From Candidatus Saccharimonadales bacterium (GTDB taxonomy: Bacteria; Patescibacteriota; Saccharimonadia; Saccharimonadales; DASZAF01), in the NCBI GenBank assembly GCA_035480055.1, contig DATIIB010000007.1, positions 4,360 through 68,359 on the forward strand: 64,000 nucleotides of DNA, read 5' to 3'. Each line of letters opens with the position of its first letter. The first letter of the stretch is position 1. Below the pieces are notes generated by a model. The model was not told where the DNA came from, did no database searches, and saw only the letters and a list, made by a program, of their open reading frames with translations. Below, one piece after another: positions 1-64,000 of the stretch. A program made the position numbers and the translations under genes.

Positions 1-658
1 CGCTTCTTCGTTGCCACTGACATGTGGCGCAAAACCGCCTTCATCACCAACGGTTGTTCCGTAATTACGGGCAACCAACTCTTTTTTGAGAGCCATAAAG
101 ACCTCCACGCCAATGCGCATGCGGTCGTCAAATGTTTTGCCACCTTTGGGGACGATCATAAATTCTTGAATGTCGGTGCTGCCAGCAGCGTGTTTTCCAC
201 CGTTAATTAGGTTCATCAGCGGCATAGGAAGAGTGAAGGTGGTGTTGTCGATCAACGAGCCAATGTAGCGGAAAAGTGGTTGGCCCTTGCTCTTTGCTGC
301 TGCGTGCGCGGCGGCCAGAGAGACTGCCAAAATGGCATTCGCACCGAGATTGCTCTTGTTTTCAGTACCATCCAGTTCGATCATGATGCGATCCAATTCG
401 AATTGGCTATACGCGTCTTGACCAATCAGCGCTGGGGCGATTTTTTCAGCCACATTGCGAACCGCCTGGCTGACGCCTTTGCCGCCGAGCGCCTCACCGC
501 CATCACGAAGTTCGAGCGCTTCGCCGCTGCCAGTGCTGGCGCCCGATGGAACTGCTGCGCGACCGAGTGTGCCGTCTTCAAGGATAACATCGGCTTCAAC
601 GGTGGGCATGCCGCGTGAGTCAATAATTCTGCGAGGGATGATTTGAGTGATTTTCATA
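1..658 (-). CDS. eno: Enolase (phosphopyruvate hydratase), N-terminal ~219 codons; the C-terminal part lies beyond the left edge
   Basis: Absent from the supplied ORF track because it is open to the window edge. Reverse-strand translation from the ATG (complement of 656-658) reads [54 protein letters not shown]...[30 protein letters not shown]...[13 protein letters not shown]...FMIVP...GDEGGFAP. These are textbook enolase N-terminal and barrel motifs. Confidence 0.93.
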
Positions 659-681
659 ACGTATTATATTGTGCTCCTTTT
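655..681 (-). repeat. Arm B of a 27-nt inverted repeat that includes the eno start codon (AAAGGAGCACAATATAATACGTTATGA)
   Basis: The reverse complement of 655-681 matches 867-893 at 26 of 27 positions. It contains AAGGAG, a TATAAT hexamer and the ATG. Confidence 0.8.
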
Positions 682-866
682 ACCTAAATTAGCAAGACTC
701 TGGGATGATGCGGGTAGACAACTTGGGGCCACAGCCCGGCCGGTAACAGCGGAGAAGCAGACGTCGCGTCATCCCGCGCAGGCAAAATGTCCACTTTCAT
801 TTTGCCGGGTCTGCAAGCCGCTGTTACCGAGCGGAGCGTCATGCTAAAAGCTTGCCAAAACGTAGG

Positions 867-893
867 AAAGGAGCACATTATAATACGTTATGA
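867..893 (+). repeat. Arm A of the same 27-nt inverted repeat, including the gpmA start codon (AAAGGAGCACATTATAATACGTTATGA)
   Basis: Direct reading. TATAAT at 879-884 ends 5 nt before ATG 890. AAGGAG lies 17 nt upstream of the ATG, which is too far for a normal SD. Confidence 0.8.
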
Positions 894-1528
894 CAAAAGG
901 CAAACTTCTCTTTATCCGACACGGCGAGTCGGAACTCAACGCCAAAGGCATCTGGACCGGCCAAACCGATACTGGCCTCACTGATAAAGGTCGTGCCGAT
1001 GCCGCACTAATGGGCGAAGCCATCAAGGATGTGCCACTGCACCACGCGTTTACCTCTGGCCTCAAACGCACGCACCAAACGCTGGAGCATGTCTTGCAGG
1101 GCCACGGCAACACCTCGCTGAGTCGAAGCCAGCACGCCGAACTCAACGAGCGCGACTACGGCACGCTCACCGGCAAAGACAAATGGCAGGTTAAGGACGA
1201 GATCGGCGAAGAAGCCTTCAATGGTATTCGCCGCGGCTGGAATTACCCAGTGCCAGGTGGCGAAACGCTCCAAGACGTTCACGACCGGGCTGTGCCATTC
1301 TACTTGGCGCAAATTTTGCCTCGCTTGCAGCAAGACGAGCATTTGGTTGTGGTGGCGCACGGTAATACTATTCGGGCGCTTATGAAACACATTGAAGGAA
1401 TCCACGAAGACGACATCGCCAATGTCGAAATGCCTTTTGGTACGATTCTATTGTATGAAGTCGACTCCCACGGTTTGGCTCTCAACAAAGAGATACGCAC
1501 CGTGGAGGTAGCACCGAGTAAAGCCTAG
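890..1528 (+). CDS. gpmA: Histidine-phosphatase family phosphoglycerate mutase (2,3-BPG-dependent type)
   Basis: 212 aa. LLFIRHGESELNAKGIWTGQTD..LTDKG carries the RHGE catalytic motif, and VVVAHGNTIRAL is the second His motif. It is divergent from eno. Confidence 0.85.
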   Translation: MTKGKLLFIRHGESELNAKGIWTGQTDTGLTDKGRADAALMGEAIKDVPLHHAFTSGLKRTHQTLEHVLQGHGNTSLSRSQHAELNERDYGTLTGKDKWQVKDEIGEEAFNGIRRGWNYPVPGGETLQDVHDRAVPFYLAQILPRLQQDEHLVVVAHGNTIRALMKHIEGIHEDDIANVEMPFGTILLYEVDSHGLALNKEIRTVEVAPSKA

Positions 1529-2058
1529 GCTAGCGCCTGCAAAATCGCCTCATTAAACGCAGGGATATCGTCGGGTTTGCGGCTGGTAATCATATTGCCA
1601 TCCACCACCACCTCTTGGTCGGTCCAGGTACCGCCAGCGTTGCGAATGTCATCTTGCAATGTCTCGTACGAGGTTAGCTTGCGGCCCTTTACCAACCCGC
1701 TCGAAACCAGCAGCCATGGTCCATGACAAATCGCCGCCACAGGTTTGCCGGCCGCGTCCATTGCTTTGACAAATTCTCGTGATCCTTCGCTCATGCGAAG
1801 CTTGTCAGCGTTTACGACTCCTCCGGGAATAACGACCGCGTCGTACTCATCCGCCGCAATCTCTTCCACCGAAAGATCAGCCGTAAAAGTATCGCCTCTC
1901 TCAACATGATGTAATCCTTGGAGATCTTCTCCGTTCGCAGTTACAATGTCCACCTCAGCGCCAGCTGCCTCCAGCGCTTCCTTAGGGCCAGTCAGCTCAA
2001 CTTGCTCAAAATAATTATGAACCAGGACCGCTATTTTTTTACCTGTAAGTGTCTGCAT
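1525..2058 (-). CDS. DJ-1/PfpI family protein (intracellular protease/deglycase type)
   Basis: 177 aa from ATG 2058, with SD AAGGAGGG just upstream; the track ORF runs on to 2160. It has the nucleophile-elbow AAICHGPWLL plus VIPGG and a PfpI-like C-terminus. Confidence 0.85.
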   Translation of the reverse strand: MQTLTGKKIAVLVHNYFEQVELTGPKEALEAAGAEVDIVTANGEDLQGLHHVERGDTFTADLSVEEIAADEYDAVVIPGGVVNADKLRMSEGSREFVKAMDAAGKPVAAICHGPWLLVSSGLVKGRKLTSYETLQDDIRNAGGTWTDQEVVVDGNMITSRKPDDIPAFNEAILQALA

Positions 2059-2145
2059 AGTACCCTCCTTCTTAACTATTATACGCGGCCGACGCAACGG
2101 ATGTGTTGGTTGCAGCAACTTTGTAAACCGCGTAGCATACAAGAT

Positions 2146-3660
2146 ATGAACAAAACACAAAAATTGGTGCTTGTTGTGGCGATTTTGGCTTCATTTGTAG
2201 CCTTTTTGGATGGCGCGGTGGTGAATGTCGCGCTGCCGGTTATCCAGAAGGAGCTTGGCGGTGGATTGGCTGGCCAGCAATGGGTTGTTGATGGATATTT
2301 ACTCACGCTTGGTTCTTTTATTCTGATCGCTGGGTCGCTGTCTGATCTGTTTGGCCGTTTGAAAGTACTGCGCTATGGGTTGATTGGCTTTACGGTGGCC
2401 TCGCTGCTTTGTGCGATTGCGCCAAATATTGGCGTCCTGATCGCGGCGAGATTACTACAAGGTGCGGCTGGTGCGATGTTAGTGCCAAGTTCGCTGGCAC
2501 TGATTGCCGACCGTATTCCCAAAGCTCAGTTTTCCAAAGCTGTCGGCAGTTGGACGGCGTGGACCGGCATTTCGTTTCTTATTGGACCGCTGCTCGGCGG
2601 CTTTTTTGTGGATGTGCTGAATTGGCGGCTGGTTTTTGCCATCAACCTGCTGCCATTTGTGATTACGCTGTGGCTCATGCAGCGGCTCAGTGGTGACCGC
2701 AAGCCTGATGTTGATGCGCATGTCGATGCATTTGGCGCTGCGCTCTGCACGGTGGGACTCGCTGGACTGGTTATTGCGTTGATCGAGCAGGCGCATCTCG
2801 GATGGGGCAATGTGCAGGTCTGGTTGCCATTCATAATTGGCTGTGTCGCCTCAACATTATTTATCTGGCACGAAGCACGGACGGCACATCCGATGCTGCC
2901 GCTCAAACTCTTCACTCACCGCAACTTTGCGGCAGGCAATATTGCCACCTTTGCTATTTACGCCGGGCTGTCGGCAGTGGGCTTTGTGCTGGTTATCTTT
3001 TTGCAACAAGTCGCCGGATATGGAGCTACAGTCAGCGGCATGAGTTTGATTCCTGTCACGCTGATAATGTTCTTTGGCTCCCCGCGCATTGGGGCGCTCT
3101 CCGAGCGGTTTGGTCCGCGATGGTTTATGACAGCTGGGCCGCTCTGCGCCGCGGTGGGCCTGGCGTTGATTGCCGTGAGCGTTCACGCAGCAACCAATTA
3201 CTTCACACAGATTCTACCTGGTGTGTTACTCTTTGCGCTCGGACTCGTTACCACGGTCACTCCGCTGACTGCGGCGATCATTGGCGATGTCAGTCCGCAA
3301 CAATCTGGTATTGCCTCAGCGGTAAATAACGCCGTAGCCCGAATCGCTGGGCTCATTGCGATTGCCATAGTAGGTGCGTTGCTGGCCGCGCAGTTTAGTA
3401 GCGCAGTTGCCCAAAAAACTTCAGATACGTCACCGGCACTTGCCCAGAGCCTGAATAGCGCCAAAAGTCACACTCTTCAAGTCACTACACCTGATAATTT
3501 AAACGACTCTGATCGCACTGCCGCGCAGACTATCTTGCGGCAAGCCAGCGTGAGCAGCTTCCGGGCGGGCATGCTGCTCACCGGCGGACTCGTGGCAGTT
3601 GGCGGCGTGGTATCGGCGATTGGCATTCGTAACTCCAAAAGGCGTATACTGCCAACATGA
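2146..3660 (+). CDS. MFS transporter, DHA2 (EmrB/QacA-like, 14-TM) type
   Basis: 504 aa from ATG 2146. The first 76 codons of the track ORF overlap the divergent PfpI gene and look non-coding. Motifs: FVAFLDGAVVNVALPVIQKELGG, LSDLFGR, and many TM segments. Confidence 0.85.
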   Translation: MNKTQKLVLVVAILASFVAFLDGAVVNVALPVIQKELGGGLAGQQWVVDGYLLTLGSFILIAGSLSDLFGRLKVLRYGLIGFTVASLLCAIAPNIGVLIAARLLQGAAGAMLVPSSLALIADRIPKAQFSKAVGSWTAWTGISFLIGPLLGGFFVDVLNWRLVFAINLLPFVITLWLMQRLSGDRKPDVDAHVDAFGAALCTVGLAGLVIALIEQAHLGWGNVQVWLPFIIGCVASTLFIWHEARTAHPMLPLKLFTHRNFAAGNIATFAIYAGLSAVGFVLVIFLQQVAGYGATVSGMSLIPVTLIMFFGSPRIGALSERFGPRWFMTAGPLCAAVGLALIAVSVHAATNYFTQILPGVLLFALGLVTTVTPLTAAIIGDVSPQQSGIASAVNNAVARIAGLIAIAIVGALLAAQFSSAVAQKTSDTSPALAQSLNSAKSHTLQVTTPDNLNDSDRTAAQTILRQASVSSFRAGMLLTGGLVAVGGVVSAIGIRNSKRRILPT

Positions 3661-4040
3661 AAACCAACGATTGCATATTCTGCTTAGAAACCAGCGAGCC
3701 CCGGGGCCAGCTCCTCCATAAAGACGATTTGTGGTTTGCCGTCAGCTCGATTGACCCGACTTTAAAGGCCGGTGCGCTGATAATTACTCGCCGTCACATC
3801 CAAACTCCCTTTGAAATTTCGAGCGAAGAATGGTCTCGTTTGCACGAAATAATTCCCAAAGTTAAGGAGTTTCTGGACGATACCTTCCAGCCCGACGGCT
3901 ACAACATGGGATGGAACATTACCCCTGTTGCAGGCCAACAAGTTGCCCATGCCCACCTGCACCTTTTTGGCCGCTACAAACACGAACCATTGGCCGGCAA
4001 AGGCATCCGTTCTGCCTTCCGCGAAGCTGCTCAAAAATAA
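3657..4040 (+). CDS. HIT-family hydrolase
   Basis: 127 aa. It carries the histidine-triad motif HAHLHLFGRY and has an ATGA start/stop overlap with the MFS gene. Confidence 0.85.
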   Translation: MKTNDCIFCLETSEPRGQLLHKDDLWFAVSSIDPTLKAGALIITRRHIQTPFEISSEEWSRLHEIIPKVKEFLDDTFQPDGYNMGWNITPVAGQQVAHAHLHLFGRYKHEPLAGKGIRSAFREAAQK

Positions 4041-4047
4041 TCATCTG

Positions 4048-4076
4048 TTGTATCCACCCCAACATACGCTTATAAT
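4048..4076 (+). promoter_or_regulatory. Sigma70-like promoter for the RRM gene (TTGTAT-17-TATAAT), implying an ~80-nt 5' UTR
   Basis: -35 TTGTAT at 4048-4053, a 17-nt spacer, and -10 TATAAT at 4071-4076. The gene starts at 4164. Confidence 0.45.
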
Positions 4077-4163
4077 AGCAAGTGGGATCTCTTCCAATGT
4101 GCATTCTGAATGTACGCTGGGAGGCGAGATGGTCGTCCCGATAAGTAAAAAGGTTTTAGGTAT

Positions 4164-4448
4164 ATGTCATTCAAACTCTACGTTGGCGGACTTCCCTACA
4201 GCACCACAGATGATGATCTGCGCAACCACTTTGCCCAATACGGCACAGTTGCAAGCGCACGCGTAATCACTGACCGCGACACTGGTCGCTCAAAAGGCTT
4301 CGGCTTTGTTGAGATGGACAGTGAAGAAGAAGGTCAGAACGCGATCAAAAATCTGGACGGTACTGACATGGGCGGTCGCACGATTGTGGTCAACCAAGCT
4401 CGTCCTATGGAAGAGCGACCACGACGCAACGATTTTCGTCGCTCATAG
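4164..4448 (+). CDS. RRM-type RNA-binding protein
   Basis: 94 aa. RNP2 is LYVGGL and RNP1 is KGFGFVEM, followed by an Arg-rich tail. Confidence 0.9.
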   Translation: MSFKLYVGGLPYSTTDDDLRNHFAQYGTVASARVITDRDTGRSKGFGFVEMDSEEEGQNAIKNLDGTDMGGRTIVVNQARPMEERPRRNDFRRS

Positions 4449-4467
4449 TTTCTTACTAGATGCAAAT

Positions 4468-4497
4468 AAAAACTCTCGGATAACACCGAGAGTTTTT
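4468..4497. terminator. Bidirectional intrinsic terminator between convergent genes
   Basis: A 12-bp stem (AAAACTCTCGG.../...CCGAGAGTTTT) with a 6-nt loop. An A-run lies on one side and a T-run on the other. Confidence 0.8.
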
Positions 4498-4513
4498 ATT
4501 TGCAAAAGACTTG

Positions 4514-5803
4514 CTACTGGCTCACCTTGAACCACTGCGAGTTGTCCACAAAGGCGTGAATGCCAGAACCTGCCGAGACCGCAATCTGCAGCGAAGCTTT
4601 TTTGACATTAATCGAGCTGGGCTTGTAGGCAAGGTTGATGTCCTCCACGAACGTCGACCGTTCACCGCTTTTATACTGGCCAGAGATCCAGTTGCCGCTT
4701 TGATCGTATTCATCGATGTAAAAGGTGACTTCACCGCTGGTTAATTTGTCCACATTCAGGAAGTTTTTGAGCATATAGCTGGCGGTCGAATCAACGTCCA
4801 ACTTTGGTCCAAAAAGATGGACGCTTTTTCCAGTTGCTGCTGTTAGTTCGATCGCATTGGTTGGGCTGGGGTAGCTGCCATTGTTGGCGGTATTTTTGAT
4901 CACTTGTTGCGGGGCATCGGTCGTCCAGCCGTCGGCGATACCATTATCAAAACTATTATTCGGCATCATATTTACCGTGCTAGCCACCGTGCCGGCCGAC
5001 ACATTAACCACTGGCAAATTTTGCGCTTGCACGTAGGCGGCGATTTGCTTGAGGTTAGCGGTGCTGTACTCATAATCGTCTGGGTTAGCACTCGGGTTGG
5101 CCTTGATGTCGTGAAGAACCAAGATGAGCCAAGCATTATTTTGTTTGGCTTGGTCGATATACGTTTTGACTTGAGCGACCGTCACGCCAGCTTGCACCTG
5201 TTTGACATACAGCAAATAGTCATTGTACGGCCAGAGATTGTTACTCTCGGTGTCCCAAAACGGGCGATGCGAGGCATAGTATTTGGAAATACCAGCCAAC
5301 ACTGCATTGTTGTAGTCGCCATAGGGCGTGGCAAACGAGGTTGGATTGAAGCCATGCTGCTGCAACGTCGCTTTGCTATTGACCAGTTCATTCGTAAGAC
5401 GTGTGGCATTGACCTGCGTGAGCTCAGGGTGAGTGACGCTATGTGAGCCAATCTCCCAGTGGTAGGTGTTTTGCAGTTGCGTGACCTGTGGCCAGGTCAT
5501 ATACTTGGCACCTGGGTTGGCAGGACACGTACCTGTAGTCCCCACGCAGCCGCTAATCACATAATCTGTGCCGGTAAAGCCATATTGCGCAAGCGCAGGC
5601 GCGGCGTTTTGTACCGCAGTGGTTAACCCGTCATCAAAGGTAAAGGAGACTTTGGCCGTAGGTGTCGGATTCATAACTGCGGCCTTTGCTGGTGTTGCAC
5701 CTCCAATAGCGAGACCGCCAGCAGCCACTACCATACAGAGGCACGCTGCGATTCTCAGGCGTATCGCCTGCATAGTGAGATTAGTAGTAAAAGGTAAGGC
5801 CAT
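4514..5803 (-). CDS. Secreted/anchored polysaccharide deacetylase (CE4/NodB) with a C-terminal carbohydrate-binding-like domain
   Basis: 429 aa from ATG 5803, with AAGGGGA upstream. N-terminal hydrophobic anchor IAACLCMVVAAGGLAIGG; NodB motifs VSFTFDDG and GSHSVTHPEL; the C-terminal ~140 aa are beta-rich. Confidence 0.85.
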   Translation of the reverse strand: MALPFTTNLTMQAIRLRIAACLCMVVAAGGLAIGGATPAKAAVMNPTPTAKVSFTFDDGLTTAVQNAAPALAQYGFTGTDYVISGCVGTTGTCPANPGAKYMTWPQVTQLQNTYHWEIGSHSVTHPELTQVNATRLTNELVNSKATLQQHGFNPTSFATPYGDYNNAVLAGISKYYASHRPFWDTESNNLWPYNDYLLYVKQVQAGVTVAQVKTYIDQAKQNNAWLILVLHDIKANPSANPDDYEYSTANLKQIAAYVQAQNLPVVNVSAGTVASTVNMMPNNSFDNGIADGWTTDAPQQVIKNTANNGSYPSPTNAIELTAATGKSVHLFGPKLDVDSTASYMLKNFLNVDKLTSGEVTFYIDEYDQSGNWISGQYKSGERSTFVEDINLAYKPSSINVKKASLQIAVSAGSGIHAFVDNSQWFKVSQ

Positions 5804-5816
5804 ATGTTCCCCTTTG

Positions 5817-7616
5817 TTATTGATGCAATATTTTTTGGATCTGTGCATACCCAGGACGTGGCGCTAAGTCGCTCCCAAACAACCCATCTTTGCCAAATTG
5901 GATAGCGCCAGCATCATCTTTCCAGACATCATAGCGGTCTGCGAGAGTCCAGGTTCGCCAGGCAATACAGTTTGGCTCAGTAATGCAGGCGTTGAATACC
6001 GCTGCGTACTGCGCACCTTGAACCGCATCGCCCTCGTCGTTATAAACATCCATTTCGGAGATTTGAGTTTTAAACCCTAAGGCGCCAAGCTGGGTAATGT
6101 GGCGCTTCAGGACCACGGGATCGATCTTGTCACCGGCTTCATATACATGTGCCTGAAATCCAACGCCAAGATGGTCTATCGGCACGCCACAGGCAATGAG
6201 CTGCGCTTTCAGAGTGGTCATGAGCTGCACAAATGTGTCCCAGCGCTCACCGTCAAACTCCAGACCATACTCGTTAATAAAGAGCTGCGCATCAGGGTTA
6301 GCCTGGTAGGCAGCGCGGAAAGCTTTGGCAATATAGTCTTCGCCCATTGCCTGATACCATTTGTGGTTGCGCAGGATATTCCCTTGGCTTGGATCAAAAG
6401 TATCAAAGTCGGCCAGCGGCTCGTTTACCACATCCCATGACCCTACTTTGTTGCCAAAATGTTGCATCACGGTTGTAATGTGTTGCTCCATCAGCTGCGC
6501 AACGTGCTGTTTATCAGCGGCAGTTGCCACCGGTAACGCCGTCAACCAGTGGGGATTTGCTTCGCCAAACACCAAAGCGTGCCCGTGAACTGCAATGCCA
6601 TTTTGCTCGGCCAGGTGCACCAAAAGATCGGCCTGCTGAAAGTAATAATGGCCTTCCTGTGGTTGCAAAAACTGCATCTTCATGGCGTTTTCGGGTGTCC
6701 AACTTCCTACCTGATTACTATCCAAAGCTAACGCCGCATATGCCGGATCGGTGGTCACAGTTGTGGGCGCCATTGCCGCACCGACCGTAAAATCTGCGCG
6801 CTTTTTGTGAGCCAAATACTGTAATCCATCTGGATCATGGGCCGGCGCCGTCAGATCACTGGTGGCGACCATCTTGACCGTACCGCCTTGCTGAGCTTCG
6901 GCAGTAAGGCCGCTCAGCAGCCAACTATCCTGGGCGCTATCGACACCAAACCACAGCCGATTGCTGGCAAGAATATCTTTACTGTCCAGCGTTCCAAGTT
7001 GCGTCCCGCCAGCACTCAGCTGCAGCATTTCACCTTGACGAGTAAGAGTGAGCGCTTGCTGCGAAGCATTTGGTAAAGCAAACGTCTGCGTCGCTGCAGC
7101 GGTTTGACTCGTGCCATCCCAGGTAGTAGCAATAAGCTGGGTGCGGGTGACTGCCAGGCGGACGCTCTTTCGTTCCATCCTAAACTCATCAGCGATAATC
7201 GGCACTTCTCCGTATAATTGCAGCGATGCTGGTTTGTCCGTTACATCTTTTAGCGTCGCTGTGAGCGCAAAGTCGCCGGTCTCCTCAAGGTGCATGCCGA
7301 GATTAATCGGCGGATTAGGCTGGCCGCCCGAACCATCTTGCTCAACAATCGAAAGGTCAGTTTTGGCAACACGAAGCCCCTCTGCCGTGGAACTTACTCC
7401 TGGCACAAAGCGCCAATCGGCCGCGGCCAGCAACGATACTTTATGCGGAACATTTGTATTTTCACCATCTCCCATGCCTGGCTGCTCCCATACGGTTTTG
7501 CTGGCACAGCCTACAAGGAGACCCAGACCTAAGAGCCCAAGCACACCAAAACTAAGAAACCTTCTTGGCCTAATGACTTGATGCCATCTTGCCCATACAC
7601 TTTTCATGCAAACCAT
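5817..7616 (-). CDS. GH10 family glycoside hydrolase (endo-1,4-beta-xylanase-like) lipoprotein with an N-terminal extra domain
   Basis: 599 aa. Lipobox LLGLGLLVGC; GH10 signatures WDVVNEP, FINEYG and TQISEMDV. The ~260-aa N-terminal domain is not recognised. The start could be 7616 or 7607. Confidence 0.85.
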   Translation of the reverse strand: MVCMKSVWARWHQVIRPRRFLSFGVLGLLGLGLLVGCASKTVWEQPGMGDGENTNVPHKVSLLAAADWRFVPGVSSTAEGLRVAKTDLSIVEQDGSGGQPNPPINLGMHLEETGDFALTATLKDVTDKPASLQLYGEVPIIADEFRMERKSVRLAVTRTQLIATTWDGTSQTAAATQTFALPNASQQALTLTRQGEMLQLSAGGTQLGTLDSKDILASNRLWFGVDSAQDSWLLSGLTAEAQQGGTVKMVATSDLTAPAHDPDGLQYLAHKKRADFTVGAAMAPTTVTTDPAYAALALDSNQVGSWTPENAMKMQFLQPQEGHYYFQQADLLVHLAEQNGIAVHGHALVFGEANPHWLTALPVATAADKQHVAQLMEQHITTVMQHFGNKVGSWDVVNEPLADFDTFDPSQGNILRNHKWYQAMGEDYIAKAFRAAYQANPDAQLFINEYGLEFDGERWDTFVQLMTTLKAQLIACGVPIDHLGVGFQAHVYEAGDKIDPVVLKRHITQLGALGFKTQISEMDVYNDEGDAVQGAQYAAVFNACITEPNCIAWRTWTLADRYDVWKDDAGAIQFGKDGLFGSDLAPRPGYAQIQKILHQ

Positions 7617-7742
7617 CCCGTATTTAGCTTAAGGTTACACCTACAACAAAATTTATACAACATATTCCTTGGTTTACGCGCTATTTACCTCTGTTAAATT
7701 AAAAATATCTGTAACCTTACCATTGCATATCATGATTTATCT

Positions 7743-7760
7743 ACAACAATAAATTGTTGT
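7743..7760. promoter_or_regulatory. Perfect 8-2-8 palindrome ACAACAAT-AA-ATTGTTGT in the GH10/GT2 divergent intergenic region (possible operator)
   Basis: Direct reading. Additional ACAACA/TGTTGT copies lie at ~7651-7656 and ~7766-7773. Confidence 0.4.
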
Positions 7761-7845
7761 GAAATGTTGTTGTCTTCGTGATCAAGCAGTGCTACTATTT
7801 GGCGTAAGGGCAAGCATTATAGAGGATAGAGGGGGATGTTTTTTC

Positions 7846-8061
7846 ATGGCAAAACTTCGCGCAGGTGAGGGCGTACTGACGGCGAGCGTGGGTCTTTTCG
7901 CAGCGCCGCTTAACGGACGAGATGCGGGATTCTTTATGTTCGTGGCTTTGGTAAGCATCTTTTGCTGGGTCACGGTCATTATCACCACCATCCTCAGACA
8001 TGGCGCAAAACATATCTACCGAAAAACCAAATCCAAGCGCAATGAAACCGTAGACGTATAG
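7846..8061 (+). CDS. Small single-pass membrane protein preceding the GT2 synthase
   Basis: 71 aa from ATG 7846, with SD GAGGGGGA 9 nt upstream. One TM (FFMFVALVSIFCWVTVIITTIL) is followed by the basic tail RHGAKHIYRKTKSKR. It ends 15 nt before the GT2 start. Confidence 0.55.
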   Translation: MAKLRAGEGVLTASVGLFAAPLNGRDAGFFMFVALVSIFCWVTVIITTILRHGAKHIYRKTKSKRNETVDV

Positions 8062-8076
8062 CTTAAAGGAGAACGT

Positions 8077-9357
8077 ATGGACATTGGGGGAATAATTTTT
8101 TACTTATTTGCGGTCGTCAGCACGGTTTATGTCGTGCATTTGGGCGTCTATCTTACTGGCGCAAACTTTTACGATATTTGGCAGTTTCGGCGTCAACGAA
8201 CCAAGCAGGGTTACCCATCGACAGCAAAGCTTCCGTTGGTGACAGTCGCTATCTCCGCGCATAACGAGGAAAAGGTTATTACTCGTTGCCTTGAGTCAAT
8301 TCGTCATAGCACCTATCCGCATGTTCAGACGCTGGTCGCTGACGATGGCTCCAAAGACGCAACCTATAAAATCGTCAGGCGGTACATTAGGCACCATCCG
8401 CGTCAAAACATTCATCTCGAAGCCATGCCCAAAAATATGGGTAAAGGCCGGGCGCTTAATTTTATTCTGACCCGTTTTGCCAAAGGCGATCTGGTAATGA
8501 CTTTGGATGCCGATTCAATCTTGGCCCCAGACGCGATTGCCAATGCGGTCAGCTATTTTAATGATCCGACGATTGCCGGCGTGGCCGCGAATGTGCAGAT
8601 CATCGAAGAACCAAGCGTGCTTGGAGTGCTCCAAAAGTTTGAGCACATGATTGGCTATCGTTCTAAAAAGACCTATTCGTTGATTAACTGTGAGTTTGTG
8701 ATTGGCGGTGTGGCGTCTACCTACCGGATGGATATTCTGCGCAAGGTTGGATTTTACGACACGGATACCGTGACTGAAGATATCGGCCTTAGCATGAAAA
8801 TTGTCAACCAAGGCAACCGTGCTCATCGAATTGTCTATGCTGTTGATGTGCGCGCAATGACCGAAGGTGTAGATCGCTTTCGCGCCTTGGTCAAACAACG
8901 TTATCGCTGGAAGTACGGCAGCTTACAAAATATCATCAAATACTACCATCTCATCGGAAATAATAATGCTGATTTTACCTTGACGCTTACTTTTTACCGC
9001 ATGCCTATGGCAGTACTGAGTGAGATCGCGTTGCTCGCAGCACCGCTGATTTGGGGGTATACGATATATGTTACTTTATCGCAGCATTCGCTCGCGCTGG
9101 TGATTGGCGCTTATCTGACGATTACGGTATATACCATGATCACCCTTTGGTGGGATGAACACGCCGGGTTCAAAGATCGGCTACGTTTGAGTCTGTTCGT
9201 ACCTGTTGCCTACTTTGTGTTTTATATCATGGATTTTGTGCAGCTGATTGCTATTTTGCGTTGTCTGGCCAAAATGCATCAGTTACTCACGCGTAAAGAT
9301 GTCGGCGGCACATGGGCCTCGCCGCGACGGATTGGACGCGAAGTTCGGGCAGGATAA
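8077..9357 (+). CDS. Processive family-2 glycosyltransferase (PgaC/IcaA/NodC-like beta-glycan synthase)
   Basis: 426 aa with SD AAGGAG. GT-A motifs VTVAISAHNEE, VADDGSKD and TLDADS; processive-synthase Q-x-x-R-W motif QRYRWKYG; TM helices at both ends. Confidence 0.88.
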   Translation: MDIGGIIFYLFAVVSTVYVVHLGVYLTGANFYDIWQFRRQRTKQGYPSTAKLPLVTVAISAHNEEKVITRCLESIRHSTYPHVQTLVADDGSKDATYKIVRRYIRHHPRQNIHLEAMPKNMGKGRALNFILTRFAKGDLVMTLDADSILAPDAIANAVSYFNDPTIAGVAANVQIIEEPSVLGVLQKFEHMIGYRSKKTYSLINCEFVIGGVASTYRMDILRKVGFYDTDTVTEDIGLSMKIVNQGNRAHRIVYAVDVRAMTEGVDRFRALVKQRYRWKYGSLQNIIKYYHLIGNNNADFTLTLTFYRMPMAVLSEIALLAAPLIWGYTIYVTLSQHSLALVIGAYLTITVYTMITLWWDEHAGFKDRLRLSLFVPVAYFVFYIMDFVQLIAILRCLAKMHQLLTRKDVGGTWASPRRIGREVRAG

Positions 9358-9361
9358 TTAT

Positions 9362-11140
9362 ATGGTCAAGAAGAAGCACTCACCTCCCAAAACACCACCT
9401 CGCCGCAAGTTGGTGCGCAGACTTATCAGAAACCCAATCATTGCGATTTTCCCTATCGTCGTGCTGCTATGGTGCGGCTGGCAGTACTATCTGTCGGGCA
9501 GTCGTCATATTAACGCTGCGGCACATAATTTGCTGCCCGGTGGCAATATGCATATCAAGCATGGCAGCAGCCTTCCTGATGGTTGGCAACTCAAAAAAGA
9601 AGGGGCGCTTCAAGCCAGTAGTGCAAGCGTCGAAGGATACGCCCACGGACGAGCGGTCGATGTACATGTCGGTCAGTATCTTAGCGGAGATGTCGCTTTG
9701 GAGACGCCAAAGGTGACGCTATCCCCAAAGACCACCTATCTTTTTAAGGGCTACTACGTGACGACCGGGCCTTTTACATTGCTGGTACGGTATTTCTACC
9801 AAAACGGAACGAGCCGCCTGGAGACAATCCAGCAATATCCCGCTCAAAATGACCCTTGGTCGACCGTGAGCCATGCCTTTACCAGTGGTGGAGATATTAC
9901 GGCGGTGCAGTTTGTATATCGGATGAGTGCAAATGGCGATGTCAAAATTGGCGCGACCTACCTGGCGTCTAAAAATGATCATCTGTACATTGCACCCCAG
10001 CCGAACTTGCCTCAAAATCTTCTGGCCAACAGTAGTTTGGCTGCGCCAGATCCCGACCAAACTGATTCGCCGCAGTATTGGACGCATTATCAAAGCGGCG
10101 CGAATCAAAGTACATTCGCGTACTCGCACGCTCAGCAAGGCTCCTCCCTGCGAAGCGAAGTCCATGACTACAAAGGTGGCGAGGCTAAGTGGCAATTTTA
10201 TCCGCTGACTGTGCAAGCAGGCCAAAGTTTTTGGTTCAGCGTGGATTACCAGAGCACCAGTCCGGTTGAGTTGACGGCAGAGTATGAATTGGCCAATGGT
10301 AATCGTCAGTATGACACCGCCAGGACGCTCGATCCGGCAGGCGACTGGACGCACACTACCGCCCAATTTGAAGTGCCCGCAGGTGCCACAAACATGTTTG
10401 TCTCGTTGGTCCAGCATCACAATGGCACGCTCGCTACCAAGAACTACTATTTAGGAGAAATCACCCGACCTGGCCCACGACGCTTTGCGCATCCACTTGT
10501 GTCGGTGACCTTTGATGATGGCTGGCAATCAAGCTACTACAACGGCGCTCGCCTGCTCGATCAATACGGCTACAAAGGAACCTACTATCTCAATTCCTCG
10601 ACCATTGATACCGGCATTTTTATGAGCAAGCCGCAGCTTCTGGACCTGCAGCGACGCGGGCATCAGTTAGCCGCGCATGGTGACGAGCATGTTGATATGA
10701 CTTCGATCAGTGGACCGCAGATTGATGTGGAACTCAAGCGGACCGCCGAGTATCTGACGCAGCTGCATGTGCAGCACGCCGACTTTGCGACGCCCTATGG
10801 CAAATCAGACGCCGAGGTCCAAGCGTACGCGCGCGCCTACTATCAAAGTCACCGCGGAACCGACGACGGGCTTAATACTAAACAAAACTTTGACCCTTAT
10901 AACCTCAAGGTTGTCTTTATCACCAAAGACACGCCTGCGCAAACTATTAGCGAAGCGCTAGCCAACGCAGCCGAATATAATGGCTGGCTGATTCTGGTCT
11001 ATCATCGGATCGAAGATAAGGTGATCAGCTCCACCACCATCACGCCAGCCACCTTTACCACCCATCTGGAGCTTATCAAAAAAAGTGGCATCCCTGTCGC
11101 GTCAGTCGGGCAAGCGTTTTCAGAGCTTTCGTCTCAATAG
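9362..11140 (+). CDS. Membrane-anchored polysaccharide deacetylase (CE4) with two N-terminal carbohydrate-binding-like domains
   Basis: 593 aa from ATG 9362, 5 nt after the GT2 stop, with AGGA upstream. TM IIAIFPIVVLLWCGW, two ~150-aa beta-sandwich-like segments, then NodB motifs VSVTFDDGW and AAHGDEHVDM. Confidence 0.85.
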   Translation: MVKKKHSPPKTPPRRKLVRRLIRNPIIAIFPIVVLLWCGWQYYLSGSRHINAAAHNLLPGGNMHIKHGSSLPDGWQLKKEGALQASSASVEGYAHGRAVDVHVGQYLSGDVALETPKVTLSPKTTYLFKGYYVTTGPFTLLVRYFYQNGTSRLETIQQYPAQNDPWSTVSHAFTSGGDITAVQFVYRMSANGDVKIGATYLASKNDHLYIAPQPNLPQNLLANSSLAAPDPDQTDSPQYWTHYQSGANQSTFAYSHAQQGSSLRSEVHDYKGGEAKWQFYPLTVQAGQSFWFSVDYQSTSPVELTAEYELANGNRQYDTARTLDPAGDWTHTTAQFEVPAGATNMFVSLVQHHNGTLATKNYYLGEITRPGPRRFAHPLVSVTFDDGWQSSYYNGARLLDQYGYKGTYYLNSSTIDTGIFMSKPQLLDLQRRGHQLAAHGDEHVDMTSISGPQIDVELKRTAEYLTQLHVQHADFATPYGKSDAEVQAYARAYYQSHRGTDDGLNTKQNFDPYNLKVVFITKDTPAQTISEALANAAEYNGWLILVYHRIEDKVISSTTITPATFTTHLELIKKSGIPVASVGQAFSELSSQ

Positions 11141-11776
11141 TTACTGCAGCTCAAAGACCGCCACCGGGCGTGTACAAGTCCCATGCTCGCCCATCTCAAA
11201 CAATCCAAGCTGAGTATAGATACTATGGAACTGCGACAAGGCTGGCAAAGTAGCAAGCTCAACTTGGGTCGTACGAGTCACAAACCGCGTAAAGGTAATG
11301 TGCGGCTTGAAGAGTTCGCCGACTTCGTCGTAGCCGTACGTTTCGAGGTTGTGATGAGCCACGCCGGTAGTTTGCGGGAGCCAGTCAGCCAAGGTATGCC
11401 CTACCGGATCTTTGGTTCGTAGCCCATGCCTCAGCGGATTCAAGCCAGCAATTACTCGTTCCTGCAACGCAATTATCTCCGACGTTTTGTGGTAAAAGAC
11501 CTCAAACATTCCTTCGGTGAAGTTGTGACCATAGTGACTTGCTTGCAGTTGCAGCGGGCGTGTCTGGCGGGCGATTCCTTGCAGGCGCGAGAATGTTTCT
11601 TGCAGTTGACCAGATAGAATGTTCAGCATATACAGCGAAAGGTGCGGGTAGAGATGGTCGGCTTGCAAGGTAAACTCCGTCCCCAATGGTTTCAGTTGGC
11701 GGCTCACCGCAATCGACGCATCGCGCACAGCTGCCGGAGGCAGCAAAACAACATCATAGACAGGAAGTTCGTTCAT
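11141..11776 (-). CDS. 2H phosphoesterase superfamily protein (LigT / cyclic phosphodiesterase-like)
   Basis: 211 aa. It has two H-x-[ST]-x motifs with appropriate spacing: YPHLSLY and KPHITFTR. Confidence 0.6.
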   Translation of the reverse strand: MNELPVYDVVLLPPAAVRDASIAVSRQLKPLGTEFTLQADHLYPHLSLYMLNILSGQLQETFSRLQGIARQTRPLQLQASHYGHNFTEGMFEVFYHKTSEIIALQERVIAGLNPLRHGLRTKDPVGHTLADWLPQTTGVAHHNLETYGYDEVGELFKPHITFTRFVTRTTQVELATLPALSQFHSIYTQLGLFEMGEHGTCTRPVAVFELQ

Positions 11777-11788
11777 GCTTACGGCCGT

Positions 11789-12823
11789 CTACTTTTGAGG
11801 AGGCCGATCTGGTACCGGTGGAAGCTCCGATGCCACCGGCGGAACGACCTTGTGCGGGAGCAACTTGGCAAGCACCAACACTCCCACGCCCAGCACCACT
11901 ACAGCAATGGCGTATTCCAGCCACACCGTGCGCACTTGGTGAGTGAGTAGTTGAATGACCGACGTCACCTTAGCTTGCAGCAATTCGTTTTGTTGCGTCG
12001 CAGCGGTGAGCTTGGCGATCGCTTTGCGAAGCGCAAAGTCGCCAAACCAGGCCAACAAACCGCTACTTATACCGACCGTTACTGCACCAATGCCGACACG
12101 GCGCAGCGCAATCTTTTTGGTCTGATCCAACAGAATAATACCCGCCGCCGCCAACAATGCCGCGATGCCGGTGGCATAAATAGCCAGCACCGCGCTGTGA
12201 TAGGCTGCTGGAACGCCGTGGAACTGCTGAGGGATGGTTTGACCCTGATTATTCTTGAGCGTATCAGCGGTCAGCGTAGGCTGCGACAACGAGCCATTCA
12301 CGTTCAAAATGTCATGCTTCGCTTGAGCCACCGCCGTGGGAATATCAAAACCTGTCGGCACGCAGGTCATCGTAAAGGCATTCAGATCTGTGGGCACTGT
12401 GGTGCAGGTGGGCAACGAAGTGAGACGCTGCTGAACATAATTGGCGATATTGGTCGCCAAATTCTCTCGCGCCCCATTAATATCGATACTAAACTGCGGC
12501 GACGGCGTCTTGCCCTTCAGCCAGTCAAACGTGCCCTCAATAATCTGGTTGGCATCGCTGCGCAACAAAGACGCCGGAAAGGCTTGCTGAATGGCTGATT
12601 GAATCTGTGGTTGCTCAATCGGAATGTTATTGGTTTGATTGCTTTGCTGCGCAAGCACGTCGTGAACCAGCGAATCGTAAATGCCACTTTTGTCTAAGGC
12701 ACCTTCGATGGTATGTGGAGTGGTCAGTACTACCTGAAGGCTCAGCAAAAGGCCGAAGCTAAACAACGTGGCAGAAAAAACTGAATACAGAAGGGTGACT
12801 GCGACTCGGCGCATAAAATGCAT
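11789..12823 (-). CDS. Membrane protein of unknown function
   Basis: 344 aa. An N-terminal TM, a ~200-aa extracytoplasmic region, 3-4 C-terminal TMs and a Pro-rich tail. No family recognised. Confidence 0.6.
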   Translation of the reverse strand: MHFMRRVAVTLLYSVFSATLFSFGLLLSLQVVLTTPHTIEGALDKSGIYDSLVHDVLAQQSNQTNNIPIEQPQIQSAIQQAFPASLLRSDANQIIEGTFDWLKGKTPSPQFSIDINGARENLATNIANYVQQRLTSLPTCTTVPTDLNAFTMTCVPTGFDIPTAVAQAKHDILNVNGSLSQPTLTADTLKNNQGQTIPQQFHGVPAAYHSAVLAIYATGIAALLAAAGIILLDQTKKIALRRVGIGAVTVGISSGLLAWFGDFALRKAIAKLTAATQQNELLQAKVTSVIQLLTHQVRTVWLEYAIAVVVLGVGVLVLAKLLPHKVVPPVASELPPVPDRPPQK

Positions 12824-12844
12824 ACGTATAGTGTACGCTAGATT

Positions 12845-13720
12845 TTACTGTGTCACAATCTGCTTCCACGGCCCGTCAGGGACTTTGGACGCAGGCACTA
12901 ATGACCAATCGGTCGTGTCCACATCTTGGAGATGCAAATAATCATGGACTGCCGGCGATACATCGAGGCCAGCCTTGGCGCCCCACGTATTACGAAAGGC
13001 GCTGTTGCCAAATACATAGTCCACATCGTCTTCGCCAAGCGGCCCCGCGTCTTCCCACTGCGCATAGACGACCTGGCCATTGTGACGGATCATCACCCAG
13101 CTGTTTTTGCACCACGAGCGGTTCGCATCGGTCTGCACGGCAGTAGGGAGACATTTTTGCGCCGACGCTTTGCGTTTGCCCTTGGCATCGAAATCATTAT
13201 ATGGCAAAGCGATGTAGAAAGGATTTTCCTTTGGCTTAAAAGCTGCTGGCCACCAACCATTTCGGGACTGAGGGGTGTCTGCGCCACCAAAGTGCTGTTG
13301 CCATTGGTCGTCCCAAGCGCTCGCGACATTGGTAATGTAATCATTTTCGCTATCGGCCGGTTCGCCAACCCAAAAAAAGGTTGTAGTGATATGCGTATGC
13401 GTCCAGTCGCCAGAGGATGAGTTGCTGCTGGAAGAACCTGCCAAGCCGGTTGGAGTTGATTTGGAATTTGTAAGCGGCGCCATACTCACAAGTGTTGTCA
13501 GTGGGACAGACAGTGGATGTAACAAGCCATACAGAGCTGAGTGCCCCGACCTTGCAGGCGCTAAAGCCTGCGCGCTTAAAGCGACAACGCTCACAACAAT
13601 AATCGCCGCCGCTAGTCCGCTACTCAAAAGACGCCGCCCGCGACTGTAAAAGCGTCGCGGGAGAGGCGTCTTGAGCGAAGGATGCAGGTACTTGGCTTTA
13701 GAGCTGCGGTTGAATCTCAT
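12845..13720 (-). CDS. Secreted protein, possibly with an RlpA/expansin-like double-psi beta-barrel domain
   Basis: The start is uncertain. The track uses GTG 13756; ATG 13720 still overlaps the upstream gene by 23 nt. A signal-like LLSSGLAAAIIVVSVVALSAQALA is followed by TTFFWVGEPA, NPFYIALPYND, and YAQWEDAGPLGEDD..GLDVSPA, which resembles DPBB proteins. Confidence 0.45.
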   Translation of the reverse strand: MRFNRSSKAKYLHPSLKTPLPRRFYSRGRRLLSSGLAAAIIVVSVVALSAQALAPARSGHSALYGLLHPLSVPLTTLVSMAPLTNSKSTPTGLAGSSSSNSSSGDWTHTHITTTFFWVGEPADSENDYITNVASAWDDQWQQHFGGADTPQSRNGWWPAAFKPKENPFYIALPYNDFDAKGKRKASAQKCLPTAVQTDANRSWCKNSWVMIRHNGQVVYAQWEDAGPLGEDDVDYVFGNSAFRNTWGAKAGLDVSPAVHDYLHLQDVDTTDWSLVPASKVPDGPWKQIVTQ

Positions 13721-16001
13721 TAAGCGCCTGGTCAACAGTTTCAACTGTGACACCACTCTGCTTAATGTTGTTCAACTCTGCATCAAGGTTGGCAGGAGTC
13801 ACTGCATAGGTTGGGTCAGCAGCTGCAGGGTCAACTTCGTGGTAAACCAGCACCAACCAGGTCTTGTTGGCGATCGCCTGATTAACCCATGCCTGAACCA
13901 TGGCAGGAGTGGTAGTGTTCTCGACATTCTGTACTTTAATGTTGTAGATGTCGAAGCTGTCTTTACTGTTAAAGCCAACGTCGGTTGAACGGTGCGAGCG
14001 GTAGAACTTCTTGATCTCGGTAATGACACTACTGTTGTAGGCGCCGTATGGAGTGGCGAAGTTGTTGGCCACACCAGGGGTTCCAAACCAGCTGCGGAGT
14101 TGGTTTTGCGAACCGCTCAGCTCAGCGTCGATCTGGGCAACGGTCAAAGTGGTGAGGTCAGGGTGAGTCATAGTGTGTGCTGCGACTTCGTTACCCGCGC
14201 TCTTCCAGGCAGTCATTTCAGCAAGAGTCATGTAGTCTGGGTAGCCATCGATTGTTGGCTGAGTCAGCATGTAACCGGTTGCAACCATGTTGTACTTCTT
14301 GAGTAATGGCAAGCCATTGGTCTCAATAGTCTTCCAGGCATCGTCGAAGGTCAGGCTGACCATGGCACGATTGAACTGCGCAGGAGCATATGGCGCAAAG
14401 CTGAAGTCATCGGTTTGGACAAAGCCAACTTTGGTAAGCGCTTGGAAGATAGTGATACTCTTGGCACCAGCTGGAGCGGTAAACTGTGCCTTGACCTGTG
14501 CCCATGCACTTGGGCTCGCAGAAGCGGTTGCCAGGTAGAAATACTGGACGGTGCCGTCGGTCATGGTGACCTGGGCATCAACTTCGCTATCAACGCTGGA
14601 TTCATACCAGTTGCTGTATTGGTACTGTGCCCCTGGAGTAATGGCAATGTCGTCGAAGTACCATTTGGCGTCACCGTTGGTGTATGCACTCATGGTGGTC
14701 TTGACACTGTGGCTGCCGGTGTGGCCAGTGTTCTCAACAGTTGTGGTGTGAGTGTTAGTACCCCAGCCGTCTGCGCGCCAGTTGGTTGGGAGGCCGCTGG
14801 TCAGTGTTTCAACTGAAGGGTTCAAAACCAGGTTGGTTGCTGGTGGCGTTACTGGAGGAGTCACAACTACGTTATTAACGGTGACAGCTACTTCAGTTGA
14901 AGTGGTACTGAGGTTGGCTTGGTTGGTGGCAACTGCAGTCAGTTTGTGAGCGCCGTTGGTTACTTTGGTGGTGTCCCAGTTATAAGTGTAAGGTGCGGTC
15001 GTGAGGGCGCTGCCGAGATTTACGCCGTCCAGCTTGAACTGTACCGAAGTAATACCTTGCGCGTCGCTCGCAGCAGCGGTAATGGCTTGAGTGCCAGAGA
15101 CAGTTGCGTTATTTGCAGGAGCGCTGAGCTGTACGGTTGGAGGAGTTGGATTGTTCACCGTCACGGTAGCGGCAGTAGAAGTAGTCGTGAGGTTTGCAGC
15201 GTTGGTTGCTACAGCGGTCAAGGTGTGCGTTCCATTGGTGGCCGTTTTGGTGTCCCAAGTGGTGCTGTACGGAGCGGTCGTATCAGCTGCACCGAGGTTG
15301 GTACCATCGAGCTTAAACTGTACCGAAGTGACACCAACTGCATCACTGGCAGTTGCGGTGATTGTTTGCGTACCGCTGACGGTGGCACCAGTAGTTGGAG
15401 CGGTCAGTTGTACGGTTGGCGCAGTTGCGACAGGAGGAACTGGAGTGACAGGAGGAGTCGTAGGAGTACCGGTGCCAAAGCTGTAATCGTCAACAGTCAA
15501 AGAGCCGTTCGCTTGGATGTAGTGGAAAAAAGTCACGCTCTTGGCGCCGGTAGGAGCCTTGAAGCTAAAGCTCGCCTGTTTCCAATCGGTGCTGGCGGCA
15601 AAATCGCCCTGCCATTTGTACTGAGTCTTGCCAGCGGTAGTGGTGATCACTGCATCGATGCTGTTCTTGATACCACTTTTGTACCAGTCGCTAAAGGTGT
15701 AGGTTGTGCCAGGAGTGACAGTGACTGGAGAAAAGTACCACTTTGCGTCTCCGCTGGTGTAGTTGCTCATCTTCACGGTTGCACTGTGGCTGCCGGTGTG
15801 GCCAGTGTTCTCGTACGTGTAGGCAGTAGTGTTAGTACCCCAGTTATCTTTAAGCCAGCCAGTTGGGCTACCGCTCGTTGCGTCTTCAAAAGAAGCGTTG
15901 GCAACCAGGTTAGCGTCAGCGGCAAAAGCTGTGGCGATTGGTGATTGAACCGCTGCGACAACAACCAAGATTGCGCCGATTAATGATAGTACTCGCTTCA
16001 T
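13698..16001 (-). CDS. Large secreted modular polysaccharide deacetylase: CBM-like, two Ig-like domains, CBM-like, then CE4
   Basis: 767 aa with SD AGGAG. Signal peptide ...AVQSPIATAFA. Two paralogous ~150-aa domains share (N)TGHTGSHS...GDAKWYF. There is a tandem Ig-like repeat. C-terminal NodB motifs are VSLTFDDAW and AAHTMTHPDL. Confidence 0.88.
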   Translation of the reverse strand: MKRVLSLIGAILVVVAAVQSPIATAFAADANLVANASFEDATSGSPTGWLKDNWGTNTTAYTYENTGHTGSHSATVKMSNYTSGDAKWYFSPVTVTPGTTYTFSDWYKSGIKNSIDAVITTTAGKTQYKWQGDFAASTDWKQASFSFKAPTGAKSVTFFHYIQANGSLTVDDYSFGTGTPTTPPVTPVPPVATAPTVQLTAPTTGATVSGTQTITATASDAVGVTSVQFKLDGTNLGAADTTAPYSTTWDTKTATNGTHTLTAVATNAANLTTTSTAATVTVNNPTPPTVQLSAPANNATVSGTQAITAAASDAQGITSVQFKLDGVNLGSALTTAPYTYNWDTTKVTNGAHKLTAVATNQANLSTTSTEVAVTVNNVVVTPPVTPPATNLVLNPSVETLTSGLPTNWRADGWGTNTHTTTVENTGHTGSHSVKTTMSAYTNGDAKWYFDDIAITPGAQYQYSNWYESSVDSEVDAQVTMTDGTVQYFYLATASASPSAWAQVKAQFTAPAGAKSITIFQALTKVGFVQTDDFSFAPYAPAQFNRAMVSLTFDDAWKTIETNGLPLLKKYNMVATGYMLTQPTIDGYPDYMTLAEMTAWKSAGNEVAAHTMTHPDLTTLTVAQIDAELSGSQNQLRSWFGTPGVANNFATPYGAYNSSVITEIKKFYRSHRSTDVGFNSKDSFDIYNIKVQNVENTTTPAMVQAWVNQAIANKTWLVLVYHEVDPAAADPTYAVTPANLDAELNNIKQSGVTVETVDQALNEIQPQL
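14871..15422 (-). repeat. Tandem duplication of a ~92-aa Ig-like module inside the CE4 gene
   Basis: aa 194-284 (PTVQLTAPTTGATVSGTQTITATASDAVGVTSVQFKLDG...TVNN) versus aa 288-377 (PTVQLSAPANNATVSGTQAITAAASDAQGITSVQFKLDG...TVNN). A related module occurs in the protein at 21179-22762. Confidence 0.85.
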
Positions 16002-16143
16002 TATGATGTCTCCTACTTAGACTGCTCGTTTGTCTCATCAAACTACTATGTTGCACAAAAGTCAATACTATTCGTAATAGCGCTTAAGGTGTTATGAAGC
16101 ATAAGCGTTGTATTGACTTTAGGGTTAGAATATGAAAATATAG

Positions 16144-16171
16144 TTGACTTTTGTACTATAAAGTATATAAT
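16144..16171 (+). promoter_or_regulatory. Near-consensus sigma70 promoter (TTGACT-16-TATAAT) for the micro-ORF/CE4/GT2 operon
   Basis: TTGACT at 16144-16149 and TATAAT at 16166-16171. A second TTGACT lies at ~16113. Confidence 0.6.
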
Positions 16172-16209
16172 GCGGTTAAGTATCAAAGACCTAACGGGAG
16201 TAAGGCAAC

Positions 16210-16386
16210 ATGTACGAACAAACCGGCGGAATGGGCGGCTTTATCGCTCCAGCAACAACAGCAGTAATCACTCTACCTTTGACAGGTGGTAACCTTCTTG
16301 TGCAAATCGCTATTGCGATCGCAGCTGGTCTGACAGTATGGGGCATCCTCAACGCTCGTCAGCGCAAACTGCAAAAAGCACAGTAG
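16210..16386 (+). CDS. 58-aa micro-protein consisting essentially of an LPXTG-type cell-wall sorting signal
   Basis: Below the track's size cutoff. ATG 16210, GGGAG upstream, TAG at 16384-16386. Translation: MYEQTGGMGGFIAPATTAVITLPLTGGNLLVQIAIAIAAGLTVWGILNARQRKLQKAQ. This reads as LPLTG, then a 21-residue hydrophobic stretch, then an R/K tail. No N-terminal signal peptide. Confidence 0.55.
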   Translation: MYEQTGGMGGFIAPATTAVITLPLTGGNLLVQIAIAIAAGLTVWGILNARQRKLQKAQ

Positions 16387-16409
16387 TTTCCTTTATATAA
16401 GGACACACC

Positions 16410-17372
16410 ATGAAACTGAGTAAAAAAGTGGGCACGGTGGGAACACACTCAGCTCGTGCAAAGCGCACTAAGCCACGCCGTTTTCGACGTGGTTTAGTGA
16501 CAACCTTAGCGGTCCTGGTGAGCTTATTGCCAGTTGGCTCAATGGGCTATCTTGGCTGGGCCGTATATCGGAATGTCTTTCACGATAGCCGTCCGACCGC
16601 TTCTCTTTCGTATGTAAATCGAAGTATAACTGGCCTGACGCCGTTTTCCACTCCCATGGTCAGCGTCACCTTCGACGATGGCTGGGAATCTGCGTACAAA
16701 AATGCAGCCCCAGTGCTGAGTCAGTACAACATCCCGTCGACTTTTTATATCATTACCGATACTTTTAACGACCCGCAGTACTTATCAACTGATCAGATCA
16801 AATCGCTCCTGGCTAGTGGCCACCAGATTGAATCACACACCGTCACGCACCCTAACCTCACCCAGGTCAACGACACGCAGCTAGGTAAAGAACTGAGCAA
16901 TTCCAAGAATACGCTGCAAAAATTAGTTAATGGCCCGGTCACCGACTTCTCTTCTCCGCTTGACGCCTATAACGATCATGTTATTGCCGCGATTAAGGCA
17001 CAGGGGTATCGCTCGCACCGTACGACGGACGCAGATCTTACCCGCGACCCTTACAATCTGAACCTGGCCAGCACCTTTAATCCGTACCGCATTCAAGCCT
17101 ACACAGTGCGCAACACCACAACCACTCAGCAGCTCCAAGATTATCTGGCATACGCCCGCGAAAATAAAGCTTGGGTCGTTCTGGTGTACCACCAGGTAGA
17201 ATCCAGCAAGGTGGAAGTACCCGAGAAAGACCGCTACGCCGTATCGCTTAATGCCTTTAAAGAGCAGATGAAGTTGGTGAATGAGAGCAACATGCGAGTT
17301 GTCACCATGGAGCAAGCGCTTGACGCTATTGCCAAGCAACCTGCGGTACCATCTCAAGGAGACACCAAATGA
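16410..17372 (+). CDS. Membrane-anchored polysaccharide deacetylase (CE4)
   Basis: 320 aa with SD AAGGA. TM LVTTLAVLVSLLPVGSMGYLGWAVY; NodB motifs VSVTFDDGW and ESHTVTHPNL. Confidence 0.88.
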   Translation: MKLSKKVGTVGTHSARAKRTKPRRFRRGLVTTLAVLVSLLPVGSMGYLGWAVYRNVFHDSRPTASLSYVNRSITGLTPFSTPMVSVTFDDGWESAYKNAAPVLSQYNIPSTFYIITDTFNDPQYLSTDQIKSLLASGHQIESHTVTHPNLTQVNDTQLGKELSNSKNTLQKLVNGPVTDFSSPLDAYNDHVIAAIKAQGYRSHRTTDADLTRDPYNLNLASTFNPYRIQAYTVRNTTTTQQLQDYLAYARENKAWVVLVYHQVESSKVEVPEKDRYAVSLNAFKEQMKLVNESNMRVVTMEQALDAIAKQPAVPSQGDTK

Positions 17373-18436
17373 GTAAGCAAAAACCAATGATCGCCTTAAT
17401 TATCTCTGGCTACAACGAAGAAAAAGTGATTGCCCGGACGTTGGAATCAGCCATCACTGCTGGCATGCGCCGCGAAGATATCTATGTGGTGAGCGACAAC
17501 TCCAGCGACCAAACCATGGCTGTCGCGCGCACCTTACTGCCTGACGTCAATGTCATGGAAGTGGAACGGAGCGGTAAAGGCTTGGCTCTGAGTAAAGCTG
17601 CTGCTGCATTTGGTTTGACCGAACGCTATCGTTGGATTCACGTTGCTGACGCCGATGGCGGTTTTGCGCCGAACTACTTCCGCGTACTGCGCCGTGAACT
17701 ACGCGTTAAGAACGCAGCAGCCACCGGCTACATCACCAGCACCAAAAACTCCATGATTGGGCAATACCGAGTGATGGAATACACCGTGGGTATGGAAGTG
17801 GTCCGCCGCTTTCAATCATTTGGCCAAGTGGTCAGCGTGATTCCTGGACCAAGCTCTTGCTTCCGCGCAGATGTGTTTAAAAAGCTCGACTTTGCCAGCG
17901 GCGCTTTAGCCGAAGACTTCTGCGTCACCTTGCAGATTCACCGCCAAAAACTTGGTCCCATTCAATATATCGAAGACGCGGTGGTCTTTACGCAGGACCC
18001 GCAAACCTTCCGCGACTTTACCCGCCAGATTCGTCGGTGGAACATCGGCATCTTGCAAGGTATCAAAATGTACAAGATCGGTTTGCGCCCACAACGCATC
18101 GACGCGTACCTGACGTACCAAGTTATGCAGAACCTGATGATGTTCTTTACCTACGCCATCTGGCTACCCTACCTGGCTTTTAGCCAGCACAACTTTGCCT
18201 TATTCCCGCTGGCCTTTCTGACTGACTTCAGCCTAACGCTGCTTCTTACCACGCTCACAGCCAAACGCGCCAAACGATGGGATATCCTGGAGTCGTTGCC
18301 CAATATTTACGGGCTTCGTTGGGTTGCCCTATGGGTCTTTATGTCAGCCTTCGTAAAGGTGATGATCTTCAATCAGCACCGCGTTGGCCGCAGTAATGGC
18401 ATCTGGCAACCGGTCGCTCGTAAAGCGGTTAGCTAG
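17369..18436 (+). CDS. Family-2 glycosyltransferase (processive synthase-like) with C-terminal TM helices
   Basis: 355 aa, with an ATGA overlap with the CE4 gene. Motifs: IALIISGYNEE, VVSDNSSD, HVADADGG, and Q-x-x-R-W-like RQIRRWNIG. Confidence 0.82.
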   Translation: MSKQKPMIALIISGYNEEKVIARTLESAITAGMRREDIYVVSDNSSDQTMAVARTLLPDVNVMEVERSGKGLALSKAAAAFGLTERYRWIHVADADGGFAPNYFRVLRRELRVKNAAATGYITSTKNSMIGQYRVMEYTVGMEVVRRFQSFGQVVSVIPGPSSCFRADVFKKLDFASGALAEDFCVTLQIHRQKLGPIQYIEDAVVFTQDPQTFRDFTRQIRRWNIGILQGIKMYKIGLRPQRIDAYLTYQVMQNLMMFFTYAIWLPYLAFSQHNFALFPLAFLTDFSLTLLLTTLTAKRAKRWDILESLPNIYGLRWVALWVFMSAFVKVMIFNQHRVGRSNGIWQPVARKAVS

Positions 18437-19499
18437 TTTTCGGCGTTTGGCGTCTTATAGACTTGAGGGCTTTCGGTGTCGCTACACCTACATGGTTTTT
18501 ATTCCCTGAAGATTGCAGCAGATGCACGGGCACAGCAGGCCCTCGGCTTTTCTCTAGCGCAACCCGTACCAATGCCCGCATGGCACGGACTCGTTGGAAT
18601 TTCCAACGGTGTTCAGCTTGCACACGAAGTTCGGCAACAGTTTGGCCGACATCGAGGCGCCGAGAGTTCGGCTCTTCCGATATCAATTCATCCATACCGC
18701 TAAATTCGGTCAGCAAGCGCAACACTTTTTTGGTCAGTTTGTTCATGCTGCGCGCCCGAATCCACCCATTCCCATCTTCGAGAGTGACCGCAATCGCTTC
18801 TTGCAAACGGTGAGTGAGCAACGCTTCTGGCTGCGGCGAGGGCTTTGGAGAGCGTGTCTGAAGCTCTGGTTGCTCGTCACTCGGCGGAATTGGCCACTGT
18901 GGCGGAGCTCCTCTTGGAGGCGGAGGTGTCGAAGCAACTGGCGCGCTTAAAACTGCAGGTGCATTCCGGTGCGCACCGGGAATTGCTACCGTGGGCGCAG
19001 TTCTGCGATACCCATACACCCGCTCTGGGAGTGCTGGCGGTTGAGTCTTGGCGTACACACCATCACGCACCTCGATGGTAACCCCTCTTCCTTTGGTTGT
19101 ATCTTCAATGGAGCGAATTTCACGCCCATTACCAAACAAGGCAGCCATGGCCAAACGCTCCCGAACACCTGGCGACATCTGCCGGAAATATTCGGCATCT
19201 CTGGCCAGCTCCGGATGTGCTTGCTGCACTGTCTCAGGCAGGCGGACATCGGCAATTAACCGGGCAGTCAGCGAGCCTATATTCTCGCTATGTCTTCCAA
19301 TCGGTGCGTCCACAATCTTATATTGAGGATTCGCTCTATCTGCTTGGCTCAATTCGCGAGCCCCAGGATCTCTGGGAATCTGCGTCTCGGGCTGCATGGC
19401 CTGAAAGGCGGCTTGTACTAATAACTGTTGTGTTCGTCGTACGGTCTGCGGCGTCACAGGGACGTCAAATTCAGACCGCCACGGTGCGGTATCAATCAT
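18429..19499 (-). CDS. Hypothetical protein with a central Pro-rich linker
   Basis: 356 aa with SD AAGGAG. It lies downstream of the sortase on the same strand. No signal peptide and no recognisable domain. Confidence 0.55.
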   Translation of the reverse strand: MIDTAPWRSEFDVPVTPQTVRRTQQLLVQAAFQAMQPETQIPRDPGARELSQADRANPQYKIVDAPIGRHSENIGSLTARLIADVRLPETVQQAHPELARDAEYFRQMSPGVRERLAMAALFGNGREIRSIEDTTKGRGVTIEVRDGVYAKTQPPALPERVYGYRRTAPTVAIPGAHRNAPAVLSAPVASTPPPPRGAPPQWPIPPSDEQPELQTRSPKPSPQPEALLTHRLQEAIAVTLEDGNGWIRARSMNKLTKKVLRLLTEFSGMDELISEEPNSRRLDVGQTVAELRVQAEHRWKFQRVRAMRALVRVALEKSRGPAVPVHLLQSSGNKNHVGVATPKALKSIRRQTPKTS

Positions 19500-19589
19500 A
19501 ATTACTCCTTTAAGAATTTAAGGCAGCGAGTGAGAGTATACACCTTCACTACGCATAAGCGCTATGGAATAATTAACAACAAGCGACGA

Positions 19590-20324
19590 TTAGAACAAAT
19601 GCTTCACAGCTTGGAAGGCGTTTTGGCTTCCGCTCGGCAGCGTCATGGCTTTGGGCGTATGCATTTCGGGTGCAACCTGGTTAGCATCCACGGCAGGAGA
19701 AATCTGTTTGGCCTGAATCACCAAACGATTGAGTGAAGTTCCCACAGGAGTACACGTGATAAGCGTCAATGTGGGAGTTGCAGTTTGAGCCAGCACCGAA
19801 GTATCGTTCGGGCGAATCACTTTGCGTGTGGTGACTTCATAAATATATTGTTTGCCTTGGTAGTTGGCGTATAGCTTATCCCCGATTTGCACTTGGTCGA
19901 GCATCATAAACACAAATTTGTACGAGCCAGGCGCCCACGGCGTGTTGCTGGAGTGGCCCAGGATGACCGTATTTCCGCCATTACCTGGTGCAGGCGTTCC
20001 GGCAAAAAGGAGGACGCCGCTTTCGAGTGCTTTTTGCACATCTTTTTCGAGCGGACTGGGCATGTTAGTAACAATCGGCGCGGTCACGCTAATGCGCGGA
20101 ATGATCAGCTCGGGCTGGGTGTATTGCGGTGAAGTTTGCGAGCCTGTGGCAGAAGTCTGTGGCAGCGTTGGAGGTGCGGCCGCCATAACCGGCTTGTGAA
20201 AGGCCAGCATGCTGCGGCCCACAATTAACTGGGCGTTAAAAATGCCAAGCAAGAGCACGGTAGTGGTAATGCCGATAAGGGGTGCACGCCAGGCGCGCCA
20301 TGTGGTAGATCGGGGACGATGCAC
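19590..20324 (-). CDS. Sortase family transpeptidase
   Basis: 244 aa with a GTG start and AAGAGG upstream. N-terminal TM; catalytic His region NTVILGHSSN; active-site TLxTC motif LTLITCTPVG; and a downstream R (SLNRLVI). Confidence 0.85.
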   Translation of the reverse strand: MHRPRSTTWRAWRAPLIGITTTVLLLGIFNAQLIVGRSMLAFHKPVMAAAPPTLPQTSATGSQTSPQYTQPELIIPRISVTAPIVTNMPSPLEKDVQKALESGVLLFAGTPAPGNGGNTVILGHSSNTPWAPGSYKFVFMMLDQVQIGDKLYANYQGKQYIYEVTTRKVIRPNDTSVLAQTATPTLTLITCTPVGTSLNRLVIQAKQISPAVDANQVAPEMHTPKAMTLPSGSQNAFQAVKHLF

Positions 20325-20394
20325 GTGAGCAGACCTCTTTATTTAGCTATTACTATACCATAAAAGCTAATCAAATGCAATGGAATATTCTCAC

Positions 20395-21066
20395 CTACCG
20401 CGTCAGCAAGCCATTGGCGATAAGGCTCACGCCCAAAACCGTACTCACCACAATAACCGTATGGTTGCCGTAGCGCGCCAAAAAACGATTTACTCTTGCC
20501 AAAGCTGCTGCTCGCTGCTTGGCCGGTGCTAACGCATAGATGGCGACCACCAAAAGCTGCAACGCCAAAGCTGCCCCGGCATAGGTCGCAACTGCGGCGA
20601 CCTGGGTAAGGTTAGAGACATTCAACTGACCGATCCGAATCATCGCAAACACAAACACCACATCAAACACCGACTGCACCGCTACCAGTGCCGCACCGAG
20701 CAAACCGAGAGCCCAATTGTCCCACTGTAAACGTTTCGTCATCCACGCCGACGGTCGCACCGATGCATGCCGCGAGCGCACTTGCCAATATATGCCGGCG
20801 GCAACCGCCAGGAGAATCACTCCCCCGACTATTTCCGCAGAGGACAACAACCAGCGGTGAAATTCTTCAAAATGCAGAATGCGCCTACCAAGTCCATGTG
20901 CGCACAATACTCCCATCACCAGCAGCGACACAAAACTCCCGCCAAGAAAAGCAAAGCTGCGTGTATACGGTCGCGGCTGAGTCAACAAAATGGGCATGAT
21001 CCCAATCCCGACCGGATCGATCGCCGAGAGGCCGAGTATGACCATGGCTGCAAAAAGCGTTAACAT
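20395..21066 (-). CDS. Multi-pass membrane protein (family not recognised)
   Basis: 223 aa from ATG 21066; the track ORF's first 79 codons look non-coding. About six hydrophobic segments. Confidence 0.6.
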   Translation of the reverse strand: MLTLFAAMVILGLSAIDPVGIGIMPILLTQPRPYTRSFAFLGGSFVSLLVMGVLCAHGLGRRILHFEEFHRWLLSSAEIVGGVILLAVAAGIYWQVRSRHASVRPSAWMTKRLQWDNWALGLLGAALVAVQSVFDVVFVFAMIRIGQLNVSNLTQVAAVATYAGAALALQLLVVAIYALAPAKQRAAALARVNRFLARYGNHTVIVVSTVLGVSLIANGLLTR

Positions 21067-21123
21067 GGCTTCTATTATGCAATACCTTCGCCTAATTTCC
21101 TCATTACTTTCGGTTGACACCCG

Positions 21124-21132
21124 TGCTATAGT
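21124..21132 (+). promoter_or_regulatory. Possible extended -10 element (TGCTATAGT) for the gene at 21179
   Basis: Direct reading. It lies 47 nt upstream of the ATG. No clear -35. Confidence 0.3.
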
Positions 21133-21178
21133 TAAGCCAAAGTAAGCACAAGCTTCACTAAAATTTGGAGAGATCGCC

Positions 21179-22762
21179 ATGCTCAAACTGCACGCATTTA
21201 GACGAAAGTTTAGTCTCTTACATATCTCCATCAGCACCGCACTCCTTTTGAGCGGTGCTCTTTTCTTATTTACCCCCAAAGCGGTTGCGGCTGGGTGTGC
21301 CATGCCAAGTACCGATTACGGTTCTGCCACCACCACGGTGACCGTTGGCAGTACCGGCACGTACAACATCTGGAGCTTACTGAATACTGCGAATAGCGCC
21401 AACAATTCCTACCTTCTGGATATCGACGGAGCAAGCTGTACGCCAGTAGGCGGCACCAGCCTCACCGCCAATACCTGGACATGGGTGGATTACCAAAATG
21501 GCTCAACGACAAATAAAGCGACTGTCACGCTTTCTGCAGGACAGCACACCCTCAAGTTAATCGGCAATGCTGCTAATGTGAAGGTTGGACGAATTCTCTT
21601 CCTGAGCGACACTTGCACACCAACTGGCCTTGGCGATAACTGTTTGGCAACAGCTGACCAAACGCCGCCAACAGTGTCACTCACCAGCCCAACCAATAAC
21701 GCCACAGTCACTAACTCAACGCCTATTACGGTCACTGCCGCTGATGCGGTAGGCGTGACTAAAGTAGAACTCTCTATCGACGGCGTACTGCAAACCACGC
21801 TGACCGCTTCGCCATATACCTACGCTTGGGACACCACCAGTCTGGCCAACGGAGCACACAGTATTAGCGCCAAGGCTTACGATGCTGCGGGCAACAGCAG
21901 CACGGACACGGTTCAGGTGACTGTCCAAAACGGCGATACCCAAGCACCGACCACGCCGACAAACCTCACCGCAACCGCCCCAGCCTACAACAAAGTGTCA
22001 CTTAAGTGGACGGCAAGTACCGATAACATTGGGATCGCCAACTACCGCATTGTGCGAAACGGCACGCTAATCGCACAAGTTAGCGGCACCACCTACACCG
22101 ACGCAACTGTCACTGCCAAAACTGCGTACAGCTACCAACTCCAAGCTGTTGATGCAGCTGGCAATGTCTCTGGACTCTCCGCTACCGCCAGCGTTACCAC
22201 CCCGAGCGTTCCAGACACTCAAGCACCGTCAGCTCCAACCAACCTCAGCGCGACGGCAGTCAGTGCGTCGCAAATCAACGTCAGCTGGACAGCCAGCACC
22301 GATAACACCGGCGTCACTGGCTACGATGTCTACCGCTCCAACGGCGGCAGCGCGACCAAGATCGCTACCGTCACCACCACAAGCCTTGGCGATTCAGCAC
22401 TTTCGGCAAACACCGCCTACACCTATTACGTCATCGCCCGCGATGCGGCTGGCAACTCCAGCGCACCTTCATCCACGGCGCAAGCGACAACGCAGGCGAC
22501 GCCACCAACCAACAACACCGGCGTCCTCCAAGGCCGCGTGACCAATACCTCAGGCACAGCGCTGAAAGCTACCATCAGGGTTACCCTGAATGGCACGACG
22601 CACAACTACGGCACAGATTCACAAGGCAATTACCTCATTGGTCAGCTGCCTGCCGGAACCTACCGAGTTCACTACAGCGCCCGCGGCTACACCGCCCAAA
22701 CCTATCAATTGGTTATTACGGCCAGCACCACAACCACTAAAAATGTGCAACTTACAAAGTAG
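21179..22762 (+). CDS. Secreted modular protein: N-terminal domain, Ig-like domain, two FN3 domains, carboxypeptidase-regulatory-like domain
   Basis: 527 aa with SD GGAGAG. Signal peptide ...LFLFTPKAVAAG. An Ig-like module resembles those at 14871-15422. Two FN3 domains carry WTASTDN(I/T)G(I/V)..Y. C-terminus: GVLQGRVTN..G..L.....V......Y.T.TDS.GNY.I..L..G.Y. Confidence 0.75.
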   Translation: MLKLHAFRRKFSLLHISISTALLLSGALFLFTPKAVAAGCAMPSTDYGSATTTVTVGSTGTYNIWSLLNTANSANNSYLLDIDGASCTPVGGTSLTANTWTWVDYQNGSTTNKATVTLSAGQHTLKLIGNAANVKVGRILFLSDTCTPTGLGDNCLATADQTPPTVSLTSPTNNATVTNSTPITVTAADAVGVTKVELSIDGVLQTTLTASPYTYAWDTTSLANGAHSISAKAYDAAGNSSTDTVQVTVQNGDTQAPTTPTNLTATAPAYNKVSLKWTASTDNIGIANYRIVRNGTLIAQVSGTTYTDATVTAKTAYSYQLQAVDAAGNVSGLSATASVTTPSVPDTQAPSAPTNLSATAVSASQINVSWTASTDNTGVTGYDVYRSNGGSATKIATVTTTSLGDSALSANTAYTYYVIARDAAGNSSAPSSTAQATTQATPPTNNTGVLQGRVTNTSGTALKATIRVTLNGTTHNYGTDSQGNYLIGQLPAGTYRVHYSARGYTAQTYQLVITASTTTTKNVQLTK

Positions 22763-22777
22763 GCGAAAGGAATAATT

Positions 22778-23182
22778 ATGGAAAAGATTGCCAAGCGAAA
22801 AATGTTGCAATGGGCGATTGGTGCCGCGGTTGTCATCGTGGCTGTCAGCGGCGTGTACTTTGGCTTTCGAGCTCACAACCAAGCCGCAACCAAAAAGGAG
22901 CAGACCGTCGTGCAACAGACGGCACGCGTTTCCATAAGTAGCGCCGGCTTTATGCCTGGCACTATCAAGATACGTCAAGGTCAAATGGTCACCTGGACCA
23001 ACCAAGACACTCGGCCACACCAAATCGCCAGCGACATCGGCAATAGCCCGACCTCGTTTGGCAGCGACTCGCCACTTGCTCGCACCGAAACCTTTGCCAC
23101 CGTCTTTGACACCAAGGGAATGTTCACCTATCACGATCAACTTAATCCACTTAACTCAAAAGCGACAGTGATCGTTGAGTAG
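22778..23182 (+). CDS. Membrane-anchored cupredoxin-like small protein
   Basis: 134 aa. An N-terminal TM is followed by GTIKIRQGQMVTWTNQDTRPHQI...GMFTYHDQLNP, which is the cupredoxin/EfeO-like beta-sandwich pattern. A complete Cu-ligand set is not evident. Confidence 0.5.
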   Translation: MEKIAKRKMLQWAIGAAVVIVAVSGVYFGFRAHNQAATKKEQTVVQQTARVSISSAGFMPGTIKIRQGQMVTWTNQDTRPHQIASDIGNSPTSFGSDSPLARTETFATVFDTKGMFTYHDQLNPLNSKATVIVE

Positions 23183-23183
23183 T

Positions 23184-24269
23184 ATGAAGAAAGGCACTCA
23201 AAAAATGGAACAATCTGCTCACACATCACTTGCCAAGCCCCGAGGCAACTCCCGATATAACCTCATCGTTTCCCTACTGGTGGGCGCGGCGGTTGCTGGG
23301 GCAGGGTTATACCTGTTGGTCTCACGAGCCGCAGGACCTTTCGTAACCGTTAACGCGGCGCAGCTAACACCAAGTGGCTCGGCCAGTATTGTGACCGATC
23401 CAACCGTCGGCAGCGCGCTGGCCTTTGGCTCGGGCAGCGTCGGGACGGCAACCTGCACCTATCCAAATCCCGACTGTACCGGCATTCCTGCCACCACTGT
23501 CGTCAGCAAAACAGTCCAAGGTGACTTTAACGCAACCACAGCTGGGCAAGTCATCGACGGTTGGCACATTACCGGCAACCTCAACATTCAAGCAAGCAAC
23601 GTGACCGTTAAAAATAGCCAGATCGACGGCACCATTGATAACGAAACCGGCCCAACTCATTACGGCCCATTCACCGTCGCCGATACCACCATCGGCCCCG
23701 CAAGTGGTTGCGTCAGCCTGCCAGGCATCGGCGAATCGAATTACACCGCTACTCGAGTTCTTATTCGCGGCCACGATGACGGCTTCCGCATGTCAGGCAA
23801 CGACGTGACGGTGACTGATTCGTACGCTCACCTCTGCTGGAATCCACCATCAATTGCGCCACCAGACGGCAGTCACTCCGACGGCTTCCAAAACTACTGC
23901 AAAGATAGTAGCGGTGGCAGTAGCGTATGCATCAATCTGACTTTCAACCACAACACCATCGATGAACACGATATTGCAGGCAACTCGGCTGTAAATGCCG
24001 GATCCAATGCCGACGGCTCCAAGTTCGGCACAGTTACCATGAATGATAACCTCTTCTGGGGCGGCGGCTACACAGTCGTAACCCAATGGGGCAGCGGGCC
24101 AATCTGGACAATTCACAACAACCGTTTTGTCGACAAGGGCTGGCAATACGCACCTGTTGACGCTGAAGGAACCTGCGCGAACCAAGATTGGGCTGGCAAC
24201 TCCATTGTGACCGTCGACGCCAAATACAACATCACCTCTACCGTGCGCGCCCAAGGTTGCATCCAATAG
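23184..24269 (+). CDS. Anchored protein with a Cys-rich PbH1/beta-helix-like domain; paralog of the C-terminus of 48085-50478
   Basis: 361 aa from ATG 23184; the track uses TTG 23175. TM LIVSLLVGAAVAGAGLYLLV. It is colinear with the other protein over ~270 aa, for example IRGHDDGFRMSGNDVTVTDSYAHLCWNPP...DGSHSDGFQNYC...EGTCANQDWAGNS, and both end in CIQ. Confidence 0.7.
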   Translation: MKKGTQKMEQSAHTSLAKPRGNSRYNLIVSLLVGAAVAGAGLYLLVSRAAGPFVTVNAAQLTPSGSASIVTDPTVGSALAFGSGSVGTATCTYPNPDCTGIPATTVVSKTVQGDFNATTAGQVIDGWHITGNLNIQASNVTVKNSQIDGTIDNETGPTHYGPFTVADTTIGPASGCVSLPGIGESNYTATRVLIRGHDDGFRMSGNDVTVTDSYAHLCWNPPSIAPPDGSHSDGFQNYCKDSSGGSSVCINLTFNHNTIDEHDIAGNSAVNAGSNADGSKFGTVTMNDNLFWGGGYTVVTQWGSGPIWTIHNNRFVDKGWQYAPVDAEGTCANQDWAGNSIVTVDAKYNITSTVRAQGCIQ

Positions 24270-24330
24270 TTACCGTACCAAGGTATTGTCCTGGCGAGAG
24301 ACAGCAAAACCGACTACAATAAGCTTAAGC

Positions 24331-26673
24331 ATGGAAATAGATTCATCCGTTTTTGCCAAGTACTTACGCGCCGCCAATTACCTCACCGCAGCGCAGATCT
24401 TTCTGCAAGATAACTTCTTGCTTGAGCGCGAACTGCGGCCCGAAGACATTAAGCCGCGGTTGCTAGGGCACTGGGGTTCAGGACCAGGGGTGAATTATGC
24501 CTACGCGCACTTAAGTTACCTTGCCAAGACCAAAGACCAAGACATGATGTTTGTGCTGGGTCCAGGGCATGCCTTTCCGGCATTGCAGGCCAACCTATTT
24601 TTGGAAGGAACACTTGGAACATTCTACCCTGAAGCAGCTCAGACACTCGAAGGCATCAGCTACATCTGTCGCCAGTTCAGCTGGCCGTATGGCTTTCCGA
24701 GTCACAGCAATCCGGGCACTCCGGGCGTAATCTTGGAAGGCGGCGAGCTGGGCTACTCTTTGGCAACCGCATATGGAGCCGCACTTGATAATCCAGACCT
24801 GTTGGTGGCATGTTTGGTTGGCGATGGCGAAGCCGAAACCGGCCCTACCGCTGGCGCATGGCATCTCAACAAGTTAGTTAATCCACGAACCAATGGTGCC
24901 GTGCTCCCGATCCTTCATCTTAACGGCTACAAAATTTCTGCCCCAACCGTGTTTGGGCGCATGAGCAATTACGAACTCATGGCGCTCTTTAGCGGCTACG
25001 GCTATCACCCGCGGATCGTCGACGCCACAGTGACCGATGATCCGCAAGCAGCTATGGCCGAAGCGATGGACTGGGCGTATGACCTTATTCAAGAAATTCG
25101 CACGAGCCAGAGCCAAACCGCGCCACTCATGCCCATGATCATCATGCGAACCCTCAAAGGCTGGACCGGCGTTAAGGAGCTGGCTGGGCAAAAGATTGAG
25201 GGCAACTGCCTATCGCACCAAGTGGTCTTGACCGAAGCCAAAACCAATCCCGAGCAGTTGCAACTCCTGGACCAATGGCTGCGCTCCTACAATTTTAACG
25301 AACTCTTTTCCATTCAAAATGGCTTTGGCGAACTCACTCAAGATATCTTCCCCGACGACCCAGCCCGCCGTATTGGCGCCAGCCCCCATGCTCGTGGCGG
25401 CAGCGAAGTGCTCAAGCCCCTCGTTCTGCCTACTGCCGAAGAGTTTGCAGAAGACGCCACCATTCCGGGAACTATCGGCTCCAGCAGCATGCGCCGCGCG
25501 GGGCTATTTCTGAGTAAGGCATTCGAACTCAACCAAGACACCAAAAACTTCCGGATGATGTCGCCGGACGAAACCTATTCCAATAAGCTTGATGCCGTCT
25601 TTACCCAAACCAGCCGCGCCTGGCAATGGCCGTTGGAAGAATGGGACAAAGATATGTCGCCAGATGGGCGCGTAATGGAGATGCTCAGTGAGCACAATCT
25701 GCAAGGTCTGGCTCAAGGCTACACCTTGACCGGCCGGCACTCGGTGTTCGCCAGTTACGAAGCATTTATTCAGGTGATTGTCAGCATGATGGACCAATAT
25801 GCCAAATTCCTCAATCAATCTTTGCAGGTGAAGTGGCGCGGCGATATTCCATCGCTCAACTACATCCTTACTTCATCTGGCTGGCGACAGGACCACAATG
25901 GTTTTAGCCACCAAAACCCTGGTTTTATCGATGATGCCTTACGGCGCCAAGGCGACTTTGTGGATGTCTACTTTCCGCCAGATGGCAACTCCACTTTGGC
26001 CGTGCTGGAGCATATGTTGGGGTCGGTGAATCATATTAACATCTTGGTGGCTGGCAAAACACTCGAGCCGCGTTGGCTCACACCAGCCGCTGCCCGAGAC
26101 GCGCTGGTGTCTGGAATCACCACCTGGGATTTTGCAAGTGATGATGATCCAGATGTGGTGCTGGCAGGTGTGGGTGATTATCCCACCAAAGAAGCCATGG
26201 CCGCGCTTGATTTGGCAAAGAAGGCCTGGCCAGACCTCCGGCTACGAATGGTGAATATTTCTTCGCTGACCAGTTGCGGACTTGGACAAGGCGGCACCTG
26301 TGTCACGCAAGATGGTTTTAACCAACACTTCACCACCGACAAGCCAATTATCTGCAACTTCCATGGGTACCCCGAAACGCTCAAAGCTATCTTTTTTAAC
26401 TACATTGATTCGCCTACTCGTTGCGGCATTCACGGCTATATTGAAAGTGGCTCGACCACCACGCCATTTGATATGCATGTGCGCAACAAAACCAGCCGCT
26501 TCCACTTAGCGATCGAGATCTTTGAACGAGCGGCTGCCCAGGGCCGCGTACCCCAAGCTGACGCGGAGCGAATAATGGCGCAGTTCCAACAAAAGATCGA
26601 TGACAACACCGCATACATTAAGATTCACGGCGTGGATATGCCAGAGATAGACGCATGGCAGTGGCACCGCTAA
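24331..26673 (+). CDS. xfp: Xylulose-5-phosphate/fructose-6-phosphate phosphoketolase
   Basis: 780 aa from ATG 24331. Motifs: YLRAANYLTAAQIFL, LLGHWGSGPG, EGGELGYSL, VGDGEAETG, SSGWRQDHNGFSHQNPG. Confidence 0.93.
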   Translation: MEIDSSVFAKYLRAANYLTAAQIFLQDNFLLERELRPEDIKPRLLGHWGSGPGVNYAYAHLSYLAKTKDQDMMFVLGPGHAFPALQANLFLEGTLGTFYPEAAQTLEGISYICRQFSWPYGFPSHSNPGTPGVILEGGELGYSLATAYGAALDNPDLLVACLVGDGEAETGPTAGAWHLNKLVNPRTNGAVLPILHLNGYKISAPTVFGRMSNYELMALFSGYGYHPRIVDATVTDDPQAAMAEAMDWAYDLIQEIRTSQSQTAPLMPMIIMRTLKGWTGVKELAGQKIEGNCLSHQVVLTEAKTNPEQLQLLDQWLRSYNFNELFSIQNGFGELTQDIFPDDPARRIGASPHARGGSEVLKPLVLPTAEEFAEDATIPGTIGSSSMRRAGLFLSKAFELNQDTKNFRMMSPDETYSNKLDAVFTQTSRAWQWPLEEWDKDMSPDGRVMEMLSEHNLQGLAQGYTLTGRHSVFASYEAFIQVIVSMMDQYAKFLNQSLQVKWRGDIPSLNYILTSSGWRQDHNGFSHQNPGFIDDALRRQGDFVDVYFPPDGNSTLAVLEHMLGSVNHINILVAGKTLEPRWLTPAAARDALVSGITTWDFASDDDPDVVLAGVGDYPTKEAMAALDLAKKAWPDLRLRMVNISSLTSCGLGQGGTCVTQDGFNQHFTTDKPIICNFHGYPETLKAIFFNYIDSPTRCGIHGYIESGSTTTPFDMHVRNKTSRFHLAIEIFERAAAQGRVPQADAERIMAQFQQKIDDNTAYIKIHGVDMPEIDAWQWHR

Positions 26674-27839
26674 TTCTGATCGCTAATCCAGGTAGCGCGA
26701 GCCGTAAGTACGCCCTGTTTCGGGCCAAAAAAATCGTGGCCGAGCTTCATTTTGAATATCGCGACGAGCGCGTTATCTGCACCCTTACCCATAACGGAAG
26801 TCGCGTAGAACTCCCAGTGGAACTACCCACACTCAAAGATGCGACCAGTCATGTAGTGCAGTTTTTTAAGGATCAGCATATCCTTACCGATGAAACGCCG
26901 ATTGGCGCAATCGGTTTGCGGGTGGTAGCACCGGGCGCGTTCTTTTTGCAACATCGACAGCTGGACGAAGCCGCCATTTCGCAGCTGGAAGCACTGGAGG
27001 CACGCGCGCCGCTGCACATCAAAGCTACCTTGACTGAGTTGCGGTTGCTGCGACGGCATTTTCCTCATACGCCAATCTTTGGACTTTCCGACAGCGCGTT
27101 TCACCACACCAAACCAGATTACGCTTGGAACTACGGCATTACTTTGGCAGACGCTGACCAATTTGATATTAAACGCTTTGGCTACCACGGCCTTTCGGTC
27201 GGCGCCGCGGTCGAGAGTTTGCGCAAAGCACACAAGCTGGCACCCAAAACGGTTGTCTGCCACATGGGTAGCGGCATCAGTGTCACCGCGGTGCACGAAG
27301 GTCAAAGCCACGACACCACCATGGGATATTCCCCGCTCGAAGGACCGCTCATGGCCACCCGTAGCGGCAGCGTTGATTACAGCGCTATTCAGGCACTCAA
27401 AGAAGCTCGCGGTTTTAGCACCAGCGAACTCGAAACCTATCTCAATGCGCAAAGCGGCCTCCTTGGTCTGGGCGGCTCATCTGATGTACGCGAACTTTTG
27501 CAACGCGAAGCACATGGCGACCACTACGCCGCACTTGCCTTAAAAACATTTGTCTATTCAATCCAAAAAGCCATCGGCCAGATGAGCGCCGCGCTAGGCG
27601 GCATGGATCTGTTGGTGCTTACTGGCACCATTGGCGAACGTTCGGCGCCGATTCGTCAGCGGCTCGTAGCTGGGCTGGGCTATCTGGATTTTTTTGTTGA
27701 AACTAAAGCCAATCACCATTGTACCGACCCCCAAGAAGCCACAATAATCAGTCGCCTGGCTCACTCCCGTCCGGTATACGTCGTGCCAACCAACGAAGCC
27801 ACCGAGATGGCTCGTCATCTACAAGAGCTGCTTAAGTAA
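26655..27839 (+). CDS. ackA: Acetate kinase
   Basis: 394 aa, with a 19-nt overlap with xfp. Motifs: LILIANPGSASRKYALF, FGYHGLS, CHMGSGISVTA, GGSSDVRE, LVLTGTIGERS. Confidence 0.9.
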   Translation: MAVAPLILIANPGSASRKYALFRAKKIVAELHFEYRDERVICTLTHNGSRVELPVELPTLKDATSHVVQFFKDQHILTDETPIGAIGLRVVAPGAFFLQHRQLDEAAISQLEALEARAPLHIKATLTELRLLRRHFPHTPIFGLSDSAFHHTKPDYAWNYGITLADADQFDIKRFGYHGLSVGAAVESLRKAHKLAPKTVVCHMGSGISVTAVHEGQSHDTTMGYSPLEGPLMATRSGSVDYSAIQALKEARGFSTSELETYLNAQSGLLGLGGSSDVRELLQREAHGDHYAALALKTFVYSIQKAIGQMSAALGGMDLLVLTGTIGERSAPIRQRLVAGLGYLDFFVETKANHHCTDPQEATIISRLAHSRPVYVVPTNEATEMARHLQELLK

Positions 27840-27883
27840 GTTACTCCGCAACGGTAAAGAGTCGATCAACCAGCGCATAGATT

Positions 27884-28912
27884 TTACGCCGCAGCCTGCA
27901 CCTCGACTGGCGCCAGATCTTTGCTGCCAGCCTGGCCGCCATCCACCGTCTTGATCGTATCGCCAACTTTAACCTTCACTTGATAGCCGTCGCTAGGGTC
28001 ATGAACGAAAAACAGTTTGGTGCCATCTCGACTCCAACTTGGATCGCCCGCATCACCGGGAAGACTTTGCGGATGTGTCACTTGCACCAGCTGATCGGTC
28101 TGAAGATTGAGCGTAAAAAGCGTATCAGGCCCATCGGGCTGCCCAGGTGCTTTGGCAATGAAGGTCAGGCGTTTGCCGTCCGGATTCATGGCCGGATACC
28201 AACCCCGAACGATATCGTGTTGTGGCCCATGTATGAGCGGCGTCGCCGTTTTGGTCACAATGTCTAGCTTATACAGCTGCACATTTTTGCCTGTTCCCGA
28301 AGTAATAATCAGATGCGTCAGATCACCTGGCATGGGTTCTGGCTTCCATTCTTCGGTGTCGTGCATGGCCGGCGTCAGGTTGTGCGAATCGCTCCCGTCG
28401 AGATTCATCCTGGCAATATCGCCTTTACCATCATCCTTGTCAGTTTTGTAGATAATTTTAAGCCCGGTTGGGGTTTGCATAAAAACCGGATCGTAATTAT
28501 CAGCGACATTAGGATTCAGAATGTGCGAAGGATGCGCCGGATTCTTTAGATCAAGCATGGCGATTTGTGGCGGCTGGCCTTGGCATTCCTGATAATATAC
28601 CAGCTCGCTGTTGTCGGGCGACACCTCAGGATTGTTCTCATCGCACGAACTGTGCGTTAAGTTTTGCAGCGCGCCAGTTGCCAAATCTTCCTCGTATAGG
28701 TCAAAGTTGCCCGAGCGATTAGAGGCGAAGATGATCGCCTCGGGTGGACGAATGGGCGTGAGTGCACTGGCGCTGGGCGGCGAGTCTGAAGATGGAATTA
28801 CTGCCCGCTCGTGACTCGTCGCTGAACAAGCTGCAACTGCCGCCAACGAACCTATCGCCACGAAGCATTTGGCTATCCTTACGTACTCACTGCCGGGCGT
28901 GACGGTTTCCAT
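27884..28912 (-). CDS. TolB-like beta-propeller lipoprotein (PD40/WD40-like repeats)
   Basis: 342 aa. Lipobox SLAAVAAC; PD40-type repeats IIFASNRSGNFDLYEEDL, SPDNSELVY and WSRDGTKLFFV. Confidence 0.7.
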   Translation of the reverse strand: METVTPGSEYVRIAKCFVAIGSLAAVAACSATSHERAVIPSSDSPPSASALTPIRPPEAIIFASNRSGNFDLYEEDLATGALQNLTHSSCDENNPEVSPDNSELVYYQECQGQPPQIAMLDLKNPAHPSHILNPNVADNYDPVFMQTPTGLKIIYKTDKDDGKGDIARMNLDGSDSHNLTPAMHDTEEWKPEPMPGDLTHLIITSGTGKNVQLYKLDIVTKTATPLIHGPQHDIVRGWYPAMNPDGKRLTFIAKAPGQPDGPDTLFTLNLQTDQLVQVTHPQSLPGDAGDPSWSRDGTKLFFVHDPSDGYQVKVKVGDTIKTVDGGQAGSKDLAPVEVQAAA

Positions 28913-30783
28913 TGTCTGATTGTAGCAGACGGCACGGCTTGCGTTCGCGGACGGCCACCCACCACATTAACCACTGGAATGACCATTGAACTTCGAGCGG
29001 TGTGCGCAAACAAGAATGCAGCCACCGTCTCTTTTACCTCTTGCTTGAATTGGTCTGAGGCCTGCCGCTTAAACTGCTTCGCAACCAAAGATCGTAGCTC
29101 GCTGCGGAGCGCGCTCATTAAAGCTTCGTTGTCGCGTACCGTGATAAACCCGCGGCTAATGATATCTGGACTGGTCAGCAATTGGCCGGAGCGCTTGTCA
29201 ATGGTCAGCACCACGGTCACGATTCCTTCTTGGCTCAGCAGCAACCGGTCTTTCACCACGATTCCCGCAACAGTCCCTCCATTTTGATCCACCAGCACGC
29301 TGCCATGTGGCACATGACCAACGCGTTGCCATCGCTCGGCGGAAAGGGAGATGCTCTCGCCATTTGCCGCTTGGATAATTTGCGCCGGCTTCCAGCCTTC
29401 TTGCATGGCGATTTCGCCGTGATACTTGCGGTTCAGTGCTCCACCATAGATGGGTACAAAGAACTTGGGCCGCAGTAATTGCAGAAGTTCGCGATGTTCC
29501 TCGCGGCGAGCGTGGCCACCCACATGCAGTGGACCGCAGCCATCAACTTGATGGCTCGGATTGCGATAGAGCGTCACGCCTTTGGCCGCAAGATCATTGC
29601 CCAGTATTTGGTAGCGGACTCCATTGCCGGGAATGGGATTAGAGCTAATCACCACAGTGTCGCCAGACCGCAGGGTAATGAGTTTATGCTCCCCATCTGA
29701 CATGCGTTGGAGCGCAGAGCCGGGCTCACCTTGGCCGCCAGTACAGATAACCAACACTTGTGTATCCGGAATGTTTGGCATCTCGCGGAGTGGCAGTACT
29801 GTGTCTTTGGGAATCTTAAGAATACCTTGGCGCACCGCGATCTCAGCGTAATTCATCATGCTGCGTCCTTCTAGGGCGACGCGTCGGCCGGCAGCTGCGG
29901 CAGCATTAATGATCATCTGTATACGGTTCATGTTGCTGGAAAAGATCGAGATAAAGACTCGGCCATTGGCTGCGCCGATCACATCGTGAAAGCTTTGCTG
30001 CAGAGTGTGCTCGGTGAGTTGGCGCCCGGGAATATCGGCGTAGGTGCTTTCGCTGAGCAAAGCCAGCACGCCTTCGTCGCCAAGGTGCCGTAGCCTGGCA
30101 ATATCGGTTGGCATGTGGTCTAGCGGTTCAGGATCAAGCCGAAAGTCACCGCTATTGATGATCCTGCCAACCGGCGTGTCCACCACAATACAACTTGATT
30201 CTGGCACCGAATGCGTTACTCGCACCAGCTCAATAGTAAACGCTCCAAGCGGAAGCCGCTCATGCGTGTCCATGTTCATGGGCATCAGTTGCGGCGCAAA
30301 GTCCAGGCCGGTATCCGCTGCGGCATCGGCAAACGATTTTTCGACCACACCAAGCGTAAAGGGCGTGCCAAAAATCGGCGCAGGGTATTGCGGCACAGTA
30401 TGTCGCAGCCCGCCCAGGTGGTCCAGATGCCCATGGCTAATGACATATCCGCGAATTTTATGTTTAATACTTTCCAGATACGTTACGTCGTTAACCGCAT
30501 AATTAATGCCTGGCAAATCAACCGAAAGGTCGTTGCCACAGTCCAAAATCAGCGCATCATTTTGCCATTCAATCACCTGCATATTCTTTTCGCCAACCGC
30601 ATCCTGGCCACCCAAAAAAGTAATTTTGAGCGACCCAGGCAAAAGCGGCGATTGTCTTTTTGGCGCAGTCACTGCGTGGTGATTCACCTGGCGATTCGCT
30701 CTATCGAGCGTTCGTTGCTGCGAACGGGCCGCGGCAAAGCGAGCCCTATGCGGCCCAGAGGGAGTTTTAGTATGTTGGTTCAT
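28879..30783 (-). CDS. rnj: Ribonuclease J (metallo-beta-lactamase/beta-CASP)
   Basis: 634 aa. Motifs: VISHGHLDHLGG (HxHxDH), the beta-CASP region, and GHARREEH near motif C. There is a ~70-aa basic N-terminal extension. Confidence 0.88.
   Translation of the reverse strand: MNQHTKTPSGPHRARFAAARSQQRTLDRANRQVNHHAVTAPKRQSPLLPGSLKITFLGGQDAVGEKNMQVIEWQNDALILDCGNDLSVDLPGINYAVNDVTYLESIKHKIRGYVISHGHLDHLGGLRHTVPQYPAPIFGTPFTLGVVEKSFADAAADTGLDFAPQLMPMNMDTHERLPLGAFTIELVRVTHSVPESSCIVVDTPVGRIINSGDFRLDPEPLDHMPTDIARLRHLGDEGVLALLSESTYADIPGRQLTEHTLQQSFHDVIGAANGRVFISIFSSNMNRIQMIINAAAAAGRRVALEGRSMMNYAEIAVRQGILKIPKDTVLPLREMPNIPDTQVLVICTGGQGEPGSALQRMSDGEHKLITLRSGDTVVISSNPIPGNGVRYQILGNDLAAKGVTLYRNPSHQVDGCGPLHVGGHARREEHRELLQLLRPKFFVPIYGGALNRKYHGEIAMQEGWKPAQIIQAANGESISLSAERWQRVGHVPHGSVLVDQNGGTVAGIVVKDRLLLSQEGIVTVVLTIDKRSGQLLTSPDIISRGFITVRDNEALMSALRSELRSLVAKQFKRQASDQFKQEVKETVAAFLFAHTARSSMVIPVVNVVGGRPRTQAVPSATIRQWKPSRPAVST
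28919..28929 (-). promoter_or_regulatory. Extended -10 promoter element TCTGCTACAAT placed 6 nt upstream of ATG 28912 (leaderless-type)
   Basis: The reverse complement of 28919-28929 is TCTGCTACAAT. The identical 11-mer occurs at 41599-41609 and 51947-51957, always on the coding strand of the downstream gene. Confidence 0.5.
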
Positions 30784-31038
30784 AAGTTGTTCCTTTTGTT
30801 ATTTTTTCGAATGTAAAAGTTGCCACGTAAAAACGCGGAGCTTAAAAGTAAGTACTCAAACAAGGTTTGGGTGTTGCCTTCCAGAGGGAAAACAAAGTTT
30901 AGTTTTTAAAAAGAAGTTTTAAGCTACATGGATGATACCAAATAAATACGCTTATGTCAAGAAGCACGTACTTTTTTGGCAGCGACAAAGAGCTATAGCC
31001 CCCTAGACACCCTATTTTCACAATGATACATTACTAAA

Positions 31039-33246
31039 ATGTTATATGACTATGGTGACACAACCACGGATAGTGGTCTGCCTCAAGAGCGGTTTGAAAG
31101 CCCTAGGGACGCATCCGACACCAATGCTTTACAGCCATCTGAAGACAAAGAACAGGCCGAGGTGGAAGGTCGTATTGCGGCAAATTCCCTCCCAATTACA
31201 GCAGTAGTCGAAGATGGGGACGCCTTCGATGTGACAGCAACCGAGAAAGCAAAACAGCCAGCTTTTACTCCACCCCTTAAGGGTGCCGTACCTTTAATAG
31301 TAGAGATCCCGAAAGGTACACCCACACAGACCGAACAATCTGCCCAGGAGCCAGATCCTGAACTCACTCCCCTAGCAGACAAAGAAGTTGCACGTCGCTT
31401 CCTACCAAAGAGACATGCTGGTAAATCTCCCCAGGAAAATCAAGAACCTGCAGAGATTCAAGAAGATTCAGCCGAAACACCTCCTCCAGCGAGTGGTGCT
31501 GGCGAAGGCGGGGATGGCGGTAAAGAACCACCTCCGCCACTTTCTGGTTCGGGAGAGGAGGAAGAACCTGGGGAAAAAGCCGGCAAAGAAAAGCTAGTGC
31601 TCAAACAGCAAGGCGTCAGCGAGGCGGCGACACAGAGTAGACTCGGCCTCGAATTCCAAAAAAGCCGCTCAGCCAAGGATGAGGCAATTATTACTGGGCT
31701 GAAGGCAAAAGGAGCCAGCTTTGCGCAGGCGGCGGCATACAGTCGAGATACAAGAGAAAACCTTGCGAGAGTGACGAAACTATATGTTGAGCTTAAACCT
31801 ATAACCAAAGTTGTCACCAACACTCAGGGAATCGAGGAGAGACCAGGACGCACCGCAGCCAGTGTCGAAGCCTACGTGAGTGCCGAGAAACCTGAGCCTC
31901 GTGAGTTAGTGAAAATGGTGGATACCTTTGCAGACCAGTTGCTAAGGGGAGTTGCGACCCAAGACTTCGATATTGTAGACGTCATCATTGGCTCACATGC
32001 CTTTGAACAAGCAAGCAAAGCTATTTTCGCTACAGTAGCTTCAAACCATCCAGAGGAAGAGGCGGAGATAGAGACGGTTCGCCAAGCTTTAGTAGACCAG
32101 ATTACCTTCCGCCTCATGGATCAGGTGCCCTTTGAGCAAACGGTCCGACTCTTCCCGTGGGAGATTGAAGAGGTTGCCAAAGCCTCCCTTGGAAGCGACG
32201 CTGAATTCAGCGAGCGCACCATCGGTCGTATTTCAAGAAGCATGTTCGACCATGTGATTGTCACAAACTTAGCCGCCTTTAACGAACATATGGAAAGTAA
32301 AGAGGCATCGCGCAGGCTTCCCTCACTAACCCGCCAGCTTACTGCCGGATTAGCAGCAAGACAAGAGGAAGGAGGCCAGATGCCAACTCTGGTAGTAAAA
32401 GGTTCGGATATTGGCTTCCCCGCAGGCGTAGATATTATTATGGGTCATCCAGACGTATACGGCGAGCCGCGACCCGAAAATGAGAAAGTGATAGCAGACT
32501 TTTATATTGTAGAGTCGCGCGAAATACATCAGCTTCCAATCATGGAATGGGATGAGGCCGGGTTTAGAGTGATCTTTGGCGAAGAAGAAAAAGCTACAAT
32601 GCCACTCCGTCTTTTCGCAGACGGGAAGGTTGACTACGGCTGGCCACTATTAGGAGCTCCTCATCGACCTATCGATCCTATTTTTAGAGCGCTCAATGCA
32701 CAGGGTGCTCTGGACTACACCGTGTGCATACTCGCGGCGCTAGCCACAGACGCCACCGCGCCGCCCGAGGTCATAGAAATCGGAGGCGGACAGAGTGTTC
32801 CAAGGATTATCAGCGACGCCACCGCCGAAGGCCGTAGTGGCGGTGAGCTACTGGATATCATGGCTACCACGGTTATCCCTCAACGCATAGCAATAGTGCA
32901 CAACCGAGAGCATAGTGAAGATAGTGCCGGAACCGGTACGCCAAAGCGCTGGCATACTGCAAAGGCCCACGCCAGGATTCTCCGCGAAGGCTACAGGCGA
33001 AGTCAAGATAACTTGAACAAATACCTACGTGACCTTGAAACTAAACGCATTCAACCTTTACGCCCAGAGGATGACATGGCTATTCGCGAAGGAAGAAAGT
33101 CGTATGTGCCGCCTTCAGAGCGTGGCGATAAAAGCCGGGGAAGCGTGGTTTCCAGGCGGGCCAGACTTGGCGAAGGCGCAACTCGACAAATAACCGATCT
33201 AGGCCTCCCAGGGTCAGGCGATAGCGACCAATCATCCAGTGAGTAG
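31039..33246 (+). CDS. Large acidic hypothetical protein (ORFan-like)
   Basis: 735 aa with no signal peptide. The ~190-aa disordered acidic/Pro-rich N-terminus contains PPPASGAGEGGDGGKEPPPP, followed by a folded-looking ~500 aa. No family recognised. Confidence 0.6.
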   Translation: MLYDYGDTTTDSGLPQERFESPRDASDTNALQPSEDKEQAEVEGRIAANSLPITAVVEDGDAFDVTATEKAKQPAFTPPLKGAVPLIVEIPKGTPTQTEQSAQEPDPELTPLADKEVARRFLPKRHAGKSPQENQEPAEIQEDSAETPPPASGAGEGGDGGKEPPPPLSGSGEEEEPGEKAGKEKLVLKQQGVSEAATQSRLGLEFQKSRSAKDEAIITGLKAKGASFAQAAAYSRDTRENLARVTKLYVELKPITKVVTNTQGIEERPGRTAASVEAYVSAEKPEPRELVKMVDTFADQLLRGVATQDFDIVDVIIGSHAFEQASKAIFATVASNHPEEEAEIETVRQALVDQITFRLMDQVPFEQTVRLFPWEIEEVAKASLGSDAEFSERTIGRISRSMFDHVIVTNLAAFNEHMESKEASRRLPSLTRQLTAGLAARQEEGGQMPTLVVKGSDIGFPAGVDIIMGHPDVYGEPRPENEKVIADFYIVESREIHQLPIMEWDEAGFRVIFGEEEKATMPLRLFADGKVDYGWPLLGAPHRPIDPIFRALNAQGALDYTVCILAALATDATAPPEVIEIGGGQSVPRIISDATAEGRSGGELLDIMATTVIPQRIAIVHNREHSEDSAGTGTPKRWHTAKAHARILREGYRRSQDNLNKYLRDLETKRIQPLRPEDDMAIREGRKSYVPPSERGDKSRGSVVSRRARLGEGATRQITDLGLPGSGDSDQSSSE

Positions 33247-33253
33247 CTCAGAT

Positions 33254-33838
33254 CTAGTCTTCTGACCACACTTTCCTGGTCTCGCCAAGTTGCGTAATAC
33301 GCTCCTCCAGTTCCTGCCAGTCACGGACGCGCGTCACTCGTTCGGGAAGCTCATGAGTGTGATTGTAAGGTGTGTCGAGCAAGAAAAGATGCGGCACAAG
33401 AGGCACCAATTCGCCAAGCTGCGTCACGTCATCGTCCACATACACCTGAAAGCCATGCTCCAGGACGCGGCTTTTATCGCCGCCAGGACCAACGCTCACC
33501 AACGTATCCGGTGCTAACCAGCGCTCCTGAAGCCATTGGCGCGCAAACTGCACTCCTGCGGGTTGAATTCGAGTCACCAAAAAGACTTCGTATTGCTTCA
33601 TGAGTTTAGCCAGCCGCACCTGCCCAGCCAATGTGACAGGAGGGGATGCCAACATCTCTGACGTGCCCTACACTATATCCTGCAGTTTTTCATAAAGCTC
33701 AACCGGCATGGCGCTGTCGAGCGCTCTGAGTACGGCGTTTTCGATACGTAAGTCTATGCCAAAATATTTTTTGGCTACCCGCGTTTTGCTGTGTGCGTTG
33801 TTGATCACAACACCGTTAAGGTCAAATCCGATTCGCAT
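33254..33838 (-). pseudogene. HAD-superfamily hydrolase-like gene (NT5C/nucleotidase-like size) interrupted by one in-frame TAG
   Basis: ATG 33838 with strong SD GAGGAG. Translation reads MRIGFDLNGVV...PVELYEKLQDIV, TAG at 33668-33670, then the same frame continues GTSEMLASPP...EVFLVTR...GDKS...YVDDD... to 33254. The HAD motif I is degenerate (DLNGV). Confidence 0.5.
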
Positions 33839-33902
33839 ACTCACTCCTCTATATAGTCCCTATGATACCAAAATATGGTCTTATAATTTTGCGAGATATC
33901 GA

Positions 33903-33929
33903 TTGCTATTGCGCTTATTGTTGTATAAT
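33903..33929 (+). promoter_or_regulatory. Possible promoter for 33956 (TTGCTA-15-TATAAT)
   Basis: TTGCTA at 33903-33908 and TATAAT at 33924-33929. The spacer is short at 15 nt. SD AAGGAG follows. Confidence 0.35.
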
Positions 33930-33955
33930 AAAAGCAACATAAGGAGTACGAGGAG

Positions 33956-35863
33956 ATGACCCGTTTACCAAGCCCAGGCGCTGATAGTGGTACGTGGGGG
34001 AATATCCTCAATGACTACTTATCTCAATCACACAATAGCGACGGTTCGCTTAAATCCAGCGCAGTCACCGCCGCTGGCGCTTACGCCAAACCCGGCACGG
34101 GTATTCCCGCAAGCGACCTCGATACTGCTTCGCAAACCAACCTCACCTTAGCAAGCAGCTCAGTACAGTCTGTTAATACCAAGCTTCCCGTTACCGGGAA
34201 TGTTACCCTCGCAGCGACAGACGTCGGAGCTGTGCCGCTCACCACACCAACCGTACCGTCGGCTGTGGGTCTATTATGGAGTGACGAATTTACCGAATCC
34301 AGCATGTCCTACGCCACCGACACCGGCGGCGGAACCTGGCGCACCAAGCCTCACGAAGCGGGCGGTACATTAACCAATGGCTACACAGACTTCGCTGGTT
34401 CATCCTGGAACGTAAGCGCAGCTGACGCCACCACATACGGCGTGGTTACCATTGCCAGTTCGGTAATGACCATCAAAGCCAAACGCAACCCTGGCCTCCC
34501 CGGCGTGTCCAACACCTGGATCGGGGCGCAGCTTTCCACCAATCACCTTATACCAAACCTCACTTGGCGCTATGGTTACTTTGAATGGCGCATGAAATTG
34601 CCCAATCCTTCTCGAGGTATGTTCCCGGCGCTGTGGTTGTTTAACAATGATATTACTCGCTCCAGCGCAACAGCTGGCGCCGAAATTGACGTGATAGAAA
34701 TTTTTGGGAAGTCCTCAGGCAGTCCGTGGAACGCCGGCGTGCACTACAACAACGGTGGCTTGCAAGGAAGCGGCATCAAAAACGAACCAGTCGTGACCGC
34801 AAGCGATGATATTACGGGCTGGCATCGCTATGGGGTCGACTGGCAATCCGACCATATCACCTTTTATAAGGATGGCGCAGTAGTTGGCAATGTGTCCCCC
34901 GAGGGAGTGGTGTGGTTCCAAACGGCGAATCTTGGGATTCGTATGGACTATGTGATGGATCCGACTTTTGTGGGCGCAAGCGACCAATCTACGGTCAGCG
35001 ATCCGGCACCTGGAGTTACGCCGCAAATGGATGTCGACTATGTGCGCGTGTATTCTGCGTACCCGACAGGCATGGCCACTGGATCGGCCGACCCTTTGGC
35101 TACTTTGTCGCCAAGCACCACGTCCTCGCCGTCGCGAGTGCAAATCGCGCCCCTCGTTTCGGGCGAACCGGTTACCGCCGCTCCAATCAATGCGCTTATT
35201 GGCAACGACGTCGAGCACAACTCTCGCATCGTAACCCTTGAATCCAACACGCGGGTACAAACCGACGCTACCCAACAGATCCGCAAAATGTACGCCGCAA
35301 CTTCCGGCAGCCCAACCGTAGGCATTGACGAGCTCTACAACGCAGGTGGCAACCTTAAGTACCAACTGTCACCAGATGGCAACGGCCGCTTTGACGGCAC
35401 CGCGCTGAATGATCCCATCAGCAGCAATGGCTCTGGTGTCTTTGTGGGCCAAAAAGATGGCAACCGACGCGTAATAATGGTGAACGGCAACGCCGGCCAA
35501 GATGTACAACTCGACAACAACAACGGTACCTTCCGCTTAATTCAAAATACCGGCAGCCGGTTTGAAGTCAACACCAACCAGGCGACCTTTAAGGTTGGGC
35601 GTGTTATCTCTACCTCCACCGTCACGACAGCTCAAACGCTCTCATTAGGCAAGGAAATGATCTTCGCCAACTCTGCCTCGCCAATGACCCTGACGTTACC
35701 TTCTGCCGTGACGAGTGGGGCTGGCGCGAGCTTTTTAATTAAGAATCTTGGCGCTGGCACAGTGACCGTTGCTTCGGTTGCTGGCACTGTAGAGACCACC
35801 AGCATTGCGACAACCGTTGTAGTCCGCTATGTCAGCGACGGCACAAATTGGTGGTCGGTGTAG
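33956..35863 (+). CDS. Tail-fibre-like N-terminal module fused to a GH16 glucanase domain and a C-terminal beta-rich domain
   Basis: 635 aa. The N-terminus MTRLPSPGADSGTWGNILNDYL..SDGSLK is shared with 35886-37073. GH16 motifs: GAEIDVIEIFG (ExDxxE) and WHRYGVDWQSDHITFYKDG. Confidence 0.8.
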   Translation: MTRLPSPGADSGTWGNILNDYLSQSHNSDGSLKSSAVTAAGAYAKPGTGIPASDLDTASQTNLTLASSSVQSVNTKLPVTGNVTLAATDVGAVPLTTPTVPSAVGLLWSDEFTESSMSYATDTGGGTWRTKPHEAGGTLTNGYTDFAGSSWNVSAADATTYGVVTIASSVMTIKAKRNPGLPGVSNTWIGAQLSTNHLIPNLTWRYGYFEWRMKLPNPSRGMFPALWLFNNDITRSSATAGAEIDVIEIFGKSSGSPWNAGVHYNNGGLQGSGIKNEPVVTASDDITGWHRYGVDWQSDHITFYKDGAVVGNVSPEGVVWFQTANLGIRMDYVMDPTFVGASDQSTVSDPAPGVTPQMDVDYVRVYSAYPTGMATGSADPLATLSPSTTSSPSRVQIAPLVSGEPVTAAPINALIGNDVEHNSRIVTLESNTRVQTDATQQIRKMYAATSGSPTVGIDELYNAGGNLKYQLSPDGNGRFDGTALNDPISSNGSGVFVGQKDGNRRVIMVNGNAGQDVQLDNNNGTFRLIQNTGSRFEVNTNQATFKVGRVISTSTVTTAQTLSLGKEMIFANSASPMTLTLPSAVTSGAGASFLIKNLGAGTVTVASVAGTVETTSIATTVVVRYVSDGTNWWSV

Positions 35864-35885
35864 GGCCGATCACCTGGGCGAATAC

Positions 35886-37073
35886 TTACTGAATTTGGAA
35901 CTGCACTGCAGCGACGTTGTTGTTCTCGACATTAGGCGTCACGCCAGTGAGACTCGAGAGCGCACCTGTTATCCCCGTATATTGATAGCCGACGATGCTC
36001 GGGAATTGATAAAACGAGTTCCAACCAACAAACTGCGCGGCGTGCGCATAAGCTTGCAGAATCGGTGCTGTCGAGTTAGTACCTTGCCACACTGCGCCGA
36101 GCCAAATGCGATCTGGCGCCACCACTTGGTTGATGCTCACCGTCTTGACCCCCGTTGTATCTCCGGCCACCGTCCCAGCATCCAGGAGCACATTGCCCGC
36201 CAGTCCAGCACCATCGCTCGAGAAAATACCCAATCGAATCGTTGAACCCGCAGTACCAGCCGTCTTCACGTTGCAGCCAATACTCGAGAGCGTTACCTGC
36301 TTTTGGCAATCAAAAGGAAACACCCACAAAAGCTGGTAGGTCATCGTCCGGTTTCCGCCTCCTCCATCCATTGGATACCACCAGGTGGAACGAAGTGGGA
36401 CCGGTGTGGGAAGCTGCCCAAAAGCTGCCGCGTCAGTTGCAGCGGTTCCGTTGGCCAGCCCTGTGATCTTCTTGCTGTTCATGGCTACATTTGCAGCCGT
36501 AGGGTTAGCGGTCGCGATGCTGGAGAGATCGCTTGTACTGGCGAGCGCCCCAACTTGAGCTGCCGTATAGTCGCCGCTCTGGGCAATAACCGCTCCGGTG
36601 CGAGTAAACACACTTGTCACCGGCGCACTCGGCGCAGAGCTCCACTGAGCTGCGGTGCTAGTAGTGGCGATAATAATCTTGCCATTGCTGGGCGTACCGC
36701 TGATCGTCACGCCGTTGATCTTCGCAACGCCAGGATTGGGATATGTTCCCGAAAGATCTCCGCCGGCAGCCGCCCCAGATTGTAGCGAATTGTCTGCAGC
36801 AGAAAGTGAGGTCTGCACAGCGGAGGATAGATCAGTCTTTGGTATACCACCAGCTGGTTTGGTGTATTTACTGGCTACTGAATCAATAGTGGTTTGGGTG
36901 GCACTATCAAGGTCGCTCTCCGGAATCCCGCCGCTCGGCTTGGAGTATCCGCCAGCTGTCGTGATCGCACTGCTTTGTAATGTGCCATCTGCGTTATGGC
37001 TCACCTGAAGAAAGTCGTTGAGGATATTCCCCCACGTACCATTATCTTGACCAGGCGTAGGCAGGCGCGCCAT
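35886..37073 (-). CDS. Phage tail-fibre-like protein
   Basis: 395 aa. N-terminus MARLPTPGQDNGTWGNILNDFL..ADGTLQ; repeated KP.GGIP..DL units; NSKKITGLANGTAATDAAAFGQL is the tail-fibre type motif. No signal peptide. Confidence 0.65.
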   Translation of the reverse strand: MARLPTPGQDNGTWGNILNDFLQVSHNADGTLQSSAITTAGGYSKPSGGIPESDLDSATQTTIDSVASKYTKPAGGIPKTDLSSAVQTSLSAADNSLQSGAAAGGDLSGTYPNPGVAKINGVTISGTPSNGKIIIATTSTAAQWSSAPSAPVTSVFTRTGAVIAQSGDYTAAQVGALASTSDLSSIATANPTAANVAMNSKKITGLANGTAATDAAAFGQLPTPVPLRSTWWYPMDGGGGNRTMTYQLLWVFPFDCQKQVTLSSIGCNVKTAGTAGSTIRLGIFSSDGAGLAGNVLLDAGTVAGDTTGVKTVSINQVVAPDRIWLGAVWQGTNSTAPILQAYAHAAQFVGWNSFYQFPSIVGYQYTGITGALSSLTGVTPNVENNNVAAVQFQIQ

Positions 37074-37139
37074 GTTGTATATAATTCCTATGCTTACTCA
37101 CTCAATAATAGCAAGGTACAAGCAAAAGGAAAGGTTTGG

Positions 37140-39371
37140 TTATTCGAAACGTGCTGAATCTGACTGCGTCAACTTGTTGAGAAGTGGCAAAGTCAGACTC
37201 ACCACCAACACTGAAATAATGAGACCCATAAGCATGGTCAGATAGTATTCCACACTCAGCGGCTTAAGCTGGGTACCATTACCGTTGCTGGAGGCAATAA
37301 CTTTTATCATCAAGGCACCCGTTCCATAGCCCGCCACCCCCGACAGCACTGACACTATGAGGAGAGGGACCGCAGACTCAATCAATATGACTTTGCTAAG
37401 GCCAGTCATGGACATTCCAGAGAGCCGCAACAAAGAGAAGGGCCGCTTTCTTTCAACCAAACTGCCACCAACAGACACCGACAAGCTACAGGCGGCCACA
37501 AACAATGTCAGCGCAATCCCTGCATACACCATCCGTTGCAATAGGATGATCGTTGATGAGCGGGTTTGCAGCGCCTCGCCGTACGTTTGAGGTATGGAAG
37601 TCGCTCCTCCGTTATTGATAATAATCGTGCGAACATGTTCTATTTCATCTTGCGACGACGCAGAAACCAGAAGTGCTTGCAGATGTGCAGCAGCATTCGC
37701 TACCAAAGGTTCGGCTGAAGTTGCTTGTATCAGATCACTCGTCATGTGGTCGCCAACTACATGTGTCGCTATGGTAGCCTGCTGCGCACCAGCTGGACAG
37801 TGGGAGAATTCGTTAAATGCTGCAAGCGCGGCACAGGAAATAACGCCCCGGGCGGCGTCCACCTTCACTTCCGATTTATTACCAGGAGCACTGGCCGCGG
37901 GTTGTGTGGCATAAATGGGGTACACATTGGAGCCAACAACAGCTTCAAGCTTATTGATCAGCTGCGTACTCGCAGGCGAATCAAGGCCAGCGGTCGATGT
38001 GTTATGAAACGTCGCAACCACCGTATCGGTCAGCTTTCCTTTTTTGAGGCTTCCCTGGTTGCCCAGAATCGCAGGTGCCAACGTTGAAAACATTGTTCCA
38101 ATAAACACAGCCAGGACTAATCCGCTCACTGATCGAAAAGCTGCTTTTGGATCATAGGCGAGCCTGCGAGCTGCAAGCAGAGACGATGCTCCGCGCGCAA
38201 CGCGGGCCATACCCCTTGCGCCCACCATTGTCAGCCAAGAGCCAGCCAATATGAGTCCCGTCAGCATCAGCACGAATCCCCCAAGAAGAGGAACCAAGAT
38301 AAGCGCGCCCGTGTTTTTATGCGCGCCCCAAACGAGCGTTGCCGTAAAGATGATGAGCCCGATGAGGAATGGAATCGCTCTCCATGCCTTTGGAGGTTTG
38401 GGCATCGCTTTTCGACTGACGCCGAGCGGTGAGATTTGGACTCGCCGCAATGAAGCTGCTGCTGTCACCACAGATGCAATCGGCACACCGATCATCACCG
38501 CAAGATACCCGAATAGCGTTGGCGTCAAATCACTCACAAAAAATGGTGCACCAGTAAACGGAAACTGCGCGACAAGCGGTCGTAAGGCGATAAATACAAA
38601 GAGGCCAACAATAACCCCCGCCAGTGACGCGACCAGCGAATCAACTGAGGCTATGACCGTAATCTGACCCGGCGTTGCGCCAATCAGCCTCAAAGCAGCA
38701 AACCTTTCTTCGCGTCGACTTGCGGACAAGCGCGTGGCAGTACTCACCAAGATGAGCATAGGAAACAGCAGTCCAACCGCACCTACACCAAGGACAATCT
38801 GCAGGAATTGCGTCACGGTGTGCTGCTGTGGGCTCGTCGCGATCTTGCTCACCGCTTGAACGTGTGACATTGTCTCCATTTGCGCAGGAGTATGGCCAAC
38901 GTAAGCCACGAGCGCTTTTGGATCTGACAAGGCGCTGTCGCTAATGATCCCCGCGCGCGTAGCCGGGAATCTTTCGCCAAGCTGGGCTTTGGGTTTGGCA
39001 TCAATGAGTTTTGCGAGTTCTGGTGAGGCATAATATTCGTCTGCCAAAGGAAGTTGCGAAATACCCGGCGGCATCGGTGCTTTATTCCCCAGAGCAGCCA
39101 TATCAGCTCTTTCGAGTTGTTGATTATTGTAATAGTCCTGTCGGAACAGCCATAACAAGGTATGCTGCGTATCGGAAGTCCCGCCGCTCGTTTCGCTACG
39201 AGTACATTCCCAGCAAGGACGGTTTTGCACCATTCGCAGCCCATGAAAACCTGCGAGGGTAAACAAAACCATCGACGAGCCGAGCGCAACCGCAACCGTC
39301 ATCAGCAGAAGTCGCGTAATTGCCTCTTTGCCACCTTTTATAGCAAGCCGAAAACCAAGTCGCGCTATCAT
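37140..39371 (-). CDS. ABC transporter permease, FtsX/MacB-like (two FtsX domains)
   Basis: 743 aa. There are 8-10 TM segments in two blocks separated by a large extracytoplasmic domain. It has a 4-nt overlap with the upstream ATPase gene. Confidence 0.8.
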   Translation of the reverse strand: MIARLGFRLAIKGGKEAITRLLLMTVAVALGSSMVLFTLAGFHGLRMVQNRPCWECTRSETSGGTSDTQHTLLWLFRQDYYNNQQLERADMAALGNKAPMPPGISQLPLADEYYASPELAKLIDAKPKAQLGERFPATRAGIISDSALSDPKALVAYVGHTPAQMETMSHVQAVSKIATSPQQHTVTQFLQIVLGVGAVGLLFPMLILVSTATRLSASRREERFAALRLIGATPGQITVIASVDSLVASLAGVIVGLFVFIALRPLVAQFPFTGAPFFVSDLTPTLFGYLAVMIGVPIASVVTAAASLRRVQISPLGVSRKAMPKPPKAWRAIPFLIGLIIFTATLVWGAHKNTGALILVPLLGGFVLMLTGLILAGSWLTMVGARGMARVARGASSLLAARRLAYDPKAAFRSVSGLVLAVFIGTMFSTLAPAILGNQGSLKKGKLTDTVVATFHNTSTAGLDSPASTQLINKLEAVVGSNVYPIYATQPAASAPGNKSEVKVDAARGVISCAALAAFNEFSHCPAGAQQATIATHVVGDHMTSDLIQATSAEPLVANAAAHLQALLVSASSQDEIEHVRTIIINNGGATSIPQTYGEALQTRSSTIILLQRMVYAGIALTLFVAACSLSVSVGGSLVERKRPFSLLRLSGMSMTGLSKVILIESAVPLLIVSVLSGVAGYGTGALMIKVIASSNGNGTQLKPLSVEYYLTMLMGLIISVLVVSLTLPLLNKLTQSDSARFE

Positions 39372-40063
39372 CGCGAGATAACCCTCTTGAGTTGAGTTGT
39401 TACTTTGCCGTCTCTTACCACTATTTCGCGGTCAGCCGTTGCCGCAACTTTTGGTTCGTGCGTCACAATAATTACAGTCGTGCCTTCTTGTTTGGCAATA
39501 TCGACCATCAAATCCATAACCTTCTCGCTTGTCAGTGAATCAAGCGAACCGGTTGGTTCATCAGCAAAAAGAACTTTAGGTTTTATCACCAGCGCGCGAG
39601 CAATTGCGACACGCTGCGCCTGACCTCCCGAAAGCTCACCCGATCTTCGCTTCTCGAGACCTTGAAGGCCTAACCGTTGGAGCCACTCTTTTGCCTGTAC
39701 ATAAGCTCCGTCTCGTTTGTTGCCATTCAGTAGAAGCGGCAAAGCGACATTATCTTCGGCAGTCAGCTCAGGCACCAGCTGGCCAAACTGGAACACAAAT
39801 CCGTAGTCTATCCTGCGTAGTTTGGTCCGAAGGTTTTCGTCCATCTTGTTCAAGCGGTGGCCGTCATAACTCACGTCTCCGGTGTCAGGCAAAAAAATGC
39901 CTGCCAGACAGTGCAGCAACGTTGATTTTCCCGAGCCACTTGGGCCCATAATCGCGAGAATCTCACCTCGCTTCACCGAGACGTTCGCACCCTGCAGTGC
40001 AGGCGTGAGACCAAAACTTTTATGGACATCTTCGGCCTGCAAAATATAATCAGTATTATTCAC
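39368..40063 (-). CDS. ABC transporter ATP-binding protein (MacB/LolD-like)
   Basis: 231 aa. Walker A GPSGSGKST, signature LSGGQAQRVAIARAL, Walker B VLFADEPTGSLD. Confidence 0.92.
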   Translation of the reverse strand: MNNTDYILQAEDVHKSFGLTPALQGANVSVKRGEILAIMGPSGSGKSTLLHCLAGIFLPDTGDVSYDGHRLNKMDENLRTKLRRIDYGFVFQFGQLVPELTAEDNVALPLLLNGNKRDGAYVQAKEWLQRLGLQGLEKRRSGELSGGQAQRVAIARALVIKPKVLFADEPTGSLDSLTSEKVMDLMVDIAKQEGTTVIIVTHEPKVAATADREIVVRDGKVTTQLKRVISR

Positions 40064-40583
40064 CTCGTACCTCCTGTCTTAGTTGACTCAACCTTGCTGC
40101 GGTCATATCAATCCAACGAATATCAGCCTCCAGATGATACAGCGCATAGTCTGCCTGCAAAACCTTGGCAATATCGCCGCTCCGTCGCTCCTTTGTGAGC
40201 TCACGCATCTTTTCGATATGTGCCGCGCGCTGCGCATCAAGAAAAATATCCGGATCTTTATCAAGCGATATGGCCGTCACCACTTTCACAAAAAAAGTTG
40301 TCTGCGAATGCGTCTTAAACTTCTCTGGTAACGTCAGCCATTCCTCCAGGTCTTTTCGCCCTTTATCCGTAATCTTATACAGTTTCCGCTCGGGACCTGA
40401 CTCTTGCTGAATCGATTCTTCCGTGGTCTTGCCATCCCTTTTTAACCGGGAAAGCGTGGCATATACCTGGCCAAAAGCGAGTGGTTTATTGTGTCCAAAG
40501 AGTAAATCATAGCTTCTTTTCAAATCATAGCCGTAGCTGGATTGTCTTTCTACAATGCCAAGGAGTGCGTACGAAGTTGTCAT
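40056..40583 (-). CDS. PadR-family transcriptional regulator
   Basis: 175 aa from ATG 40583. The winged helix is YALLGIVERQSSYGYDLKRS...GQVYATLSRLKRDGK. It overlaps the ABC ATPase start by 8 nt. Confidence 0.85.
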   Translation of the reverse strand: MTTSYALLGIVERQSSYGYDLKRSYDLLFGHNKPLAFGQVYATLSRLKRDGKTTEESIQQESGPERKLYKITDKGRKDLEEWLTLPEKFKTHSQTTFFVKVVTAISLDKDPDIFLDAQRAAHIEKMRELTKERRSGDIAKVLQADYALYHLEADIRWIDMTAARLSQLRQEVRGE

Positions 40584-40625
40584 GCATTCGACTATACACT
40601 GAGTGTATAGTCCGTGTAAATAACT

Positions 40626-41186
40626 TTGTTGCATTGCAATATACATGCTACATTCAAGATATGCCCGAGGAACAATCGCAGCAATCTACAGAAAAATTGG
40701 AACCCAGCCTTACGCCTGAGGCAATTCAAGGAATCGAAAGATAGTACCCCTGCTGACCAGCCGCCGCCGATAGTTCCCGAGGCTGCATACCAGCAAATTG
40801 TTGCTGCAGCCCACGCCGCGGGAATCACTGTGCTGGCGGGCGACGACGTCATTGTACCTCAAATAGATCGACAGCATTCCATAGCACGCACACTCTATAT
40901 CGGCGGTTCTGCAGAGCAAGCCGAGGCAGTTAAATCAGCACACGAAAAGGGCGACGAACGTGCGCTTGGTTTGGCGCTCGGCTATCCAGAGACCGCAGTA
41001 GAAGCATACATGGATAGTACCGTTATACCGATGTCAAATGTCTCAACTGATCCAAAAGATCTCGCTTTTAGGCGATTCTTACTCTCGCCAGGCCATGCCG
41101 CAGAGGAACTCCAGACAGTCAGAAGGTGGACGGCTGCGGTTGCGCAGACCAGTCCCGATCTTTATGCGGAAGTCATGCGGACCTAA
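40626..41186 (+). CDS. Hypothetical protein (start uncertain; possible frameshift near 40740)
   Basis: The track start is TTG 40626. A better-looking ATG at 40661 (MPEEQSQQSTEKLEPSLTPEAIQGIER) is in another frame that stops at 40744. The downstream part (…AAHAAGITVLAGDD…LGLALGYPETAVEAYM…) looks coding. Confidence 0.4.
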   Translation: MLHCNIHATFKICPRNNRSNLQKNWNPALRLRQFKESKDSTPADQPPPIVPEAAYQQIVAAAHAAGITVLAGDDVIVPQIDRQHSIARTLYIGGSAEQAEAVKSAHEKGDERALGLALGYPETAVEAYMDSTVIPMSNVSTDPKDLAFRRFLLSPGHAAEELQTVRRWTAAVAQTSPDLYAEVMRT

Positions 41187-41190
41187 TCAT

Positions 41191-41592
41191 CTAGAGAGTA
41201 CTCGAACTCTTGAACTTTCGCCAACCACCCTTGCGGTTATCGGCGACGACGGTTTGAATCAGGTTCTTAAAAGCTTGCTCATTTAATTCTGCATCTTGGT
41301 AGATCTGGATCGAACGTGCCGTAGCATTACCCTGGCCTTGATTGATAAGGCCTTCAGGGTCGGGCGCAATCGGATCGTAAATAAAAACATTAACGTGATC
41401 TTTGGTAGCCTGAAAAGCACACACATTGCCGTGCTGTACAAAATACGGACGGTCTCTCCGCTTGATCACTTCTTCTATCTCTGGCTCGGCTTCGTGAATC
41501 AGCGCACGGACTTTGCGACAGACCTCCTGTTGCCAGGTGGGTAATGAACCGATAAACGTGTCAACTTGTGGATTTAGTCTGTGAGTTGTCAT
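41191..41592 (-). CDS. DUF1801 (YdhG-like) domain protein
   Basis: 133 aa from ATG 41592. WQQEVCRKVRALIHEAEPEIEEVIKRRDRPYFVQHGNVCAFQATKDHVNVFI is the typical DUF1801 pattern. Confidence 0.65.
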   Translation of the reverse strand: MTTHRLNPQVDTFIGSLPTWQQEVCRKVRALIHEAEPEIEEVIKRRDRPYFVQHGNVCAFQATKDHVNVFIYDPIAPDPEGLINQGQGNATARSIQIYQDAELNEQAFKNLIQTVVADNRKGGWRKFKSSSTL

Positions 41593-41598
41593 AGTTTG

Positions 41599-41609
41599 AT
41601 TGTAGCAGA
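41599..41609 (-). promoter_or_regulatory. Extended -10 element TCTGCTACAAT 6 nt upstream of ATG 41592 (leaderless-type)
   Basis: The reverse complement of 41599-41609 is TCTGCTACAAT. No SD lies between it and the ATG. Confidence 0.5.
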
Positions 41610-41687
41610 GATGTCTGTCATAGGCCGTACGCTGCATGGCAGCTTGTGGCATGTTCCAAATTATACACCCGGGGTACAATCTTTATC

Positions 41688-42380
41688 ATGACCACCGAAC
41701 TTTGGGACGCTGCCTACGCGCAAGGCTTCGACCGAGACACTCCACCTGCAGAGCTGGTGACGGCCAAGCTAGTTCCTGTGATAAAAGCGCTTATTGAAGA
41801 TGGCACGCTGCAAGACGCGGCCTGCCTAGACATAGGCACCGGCGCGGGCAAAAATCTCCCTCCATTACTAGAGGTTGGTTTTACCCGCATTGATGCCGTC
41901 GATATATCGAGAGCGGGTTTGCGGATGGCTGCAGCTCGCCTTAAAGGCATTCCCGGAGAACAATCGGTACGATTTTGGCAAGGCGACTTCGTCCACGACT
42001 TTGCGGCAGCCGTTCCGCCAGCTGCTCAGTATGCTGCTGCGCTTGCTATCCATACCTTTCACGCCAACCGCGAAGCAACACACCAAGGAATCCGGCAAGC
42101 CACGCAGTACGTAATGCCCGGCGGCGTCTTTGCGCTATGCACCGCTGCTGCCCTTCGCAAGGGAATCCTCGCAGAAGGCAACGTGCAGGTCTGGCCTGAT
42201 GGAGGATATACCACCTACGCCGACAACGGACTACCAGTGCATGCGCTGGCTGAAACCGAGCTACGAGAGCTGTTAGAACCGGAGATGCAGCTTGTATCAG
42301 GCCTCGGCTACAGGGAAGCCACGATCAATGAAGGGCGCACGGTGGCGGAATGGGCGACAATTTGGCAGGCTCTCGCATGA
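41688..42380 (+). CDS. Class I SAM-dependent methyltransferase
   Basis: 230 aa from ATG 41688. Motif I is CLDIGTGAGKN, with an acidic residue after beta-2 (AVDIS). Confidence 0.75.
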   Translation: MTTELWDAAYAQGFDRDTPPAELVTAKLVPVIKALIEDGTLQDAACLDIGTGAGKNLPPLLEVGFTRIDAVDISRAGLRMAAARLKGIPGEQSVRFWQGDFVHDFAAAVPPAAQYAAALAIHTFHANREATHQGIRQATQYVMPGGVFALCTAAALRKGILAEGNVQVWPDGGYTTYADNGLPVHALAETELRELLEPEMQLVSGLGYREATINEGRTVAEWATIWQALA

Positions 42381-42432
42381 TTAGTTAGCTACAAGGCGTT
42401 CTAGCTTAGCGTAACTAATCTCACTCCAATTC

Positions 42433-42903
42433 CTACGACCCAAGCTCCTCCCTCAGAAGGGGCAAAAGATCAGCTGGAATATTCAGATCGTCAAGTTGCG
42501 CTACTGTAAACCATCCAATATCTGACGATTCGCTATCGTCATGCTGCACAGGAAGGGTCGCTTGCACCTCAACACGATACATGCAATCAACATGATAATG
42601 CTCTTTGCCGCCATGGCTAAGGTGAACTTCAATTATGCGCATTGGCAATGGCACTTCTACCCGATTCTCATCATACCGCGTGGGCTCTGGAAAATACGAT
42701 GCGACATCTAGCCCTGTCTCTTCTTTCGTTTCGCGGATCGCTGCTTCAAAAGGATTTTCGTCAGATTCCACATGGCCACCTGGAGGCATCCACAACTTAT
42801 GCTTTCGGCTTTGCAACAATAGCGCTTGCCTTGGGTGACTGGCGGTGATTATCAGCATCATTGCCGTAAATTCTTTGGGTAAAAGTGGTGAGGTCATGTG
42901 CAT
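42433..42903 (-). CDS. Nudix hydrolase
   Basis: 156 aa. The Nudix box is GGHVESDENPFEAAIRETKEETGL. Confidence 0.85.
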   Translation of the reverse strand: MHMTSPLLPKEFTAMMLIITASHPRQALLLQSRKHKLWMPPGGHVESDENPFEAAIRETKEETGLDVASYFPEPTRYDENRVEVPLPMRIIEVHLSHGGKEHYHVDCMYRVEVQATLPVQHDDSESSDIGWFTVAQLDDLNIPADLLPLLREELGS

Positions 42904-42937
42904 CTATCCTTATTTCTACCCACTTTAGCACATATAG

Positions 42938-43306
42938 CTAGCGACTCAGCTCTTGCAGCGCCCAAGTATTGCCGGTCGGATCGCTAAAGTAAGCATACTT
43001 TACGCCACCGCCCATATCGAGCATATCGCTCACCTCAATGCCTTTTGCGATGAGCTGTTTTCGAGCCGCATCTATATCATCAACAACCAGATGTATGTTC
43101 TTCACCGGCGTCGATTCCTCGGTACCCATGCCAGTGCCAATGGCAATCGAACACGCAGAACCGGGAGGGGTTAGTTGGATGACGTGAATGCCATTACCTG
43201 GCTCAACGTCGTGATCAACATGGAAGCCAACTTTATTGGCGTAAAAGTCTTTGCTCTCTGCGAGGTTTTTTGAGGGAAGTAGAATGAGTTCTATTTTCAT
43301 ATCCAT
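42938..43306 (-). CDS. VOC/glyoxalase-bleomycin resistance family protein
   Basis: 122 aa with the typical small VOC pattern: LPSKNLAESKDFY..VGF...; HLVVDDIDAARKQL...G; FSDPTGNTWALQE. Confidence 0.75.
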   Translation of the reverse strand: MDMKIELILLPSKNLAESKDFYANKVGFHVDHDVEPGNGIHVIQLTPPGSACSIAIGTGMGTEESTPVKNIHLVVDDIDAARKQLIAKGIEVSDMLDMGGGVKYAYFSDPTGNTWALQELSR

Positions 43307-43327
43307 AATTAGTATTCCTTATTACGG

Positions 43328-43795
43328 CTACACAATGGCCGCTAGTTTATCGAGCGATTGGTGCATGCCTGCATACGAGAAGACAGACATCATGCTTGGC
43401 TTCCAGCCTTTTTCAGTTATTACAAGTTCTGTCATGCCATTCACTTCTTTAAACTCAACTGTCGTTAAGATGTCTTCGGGAAAGTCGGCCGGTAATTTGT
43501 CGGCCGGAAGGCGGTTCCCGTCGGCATCCGACAGTCCTTGCGTAAAAACTAATTTCTTCATAGGAGTAATCTCTTTATACTCGCCAGAAGTAAAACTCTC
43601 TTCGCCACCCTGATACTCTGGCGCTTGCATTGCAAACACGTACTGGCCGCCCTGACGGAGATCGAGGCGTGCTGAAGGTGAAGTATAATCCGCTGGGCCC
43701 CACCACTTAGTTACTTCCTGAGGATCTGTCCACATTTTCCAAACGGTCGCGACTGGCGCGTTAATTATTCGAGTGATGATGACGTCATTTGTCAT
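43328..43795 (-). CDS. SRPBCC/AHSA1-family protein
   Basis: 155 aa from ATG 43795, overlapping the ArsR gene end by 11 nt. RIINAPVATVWKMWTDPQEVTKWWGP is the Aha1/START-like signature. Pairing with ArsR is a common arrangement. Confidence 0.75.
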   Translation of the reverse strand: MTNDVIITRIINAPVATVWKMWTDPQEVTKWWGPADYTSPSARLDLRQGGQYVFAMQAPEYQGGEESFTSGEYKEITPMKKLVFTQGLSDADGNRLPADKLPADFPEDILTTVEFKEVNGMTELVITEKGWKPSMMSVFSYAGMHQSLDKLAAIV

Positions 43796-44129
43796 GGTTT
43801 TTCTCCTCTTTATTTTGTTGTGCGATATATACTTCCATGGCATCAATGCGAGCATTCCATTGGCTGGTACGCTCTTGCAGCCACTGCTGAGCCTCGGTGA
43901 TTTTATCAGTGTCCAAACTATACACGCGTTGCTGCCCGCGCTTGGTGACGTGCGCAAGGCCAGATTCACGTAGCACTTTTAAGTGCTGAGAAATAGCCGA
44001 GGGCGTGCTGTTGAACATCTTGCTAATTTCACTTGCGGCCAGCTCACCACGTTTTGCGAGCATATCTACAATACTGAGCCGAGTTGGCTCGGCAAGTGCC
44101 GCAAATATGATGCTGTCTGATGCGTCCAT
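43785..44129 (-). CDS. ArsR/SmtB-family transcriptional regulator
   Basis: 114 aa. The wHTH reads FAALAEPTRLSIVDMLAKRGELAASEISKMFNSTPSAISQHLKVLRESGL. Confidence 0.88.
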   Translation of the reverse strand: MDASDSIIFAALAEPTRLSIVDMLAKRGELAASEISKMFNSTPSAISQHLKVLRESGLAHVTKRGQQRVYSLDTDKITEAQQWLQERTSQWNARIDAMEVYIAQQNKEEKNHDK

Positions 44130-44147
44130 ACCAAAATAGTAAAGTAG

Positions 44148-44163
44148 TGACTTATTTAAGTCA
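44148..44163. promoter_or_regulatory. Perfect 7-2-7 inverted repeat TGACTTA-TT-TAAGTCA, 19 nt upstream of the ArsR start (putative autoregulatory operator)
   Basis: Direct reading. The flanks extend the dyad imperfectly (AAGTAG.../...ATACTT). Confidence 0.55.
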
Positions 44164-44183
44164 ATACTTAAATAATAGAGTTA

Positions 44184-44522
44184 CTACTTTGGTTCCAAAC
44201 TCTCAGCATATGAAATGCCTAACTCCACCCACGAAAGTAATTCGCTGTCGTTGGTAACATCCTCAGTAGAAACTCGCAACCAGCCGGCCATATTGCGGCC
44301 GCGCATTGTCATAATGGTAGCTTTGGTCGAAGCCAACAACGCATCTGTTTGCGCTGGGTCTACCCGCACCAGTAGTCCACCTTGGCCGCTTGCGGCAATC
44401 GCCATATTGCCGTGAACCAAAAAGGCTAAGCCACCAAACATCTTCTTTTCTGACACGGCAGCCGCTGCTTGTGCTGGTATAAGTTTTCGAATGCGCTTCG
44501 CGAGTGATTCGTCGTATGCCAT
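44184..44522 (-). CDS. TfoX N-terminal domain protein
   Basis: 112 aa from ATG 44522. Motifs: LAKRIRKL......EKKMFGGLAFLVHGNM. Confidence 0.7.
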   Translation of the reverse strand: MAYDESLAKRIRKLIPAQAAAAVSEKKMFGGLAFLVHGNMAIAASGQGGLLVRVDPAQTDALLASTKATIMTMRGRNMAGWLRVSTEDVTNDSELLSWVELGISYAESLEPK

Positions 44523-44602
44523 ACCTACAGCATAGCAATGCGCGGGCATTTAATACATCACACAATATGCTGCACTTGTTATTCTGCTTATTGTAGTGTC
44601 TA

Positions 44603-46906
44603 ATGAATATAGATCCCATGCGTATTACCCAAGAGAAACGTAAGGTAGCCAAAAAGGCTCGCACACATTCTCCGCTAACTAGCCGAGTTTCCGCTACATT
44701 CCGTTGGCCTCAGTTGCTTGCGATGATAGTCGCGGTGGTAGCTATCGGACAGATTACAATACAGGTCTTTGCGGCAAGCCCCGCAGCCTACAACCAGCTT
44801 ACAGATTACGTAGACCCGTTCATTGGCACCAATGCGTCACCGCTTTCCACCTATGGTATCGGGTTTGACACAGGCGACGTTTTTCCGGGTGCGGTTGCAC
44901 CCTCTGGCATGCTCGCTTGGTCACCAGACACATCTCCGACGAAACTTCCTGGCGGGTATAATTACCCCGATAGCACTATTAAAGGCTTTAGCCTCACGCA
45001 TTTCTCTGGACGCGGATGCAACTATGCCGAGGATGTACCGATCATGCCCGTACCGCAGGCGGTGTCAGCCAGTCCAACGACTCAAGCATATACCTCATCG
45101 TTTTCACATGCCAATGAGTCAGCGCGACCGGGCTATTACCAGGTAAAGCTCGATTCGGGTATTACCACCAAGCTCGCAACCACTACACGAACCGGTATCG
45201 GCCAGTTTACCTTCCCAGCCGAGGCTAGTTCGAGTTTTATTATTAACTCTGGTGGCAGTGTCAACGGCGCGAGTGCGGCTACGGCTACTATTGACGCAGC
45301 GAGCCAACAAGTGACTGGCTCAGTAACGACCACCGTGGGTTGCGGAACCGGCAAGTACACGCTCTATTATGTCACGCAATTTAGCCGACCGCTCCAGAGT
45401 TATGGCACATGGACAGGCAGTACATTGCAGCCGGGTGGCACCACAGGCTCCGATGCGCAAACCGGAGCATATGTGAGCTTCGACACCTCAAGTGACCAAG
45501 CCGTCACCGTAAAGACAGCCATCTCCTATGTGAGCGTGGCAAATGCACAGGCCAATCTGGCGGCAGAACAAACTGGGTGGGACTTCGCAGGCGTTGCGGC
45601 AGCTACGAATACCGCATGGAATACCATCTTAGGCCGCATACAAGTTGGCGGCGGAACAGACAGCGACCGCAAAGTATTTTACACCGCAATATACCACTCC
45701 TTCATCGATCCAAGCGTGTTTAGCGATGTCAACGGCCAGTATATCGGTTTTGACAACCAGGTTCACACCACAGCGGCAGGCCGAACGTTTTACAGCAATA
45801 TTCCGCTATGGGACCAATATCGGACGAATGTACCCCTGCGGGCGCTGCTCATGCCAGCTGAGACCAGTGATATTATTCAGTCGCTCATCGACGACGCGCA
45901 TCAAGGTGGCGGCGGATTGCCCCGTTGGGTACAAGCCAACCGCAACAGCGCTGGGATGATTGCCGATTCTCCAGATCCATATATCGCCAGCGCCTACGCT
46001 TGGGGCGCGCGCAACTTTGATACAGCCGAGGCACTCAAACTGATGGATGCCGGCGCCTCCAAAACTGGCGTGACATCAGACGGTCATGTGGTACGCGAGA
46101 ATTTGAGTGACTGGCTGAGCAAACATTACGTGCCGAATAATGTCTCACTCACGTTAGAATATGCCATCGACGATTGGTCAATCTCGCAGTTTGCCGGCTT
46201 GCTCGGCAACACCACCATGGCCAGCACCTACAAGACACGATCACAGTATTGGCATAACACTTTTAATACCAAAACGCTGTACGCCGAGCCACGCTCATCG
46301 ACCGGCACATATCCCACGACGTATGATCACGCCAAGCGGCAAGACCCATTTGCTGAAGGTAACTCCGCGCAATATACCTTGATGGTGCCGTTTGACTATA
46401 CAGGGCTCGCCAAAGCATTGGGTGGCTCAAGCACGGTTAAAACGCGGCTGGATAACTTCTTTACCAGTCTGGACGCTGGTCCCAATTCGGCACACGAATG
46501 GATTGGCAACGAGCATAGCCTATGGTCGCCGTATCTCTATAGCTATGCCGGAGCAATGGCCTCGACACAAAAGACGGTCCGCAACATTGAACTTACCACG
46601 TTCAGCACCGCCCCTGGCGGTCTGCCAGGCAACGATGATGCTGGCGCTACTTCATCTTGGTATATATTTTCGGCAATGGGACTTTTTCCAAAAACGCCAG
46701 GACAGGCCGGATTCTCCTTGGCAAGTCCCCTGTTTACCGATGTAGTAGTGACGCCGGAGAGCGGCGCAGGCTTTCATGTCACCGCGCCGACCGCGAGCGA
46801 CAGCACGCCGGTGCTCCCCAATGTCACAGTAGACGGCACGGCCTTTACCGGGAACTGGATCACTATGGATCAGTTGGCAGGCAAGACGATCAACTGGAGT
46901 AATTAG
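44603..46906 (+). CDS. GH92 family alpha-mannosidase-like glycoside hydrolase (membrane-anchored/secreted)
   Basis: 767 aa. Motifs: YVDPFIGT, GDVFPGAVAPSGMLAWSPDT, GFSLTHFSGRGC, GNEHSLWSPYLYSYAG, LPGNDDAGATSSWYIFSAMGLFP. Confidence 0.88.
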   Translation: MNIDPMRITQEKRKVAKKARTHSPLTSRVSATFRWPQLLAMIVAVVAIGQITIQVFAASPAAYNQLTDYVDPFIGTNASPLSTYGIGFDTGDVFPGAVAPSGMLAWSPDTSPTKLPGGYNYPDSTIKGFSLTHFSGRGCNYAEDVPIMPVPQAVSASPTTQAYTSSFSHANESARPGYYQVKLDSGITTKLATTTRTGIGQFTFPAEASSSFIINSGGSVNGASAATATIDAASQQVTGSVTTTVGCGTGKYTLYYVTQFSRPLQSYGTWTGSTLQPGGTTGSDAQTGAYVSFDTSSDQAVTVKTAISYVSVANAQANLAAEQTGWDFAGVAAATNTAWNTILGRIQVGGGTDSDRKVFYTAIYHSFIDPSVFSDVNGQYIGFDNQVHTTAAGRTFYSNIPLWDQYRTNVPLRALLMPAETSDIIQSLIDDAHQGGGGLPRWVQANRNSAGMIADSPDPYIASAYAWGARNFDTAEALKLMDAGASKTGVTSDGHVVRENLSDWLSKHYVPNNVSLTLEYAIDDWSISQFAGLLGNTTMASTYKTRSQYWHNTFNTKTLYAEPRSSTGTYPTTYDHAKRQDPFAEGNSAQYTLMVPFDYTGLAKALGGSSTVKTRLDNFFTSLDAGPNSAHEWIGNEHSLWSPYLYSYAGAMASTQKTVRNIELTTFSTAPGGLPGNDDAGATSSWYIFSAMGLFPKTPGQAGFSLASPLFTDVVVTPESGAGFHVTAPTASDSTPVLPNVTVDGTAFTGNWITMDQLAGKTINWSN

Positions 46907-46913
46907 TCTACGT

Positions 46914-47480
46914 ATGCGCACATACCTTTTACTTCTCCGTGGCGTTAACGTCGGCGGCAAAAACAAAATCTCAATGGCCGAGCTAAAAAGGTGCCTTGAA
47001 GCCCTTGGATTTTCCGGCGTGACGACCTACATCGCCAGCGGCAATGTCATTGTGCAATCCGACAAACAGCCCAACGAAATAAAAGCTATTGTTGAAGCAG
47101 CTCTGCCCAAGACATTCAAACTTGATAGCGCGCTGATCAAAGTGCTGGTACTCACGCGCAAACAGCTCTCGGACGTTATCGCGCACAAACCACAGGGCTT
47201 TGGCGACCAACCAGACAAGTACCACAGCGACGCTATTTTTCTCATGGACATCACCGTGGCTGACGCGATGACGGCGTTTAATCCTCGTGAAGGTGTGGAT
47301 ACAGTGTGGCCAGGAAGCGGTGTTATTTACTCGCAGCGGCTCAGTGCGTTGCGGACAAAAAGCCGACTAAACCAAGCGATGGCTTCACCTTTCTACAAGT
47401 CAATGACCATCCGCAATTGGAATACAACTGTCAAATTGCTTGAGCTGTTACATGCAGTAGCCGCTGCAAAAGAGGAGTAG
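46914..47480 (+). CDS. DUF1697 family protein
   Basis: 188 aa. MRTYLLLLRGVNVGGKNKISMAELKRCLEALGF..V.TYIASGNVI is the characteristic N-terminus. Confidence 0.8.
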   Translation: MRTYLLLLRGVNVGGKNKISMAELKRCLEALGFSGVTTYIASGNVIVQSDKQPNEIKAIVEAALPKTFKLDSALIKVLVLTRKQLSDVIAHKPQGFGDQPDKYHSDAIFLMDITVADAMTAFNPREGVDTVWPGSGVIYSQRLSALRTKSRLNQAMASPFYKSMTIRNWNTTVKLLELLHAVAAAKEE

Positions 47481-47502
47481 AATATGACTAAGAAAGGCGG
47501 GT

Positions 47503-48042
47503 ATGAAACAGAAAATTGTAATAGCATGTGGGATTGGTATTGTTGTTATAGCCGCGGTTGTCGGAGCGTACTGGCTGGGCCATTCCCAAGCAAAGACTAG
47601 TACTCCGCCGGGTACTACGGCTAGTAATGTGCATCTTATCGACTATACAGACAATGACGGTGCGGAATCCACGGTTGCTCTTAGTGGCGCAATTGGTGAC
47701 TTTGGCAATGCAATACGTTCTGACGATCACGGTGCGGTAATGACGCTGAACTTGTCGCATGGAACTTTCCAACTTGATATTACCGATCTTGCGAAACGTT
47801 TCACCACGGTTGTCGGTACGACTGCCTTTAACCGCGCAACATGTTCAGGGAACGTGAGTGTAGCTGGCCCAGCTTCTATCGTCGCGAACTCTGGCACTGG
47901 TGCGTACAAAGGAGTTAGCGGCAGCTTTTTGCTCACCATGAATCTCGATGAAACAGTCACCAAGCAACAGAACTGCGATGCCCACAGTAAAATGCTCGGG
48001 CAGATTATTGTAAGCAGTGGATGGGGAAAGGTCTCGCTATAG
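47503..48042 (+). CDS. N-terminally anchored hypothetical protein
   Basis: 179 aa. TM IVIACGIGIVVIAAVVGAYWL, then a beta-rich ectodomain with two Cys. No family recognised. Confidence 0.55.
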   Translation: MKQKIVIACGIGIVVIAAVVGAYWLGHSQAKTSTPPGTTASNVHLIDYTDNDGAESTVALSGAIGDFGNAIRSDDHGAVMTLNLSHGTFQLDITDLAKRFTTVVGTTAFNRATCSGNVSVAGPASIVANSGTGAYKGVSGSFLLTMNLDETVTKQQNCDAHSKMLGQIIVSSGWGKVSL

Positions 48043-48084
48043 CAGATGCCACGGACCGGACTACTCTGAGTAGTCTACCGCTAA

Positions 48085-50478
48085 CTATTGAATGCAAGCC
48101 AGCGGACTCACTGTAGAAGTGACATTATAGAGCGAGTCGATGGTTACTAGGGAGTTGCCGGTCCAGTTTTGGTTCGCGCAGGTACCTTCTGCAGTCACGG
48201 CGGCATACTGCCAGCTATTGTTGACAATACGATTGTCGCGGAAAATCCAAGCCGCACCGCCGCGATACTCAGAGTAGATGGTATAGCCGCCGCCTCGCAA
48301 AAGGTTGTCGGTAACGGTGATGTTTGAGATACCAGCACCGTCTGAGTTTGAGCCAAGGTAGACAGTACGAGCGTCTCCATGGGCATTATTTACAGTTTGC
48401 GCGTCGATGGTGTTGTGGCTAAGTACTAAGTTTGAACAAATACCTCCACAATAATTCTGGATGCCATCTGAGTGACTGCCATCAGGTTGTGATGCAGATG
48501 GTGGGTTCCAGCATAAGTTGGCGTATGAATCGGTAATAGTGACGTTGCTGCCGCCCATTCGGAAGCCGTCATCGTGGCCGCGAACCTGCACACGCGTTGC
48601 GGTAAAGTCGGATTCGCCAATCCCAGGGAAGCCAATACAGCCAGTTGCGGGACCTACCGTGGTGTCAGTTATGGTGAACGAGTAATGCGCTGCGCCGTGT
48701 TCATTGTCGACCGACCCATCAATCTGACTATTTTTGATAACCACATTGTTAGCCCAGATAATAAGGTCGCCGGTAATGTGACGCGCATCAATTACCTCGC
48801 CGTCGGTAGTGGCCGTGTAGTCGCCGGTGACGGTCGCTGGCTGAATTGTGGAGGGCATGCCGGTACAGCTGGCATTCGGATATGCGGGAAGTGCGCAGCT
48901 GTTGGTGCTAACCGCTGGCGTGGTCACGGCTGTGGCTGCCGATTGTGCAGACTCATTGCCTGCCACGTCGTAGGCCGAGACGGTATAGCTATAGGTAGTG
49001 TTCGCGGACACCGTGGTGTCTTGGTAAGTTGGCGCAGTGGTGAGAGCGATTTGGACGCCATCGCGGTAGACTTTGTACCCAGCAACGCTCACATTATCGG
49101 TTGCGGCGTTCCACGAAACGGTTACTTTGGATGACGACACTGCCTGCACTGTCACGTTAGTAGGAACGGTTGGAGTCGCGCTATCAGCTAAAGTCGTTGC
49201 AACCAGGCTAGCTGATTGTGCTGATTCGTTGCCACCAGCGTCGTAGGCGGAAACTGCGTAGGTGTAACTCGTGTTGGGGGTAAGGTTCTGATCAGTAAAA
49301 GTGGTAGTCGCGCTGGTGCCGACCATAGTGCCATTCCGATAGATTTTATAACCTGCCACACCAGTGTTGTCGGTCGCCGGACTCCACGAGAGGCCAACTT
49401 GCGTTTCGGTGGCACTCGTACTCGCCAGGTCGGTCGGGACGCTCGGCGCCTGGGCGTCTGCGGGAGCCAGCGTGGTTGCTTGGAAACTATTGGTATAAGC
49501 GCTGGCATTGCCGGCTGCATCAACCGCCTTGAGACGGTAGCTGTAGGTAGTTGCTGCGCTGAGTCCTGTGTCGTTATAGCTAGGGCTCGTGACTGTTGCA
49601 AGAGGCACAAAAGCGGTACAACCTGCACCCAGACAGCGTTCAATCTGGTATCCAGTCACACCGACATTATCAGTAGAAGCGGTCCAGCTCAGATTAATCT
49701 GCGAACTAGAGACAGCATTTGCCGTGGCATTGGTAGGCGAAGTTGGCGCAGTGGTATCAACACCAGAATCAGGCCGAAAAGCGATAAGCTGCAATGTCCA
49801 GCCGCCGTTACTATTTGTCGCCGTCGCATTATACGAACCAGGGGCTGCCGCTACTCTGTCCATAGTACGATTACCTGAAGTCGTCAGGCGACCGGTGTAG
49901 GCAGAACTAATCGACTTTACCGACCCTACCGAACCGCTGGCTGCAAATAGCAAATCGTTAGCAGTAGCGGTGGTAAGCGAGCCACTGTTCATGGCGGTAC
50001 CCGAACCTGTAGTCCCAACCGTACTTTCAAGTGGGTTTGTCTTGCTCATACCTGCATATTCATGTGTCTGCACGATCGCATACGCATTGATGTTAGTCGC
50101 AAAGGTCGCTTTTACCGTATTGGTGCCACCCAAGATATTCTTGGCATAAAAAGCTTGCGAACTACCCCCGCCCCACGATGTTTTAGCAGTTGCTGCAGCA
50201 TAGGTGTTGCCCAAACTGTCAGAAAGGTTCACTGCATCGGTATTGTTCCAAAGTACGTAGACAACAATCAGGTCGCCTGCGGTGTTGGCGCTCGCAAATG
50301 TGACACTGTTACTATTCCCCGAGCTAATTTCATTCGCCTTGGCTTGTTTGAAGCTCGGTGACGCTGCCGCACTCGGGTGCGCAAAGAGACTCACCGAGAG
50401 CAACACCGCGACAAGCGTGATTCCCGTTAGACCGACTAATATTCGAGCACGTCTGAAGGGAATCTGTAGTATGTTCAT
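48085..50478 (-). CDS. Large secreted protein: N-terminal beta-sandwich-like domain, three FN3 domains, C-terminal Cys-rich beta-helix-like domain
   Basis: 797 aa. Signal/anchor LTGITLVAVLLSVSLFAHPSAAA. Three FN3 domains carry (L/V)SW.(A/P)(S/A)TDN.GV(T/A)GY. The C-terminal 270 aa (48088-48897) are paralogous to 23184-24269. Confidence 0.8.
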   Translation of the reverse strand: MNILQIPFRRARILVGLTGITLVAVLLSVSLFAHPSAAASPSFKQAKANEISSGNSNSVTFASANTAGDLIVVYVLWNNTDAVNLSDSLGNTYAAATAKTSWGGGSSQAFYAKNILGGTNTVKATFATNINAYAIVQTHEYAGMSKTNPLESTVGTTGSGTAMNSGSLTTATANDLLFAASGSVGSVKSISSAYTGRLTTSGNRTMDRVAAAPGSYNATATNSNGGWTLQLIAFRPDSGVDTTAPTSPTNATANAVSSSQINLSWTASTDNVGVTGYQIERCLGAGCTAFVPLATVTSPSYNDTGLSAATTYSYRLKAVDAAGNASAYTNSFQATTLAPADAQAPSVPTDLASTSATETQVGLSWSPATDNTGVAGYKIYRNGTMVGTSATTTFTDQNLTPNTSYTYAVSAYDAGGNESAQSASLVATTLADSATPTVPTNVTVQAVSSSKVTVSWNAATDNVSVAGYKVYRDGVQIALTTAPTYQDTTVSANTTYSYTVSAYDVAGNESAQSAATAVTTPAVSTNSCALPAYPNASCTGMPSTIQPATVTGDYTATTDGEVIDARHITGDLIIWANNVVIKNSQIDGSVDNEHGAAHYSFTITDTTVGPATGCIGFPGIGESDFTATRVQVRGHDDGFRMGGSNVTITDSYANLCWNPPSASQPDGSHSDGIQNYCGGICSNLVLSHNTIDAQTVNNAHGDARTVYLGSNSDGAGISNITVTDNLLRGGGYTIYSEYRGGAAWIFRDNRIVNNSWQYAAVTAEGTCANQNWTGNSLVTIDSLYNVTSTVSPLACIQ

Positions 50479-50572
50479 GTATGTATTAAAGCGGGTTTGG
50501 CAGGGTTGTCAACTTAATGGCGCAATTACACAACAATAGTAAATAAGCTACATCTGAAGACGATCCGCAGCT

Positions 50573-50608
50573 AAAAGCAAAGCCGAAGCACAGCGGCTTG
50601 GGCTTTGC
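50573..50608 (-). terminator. Intrinsic terminator after the FG-GAP/M15 gene
   Basis: On the minus strand, GCAAAGCC...GGCTTTGC forms the outer stem with an inner AAGC/GCTT pairing, followed by TTTT. Confidence 0.6.
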
Positions 50609-50625
50609 TCGATTATGTGCCCTCG

Positions 50626-51918
50626 CTAATTGGTACCGCGAGGTACATCTACATGCAGGTGGTTGCAGGCATCCTGACTAAATTCCGTGATACCGCTTGG
50701 CAACGAGGCCGTGCCTCCTGGGCAATAGAGCTGGCCAAAGCGTGAGCCACTTGGCAGATCATACTTCATACTATCAATGGCTGACATTGACCACTTGTCG
50801 CGACCAGTCAGCGGATTATGACCATCGATCCAATTCAAATCAAACGCATCCCCATAGTAATGCTGGCTTCCGTTAGTATGCCCCGTGCCATTACCTGTAA
50901 GGGCAGAGATAGCCATCGTGTGTGTATAGCTAAAATGAATGAGCGGCCGTAACAAAGCCGAGCTAAGGCTGTAGTTTTGGCCAAGATAATTCACCGCTGG
51001 TTGTCCATCAGCAGTCTGTTCGAGGTCCTCGGTAACTGCCCGAGCACTTTTATCTATGGTGGGGTTGGCCAGAATCTGTTTGGCAAGTGTTTGCACCGGC
51101 ACATGGCTGTAGACGGTAAATTCTTGACGGCCATTGCCATCGGTATCAATCGCCATGGGATATTCGTCTAGGCCCGCTCCCTGATAGTCAAAGCCCCAGT
51201 AACTGCCATCATCTCTACGGATTGTCATACGGCCGTTACGATACACGGCCAGTTCTTGTCTACCATCACCATTGGTGTCGATAACGAAAGGCAAATCATT
51301 AGCGGTCGCGCCTGCAAAGGTCACGCCCCACAAGCTGCCATCGGCACGCATAAAGGTAAAACGTCCCGCTTTGTAGACGCCAAATTCCTGCACGCCGTCG
51401 CCGTCAGTATCAACAGCAAGTGGTAGTTCTTGGCTTCCTGCTCCCGGAAAGGTCACTCCGCCATATGAACCGTCGTCATTAAGCCAGGTAAACCGGCCAT
51501 GGTAATACACCACGAATTGCTGTCTGCGGTCGCCATGCCCTCGAAAGTTCATCGCCAGCGGCACCTCACCATATCCACCGCCAATAAAGTTGAACCCCCA
51601 ATACGATCCATCGTCTTTGCGAATTGTCATACGACCGTTATAGTAAACCGCCAGTTCTTGTTTGCCATCACCATTGGTGTCGATCGCAAACGGTATTTCG
51701 CCATAACCAGCTCCCGCAAAGGTCACGCCCCAATACGATCCATCGTCGCGCAAAAAGGTAAATCTGCCGCCCGTACCGGCCTGGGCGATATCTCCAGTAA
51801 GCATACTCGCAATGGTCGCTACAACCATTACATAAAAACATGCTGCCGCGATTCTCATGCGTGGCAAACGTGTGCGAAATTCAACGATTGCTTTTGTATG
51901 TACTGCTAATGATCGCAT
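50626..51918 (-). CDS. Secreted protein with six FG-GAP/VCBS-like repeats and a C-terminal LAS (M15-type) zinc peptidase-like domain
   Basis: 430 aa from ATG 51918, with SD GAGGGGTGG; the track uses GTG 51924. Six ~36-aa repeats read GR(F/M)T(F/I).(R/K)DDGSYWG..F.G.G....P.(A/V)(I/V)DT(N/D)GDG.QE..VY. The C-terminus has SQHYYGDAFD (SxHxxGxAxD) and NHLHVDV. Confidence 0.7.
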   Translation of the reverse strand: MRSLAVHTKAIVEFRTRLPRMRIAAACFYVMVVATIASMLTGDIAQAGTGGRFTFLRDDGSYWGVTFAGAGYGEIPFAIDTNGDGKQELAVYYNGRMTIRKDDGSYWGFNFIGGGYGEVPLAMNFRGHGDRRQQFVVYYHGRFTWLNDDGSYGGVTFPGAGSQELPLAVDTDGDGVQEFGVYKAGRFTFMRADGSLWGVTFAGATANDLPFVIDTNGDGRQELAVYRNGRMTIRRDDGSYWGFDYQGAGLDEYPMAIDTDGNGRQEFTVYSHVPVQTLAKQILANPTIDKSARAVTEDLEQTADGQPAVNYLGQNYSLSSALLRPLIHFSYTHTMAISALTGNGTGHTNGSQHYYGDAFDLNWIDGHNPLTGRDKWSMSAIDSMKYDLPSGSRFGQLYCPGGTASLPSGITEFSQDACNHLHVDVPRGTN

Positions 51919-51946
51919 TCCCACCCCTCATTTATGTTGTCCCTTA

Positions 51947-51957
51947 ATTGTAGCAGA
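51947..51957 (-). promoter_or_regulatory. Extended -10 element TCTGCTACAAT upstream of the FG-GAP/M15 gene (here with a ~20-nt leader and an SD)
   Basis: The reverse complement of 51947-51957 is TCTGCTACAAT. This is the third copy of the 11-mer. Confidence 0.5.
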
Positions 51958-52090
51958 CTGTTGTAATTATCTCCCAGTTTCCGTGACGTTGCTATTTTTG
52001 CTCAATCTCCCGGCACAGCATTATAATTGAGCTATAGTAAAGGATAAGAATGGCTAAAAATAAAACAGAAAAAATGGAAAACCCCATTGA

Positions 52091-52591
52091 ATGTTACAAG
52101 TAAAATCATTGCCTAGAATATTACTAGCCGTCTACTTGCTATTCCTCCTGTGGCTCATTTTGTTTAAAACTTCGGTTGATGTGTCGTCGGTTTTGTTGGG
52201 GTATCAATCAAGAAGTCTTAACCTCCTCCCATTTGCAGGCTTTTCGAGGGGCACTGTAAGAGAGATGTTCGATAATCTCGTCGTGTTTATTCCTCTCGGT
52301 TTGCTTTTAGATATTAATTTTCGGCAAATTACCTTTTGGCGAAAGCTGGGCTTTGTCCTCTCCTTAAGTCTGGTTGCCGAGGTGACACAGTATATCCTCG
52401 CGATCGGCACAACAGACATTACCGATGTGATTATGAATACTTTTGGAGGGCTGCTTGGGCTCGGGCTCTACCATTTCAGTAGTAAATGGATTGATACGAG
52501 AAAACTGAATTGGTTTATAGGCATTACACTCACGATTTTGCTCGTGCTGTTTCTTATACTTCGTTTCTTTGTCCTTAGGGTGAGGTATTAG
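52091..52591 (+). CDS. VanZ-family membrane protein
   Basis: 166 aa, four TMs. Motifs: NLLPF, NLVVFIPLGLLL, TDITDVIMNTFGGLLGLGLY. AT-rich codon usage. Confidence 0.8.
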   Translation: MLQVKSLPRILLAVYLLFLLWLILFKTSVDVSSVLLGYQSRSLNLLPFAGFSRGTVREMFDNLVVFIPLGLLLDINFRQITFWRKLGFVLSLSLVAEVTQYILAIGTTDITDVIMNTFGGLLGLGLYHFSSKWIDTRKLNWFIGITLTILLVLFLILRFFVLRVRY

Positions 52592-52852
52592 ACTTCAAGT
52601 TGAAGACTATTGTTCATCATTACCTCGATTTGTCCTCAAGTCTTAACTGATTGAGGATAAATCATGGCTGGTCACGTAACCAAAAATTGGAACACCGTTT
52701 ATCAGAGTTGGATCGCCCATGTTTACAGCTGTGAGGATTGGAATGGCTAAGAGAATTGTATGAGGGAAGGTACTGGAGTAATTGTGCCCTTTCCGTCAAC
52801 GGATTGAAAATGTGTGGCAAAGAGAAACACTTTAAATTTGGTAATTTTACGA

Positions 52853-52881
52853 TTGACATTTAGATATGCCATGTGTATCCT
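52853..52881 (+). promoter_or_regulatory. Possible promoter of the six-gene nucleotide operon (TTGACA-17-TATCCT)
   Basis: Consensus -35 TTGACA at 52853-52858, a 17-nt spacer, and a weak -10 TATCCT at 52876-52881. The ATG at 52913 follows. Confidence 0.35.
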
Positions 52882-52912
52882 TGGCTTACCAAGTAATTCG
52901 GATGCAAAGTTA

Positions 52913-54202
52913 ATGGCCAAAAAATTTATCATAGGCGCCGGCATCTCAGGATTAATTTACGCGTTCTATAATCGGGACTTTCAGGTCTTGTCACCCGACA
53001 TAGGAGGCAAGCTCAAGCACAGCTATCTCTCATCCACCATTCTTTTACATGACACCGCGGAAACGCGGCGTTTTATTAGTGATTTAGGAATCGAATTAAA
53101 GGCTGTTCCGCATCTCATGAAGTACCATTACAAAGGCAAATTGCACGAGAATATTCCGGCAAGCCTTAAAGAGATGATGGTTGCCAAAAAGCTCACTAGC
53201 TGGCGCGATTTAAATACCCTCAACTTTGATGTAGAGGTCCACAATGTCCCTGATAATACGCTTTCAACAAATGATATTTATATTCCGGTTTTCAAGGTTT
53301 CCACCGCCCAGCTCATCAAACTATTGGCCAAACACACCACTTTTATGAAAGATCGCGTTATTCGTATCACTGCCGATGAGATCGTAACCGAGAAGAAACG
53401 ATTAGAGTACGACGAACTCATCTCCACTATCCCCGCGCCAGTTTTCTGGAAACTCTATGGCGAACCAAAAAAACTCCAATACCTCCCGGAGACTTTCATA
53501 GTCAGTAAAACAGCGCCCGTGCAAGAAAATAAGGTCCCATGGGACCTTATTTATTTTTTAGACAAAGAAACACCCTTCACGCGAGTAAATAAACATAAGG
53601 GCGGCCAATATTTATACGAGATAACTGGAGCAATGTCCGAGAAAGAGGTTCGGAAACATCTTCCCGATTTAGACATCCAGTACTGCTATACCGACCCATA
53701 CGGCCTGCTTATGACAGACCTGAATAACATTCCGCCCCCAAAGGTTCGGTTTGTAGGGCGATTCGCTACGTGGCGACATTCCTATAAAGTACAGGATGCA
53801 ATCCGGGATTCACTGGCACGGTATGACTTCCTCTCGATGTGGAACAAACAAAAAGAGTTTAACGCTCACTTCTTTGATTACAACAAACTGACTGTTGATG
53901 AGCAGCAACGCCTGGCTAAAGACTTTATTTTGCATATTCTGGATGAAACGCATGAAATGCTGAATGAAGCTAATTGGAAGATGAATGCCTACCAGTATAA
54001 GGCGATTGATCGCGGTAAATTACGAGAGGAGTGGATCGATATTTTCAAATACTGGCTTGGCATTGGGCAAGTATGGGGCTTTACGATTGAAGATATTTTT
54101 AATGAATTCTGGCGCAAGTCCGCCATTGTAGATGAGCGATACCGGGAATATATCAATGCTAACTCTAATCTGGTAAGCAGCAGAAATAACGAAGGAGACT
54201 AA
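52913..54202 (+). CDS. Fusion protein: UDP-galactopyranose-mutase-like FAD/NAD-binding domain plus a C-terminal all-alpha NTP pyrophosphohydrolase (dimeric dUTPase/MazG-like)
   Basis: 429 aa from ATG 52913; the track ORF starts at 52814. The N-domain aligns by eye with E. coli Glf: FIIGAGISGL (GxGxxG), DIGG, LISTIPAPVFWKLYG, PFTRVNKHK (Glf has PYTRIIEHK), and VRFVGRFATWRHSYKVQDAI (Glf has GGRLAEYKYYDMHQVI). The C-domain has FILHILDETHEMLNEANWK and REEWIDIFKYWL (ExxE/EExxD metal-binding helices) followed by FWRKSAIVDERY. Confidence 0.7.
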   Translation: MAKKFIIGAGISGLIYAFYNRDFQVLSPDIGGKLKHSYLSSTILLHDTAETRRFISDLGIELKAVPHLMKYHYKGKLHENIPASLKEMMVAKKLTSWRDLNTLNFDVEVHNVPDNTLSTNDIYIPVFKVSTAQLIKLLAKHTTFMKDRVIRITADEIVTEKKRLEYDELISTIPAPVFWKLYGEPKKLQYLPETFIVSKTAPVQENKVPWDLIYFLDKETPFTRVNKHKGGQYLYEITGAMSEKEVRKHLPDLDIQYCYTDPYGLLMTDLNNIPPPKVRFVGRFATWRHSYKVQDAIRDSLARYDFLSMWNKQKEFNAHFFDYNKLTVDEQQRLAKDFILHILDETHEMLNEANWKMNAYQYKAIDRGKLREEWIDIFKYWLGIGQVWGFTIEDIFNEFWRKSAIVDERYREYINANSNLVSSRNNEGD

Positions 54203-54203
54203 A

Positions 54204-55121
54204 GTGCCTCACTCACAAAATATTGCTCGAAAAGAAAAACCAGCCACCGTGCTCAAGGGCCAAAAACCAAAGACGACGTTTAAAGATGCTTTTGACAGCA
54301 TCGAGGTTGACCTGATATACCACCCCAGTGAGCAGATCGATTTGGTTGCGTATGGTTTTCAAAAGGCAACGTGGGCTGACCGGCCTTATGTACCTGGCAA
54401 AGACGAAAAGGTTGATGCTAAGTTGCTGGCTTCGCTCAAAATTGAAGCCATGGAGGGTAACGGTCTGCCACTCTCACTTGAGCTGTACGATTTTGTATTT
54501 GCAGTTAGCGGTATTAGCCGAATTATCACCCACCAGATTGTGCGAACACGCGTCGGAGCCACCTACTCTCAGCAATGTTCGGGCGACAAAGACTGGCGTC
54601 ACCATGACGCGGTGATGCCGCGCAGCGCGGCTCAGCAACCAGCGTTATACGAAGCATTTAAACAAAATGTACTTAATGCCAAACAGCTCTACGCCGACAT
54701 GCTCGATACCATGGAAGTGCCGATTCTTGATGCGCGTAAAATACTCCCCCACTGTCTAGAGACCTTTATCTACGTCAAATTTAATCTGGCAACACTGGTA
54801 ACTTTCATTAAGAAAAGGGATTGCGTCCAGACTCAAGAACCGGAGATGGTCTTAATAGCCAGACAAATGCGTACTGCCATTCTGGCCAAGTTCCCGCAGC
54901 TCGAAGGCTTATTACAAAATGAATGCAAGCGGCACAACTGTTTTTATACCAGGTCGGACCGCTTAGTTGGAACCTCAATGTTCTTGCCCGATAAAGATCA
55001 CGATTTTGAATACAACAAGGATAATTTTATTTATCCCAAAACTGTTCATGAAATGGTTTACGACTTGCCGCCCGTTCCCGCTGAACACTATATAGGTACG
55101 AAAAAGGCATCTGCCAAATGA
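54204..55121 (+). CDS. thyX: ThyX-family (flavin-dependent thymidylate synthase fold) protein with a divergent active-site signature
   Basis: 305 aa. GTG start 1 nt after the upstream TAA, with SD GAAGGAG. ThyX-fold landmarks: FVFAVSGISRIITHQIVRTRVGATYSQQCSGD (canonical is F.F...S R....Q..RHR..S....S.RY) and ARKILPHCLETFIYVKFNLATLVTFIKKRDCVQTQEPE (canonical is AR..LP....T.......N...L..F...R....AQ.E). Confidence 0.75.
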   Translation: MPHSQNIARKEKPATVLKGQKPKTTFKDAFDSIEVDLIYHPSEQIDLVAYGFQKATWADRPYVPGKDEKVDAKLLASLKIEAMEGNGLPLSLELYDFVFAVSGISRIITHQIVRTRVGATYSQQCSGDKDWRHHDAVMPRSAAQQPALYEAFKQNVLNAKQLYADMLDTMEVPILDARKILPHCLETFIYVKFNLATLVTFIKKRDCVQTQEPEMVLIARQMRTAILAKFPQLEGLLQNECKRHNCFYTRSDRLVGTSMFLPDKDHDFEYNKDNFIYPKTVHEMVYDLPPVPAEHYIGTKKASAK

Positions 55122-55549
55122 TCAATATCCTTGGCTTTGAGGGGCCAGACAAAGTAGGCAAAAGTAAACTAATCCGGGCACTAAATCGGGCAACAGACTA
55201 TCAGCACCTATGTATCGATCGTTTCTTGGGTTCGGCTATGGTCTACGATGCGATCTCCGAGCGTCGGGAGCGTGAAGCTGTCATCCTCGCAGCCGAAGAA
55301 GAGTTAGCCCATCTAGCCTGCGCCAAAGTAGTGAGCGTCTTAGTGAGCTGCGAGCGGGCAGTATTGCTCGACCGTATTTATCGAGAAGATGAAGAGCCAG
55401 AGGCTCGAGCCGCCAAATTGGACGAGATGATCGCCAATTACGACCACTACAGGCGAGTAACGCGTCTTCCGCTTATCGAGGTAGATACTACCCACGCTAC
55501 AGTTGATGGATCTGTTCAGGAAATAATTGGAAAATTAGCAACCATATGA
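55118..55549 (+). CDS. Short thymidylate-kinase-like P-loop (d)NMP kinase
   Basis: 143 aa with an ATGA overlap. The P-loop is ILGFEGPDKVGKS (Tmk has FEGxDGxGK[ST]). IDRFLGSAMVYD matches the Tmk DRY..S..AYQ motif. It is shorter than a typical Tmk, and the LID region looks reduced. Confidence 0.6.
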   Translation: MINILGFEGPDKVGKSKLIRALNRATDYQHLCIDRFLGSAMVYDAISERREREAVILAAEEELAHLACAKVVSVLVSCERAVLLDRIYREDEEPEARAAKLDEMIANYDHYRRVTRLPLIEVDTTHATVDGSVQEIIGKLATI

Positions 55550-56094
55550 CGCACAACACCATCGTTACCACGGTCACGGCTCTCGCCGAGCAAATTAAAA
55601 AAGAAGGTCACGAGCTTAACGGCACTAAGGAATTATTAGCCGTATCCCCTCTTCCATTGGTGGTATCAGAAATGGATTTGATAGCCGAGGAGAATGAAGT
55701 CCGACGGTACTATGAAAAGCTTGGCATTAACAATCAAGCCATACGTAGCCTGGAGCATAATTTGTATGAGTTTATTTATCGAGGTCTTCGCCAAGCCGTA
55801 GAGCAAACCCTTTATTTTGATAAAACTCAGGACTATAGCTCACGACGCTTTGTCTTTTCTACGACGGATTGTATCTCTCATGTACAGATTCTATTCCGTC
55901 CAGAAACAACGATTCTGGCAATGCACATTCGTAGTACCGATGTGGTTAAATTGCTGCCTTGGGATATGCTCTTTGCCTGCAAATTATTGGAAAGAATCTT
56001 ATTGGAGTCAGAATTTCCGCTGACCAAAAAGAAAGAGGTGCATCTCTTTATCGCTTCGGCTCATTACTATCTCAAGCCAAAGGTGATGTATTAG
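55546..56094 (+). CDS. Truncated ThyA/dCMP-hydroxymethylase-fold (pyrimidine C5 transferase-like) protein
   Basis: 182 aa with an ATGA overlap. It is colinear with the ThyA core: SSRRFVFS (ThyA SRRIIVS), DCISHVQI (PCHAFFQF, catalytic Cys then Q at +5), IRSTDVVKLLPWDM (QRSCDVFLGLPFNI) and SAHYY (DTHLY). The ~60-aa folate-binding insert of ThyA is missing. Confidence 0.6.
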   Translation: MTHNTIVTTVTALAEQIKKEGHELNGTKELLAVSPLPLVVSEMDLIAEENEVRRYYEKLGINNQAIRSLEHNLYEFIYRGLRQAVEQTLYFDKTQDYSSRRFVFSTTDCISHVQILFRPETTILAMHIRSTDVVKLLPWDMLFACKLLERILLESEFPLTKKKEVHLFIASAHYYLKPKVMY

Positions 56095-56097
56095 GCT

Positions 56098-56694
56098 ATG
56101 CGATTTGAAGCTCTCTCTGCGCTCAATGATGAGATTCGTCAAACTGAGACGTGTAAGGATGGACGGCCCGTTGTCATCAACGCCCTTCGGCCCACGCAGC
56201 GCTATTTGATAATTAGCTTGGACCCGTCGGCCGAGACCAACAAAGATCGTGATTTATTAGTGAAGCACTCTGGGTTTGAAGAACGTGTACTTGCGTTATT
56301 TGAGCATGGCGATGATGAACCAGTAAGCGTCGCCGAGGTGCGTACGCATTACGCCCAAAGTAAGCAGCGGTTCGTAGATACATTTTATTGGACGCATTAT
56401 TCTAAATGTCACCATGAGGGTAACCCCGGGGACTATTGGGCCAAGAAATACTTGCAGAGAGAGATTGAGCTAGCTGAACCTGAATTAATTATCGCTTTTG
56501 GCAGCCGAGTAACCAATTTCCTTCTAGGCGGTGGGACATTCAAACAACGCGTGAATCAGTTACTGTCAACGCCCGAAGGAATTCCCCTTATTGCCTCGCT
56601 GCACCCTTCACGAGATTGGAATATGCGGCGGCGTCACGAGTATGCTTTTAAGGAGACCTGGCGACTCATTCGCCAGCAAACTAACTACATATAG
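56098..56694 (+). CDS. Uracil-DNA glycosylase superfamily protein (unclassified family)
   Basis: 198 aa. The motif A equivalent is YLIISLDPSAE (family 1 has LGQDPYH; family 4 has GEAPG). WTHYSKC sits in a mid strand. The motif B equivalent is IASLHPSRDW (HPS). Confidence 0.6.
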   Translation: MRFEALSALNDEIRQTETCKDGRPVVINALRPTQRYLIISLDPSAETNKDRDLLVKHSGFEERVLALFEHGDDEPVSVAEVRTHYAQSKQRFVDTFYWTHYSKCHHEGNPGDYWAKKYLQREIELAEPELIIAFGSRVTNFLLGGGTFKQRVNQLLSTPEGIPLIASLHPSRDWNMRRRHEYAFKETWRLIRQQTNYI

Positions 56695-56704
56695 AAGGGT
56701 TATC

Positions 56705-57148
56705 ATGCAACAAATAGTTTCTACTGTCGCGATTGTCTATTGTCAGGGTAAATTTTTGCTGGTTCGTCGAGCTTTGGACGACGACATCTTCCCTGGCAAA
56801 TGGCAAAGCGCGGGCGGTAAAGTTGAGCCTGGGGAAACCATTGAGGAAGCCGTGCAGCGTGAACTTTTGGAGGAGACAGGGGTAGCAATTGGGAGCGAGC
56901 TGCGCTTCGTAATGAGTTACGCCTGGCAAAAGTCTCCCAGCGAGTCAACTCGACTGGGAATTATTCTCCTTGCCGCATTGCCGGGTAAGAATAAGGACGT
57001 CTCAATTACCTTAGATGCTGAGCTGTGCGAATACGGCTGGTTTACTTTAGCGGAAGCAGCCAAGCTGGACACTATTGGCCGCGAAAGCTCGACAGGCACC
57101 TTTGCCCAGTTGCAAAAAGCCAGTCAGCTACTCTCGGTTGAGCACTAG
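56705..57148 (+). CDS. Nudix hydrolase (MutT-like)
   Basis: 147 aa from ATG 56705. The Nudix box is GGKVEPGETIEEAVQRELLEETGV. Confidence 0.85.
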   Translation: MQQIVSTVAIVYCQGKFLLVRRALDDDIFPGKWQSAGGKVEPGETIEEAVQRELLEETGVAIGSELRFVMSYAWQKSPSESTRLGIILLAALPGKNKDVSITLDAELCEYGWFTLAEAAKLDTIGRESSTGTFAQLQKASQLLSVEH

Positions 57149-57604
57149 TTGCCGCAAGGCGGCGGCGGAGATGGATTTGATAACCACAAAATCACCATAC
57201 ATATCCGTTACTTCGCCCTGCTCGACTCTTTTGGTGACGCCACTGGCATGAATAGCGGTAGTTGCAGTTACGGCAATGCCTGCATGCGTTCGCCCGTTAG
57301 CTGAGTAATACAAGCACACGTCACCGGGTTCGGCTGGTACCGCAACAGCAAAAGCTTCTAGCTGTTTGGTGTGCCGTAAATCTTGGGGCCAATCGGCAGT
57401 TGCCAGACCCATAACAATTGCAAAGCTTGCAATTGTGAGGCCACTACAATCAAAGCCGCTTTCGGGGTCCATACCTCTTTCCATGCAGGCATCTACAGTG
57501 ACGCGGCCGCCATCGCAAAGATTTTGGGGTTTAAAATGGTGCTCAAACGGTGCCCCTACCTGCTGTTGCGCACTGGCGATGATACGCTCTCCCAGTCTGC
57601 TCAT
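57128..57604 (-). CDS. NlpC/P60 (C40) family hydrolase without an obvious signal peptide
   Basis: 158 aa. The catalytic Cys motif is GFDCSGLTIASF and the His lies in GRTHAGIAV. Its 3' end overlaps the convergent Nudix gene by 21 nt. Confidence 0.75.
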   Translation of the reverse strand: MSRLGERIIASAQQQVGAPFEHHFKPQNLCDGGRVTVDACMERGMDPESGFDCSGLTIASFAIVMGLATADWPQDLRHTKQLEAFAVAVPAEPGDVCLYYSANGRTHAGIAVTATTAIHASGVTKRVEQGEVTDMYGDFVVIKSISAAALRQLVLNRE

Positions 57605-57722
57605 TATTGTGTACCTCGAAAGACTGTCAATGTTTCTTCGTCAACCAACATACCCATTTTGCCAGTTATTATAACAAACAAATGGCTGGCTATGTCTAAC
57701 AGATAGGAGGCACTAAAACAAT

Positions 57723-57751
57723 AAAAGTGCTCCGAGATTTGGGGCACTTTT
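57723..57751 (-). terminator. Intrinsic terminator downstream of tRNA-Gln
   Basis: An 11-bp stem (AAAAGTGCTCC/GGGGCACTTTT, with one G.U) and a 7-nt loop. On the minus strand it is followed by TTTTATTGTTTT. Confidence 0.7.
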
Positions 57752-57768
57752 ATATCTGTATAATATCT

Positions 57769-57843
57769 TGGCTGGCGAGGAAGGATTCGAACCTTCGATC
57801 TCCTGCTCCAGAGGCAGGCGCCTTACCGCTTGGCCACTCGCCA
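57769..57843 (-). tRNA. tRNA-Gln: tRNA-Gln (anticodon CTG)
   Basis: Minus-strand read: TGGCGAG TG GCC AAGCGGTAA GGC G CCTGC CTCTGGA GCAGG AGATC GAAGG TTCGAAT CCTTC CTCGCCA G CCA. It has a 7-bp acceptor stem, a 5-bp anticodon stem with loop CT-CTG-GA, and the T-loop TTCGAAT. CCA is encoded. The D-arm is the same as in E. coli tRNA-Gln. Confidence 0.92.
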
Positions 57844-57879
57844 GTACGAGAGGTATTATACCGCGAGAAGGTGAATTTT

Positions 57880-58185
57880 TCAATCTGTCAGCAGCTCGCG
57901 GGTTTGAGGATCGAGGCCGCGCCGTGGCCACACCATTTTGGCCACAACCTTATTTTTGCGAGCATGGCGGCCAAGAATGTAATTGGTCGTGGCGGCGTGG
58001 TTATCACCCTTTAGGTGAATCTCGCCCTCTTGTACGTGCATTCGTTTTACCACCGGACGGCCTTCAGCCTGAGCGAGCACAATGTCGCCATGCTGATACG
58101 TGCGCGATTTTACAAACAGGCACACTTGACCCGGCCGCAAGGTGGGCAGCATGCTCTGCCCTACAACTCGTCGGAGGTAGATCAT
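57880..58185 (-). CDS. sodX: Ni-SOD maturation protease (S26 signal-peptidase-like, SodX)
   Basis: 101 aa. VVGQSMLPTLRPGQ is the S26 Ser motif, and VVKRM carries the candidate Lys. It starts 2 nt after the sodN stop. Confidence 0.75.
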   Translation of the reverse strand: MIYLRRVVGQSMLPTLRPGQVCLFVKSRTYQHGDIVLAQAEGRPVVKRMHVQEGEIHLKGDNHAATTNYILGRHARKNKVVAKMVWPRRGLDPQTRELLTD

Positions 58186-58186
58186 T

Positions 58187-58579
58187 TTAAGCTTGCTTGG
58201 TCTGCTTAAAAATGTCAGCGATTTCGTCGATCATCTCGAGTAGTTTTTCGGCGATTGCTGGATCTGTGTGATGTTTGGCTTCGCCAGCTTGCTTGGTCGC
58301 CTTCCAAAAGAGGTCATGAAGGTTTGGGAACTTCTCGAGGTGCTCAGGCTTAAAGTAATCGGTCCAGAGTACCCACAAATGTCGCTTTGCCAGTTCGGCG
58401 CGCTCTTCTTTAATGATAAGCGCTCGGGTGCGGAACTCTTGGTCCTCGTTTTCTTGATACTTTTGCATAATTTTTAGCACTGACTCGGCTTCGATGCGAG
58501 CTTGTGCGGGATCATAGACACCACAAGGCAGATCACAGTGGGCGTAGACCGGTTTGATAAGTTTTTTAAGAATGTGCAT
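58187..58579 (-). CDS. sodN: Nickel-containing superoxide dismutase precursor
   Basis: 130 aa. A 13-aa leader (MHILKKLIKPVYA) is followed by the Ni-hook HCDLPCGVYDP and a four-helix-bundle-like remainder. Confidence 0.9.
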   Translation of the reverse strand: MHILKKLIKPVYAHCDLPCGVYDPAQARIEAESVLKIMQKYQENEDQEFRTRALIIKEERAELAKRHLWVLWTDYFKPEHLEKFPNLHDLFWKATKQAGEAKHHTDPAIAEKLLEMIDEIADIFKQTKQA

Positions 58580-58754
58580 CAGCTTTCCCTCGTTTACTCT
58601 TGTTAGTATAGCAAAGATAGAAAAAAATGCTTGCGCTTACGGTGACGGCGCAGTACTATGAAAACAACCAGTTTTTTAAAATAAAAACACCATAAAACAA
58701 CTGGCAACACCACAACAACGGCGCCAAGCTTATCCATTGACGGTTTGTCGCTTA

Positions 58755-58787
58755 AAAATACCGAGCTCGTGAGGAGCTCGGTATTTT
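58755..58787 (-). terminator. Intrinsic terminator after trmD
   Basis: A perfect 14-bp stem (AAAATACCGAGCTC/GAGCTCGGTATTTT) with a 5-nt loop and T-runs on both strands. Confidence 0.8.
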
Positions 58788-58818
58788 ATGTTGGCCTATG
58801 GGAGTGAGACCTGCCGCC

Positions 58819-59478
58819 CTACTGTTCTGCCTTTTGGCTTTGGGCAGCGCGCCATTTGGCGATTTCTTGGTGGTTGCCGTTTAGTAACACTTCTGGCACC
58901 TGCATTCCTTGGAACTCGGCTGGACGAGTGTATTGGGGAAATTCTAATGTCTCTCCGTCGCTAAAGCTTTCGATCTCAGCACTGGTTTCGCCGCCAAGCA
59001 CGCCAGGGATCAGGCGCACCACGCTGTCGATCACGGCCATGGCTGGGATTTCGCCGCCGGTCAGGACGTAATCACCAATGGATATTTGCCGATCTACCAG
59101 GGAAGTGATGCGTTCGTCATAGCCTTCGTACCGTGCACAGATAAAAATGAGCCCACGCTGATCGATCGCCAGTGCCTCAGCTTTGGCCTGCACCCACCGT
59201 TCGCCGCGTGGCGTCATCAATAGCACTTGCGCGTCGGAATCAACTTCTTTCGCTTTGGCAACTGCAGCAAAAAGCGGTTCGGGCTTCAGCAACATGCCAT
59301 CGCCGCCGCCATAAGGAGCGTCGTCGACTTGGCGGCGAGGGCCCAACCCAAATTCGCGCAGATCAATCTGGCTGAATTGTACAATTCCATGATCCTGTGC
59401 CTTCCATAACATGCTGGAGCCAAAGACTTCCTGAAACATATTTGGAAAAAGCGAAATTACTTGTATCTTTCTGGTCAT
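58819..59478 (-). CDS. trmD: tRNA (guanine37-N1)-methyltransferase
   Basis: 219 aa from ATG 59478. Motifs: IQVISLFPNMF, DLREFG, RQVDDAPYGGGDGMLLKPEP, ICARYEGYDERI, SIGDYVLTGGEIPAMAVIDSVVRLIPGVLG. Confidence 0.92.
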   Translation of the reverse strand: MTRKIQVISLFPNMFQEVFGSSMLWKAQDHGIVQFSQIDLREFGLGPRRQVDDAPYGGGDGMLLKPEPLFAAVAKAKEVDSDAQVLLMTPRGERWVQAKAEALAIDQRGLIFICARYEGYDERITSLVDRQISIGDYVLTGGEIPAMAVIDSVVRLIPGVLGGETSAEIESFSDGETLEFPQYTRPAEFQGMQVPEVLLNGNHQEIAKWRAAQSQKAEQ

Positions 59479-59565
59479 AACTGTGGTCAGTATACCAAGT
59501 TTAGGCCGTAGCCCAAAATATATGTATTGCATGAGTAAGCTTAAGCGTGCACAATATACTCATCC

Positions 59566-59916
59566 ATGGGAGGCGAACAAGCTGCATACAGAATGGCCGC
59601 GCAGGCTCTAGGGAGACATCCATGCTTTATCGCCAGCTGCCAAGTACTCAAAGAAGCGCTTGTTGACGCCCCTACCGCCGCTTTTACAGATGCGCCGGTT
59701 CCACTGCTGCATGTCGAGCCACGAGACGCAGACGAAACCGATGTAGGCCAACCTGAATCGCCGTCGGCAGCTAACACTCTTCTCGATTTCAGCGAACTTC
59801 CTGCCCACACCATCGTTATGCTGGCACTCAACGGGCCGATCGGCGTCCGGTGCAACGGGCCTAACTTCGATGGTCTATGTGGACTTGGCCGAGTCACTTG
59901 CAATCAGTTTACCTAA
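59566..59916 (+). CDS. Hypothetical small acidic protein, antisense-oriented within the rpsP-trmD cluster
   Basis: 116 aa. Its composition is more protein-like than the Ser/Arg-rich 120-aa ORF on the opposite strand. No SD and no recognised domain. A stable hairpin follows 25 nt downstream. Confidence 0.3.
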   Translation: MGGEQAAYRMAAQALGRHPCFIASCQVLKEALVDAPTAAFTDAPVPLLHVEPRDADETDVGQPESPSAANTLLDFSELPAHTIVMLALNGPIGVRCNGPNFDGLCGLGRVTCNQFT

Positions 59917-59940
59917 GCCCCTTACCTAGCCTCTATACGC

Positions 59941-59970
59941 AACAAACCCGGTCGTTAAACCGGGTTTGTT
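59941..59970. other. Stable 11-bp hairpin (AACAAACCCGG/CCGGGTTTGTT, 8-nt loop) without a U-tract
   Basis: Direct reading. It could terminate either the + ORF 59566-59916 or the minus-strand KH gene. Confidence 0.4.
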
Positions 59971-60069
59971 GTCACAAATAAAGCTCTCAACTTTATGTAG
60001 AAGTTGCTCGCAAGAGCTATTTTTATTTTCGTGGTTCGCTTGGCAAATGGCCGGTTGAACTTGGTTTTA

Positions 60070-60465
60070 TTATATACGCAGGTCGTCGAGTTCGGCAAGT
60101 TCTTTTCGAGTCCGATTTACGACATCGTTCTCTTCTTCCACAGGCTCATCTGTTGAGTCATCCACAGGTTTTCCACTGTCATCTGTTGCGCTACTGCTTT
60201 GCGATGAAAAAGCGTGATCGTCATTGTCGACAATCTTCAGGTTATACCTGGCATCATTCTTGGTGCCGAGCGCCCGCAGCAAGGTTCGGATGCTCTGTGC
60301 AGTCGCACCGCGCTTGCCAATGACCCGCCCTAAGTCCTCGGGGTCGACGGTAAGCTCAAGTAACACTCCCTTTTCGTCAATGCGGCGCTCCACAATAACG
60401 GCATCTGGTTTGCTGACGAGGGATTTGACGATATACTCTACGAACTGTTGGTCAATCGTTGACAT
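60070..60465 (-). CDS. KH-domain RNA-binding protein (YlqC/UPF0109) with an acidic C-terminal extension
   Basis: 131 aa. Motifs: FVEYIVKSLVSKPDAVIVERRIDEKGVLLELTVDPEDLGRVIGKRGATAQSIRTLL, including the GxxG loop. Confidence 0.85.
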   Translation of the reverse strand: MSTIDQQFVEYIVKSLVSKPDAVIVERRIDEKGVLLELTVDPEDLGRVIGKRGATAQSIRTLLRALGTKNDARYNLKIVDNDDHAFSSQSSSATDDSGKPVDDSTDEPVEEENDVVNRTRKELAELDDLRI

Positions 60466-60548
60466 GTACTGACTCCCTTATCTCACTTAAACACTGTTTA
60501 TTGTACTGTAAAGCTTAGGCGTAATGCAATCATGATACGTACGGCGCA

Positions 60549-60578
60549 AAAAACGCGGCTTTGGTGGGCCGCGTTTTT
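60549..60578 (-). terminator. Intrinsic terminator immediately after rpsP
   Basis: An 11-bp stem (AAAAACGCGGC/GCCGCGTTTTT) with an 8-nt loop, flanked by A/T runs. Confidence 0.75.
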
Positions 60579-60580
60579 AT

Positions 60581-60970
60581 TTACTCTTCGGTTTTTTCTT
60601 CGGAAGCTGGTTCGCTGGGAGCCGCTGCCTCTTCTACCGCTGCAGGTGCTTCTGCTTTGGGCTGGTTTTTGCGAAGCTTTTCAGGGTTACGAATTTCGCG
60701 TTTTTTGCTCGTTGCCTTGATAATCCAGTTTGGCAGTGCGATCTTTTCGCTTTCTAAAAGACGTACCACTCGAGGTGAGGGCTGCGCACCATTCTTCAAA
60801 AAGGTTTCAACTTTTTCTTTGTCAAAAGCAGTGTGCTTGTCGTGGGGGTTGTAGGTGCCCACATACGCCACAACGCGGCCGCTGCTGGGGTGACGGTGAG
60901 ATTCTTGGACGGCAACTCGATACATAGGCATCTTCTTGCGACCAATTCTTTGCAAACGAATAGCTAACAT
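60581..60970 (-). CDS. rpsP: 30S ribosomal protein S16 with a Lys/Ala/Glu-rich C-terminal tail
   Basis: 129 aa: MLAIRLQRIGRKKMPMYRVAVQESHRHPSSGRVVAYVGTYNP. Confidence 0.93.
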   Translation of the reverse strand: MLAIRLQRIGRKKMPMYRVAVQESHRHPSSGRVVAYVGTYNPHDKHTAFDKEKVETFLKNGAQPSPRVVRLLESEKIALPNWIIKATSKKREIRNPEKLRKNQPKAEAPAAVEEAAAPSEPASEEKTEE

Positions 60971-61015
60971 TTGTTTCTTGATTCCTTACTTACAGTTTCA
61001 CACAAATTTCAACTT

Positions 61016-61044
61016 ATTGTACCGGAGAAAGAGGAGGAAGTCAA
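61016..61044 (-). promoter_or_regulatory. Near-consensus promoter for rpsP (TTGACT-17-TACAAT)
   Basis: On the minus strand, TTGACT is at 61044-61039, followed by a 17-nt spacer and TACAAT at 61021-61016. Confidence 0.6.
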
Positions 61045-61053
61045 TCTGTTTCG

Positions 61054-62937
61054 CTATTCAATATCAGGAATGTCCGCCCTACCATACCAGTCCCGGAGGC
61101 GTCTGACAAATGCTCGAGTTCTATCAGGACCAAAACTATCTTCATAAGCTTTTAAGTACGCTTCGCCTTCGTAAGGAAATGGTTGACCTTCCTCCCACCT
61201 ATCCCCAATTGCAGCAGTACCGATTGGGTGCAAGAATCGACCGGTCACTTCATCTATCGTCAACCTGACGCCCGTTCTTGCCGCGCTAAGTATCGTAAAA
61301 CCTCTGCCAATATCGTAATCAAGTCCCTCGGGCCAGAGTTTTTCACCCGCCATGGCTGCATAGGCTCTCACAAGGTCACTAAAGTGCTCGATGGGAATAA
61401 ACCTCCTCTGCTCCGGTGTCATTTCCTCAAATGGTTCACCTATTACAGGCTCGACGATGAGTGCATCGCGGAGCCCATCTGACGTAGGATCAGAAACATA
61501 CTTTATCACTTGCTTGACGTCCTCTTGCAGTCCATCTACGCCCTTTACCAGCCAGAGGCCACTAAACTCGAGTTGGGTAGACGTAAGTCTAGTATTACGA
61601 TACAGCTCCATCTGCTTTCCACCTTCTGTGTTAAAGACAAGCGCCTCACGCCTTTGGCGTACAAAACCGGGGATGTTCTCTGGACTTATTCCCTTAGTTA
61701 AGGCATCGTCAATGGCGTTCATTTGGGCAATATATCTTTGTGTTTGTTCCATGTCTTCTATGCCCTCACGGATACCAATAAGACCATCTCGCACACGCCC
61801 CATTACGTGCTCATTGTCACCCGTCCGTTCTTGGCATGCCTCTACAAAGCGCCATGCAGTTTGAGGAAGCGCACCATTTGGCCATTCTTGGGCTTGAAAA
61901 AGTGGCGTCAGGATGGCTAATGCATTTCTCTCAGGCGGCTGATTTCCAGCATCCCCATGCAGATAATCGGTAATCACAAAGCCTTTATCAGAGCTGTAGC
62001 CGATTACTCCTTCTCCCGGGCCAACAATCAACCCGCGGGTTGTCATTGCATCAACGGTCTCGAGGAGTTTCCCGTAATGCTCAAGTGGGATACGTTGTGC
62101 AGCTTCTGGATCCTGCGATAGTTCTTCGAGAGTTGTGTCCCAGGTTTTTTCGATAATCACGCCGCCCAAACCATCTTCGCCTTGAGGCTCCACAAAGTCT
62201 ACCATTTGAGCAAGGCCATCAACTTCGCTTCCTGCGATGACGGCTTCAATATAAGCTGTCGGGTCTTGGGACCCACCTTCAGCAGACGAGCTACCCGACT
62301 CGCTCGCATAAGGTATCTTCAAGATGTTGCCATCTTCGGTTTCAAATTGAAGCTGAGTGGGAGTTTGACCCACGTAATCTTCAAATGCCGCCGGATCTAC
62401 TCCATTTAAAAGCGCTGAGTCTATGGTGATTATTTGCATAGCATACGCTTGATGACGCTCCAGTACTTCGCGTATTCTTCGATCTATCTTGGCTTCGTCT
62501 TCCTCATCGCCTTCTTCACCCTCAAGTCCAGCGTTTGGCGGCTCGCCTTCACCGCCGCCTTCACCGCCTGCTTGTGTCTCGGGGCGGTCTGAAGATTCTG
62601 GGGGAGCTACTGAAGCACCAGGTTGTTGGTCTTCAGGGAGCTGTTCGTCGTCACTAGGACCTTCGGTGGCTGCCAAAACAGGAATGGAAGCAGCAGCATG
62701 TTCTACAGCCACCTCGGCAATGCGTGCAGAGGCTGTCGTTGGAGGTTCTTGTGTCTCAGTTGCCGAAAGAACCTCTTCTTCAAGAACTTCTTGTATGGAG
62801 ATTCCTTCCTCTAGGGCTTCAGTAGTATCTGGAGCAGGAGGCTGGGCGGCATAAGTATCTGACGCCTCTGGAGGCGAGGCTCCCTCGCAAGGATCGAAAG
62901 TTGTATCAGCAGGAAGGAAAGATTCGTAGGGGGACAT
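61054..62937 (-). CDS. Large acidic hypothetical protein (ORFan-like)
   Basis: 627 aa with no signal peptide. The ~150-aa acidic/Pro-rich N-terminus contains QAGGEGGGEGEPPNAGLEGEEGDEEDE, followed by a folded-looking region. No family recognised. Confidence 0.6.
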   Translation of the reverse strand: MSPYESFLPADTTFDPCEGASPPEASDTYAAQPPAPDTTEALEEGISIQEVLEEEVLSATETQEPPTTASARIAEVAVEHAAASIPVLAATEGPSDDEQLPEDQQPGASVAPPESSDRPETQAGGEGGGEGEPPNAGLEGEEGDEEDEAKIDRRIREVLERHQAYAMQIITIDSALLNGVDPAAFEDYVGQTPTQLQFETEDGNILKIPYASESGSSSAEGGSQDPTAYIEAVIAGSEVDGLAQMVDFVEPQGEDGLGGVIIEKTWDTTLEELSQDPEAAQRIPLEHYGKLLETVDAMTTRGLIVGPGEGVIGYSSDKGFVITDYLHGDAGNQPPERNALAILTPLFQAQEWPNGALPQTAWRFVEACQERTGDNEHVMGRVRDGLIGIREGIEDMEQTQRYIAQMNAIDDALTKGISPENIPGFVRQRREALVFNTEGGKQMELYRNTRLTSTQLEFSGLWLVKGVDGLQEDVKQVIKYVSDPTSDGLRDALIVEPVIGEPFEEMTPEQRRFIPIEHFSDLVRAYAAMAGEKLWPEGLDYDIGRGFTILSAARTGVRLTIDEVTGRFLHPIGTAAIGDRWEEGQPFPYEGEAYLKAYEDSFGPDRTRAFVRRLRDWYGRADIPDIE

Positions 62938-62959
62938 GGGAGATAAAGCTACTGCAAGG

Positions 62960-64000
62960 TTACGCTCTTATTTTATCGATAAGCGGCGCGAGTCTCTCGC
63001 GTAGCTTTTGCTCACGCTCGGTAGGATTCTCTATCTTAAGGTCGCTTGTAAGGCCAGATATATACTCTACCATCTGGAAGCCAGCAAGATCTTCTGCTGC
63101 GCGTTGAGCTCGCGCGAATACCGTGCGCTCCTGCGCAGCTCGGTCAGCTCCTGTAGCCGCTTCATCTATAGGAGCGAGGCGTGCCACATAACGGCTGAGG
63201 AGGTGTCGATCCAGCAAGGCATTCGCCCGCTGCGTGCCACCACCGCGCATTACTCTTTGCGCGTTTTCCAACAGAGGAACAGCGGCAGGAATCTTTAGGG
63301 CGTTCTCTCGCTCCGTCTCTATATCATCTACCGGAACTAGTCCCAGGGCGTTTCCGACCCGAAGCGCTCGGCTTGGTCTCATAACCACACCCAATTTCTT
63401 TGGCTTCCCATCCTCAGAGGGTTGCTCGGCGGCGGCCTGCACTCGCAAGCCTATCTGCAATGCTACTCTTCTTTCAGTAAGTTCATCGTACTGTGCTTGT
63501 TGCATTAGGAGATGCCAACTCGTTGCTTTCGCTGTATCAAAAGACTCAAGGTTGGTCACTGCGGCATCAAGCTTTGCTTCAAACTGATCTGCAAGTGTCT
63601 TATCATAAAGCCCTGCGATTCCGCTGAGCACTGTAATTCTATCATCCCACTCAGGTCGTACGGCGCTATAGTTGAGTACTGTTGCTCTATAATTTCCCTC
63701 AAGCCGGTCTGCGGGAAAACCGACAAATTCAACAGTCGCGTTGGGGCTACTCTCTCTTAAACCGTACACTACGGCAGCAACCGCATTGTCATTTCCAACT
63801 GCATCTTCAGCAAGGACAGCACGCACTTGGTCAGGACGCCTATAGTCTTTGAGCGCTTGGGTGTAGGCCTGACCGTACGCCTTTTGATCGAATTCATCCC
63901 TAAACGTCGCTTCATCTGCAAAAAGCACAACATCACACCCCTCAAGCTTCTTAGCTATCTCCCGAGCCGACTCTACAGTTGGCTCGCAGAGGACGCTCCG
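62960..64000 (-). CDS. Hypothetical protein, 5'-truncated by the right window edge
   Basis: The track starts it at GTG 63928, but the frame stays open to position 64000 (…RSVLCEPTVESAREIAKKLEGCDVVLFADEATF…). It lies 22 nt upstream of 61054-62937 on the same strand. No family recognised. Confidence 0.55.
   Translation of the reverse strand, partial: RSVLCEPTVESAREIAKKLEGCDVVLFADEATFRDEFDQKAYGQAYTQALKDYRRPDQVRAVLAEDAVGNDNAVAAVVYGLRESSPNATVEFVGFPADRLEGNYRATVLNYSAVRPEWDDRITVLSGIAGLYDKTLADQFEAKLDAAVTNLESFDTAKATSWHLLMQQAQYDELTERRVALQIGLRVQAAAEQPSEDGKPKKLGVVMRPSRALRVGNALGLVPVDDIETERENALKIPAAVPLLENAQRVMRGGGTQRANALLDRHLLSRYVARLAPIDEAATGADRAAQERTVFARAQRAAEDLAGFQMVEYISGLTSDLKIENPTEREQKLRERLAPLIDKIRA

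Follow-up and report, generated by a model that had tools for sequence, protein, structure and literature searches.

Proteins A and B, encoded side by side in a Candidatus Saccharimonadales MAG, are interpreted here as domesticated phage receptor-binding proteins that dock on anchors bearing a YG-rich peptide and are possibly exported as Tat hitchhikers, an interpretation whose docking and export steps we infer and to which, as a whole, we give an even chance. As chromosomal and selectively maintained genes, both would belong to a large phage-derived family of receptor-binding proteins, fibres as well as spikes, that has undergone expansion in Saccharibacteria; in each member, an almost invariant N-terminal docking module of ~33 aa would precede a freely exchangeable shaft and tip. 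Beyond what the preliminary description of this locus had noticed, the module defines a large Saccharibacteria-enriched family linked to YG-tailed anchors and to the Tat operon.

The two genes lie in a window of 64 kb, the whole stretch of DNA that was analysed, and are convergent, with stop codons 22 bp apart. Their features are as follows.

33956-35863 (+): gene A, 635-aa fibre-like protein with a predicted GH16 domain (ORF; 100% match to P0121)
33956-34060 (+): N-module of A, aa 1-35, MTRLPSPGADSGTWGNILNDYLSQSHNSDGSLKSS (homology to B and the family)
34073-34144 (+): single KPxxGIPxSDLxxAxQT repeat of A, aa 40-63 (weak match to phrog_27373 'tail protein')
34268-35095 (+): GH16 catalytic domain of A, aa ~105-380 (Pfam PF00722, AlphaFold, Foldseek and PDB sequence matches)
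34682-34699 (+): GH16 catalytic motif of A, E243-I-D245-V-I-E248 (EIDVIE, aa 243-248; alignment)
35273-35860 (+): beta-rich C-terminal region of A, aa ~440-635 (phrog_37034, AlphaFold)
35886-37073 (-): gene B, 395-aa fibre-like protein (ORF; 100% match to P0001)
36969-37073 (-): N-module of B, aa 1-35, MARLPTPGQDNGTWGNILNDFLQVSHNADGTLQSS (homology to A and the family)
36804-36953 (-): two KPxGGIPxxDLxxAxQT repeats of B, aa 41-63 and 68-90 (phrog_27373 'tail protein', 2.4e-7)
36408-36776 (-): shaft of B, with three family-wide mosaic repeat types (homologue comparison)
35889-36407 (-): C-terminal beta-sandwich of B, aa 223-395 (phrog_21562 'tail protein', 5.6e-17)

The convergent arrangement and the common N-terminal module had both been recognized in the preliminary description, and they hold: BLASTP of A against B returned a single significant segment, residues 1-63 of both proteins, with 42 of 63 positions identical (67%, E 3e-25; 25 identities within the first 35 residues), and no further significant segment beyond it. 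No third copy of the shared N-terminus was detected by tblastn in the 64-kb window. The module (MARLPxPGxDxGxWGxILNxFLxVxHNxDGTL) is always located at the extreme N-terminus, and the invariant columns of the family alignment A7 are R3, L4, P5, P7, G8, D10, W14, G15, L18, N19 and L22. Matches to the first 63 aa comprised 5714 cluster representatives, 642 of them at E<=1e-10, and among the 729 homologues of B the motif begins at residue 4-6 in 77 of the best 120. A degenerate DNA pattern of the module was found at no fewer than 120 loci in GTDB species representatives, with several copies per genome, and 95 of the 120 loci listed carry a Saccharibacteria label. The same pattern, that of the Saccharibacteria subtype (LPxPGxD...WG), had 0 matches in 2.9 million IMG/VR contigs. 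Using a relaxed pattern, we detected 28 viral IMG/VR contigs in which the module is also N-terminal and the neighbouring genes encode tape measure, tail, portal, capsid and terminase proteins; the module heads fibre or spike genes in phage tail modules and is likewise present in the Streptomyces phages BRock and LuckySocke, so that a search against phage fibre proteins, as advised in the preliminary description, does recover similarity. In 32 Saccharibacteria loci, the neighbours are cellular, and the cargo domains of 68 cellular members correspond to the phage receptor-binding protein toolbox. Judged from sequence comparison, the N-module heads a large, mosaic, multi-copy family that is strongly enriched in Saccharibacteria. 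In the monomer models of A and B the module has a pLDDT of 41-72, and its profile gave no PDB match and no detectable similarity to BppL or any solved structure.

The pair is flanked by genes encoding RNase J, a phosphoketolase, acetate kinase, an ABC transporter, PadR, NUDIX and CAZyme proteins, and other CAZymes are abundant in the window. No hallmark phage genes (tape measure, portal, capsid or terminase families) were detected in the window as far as scanned, which extends to all of it the earlier statement that no other phage genes are nearby. The window likewise holds no particle or prophage gene set (sheath/tube or tape measure, baseplate, capsid, portal, terminase, integrase), nor are A and B encoded in a phage or prophage structural module; the window is cellular and the two genes do not lie inside a prophage. 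Given phage fibre parts, a module found in phage fibres and spikes, and a cellular context, domestication is the best of the three options offered in the preliminary description, whose wording, domesticated phage receptor-binding proteins, gains partial support from the receptor-binding protein parts, the presence of the module in real phage fibres and the non-prophage setting. Neither of the two observations that it had named as contrary, an intact prophage around the genes and an N-module lacking similarity to phage fibres, was made.

Protein A matches Pfam PF00722 at 60.5 bits (cut-off 22; E 1.8e-16, aa 190-314), in agreement with the GH16 domain read from its sequence earlier. The AlphaFold model of this region (pLDDT 92-98, aa 105-380) is a beta-jelly-roll superposable on solved GH16 enzymes, and its best Foldseek matches are laminarinases and beta-1,3(4)-glucanases (E ~1e-13, TM 0.7-0.78). 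E243, D245 and E248, in the positions of the nucleophile, assisting Asp and acid/base of the GH16 E-x-D-x-x-E motif, are invariant in a 37-sequence alignment. Homology and modelling thus agree on an intact GH16 domain, predicted to be an endo-glycanase; the NCBIfam GH16 equivalogs match A far below their cut-offs, and therefore no subfamily or substrate is assignable. The closest GH16 domains of other Patescibacteria have a Sec-type signal in place of the N-module. The repeat that occurs once in A forms arrays in the phage-like proteins P0094 and P0096. The C-terminal region consists of beta strands (pLDDT 55-82; dN 0.12-0.20 against orthologues), with a resemblance to the tip domains of phage fibres over its last ~100 aa (phrog_37034, E 6.7e-6, aa 537-634). 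In NCBI, A is named 'MAG TPA glycoside hydrolase family 16 protein, Candidatus Saccharimonadales', and B is 'MAG TPA hypothetical protein VLF60_02825, Candidatus Saccharimonadales'.

Like A with phrog_37034, B contains a domain homologous to phage tail proteins, here phrog_21562. The repeat types of its shaft are GGDLSGTYPNPxVAKINGV.., APVTSVFxRTGAV.AQSGDYTAAQVGAL and SDLSSIA..NVAMNSKKITGLANGTAATDAAAFGQLP, and the tail-fibre-type motif NSKKITGLANGTAATDAAAFGQL, previously pointed out in B, is present at aa 199-221 and recurs among homologues. Structure comparison of B gave 62 BFVD matches to phage collagen-type fibres, BRock gp186 and minor tail proteins, and pLDDT is low in the shaft regions of the monomer models, as obligate oligomers would be expected to show. 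By tblastn, the C-terminal domain shows 34-42% identity to Gordonia and Arthrobacter phage tail proteins, an esterase and a glycoside hydrolase, and it is 46% identical to P0002, which is itself located within a phage structural module. This domain (pLDDT 78-90 at aa 240-340) gave weak fold matches only, CBM32/35/36-like, and is probably a glycan- or receptor-binding beta-sandwich. A YadA-like trimeric autotransporter adhesin was considered for B and rejected (YadA_stalk 18.4 bits, below the cut-off of 28.4; no signal peptide or anchor); matches to BadA/Vomp in the PDB are weak (E 0.019-0.42).

That A and B lack a signal peptide, as first noted from the sequence, is correct. The maximum Kyte-Doolittle 15-mer within the first 70 aa is 0.55 in A and 0.12 in B, compared with 2.0-3.0 in nine other secreted-type proteins of the window, where signals are present on all other secreted-type enzymes, and neither ORF can be extended upstream. 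A Tat signal (S/T-R-R-x-F-L-K followed by an h-region) is also absent from both, which start with M-T/A-R-L-P and have a single R and no hydrophobic stretch.

In phages, the gene directly upstream of an N-module gene often ends in a YGxGxYGG peptide. Of 30 phage N-module genes, 7, and thus a minority, have a same-strand YG motif that ends 0-600 nt upstream (expected 0.7, P 1e-5, a statistic that ignores phylogenetic non-independence); in five of these seven the motif stops within 0-1 residues of the end of the upstream protein, with 5-24 nt left before the fibre gene. The upstream genes with the motif encode tail, baseplate or virion proteins. In BRock, whose N-module fibre gene is remote from the tail module, strong YG motifs occur only in the tail sheath and in gp126, which adjoins baseplate genes. 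In phages, the N-module seems to plug into a YG-rich tail peptide.

Among cellular N-module genes, 9 of 125 have a YG tail 21-479 nt upstream (expected 1.4, P 2e-5, again ignoring phylogenetic non-independence), and all but one of these tails belong to cl2, a protein of 60-85 aa encoded in the tatA-tatC operon with YGxGxYGG at its C-terminal end. cl2 has a Tat-like signal (x-R-K/R-x-F-L plus a 17-residue h-region), mostly with R-K and not the canonical R-R (19 versus 9-10 copies). The gene order tatA-tatC-cl2 is kept in 11 of 11 tatC-seeded loci, and cl2 is often directly 5' of a cargo gene, with translational coupling of the cl2-fibre(-tatC) genes in L016 and L052, for example; Mycolicibacterium agri also has a cl2-fibre pair. 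At locus L156, an orthologue of A (77%) and a B-like protein are encoded directly beside cl2-tatC-tatA and a sortase gene. In 18 of the 120 N-module loci listed, tatC lies inside the 8-kb block (expected ~1-1.6), often co-directional with the N-module gene at gaps of -18 to 219 bp; N-module genes are ~15-fold enriched beside the tatA-tatC operon, a figure that ignores phylogenetic non-independence. In the reciprocal test, ~8 tatC-seeded loci with adequate flanks, together with L173, had no N-module gene within 8-10 kb, and the link between tat and the N-module is therefore an enrichment and not an obligate operon. Most N-module genes, A and B included, are not near tat, and no tatA, tatC, cl2 or YG-motif ORF was found in the 64-kb window. 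The YG peptide of Saccharibacteria also occurs on small proteins with a sortase signal (cl4) and on proteins with a Sec signal (cl6); its presence on small envelope anchors, cl2 included, suggests that a phage docking system was borrowed to arm the cell surface.

Under the docking proposal, A and B, lacking a Sec signal, would fold in the cytoplasm, probably as trimers, and their N-modules would bind YGxGxYGG, carried in phages by the tail or baseplate protein whose gene adjoins the fibre gene and in Saccharibacteria by the C-terminus of cl2. During Tat translocation, cl2 would then take the folded fibre along as a hitchhiker and keep it at the membrane, from which YG peptides on wall proteins could take it over. 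The Tat system may not accommodate an assembly as large as a trimeric fibre or spike. The exchangeable part would be a GH16 endo-glycanase with a fibre-tip-like domain in A, and repeats with a beta-sandwich common to actinophage tail proteins in B. At the surface, the fibres would bind and cut glycans, most plausibly of an actinobacterial host envelope, as each part has its closest phage relatives among actinophages, or alternatively environmental beta-glucans; given the richness of the window in CAZymes, nutrient scavenging is as plausible as host attack. The window would hold two cargo genes only, with the anchor and export genes elsewhere in the genome. In its general form the proposal is more tentative, and on balance we lean somewhat against it: Saccharibacteria, with some other CPR and Actinobacteria, would have turned a phage fibre-baseplate docking pair to surface display, by means of an N-terminal ~33-aa 'plug' common to dozens of exchangeable glycan-binding or glycan-cutting fibres, A and B among them, a YG socket on cl2 and wall proteins, and Tat hitchhiking.

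It is also conceivable, though in our judgement unlikely, that A and B are surface or secreted glycan proteins exported by a route other than Tat, with the N-module acting only as a trimerization or folding nucleus retained from phage fibres and the adjacency of tat, cl2 and YG a mere envelope neighbourhood. The negative reciprocal test, the distance of most N-module genes from tat and the prevalence of R-K in cl2 all agree with this, and the tat locus also has sortase and wall-protein genes and is therefore a general envelope locus. It leaves unexplained, however, a near-invariant module amid a mosaic remainder, the YG end placed so exactly before the fibre start in unrelated phages, and the coupled arrangements in L016, L052 and the Mycolicibacterium pair. 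Slightly more improbable is that A and B are fibres of a phage-derived particle (tailocin, GTA-like or cryptic prophage) encoded elsewhere in the genome, and we regard with equal scepticism the assembly on a YG-tailed baseplate in the cytoplasm that this would involve, with release by lysis, which would make a secretion signal unnecessary. The lack of signal peptides fits such a particle, as do the phage tail proteins that are the closest relatives of every part, the position of P0002, the best C-terminal homologue of B, between portal/capsid and T4 gp19/baseplate genes, and the tail and baseplate partners of the phage N-modules. The N-module gene of BRock is likewise remote from its tail module, and the fibre genes of the Rhodobacter GTA lie away from the main cluster. 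Against it, the Saccharibacteria-type pattern is absent from IMG/VR and present at at least 120 loci in genomes; tape measure, portal, capsid and terminase are not among the 25 commonest families of 149 neighbours at the 32 Saccharibacteria loci, nor in the window; genomes of ~1 Mb hold at least 3-4 dispersed copies bearing many different enzymes; and the Saccharibacteria YG peptide is on Tat-, Sec- or sortase-signal proteins, not on baseplate proteins. A tailocin encoded elsewhere is disfavoured.

Phage-like parts without phage neighbours, in two genes only, could also be non-functional leftovers of an old prophage, as the preliminary description had allowed. This is very improbable and effectively refuted: A has full-length orthologues of 75-82% identity in at least five other Saccharibacteria, in differing contexts, dN is 0.09-0.25 with saturated dS in every segment, the ORFs and catalytic residues are intact, and the GC content resembles that of the surroundings. 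The substitution pattern indicates that A is under purifying selection and not decaying.

The genetics of host interaction in CPR epibionts has so far comprised type IV pili, T4SS and a few unspecified adhesins (PMC10633639), and how these ultra-small cells recognize and attack hosts is largely unexplained. The large and rapidly shuffled family of phage-type receptor-binding proteins on Saccharibacteria chromosomes owes its importance to its nearest relatives, which belong to phages infecting Actinobacteria, the phylum of the known hosts; epibionts and phages would read the same cell surfaces with one toolkit, and the family members would be candidate host-range determinants. If the N-module/YG pairing is true, it would define a fibre-attachment motif of actinophages that has not been described before, provide a simple two-part tag for displaying proteins at the surface and be the first case of a small Tat adaptor dedicated to an entire family of cargo. 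Surface display would further imply a modular, phage-like host-recognition armoury for epibionts and an adaptor-mediated class of Tat cargo. Should the conservative part alone hold, it would be a clean example of phage receptor-binding proteins domesticated outside any particle.

Tat hitchhiking, in which a folded protein without a signal leaves the cytoplasm bound to a partner whose signal is of the Tat type, is established (PMC4273604, PMC10924467). As in E. coli hydrogenase-2 (HybO/HybC) and PaoABC, the signal would be borne by the partner, cl2 being encoded in the tat operon with the cargo gene often next; whereas the known carriers are real enzyme subunits, cl2 (mostly R-K), at 60-85 aa, would be a very small protein dedicated to the role of adaptor or anchor, and its cargo would be a large paralogous family of phage-like fibres. 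The dockerin-cohesin system of cellulosomes similarly combines many glycan-active modules (GH16, pectate lyase, esterases, CBMs) with one small docking module and places the partner motif on cell-surface anchors, but there is no homology, the N-module being N-terminal and phage-derived, its partner a short YG peptide and its cargo devoid of Sec signals. Tailocins and GTAs with separately encoded fibres resemble the present case in the use of chromosomal phage-derived fibres by a cell, but no particle genes were detected near any sampled Saccharibacteria copy and the anchors bear envelope-targeting signals. Minor tail or tail fibre proteins of actinophages (Streptomyces phage BRock gp186, LuckySocke gp41 and those of uncultured siphovirus-like IMG/VR contigs) have the same N-module (41-54% identical across the first 63-120 aa, E 1e-8 to 6e-14) and share the KPxGGIPxxDL repeat with A and B; overall, BRock gp186 is laid out like B, and LuckySocke gp41 carries a pectate-lyase spike, as do many N-module family members. 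These proteins are phage-encoded and presumably virion parts, whereas A and B are encoded in a Saccharibacterium chromosome in a single-copy context, and the Saccharibacteria N-module subtype, unlike the phage forms, was not found in IMG/VR. In the baseplate of the lactococcal phage TP901-1, the lower baseplate and receptor-binding protein BppL docks into its holder BppU, a short N-terminal segment anchoring an exchangeable receptor-binding trimer (PDB 4V96, 3EJC). The docking logic would be alike, but no similarity of the N-module to BppL was detected and the proposed holder is a YG peptide, not a BppU-like domain. BppL_N (Pfam PF18338) had no match in A or B at E<=1; it directly follows the N-module in 8 of 68 family members, and aa 31-56 of TP901-1 BppL align with aa 46-71 of one N-module family member.

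The two fibre-like ORFs under study lie in convergent orientation, with 22 bp separating their stop codons:

33956-35863, + strand: protein A, 635 aa, with a GH16 domain
35886-37073, - strand: protein B, 395 aa, with shaft repeats and a beta-sandwich

The preliminary description had presented them as a pair sharing an N-terminus, and BLASTP agrees, with residues 1-63 as the sole significant similarity between A and B (67% identity, E 3e-25). No third copy was found within the window. B is 100% identical to VLF60_02825, an NCBI entry from a Candidatus Saccharimonadales MAG, and A is identical to a 'glycoside hydrolase family 16 protein' from the same source. These identities place the window in a Saccharibacterium (CPR/Patescibacteria).

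In A, the shared N-terminal segment (aa 1-35, hereafter the N-module) is followed by one KPxxGIPxSDL repeat, a linker, the GH16 domain (aa ~105-380) and a beta-rich C-terminus, the last 100 aa of which resemble a PHROG of unknown function. The GH16 assignment, made originally from the sequence alone, is secure: the domain scores 60.5 bits in Pfam (cut-off 22), its predicted structure has a pLDDT of 92-98, Foldseek relates it to laminarinase-type beta-1,3(4)-glucanases (E ~1e-13), and an alignment of 37 sequences shows no variation at the catalytic positions E243, D245 and E248. B consists of the N-module, two KP repeats, three types of shaft repeat, which reappear in shuffled order among its homologues, and a C-terminal beta-sandwich similar to the 'tail protein' phrog_21562 (5.6e-17). 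In Gordonia and Arthrobacter phages this last domain is also matched by tail proteins, by an esterase and by a glycoside hydrolase, and the structure model of B matched 62 predicted viral proteins, including collagen-type fibres, gp186 of BRock and minor tail proteins. Since its matches in the PDB, to CBM32/35/36-like domains, are weak (E > 1e-3), the C-terminal domain of B can only tentatively be called carbohydrate-binding. A relationship to YadA/TAA was ruled out by scores below threshold.

The absence of signal peptides also stands: neither ORF can be extended upstream, and both lack a hydrophobic segment. An N-terminal signal or anchor is present in all of the other secreted-type proteins of the window (9/9). 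In the closest GH16 domains of other Patescibacteria, a Sec-type signal occupies the place of A's N-module, which argues that the A enzyme works extracellularly. When the surroundings of the pair were scanned for promoters and terminators, no signal above shuffled expectation fitted the gene ends.

The window is cellular throughout, encoding phosphoketolase, acetate kinase, RNase J, NUDIX, TrmD, ThyX, UDG, an FtsX-type ABC transporter with PadR, and many CAZymes (GH10, GH92, GT2 and four polysaccharide deacetylases with CBM4_9/Big_7). Several of its features are placed as follows:

24286-27839: phosphoketolase (XFP), then acetate kinase
44603-46906: GH92
48085-50478: fn3/RGI-lyase-like protein
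57769-57843, - strand: tRNA-Gln (CTG), the only tRNA of the window

As first noticed, phage genes are missing from the surroundings: scanning the window revealed no gene for a capsid, portal, terminase, tape measure or integrase. The GC content around A and B resembles that of their surroundings, and the pair is not flanked by any tRNA, repeat or integrase signature, the sole tRNA being 20 kb off.

Three origins had been proposed for such fibre-like proteins, namely domesticated phage receptor-binding proteins, remnants of a decayed prophage and parts of a tailocin-like element. The likeness to tail fibres is real, considering the similarity of B to phrog_21562 and the occurrence of the N-module at the head of phage genes in 28 viral contigs, and all parts of A and B are of phage ancestry. 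Full-length orthologues of A, with 75-82% identity, occur in other Saccharibacteria in differing neighbourhoods, and in comparisons with two of them dS was saturated while dN was 0.09-0.25 in every segment. This indicates strong purifying selection on A and therefore rules out a decayed prophage. That A and B serve a tailocin encoded elsewhere in the genome would accommodate the same phage-like parts, and we consider it unlikely. Phage-derived parts, cellular context and selection together make receptor-binding proteins of phage kept by a cell the best supported of these readings.

Related loci were gathered with our own degenerate (back-translated) DNA patterns and a single-protein seed. Ten to eleven positions of the N-module are invariant in its consensus, MARLPxPGxDxGTWGxILNDFLxVSHNxDGTL, and the motif starts at residue 4-6 in 77 of the 120 best homologues of B. 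A search with the first 63 aa matched 5714 cluster representatives (clustering at 50% identity), of which 642 reached E<=1e-10. The strict pattern occurs at no fewer than 120 loci in GTDB species representatives; among the 120 listed, 95 are labelled Saccharibacteria/Saccharimonad*, nine other CPR and four Actinomycetota, the remainder being unlabelled or possibly mis-binned. Some genomes carry up to four or more copies. The cargo of 68 cellular members amounts to a phage receptor-binding toolbox: DUF5907 repeats, collagen, BppL_N, pectate-lyase/beta-helix, GDSL/SASA esterases, CBM5/12, endosialidase chaperone and phage tail tip. The N-module itself matched no library profile and, in a profile search, had no significant match to any solved structure; homology to BppL_N was ruled out, as the BppL-like motif sits after the N-module.

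Among 2.9 million IMG/VR contigs the strict pattern had no matches; a relaxed pattern retrieved the 28 viral contigs, in addition to BRock and LuckySocke. Viral N-modules are likewise strictly N-terminal; behind them come pectate-lyase spikes, collagen and other domains of this sort. The commonest PHROGs within 5 kb of the viral genes are tape measure, tail protein, portal, major head and terminase, and the commonest neighbour families around 32 Saccharibacteria copies are cellular. Proteins with the N-module also occur in cultured Actinobacteria, in stretches of 59-62% GC: Mycolicibacterium agri CCUG37673 (L071:1270-1482) and Gordonia aichiensis NBRC 108223 (L074:1619-3823). Saccharibacteria-type genes found in two MAGs labelled Acidobacteriota (L075, which carries a full tatA-tatC-cl2-fibre unit, and L022) and in a 5.7-kb contig of Rhodoplanes sp. 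SY1 (L039) are probably binning or contamination artefacts of the public assemblies.

A second element, a YGxGxYGG-type peptide (YG motif), recurs beside these genes. In phages, 7 of the 30 N-module genes have a YG motif on the same strand whose end lies 0-600 nt upstream (0.7 expected, a conservative figure; P 1e-5). In five of those seven the upstream protein terminates with the motif itself, leaving 5-24 nt to the start codon of the fibre gene, as in a protein ending in ...AYGSGTYGSGTYGGT directly before its stop codon. The upstream proteins bearing it are tail, baseplate, minor-tail or virion proteins; in other phage contigs it is the gene following the fibre that carries the motif, N-terminally. 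BRock offered a test that could have gone against the pairing of N-module and YG motif, since its N-module gene sits amid tRNA genes, well away from the tail module. In ~108 kb of that genome the only strong YG motifs are in an internal loop of the tail sheath (L175:25002-26945, insertion GYGEGTYGGGTYGG) and at the N-terminus of gp126 (L175:12232-14607), which adjoins the baseplate genes. These two sites could be attachment points for remote accessory fibres encoded in the tRNA region (gp186, possibly gp211). The fibre most like the C-terminal domain of B, P0002 (L007:9207-11212, on a 111-kb phage contig), lacks the MARLP module and starts with MTIVVPIHGQANWDVPLNAALNQLE, a looser form of the W..LN..L helix; a gene for a 265-aa protein consisting largely of YG repeats directly precedes it.

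Among cellular N-module genes, a YG tail lies 21-479 nt upstream in 9 of 125 (1.4 expected, P 2e-5), nearly always that of cl2, a small Saccharibacteria protein. In Mycolicibacterium agri, too, the gene directly before the N-module gene encodes a cl2-like protein that has RR and a YG tail. The simplest reading of these pairings is that the N-module would act as a plug and the YG peptide as its socket.

In the cl2 proteins (60-85 aa) an x-R-(K/R)-x-F-L motif is followed by 17 uncharged residues, a basic one and a polar tail; GYGxSxYGG closes this tail in 29 of 30 distinct copies (...STFGYGASVYGGRKG in L156). Gene maps show tatA-tatC-cl2 as a conserved unit, near which are found a sortase and cl4, a small protein that combines a YG motif at its N-terminus with a sorting signal of the LAxTG type. 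TatC is the most frequent neighbour family at Saccharibacteria N-module loci (10 of 149 neighbour proteins, 32 loci), and tatC was detected by HMM in 18 of the 120 8-kb blocks of the loci listed, against a chance expectation of ~1-1.6 (P < 1e-13, relatedness being ignored). The arrangement of tatC and N-module genes varies by genome, though they often run in the same direction with -18 to 219 bp between them; in L156 the order is a 77% orthologue of A, a B-like fibre, cl2, tatC and tatA. Another small protein, cl6, has a Sec signal and a mature N-terminus of YGxxxYGxCxY, and neighbours the family in 5 of 32 loci. The sortase-like gene, cl4, tatA, tatC and cl2 make up a conserved Saccharibacteria envelope locus, often beside groES-groEL (L156:13659-15463; L158-L173, e.g. 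L164:6956-9346 and L173:9260-11891). Its cl4 product (~75-115 aa) has an N-terminal AQxYGxGxYGxCxY, a Ser/Gly/Thr-rich linker, LAxTG/LxNTG, a TM segment and a basic tail, and lacks an N-terminal signal peptide despite the sorting signal.

In the reciprocal direction, 15 tatC-seeded loci showed tatA-tatC-cl2 in 11 of the 11 with enough flank, and no N-module gene in those with adequate flanks (~8), while positive controls matched. Likewise, in a near-complete genome with at least three N-module genes, none lies within 10 kb of the tat locus. An obligate operon is thereby ruled out, and the link between N-module and Tat is an enrichment, not an operon rule; dispersed cargo genes, as in the window, are thus the common layout. 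The HMM found no tatC in the window, and no gene there encodes the proposed partners (tat, cl2 or YG anchors). Neither cl2, tatA nor tatC was found in the viral loci.

Statistically, N-module genes are associated both with YG-tailed proteins, in phages as well as in cells, and with the tat-cl2 locus. This raises the possibility that A and B form part of a plug-and-socket display system, hitherto undescribed, that is coupled to Tat. The N-module would bind the YG peptide, and cl2, as a Tat-targeted signal-anchor, may take the folded fibre across as a hitchhiker, a route established for other complexes (PMC4273604, PMC10924467). The fibres could then end up on YG anchors of the membrane or wall, where the glycans that they bind or cut might be those of the (actinobacterial) host or of the environment. 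Weighing against this reading are the lack of partner genes in the window, the negative reciprocal search and the arginine motif of cl2, mostly R-K (19 copies; R-R in 9-10). Tat is patchy in Saccharibacteria, with few predicted substrates (Starr et al. 2018, PMC6031116). Envelope glycan-binding and -degrading proteins of a cultured Saccharibacterium have been speculated to target host glycans by Wang et al. 2023 (PMC10633639), who describe neither the N-module family nor the Tat link; a full-text literature search found no description of either.

Elsewhere in the window, 4514-22762 is a dense block of polysaccharide-active genes, the secreted-type members of which all have Sec-type N-termini. 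It encodes a GH10 xylanase-like protein, two GT2, a Big_7/fn3/CarboxypepD_reg protein and the four polysaccharide deacetylases, two with CBM4_9 and one with Big_7. XFP and acetate kinase form a heterofermentative-type ATP-yielding pair in a reduced genome. The stretch 51000-57000, which the tRNA gene adjoins, has a low GC content (0.42-0.46 vs ~0.52 elsewhere in the window) and may be an island; its genes are those for VanZ, ThyX, NlpC/P60, a member of the UDG family and an unknown protein of 462 aa, with no integrase among the ORFs scanned. Two large, very acidic proteins have neither a Pfam or PHROG match nor a signal peptide:

31039-33246, + strand: large acidic protein
61054-62937, - strand: large acidic protein

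Their N-termini are similar (SP.[DE]ASDT.A.QP), and BLASTP ruled them out as paralogues (E 0.43). The former lies just upstream of A, with a 133-aa ORF (33254-33655, - strand) in between.
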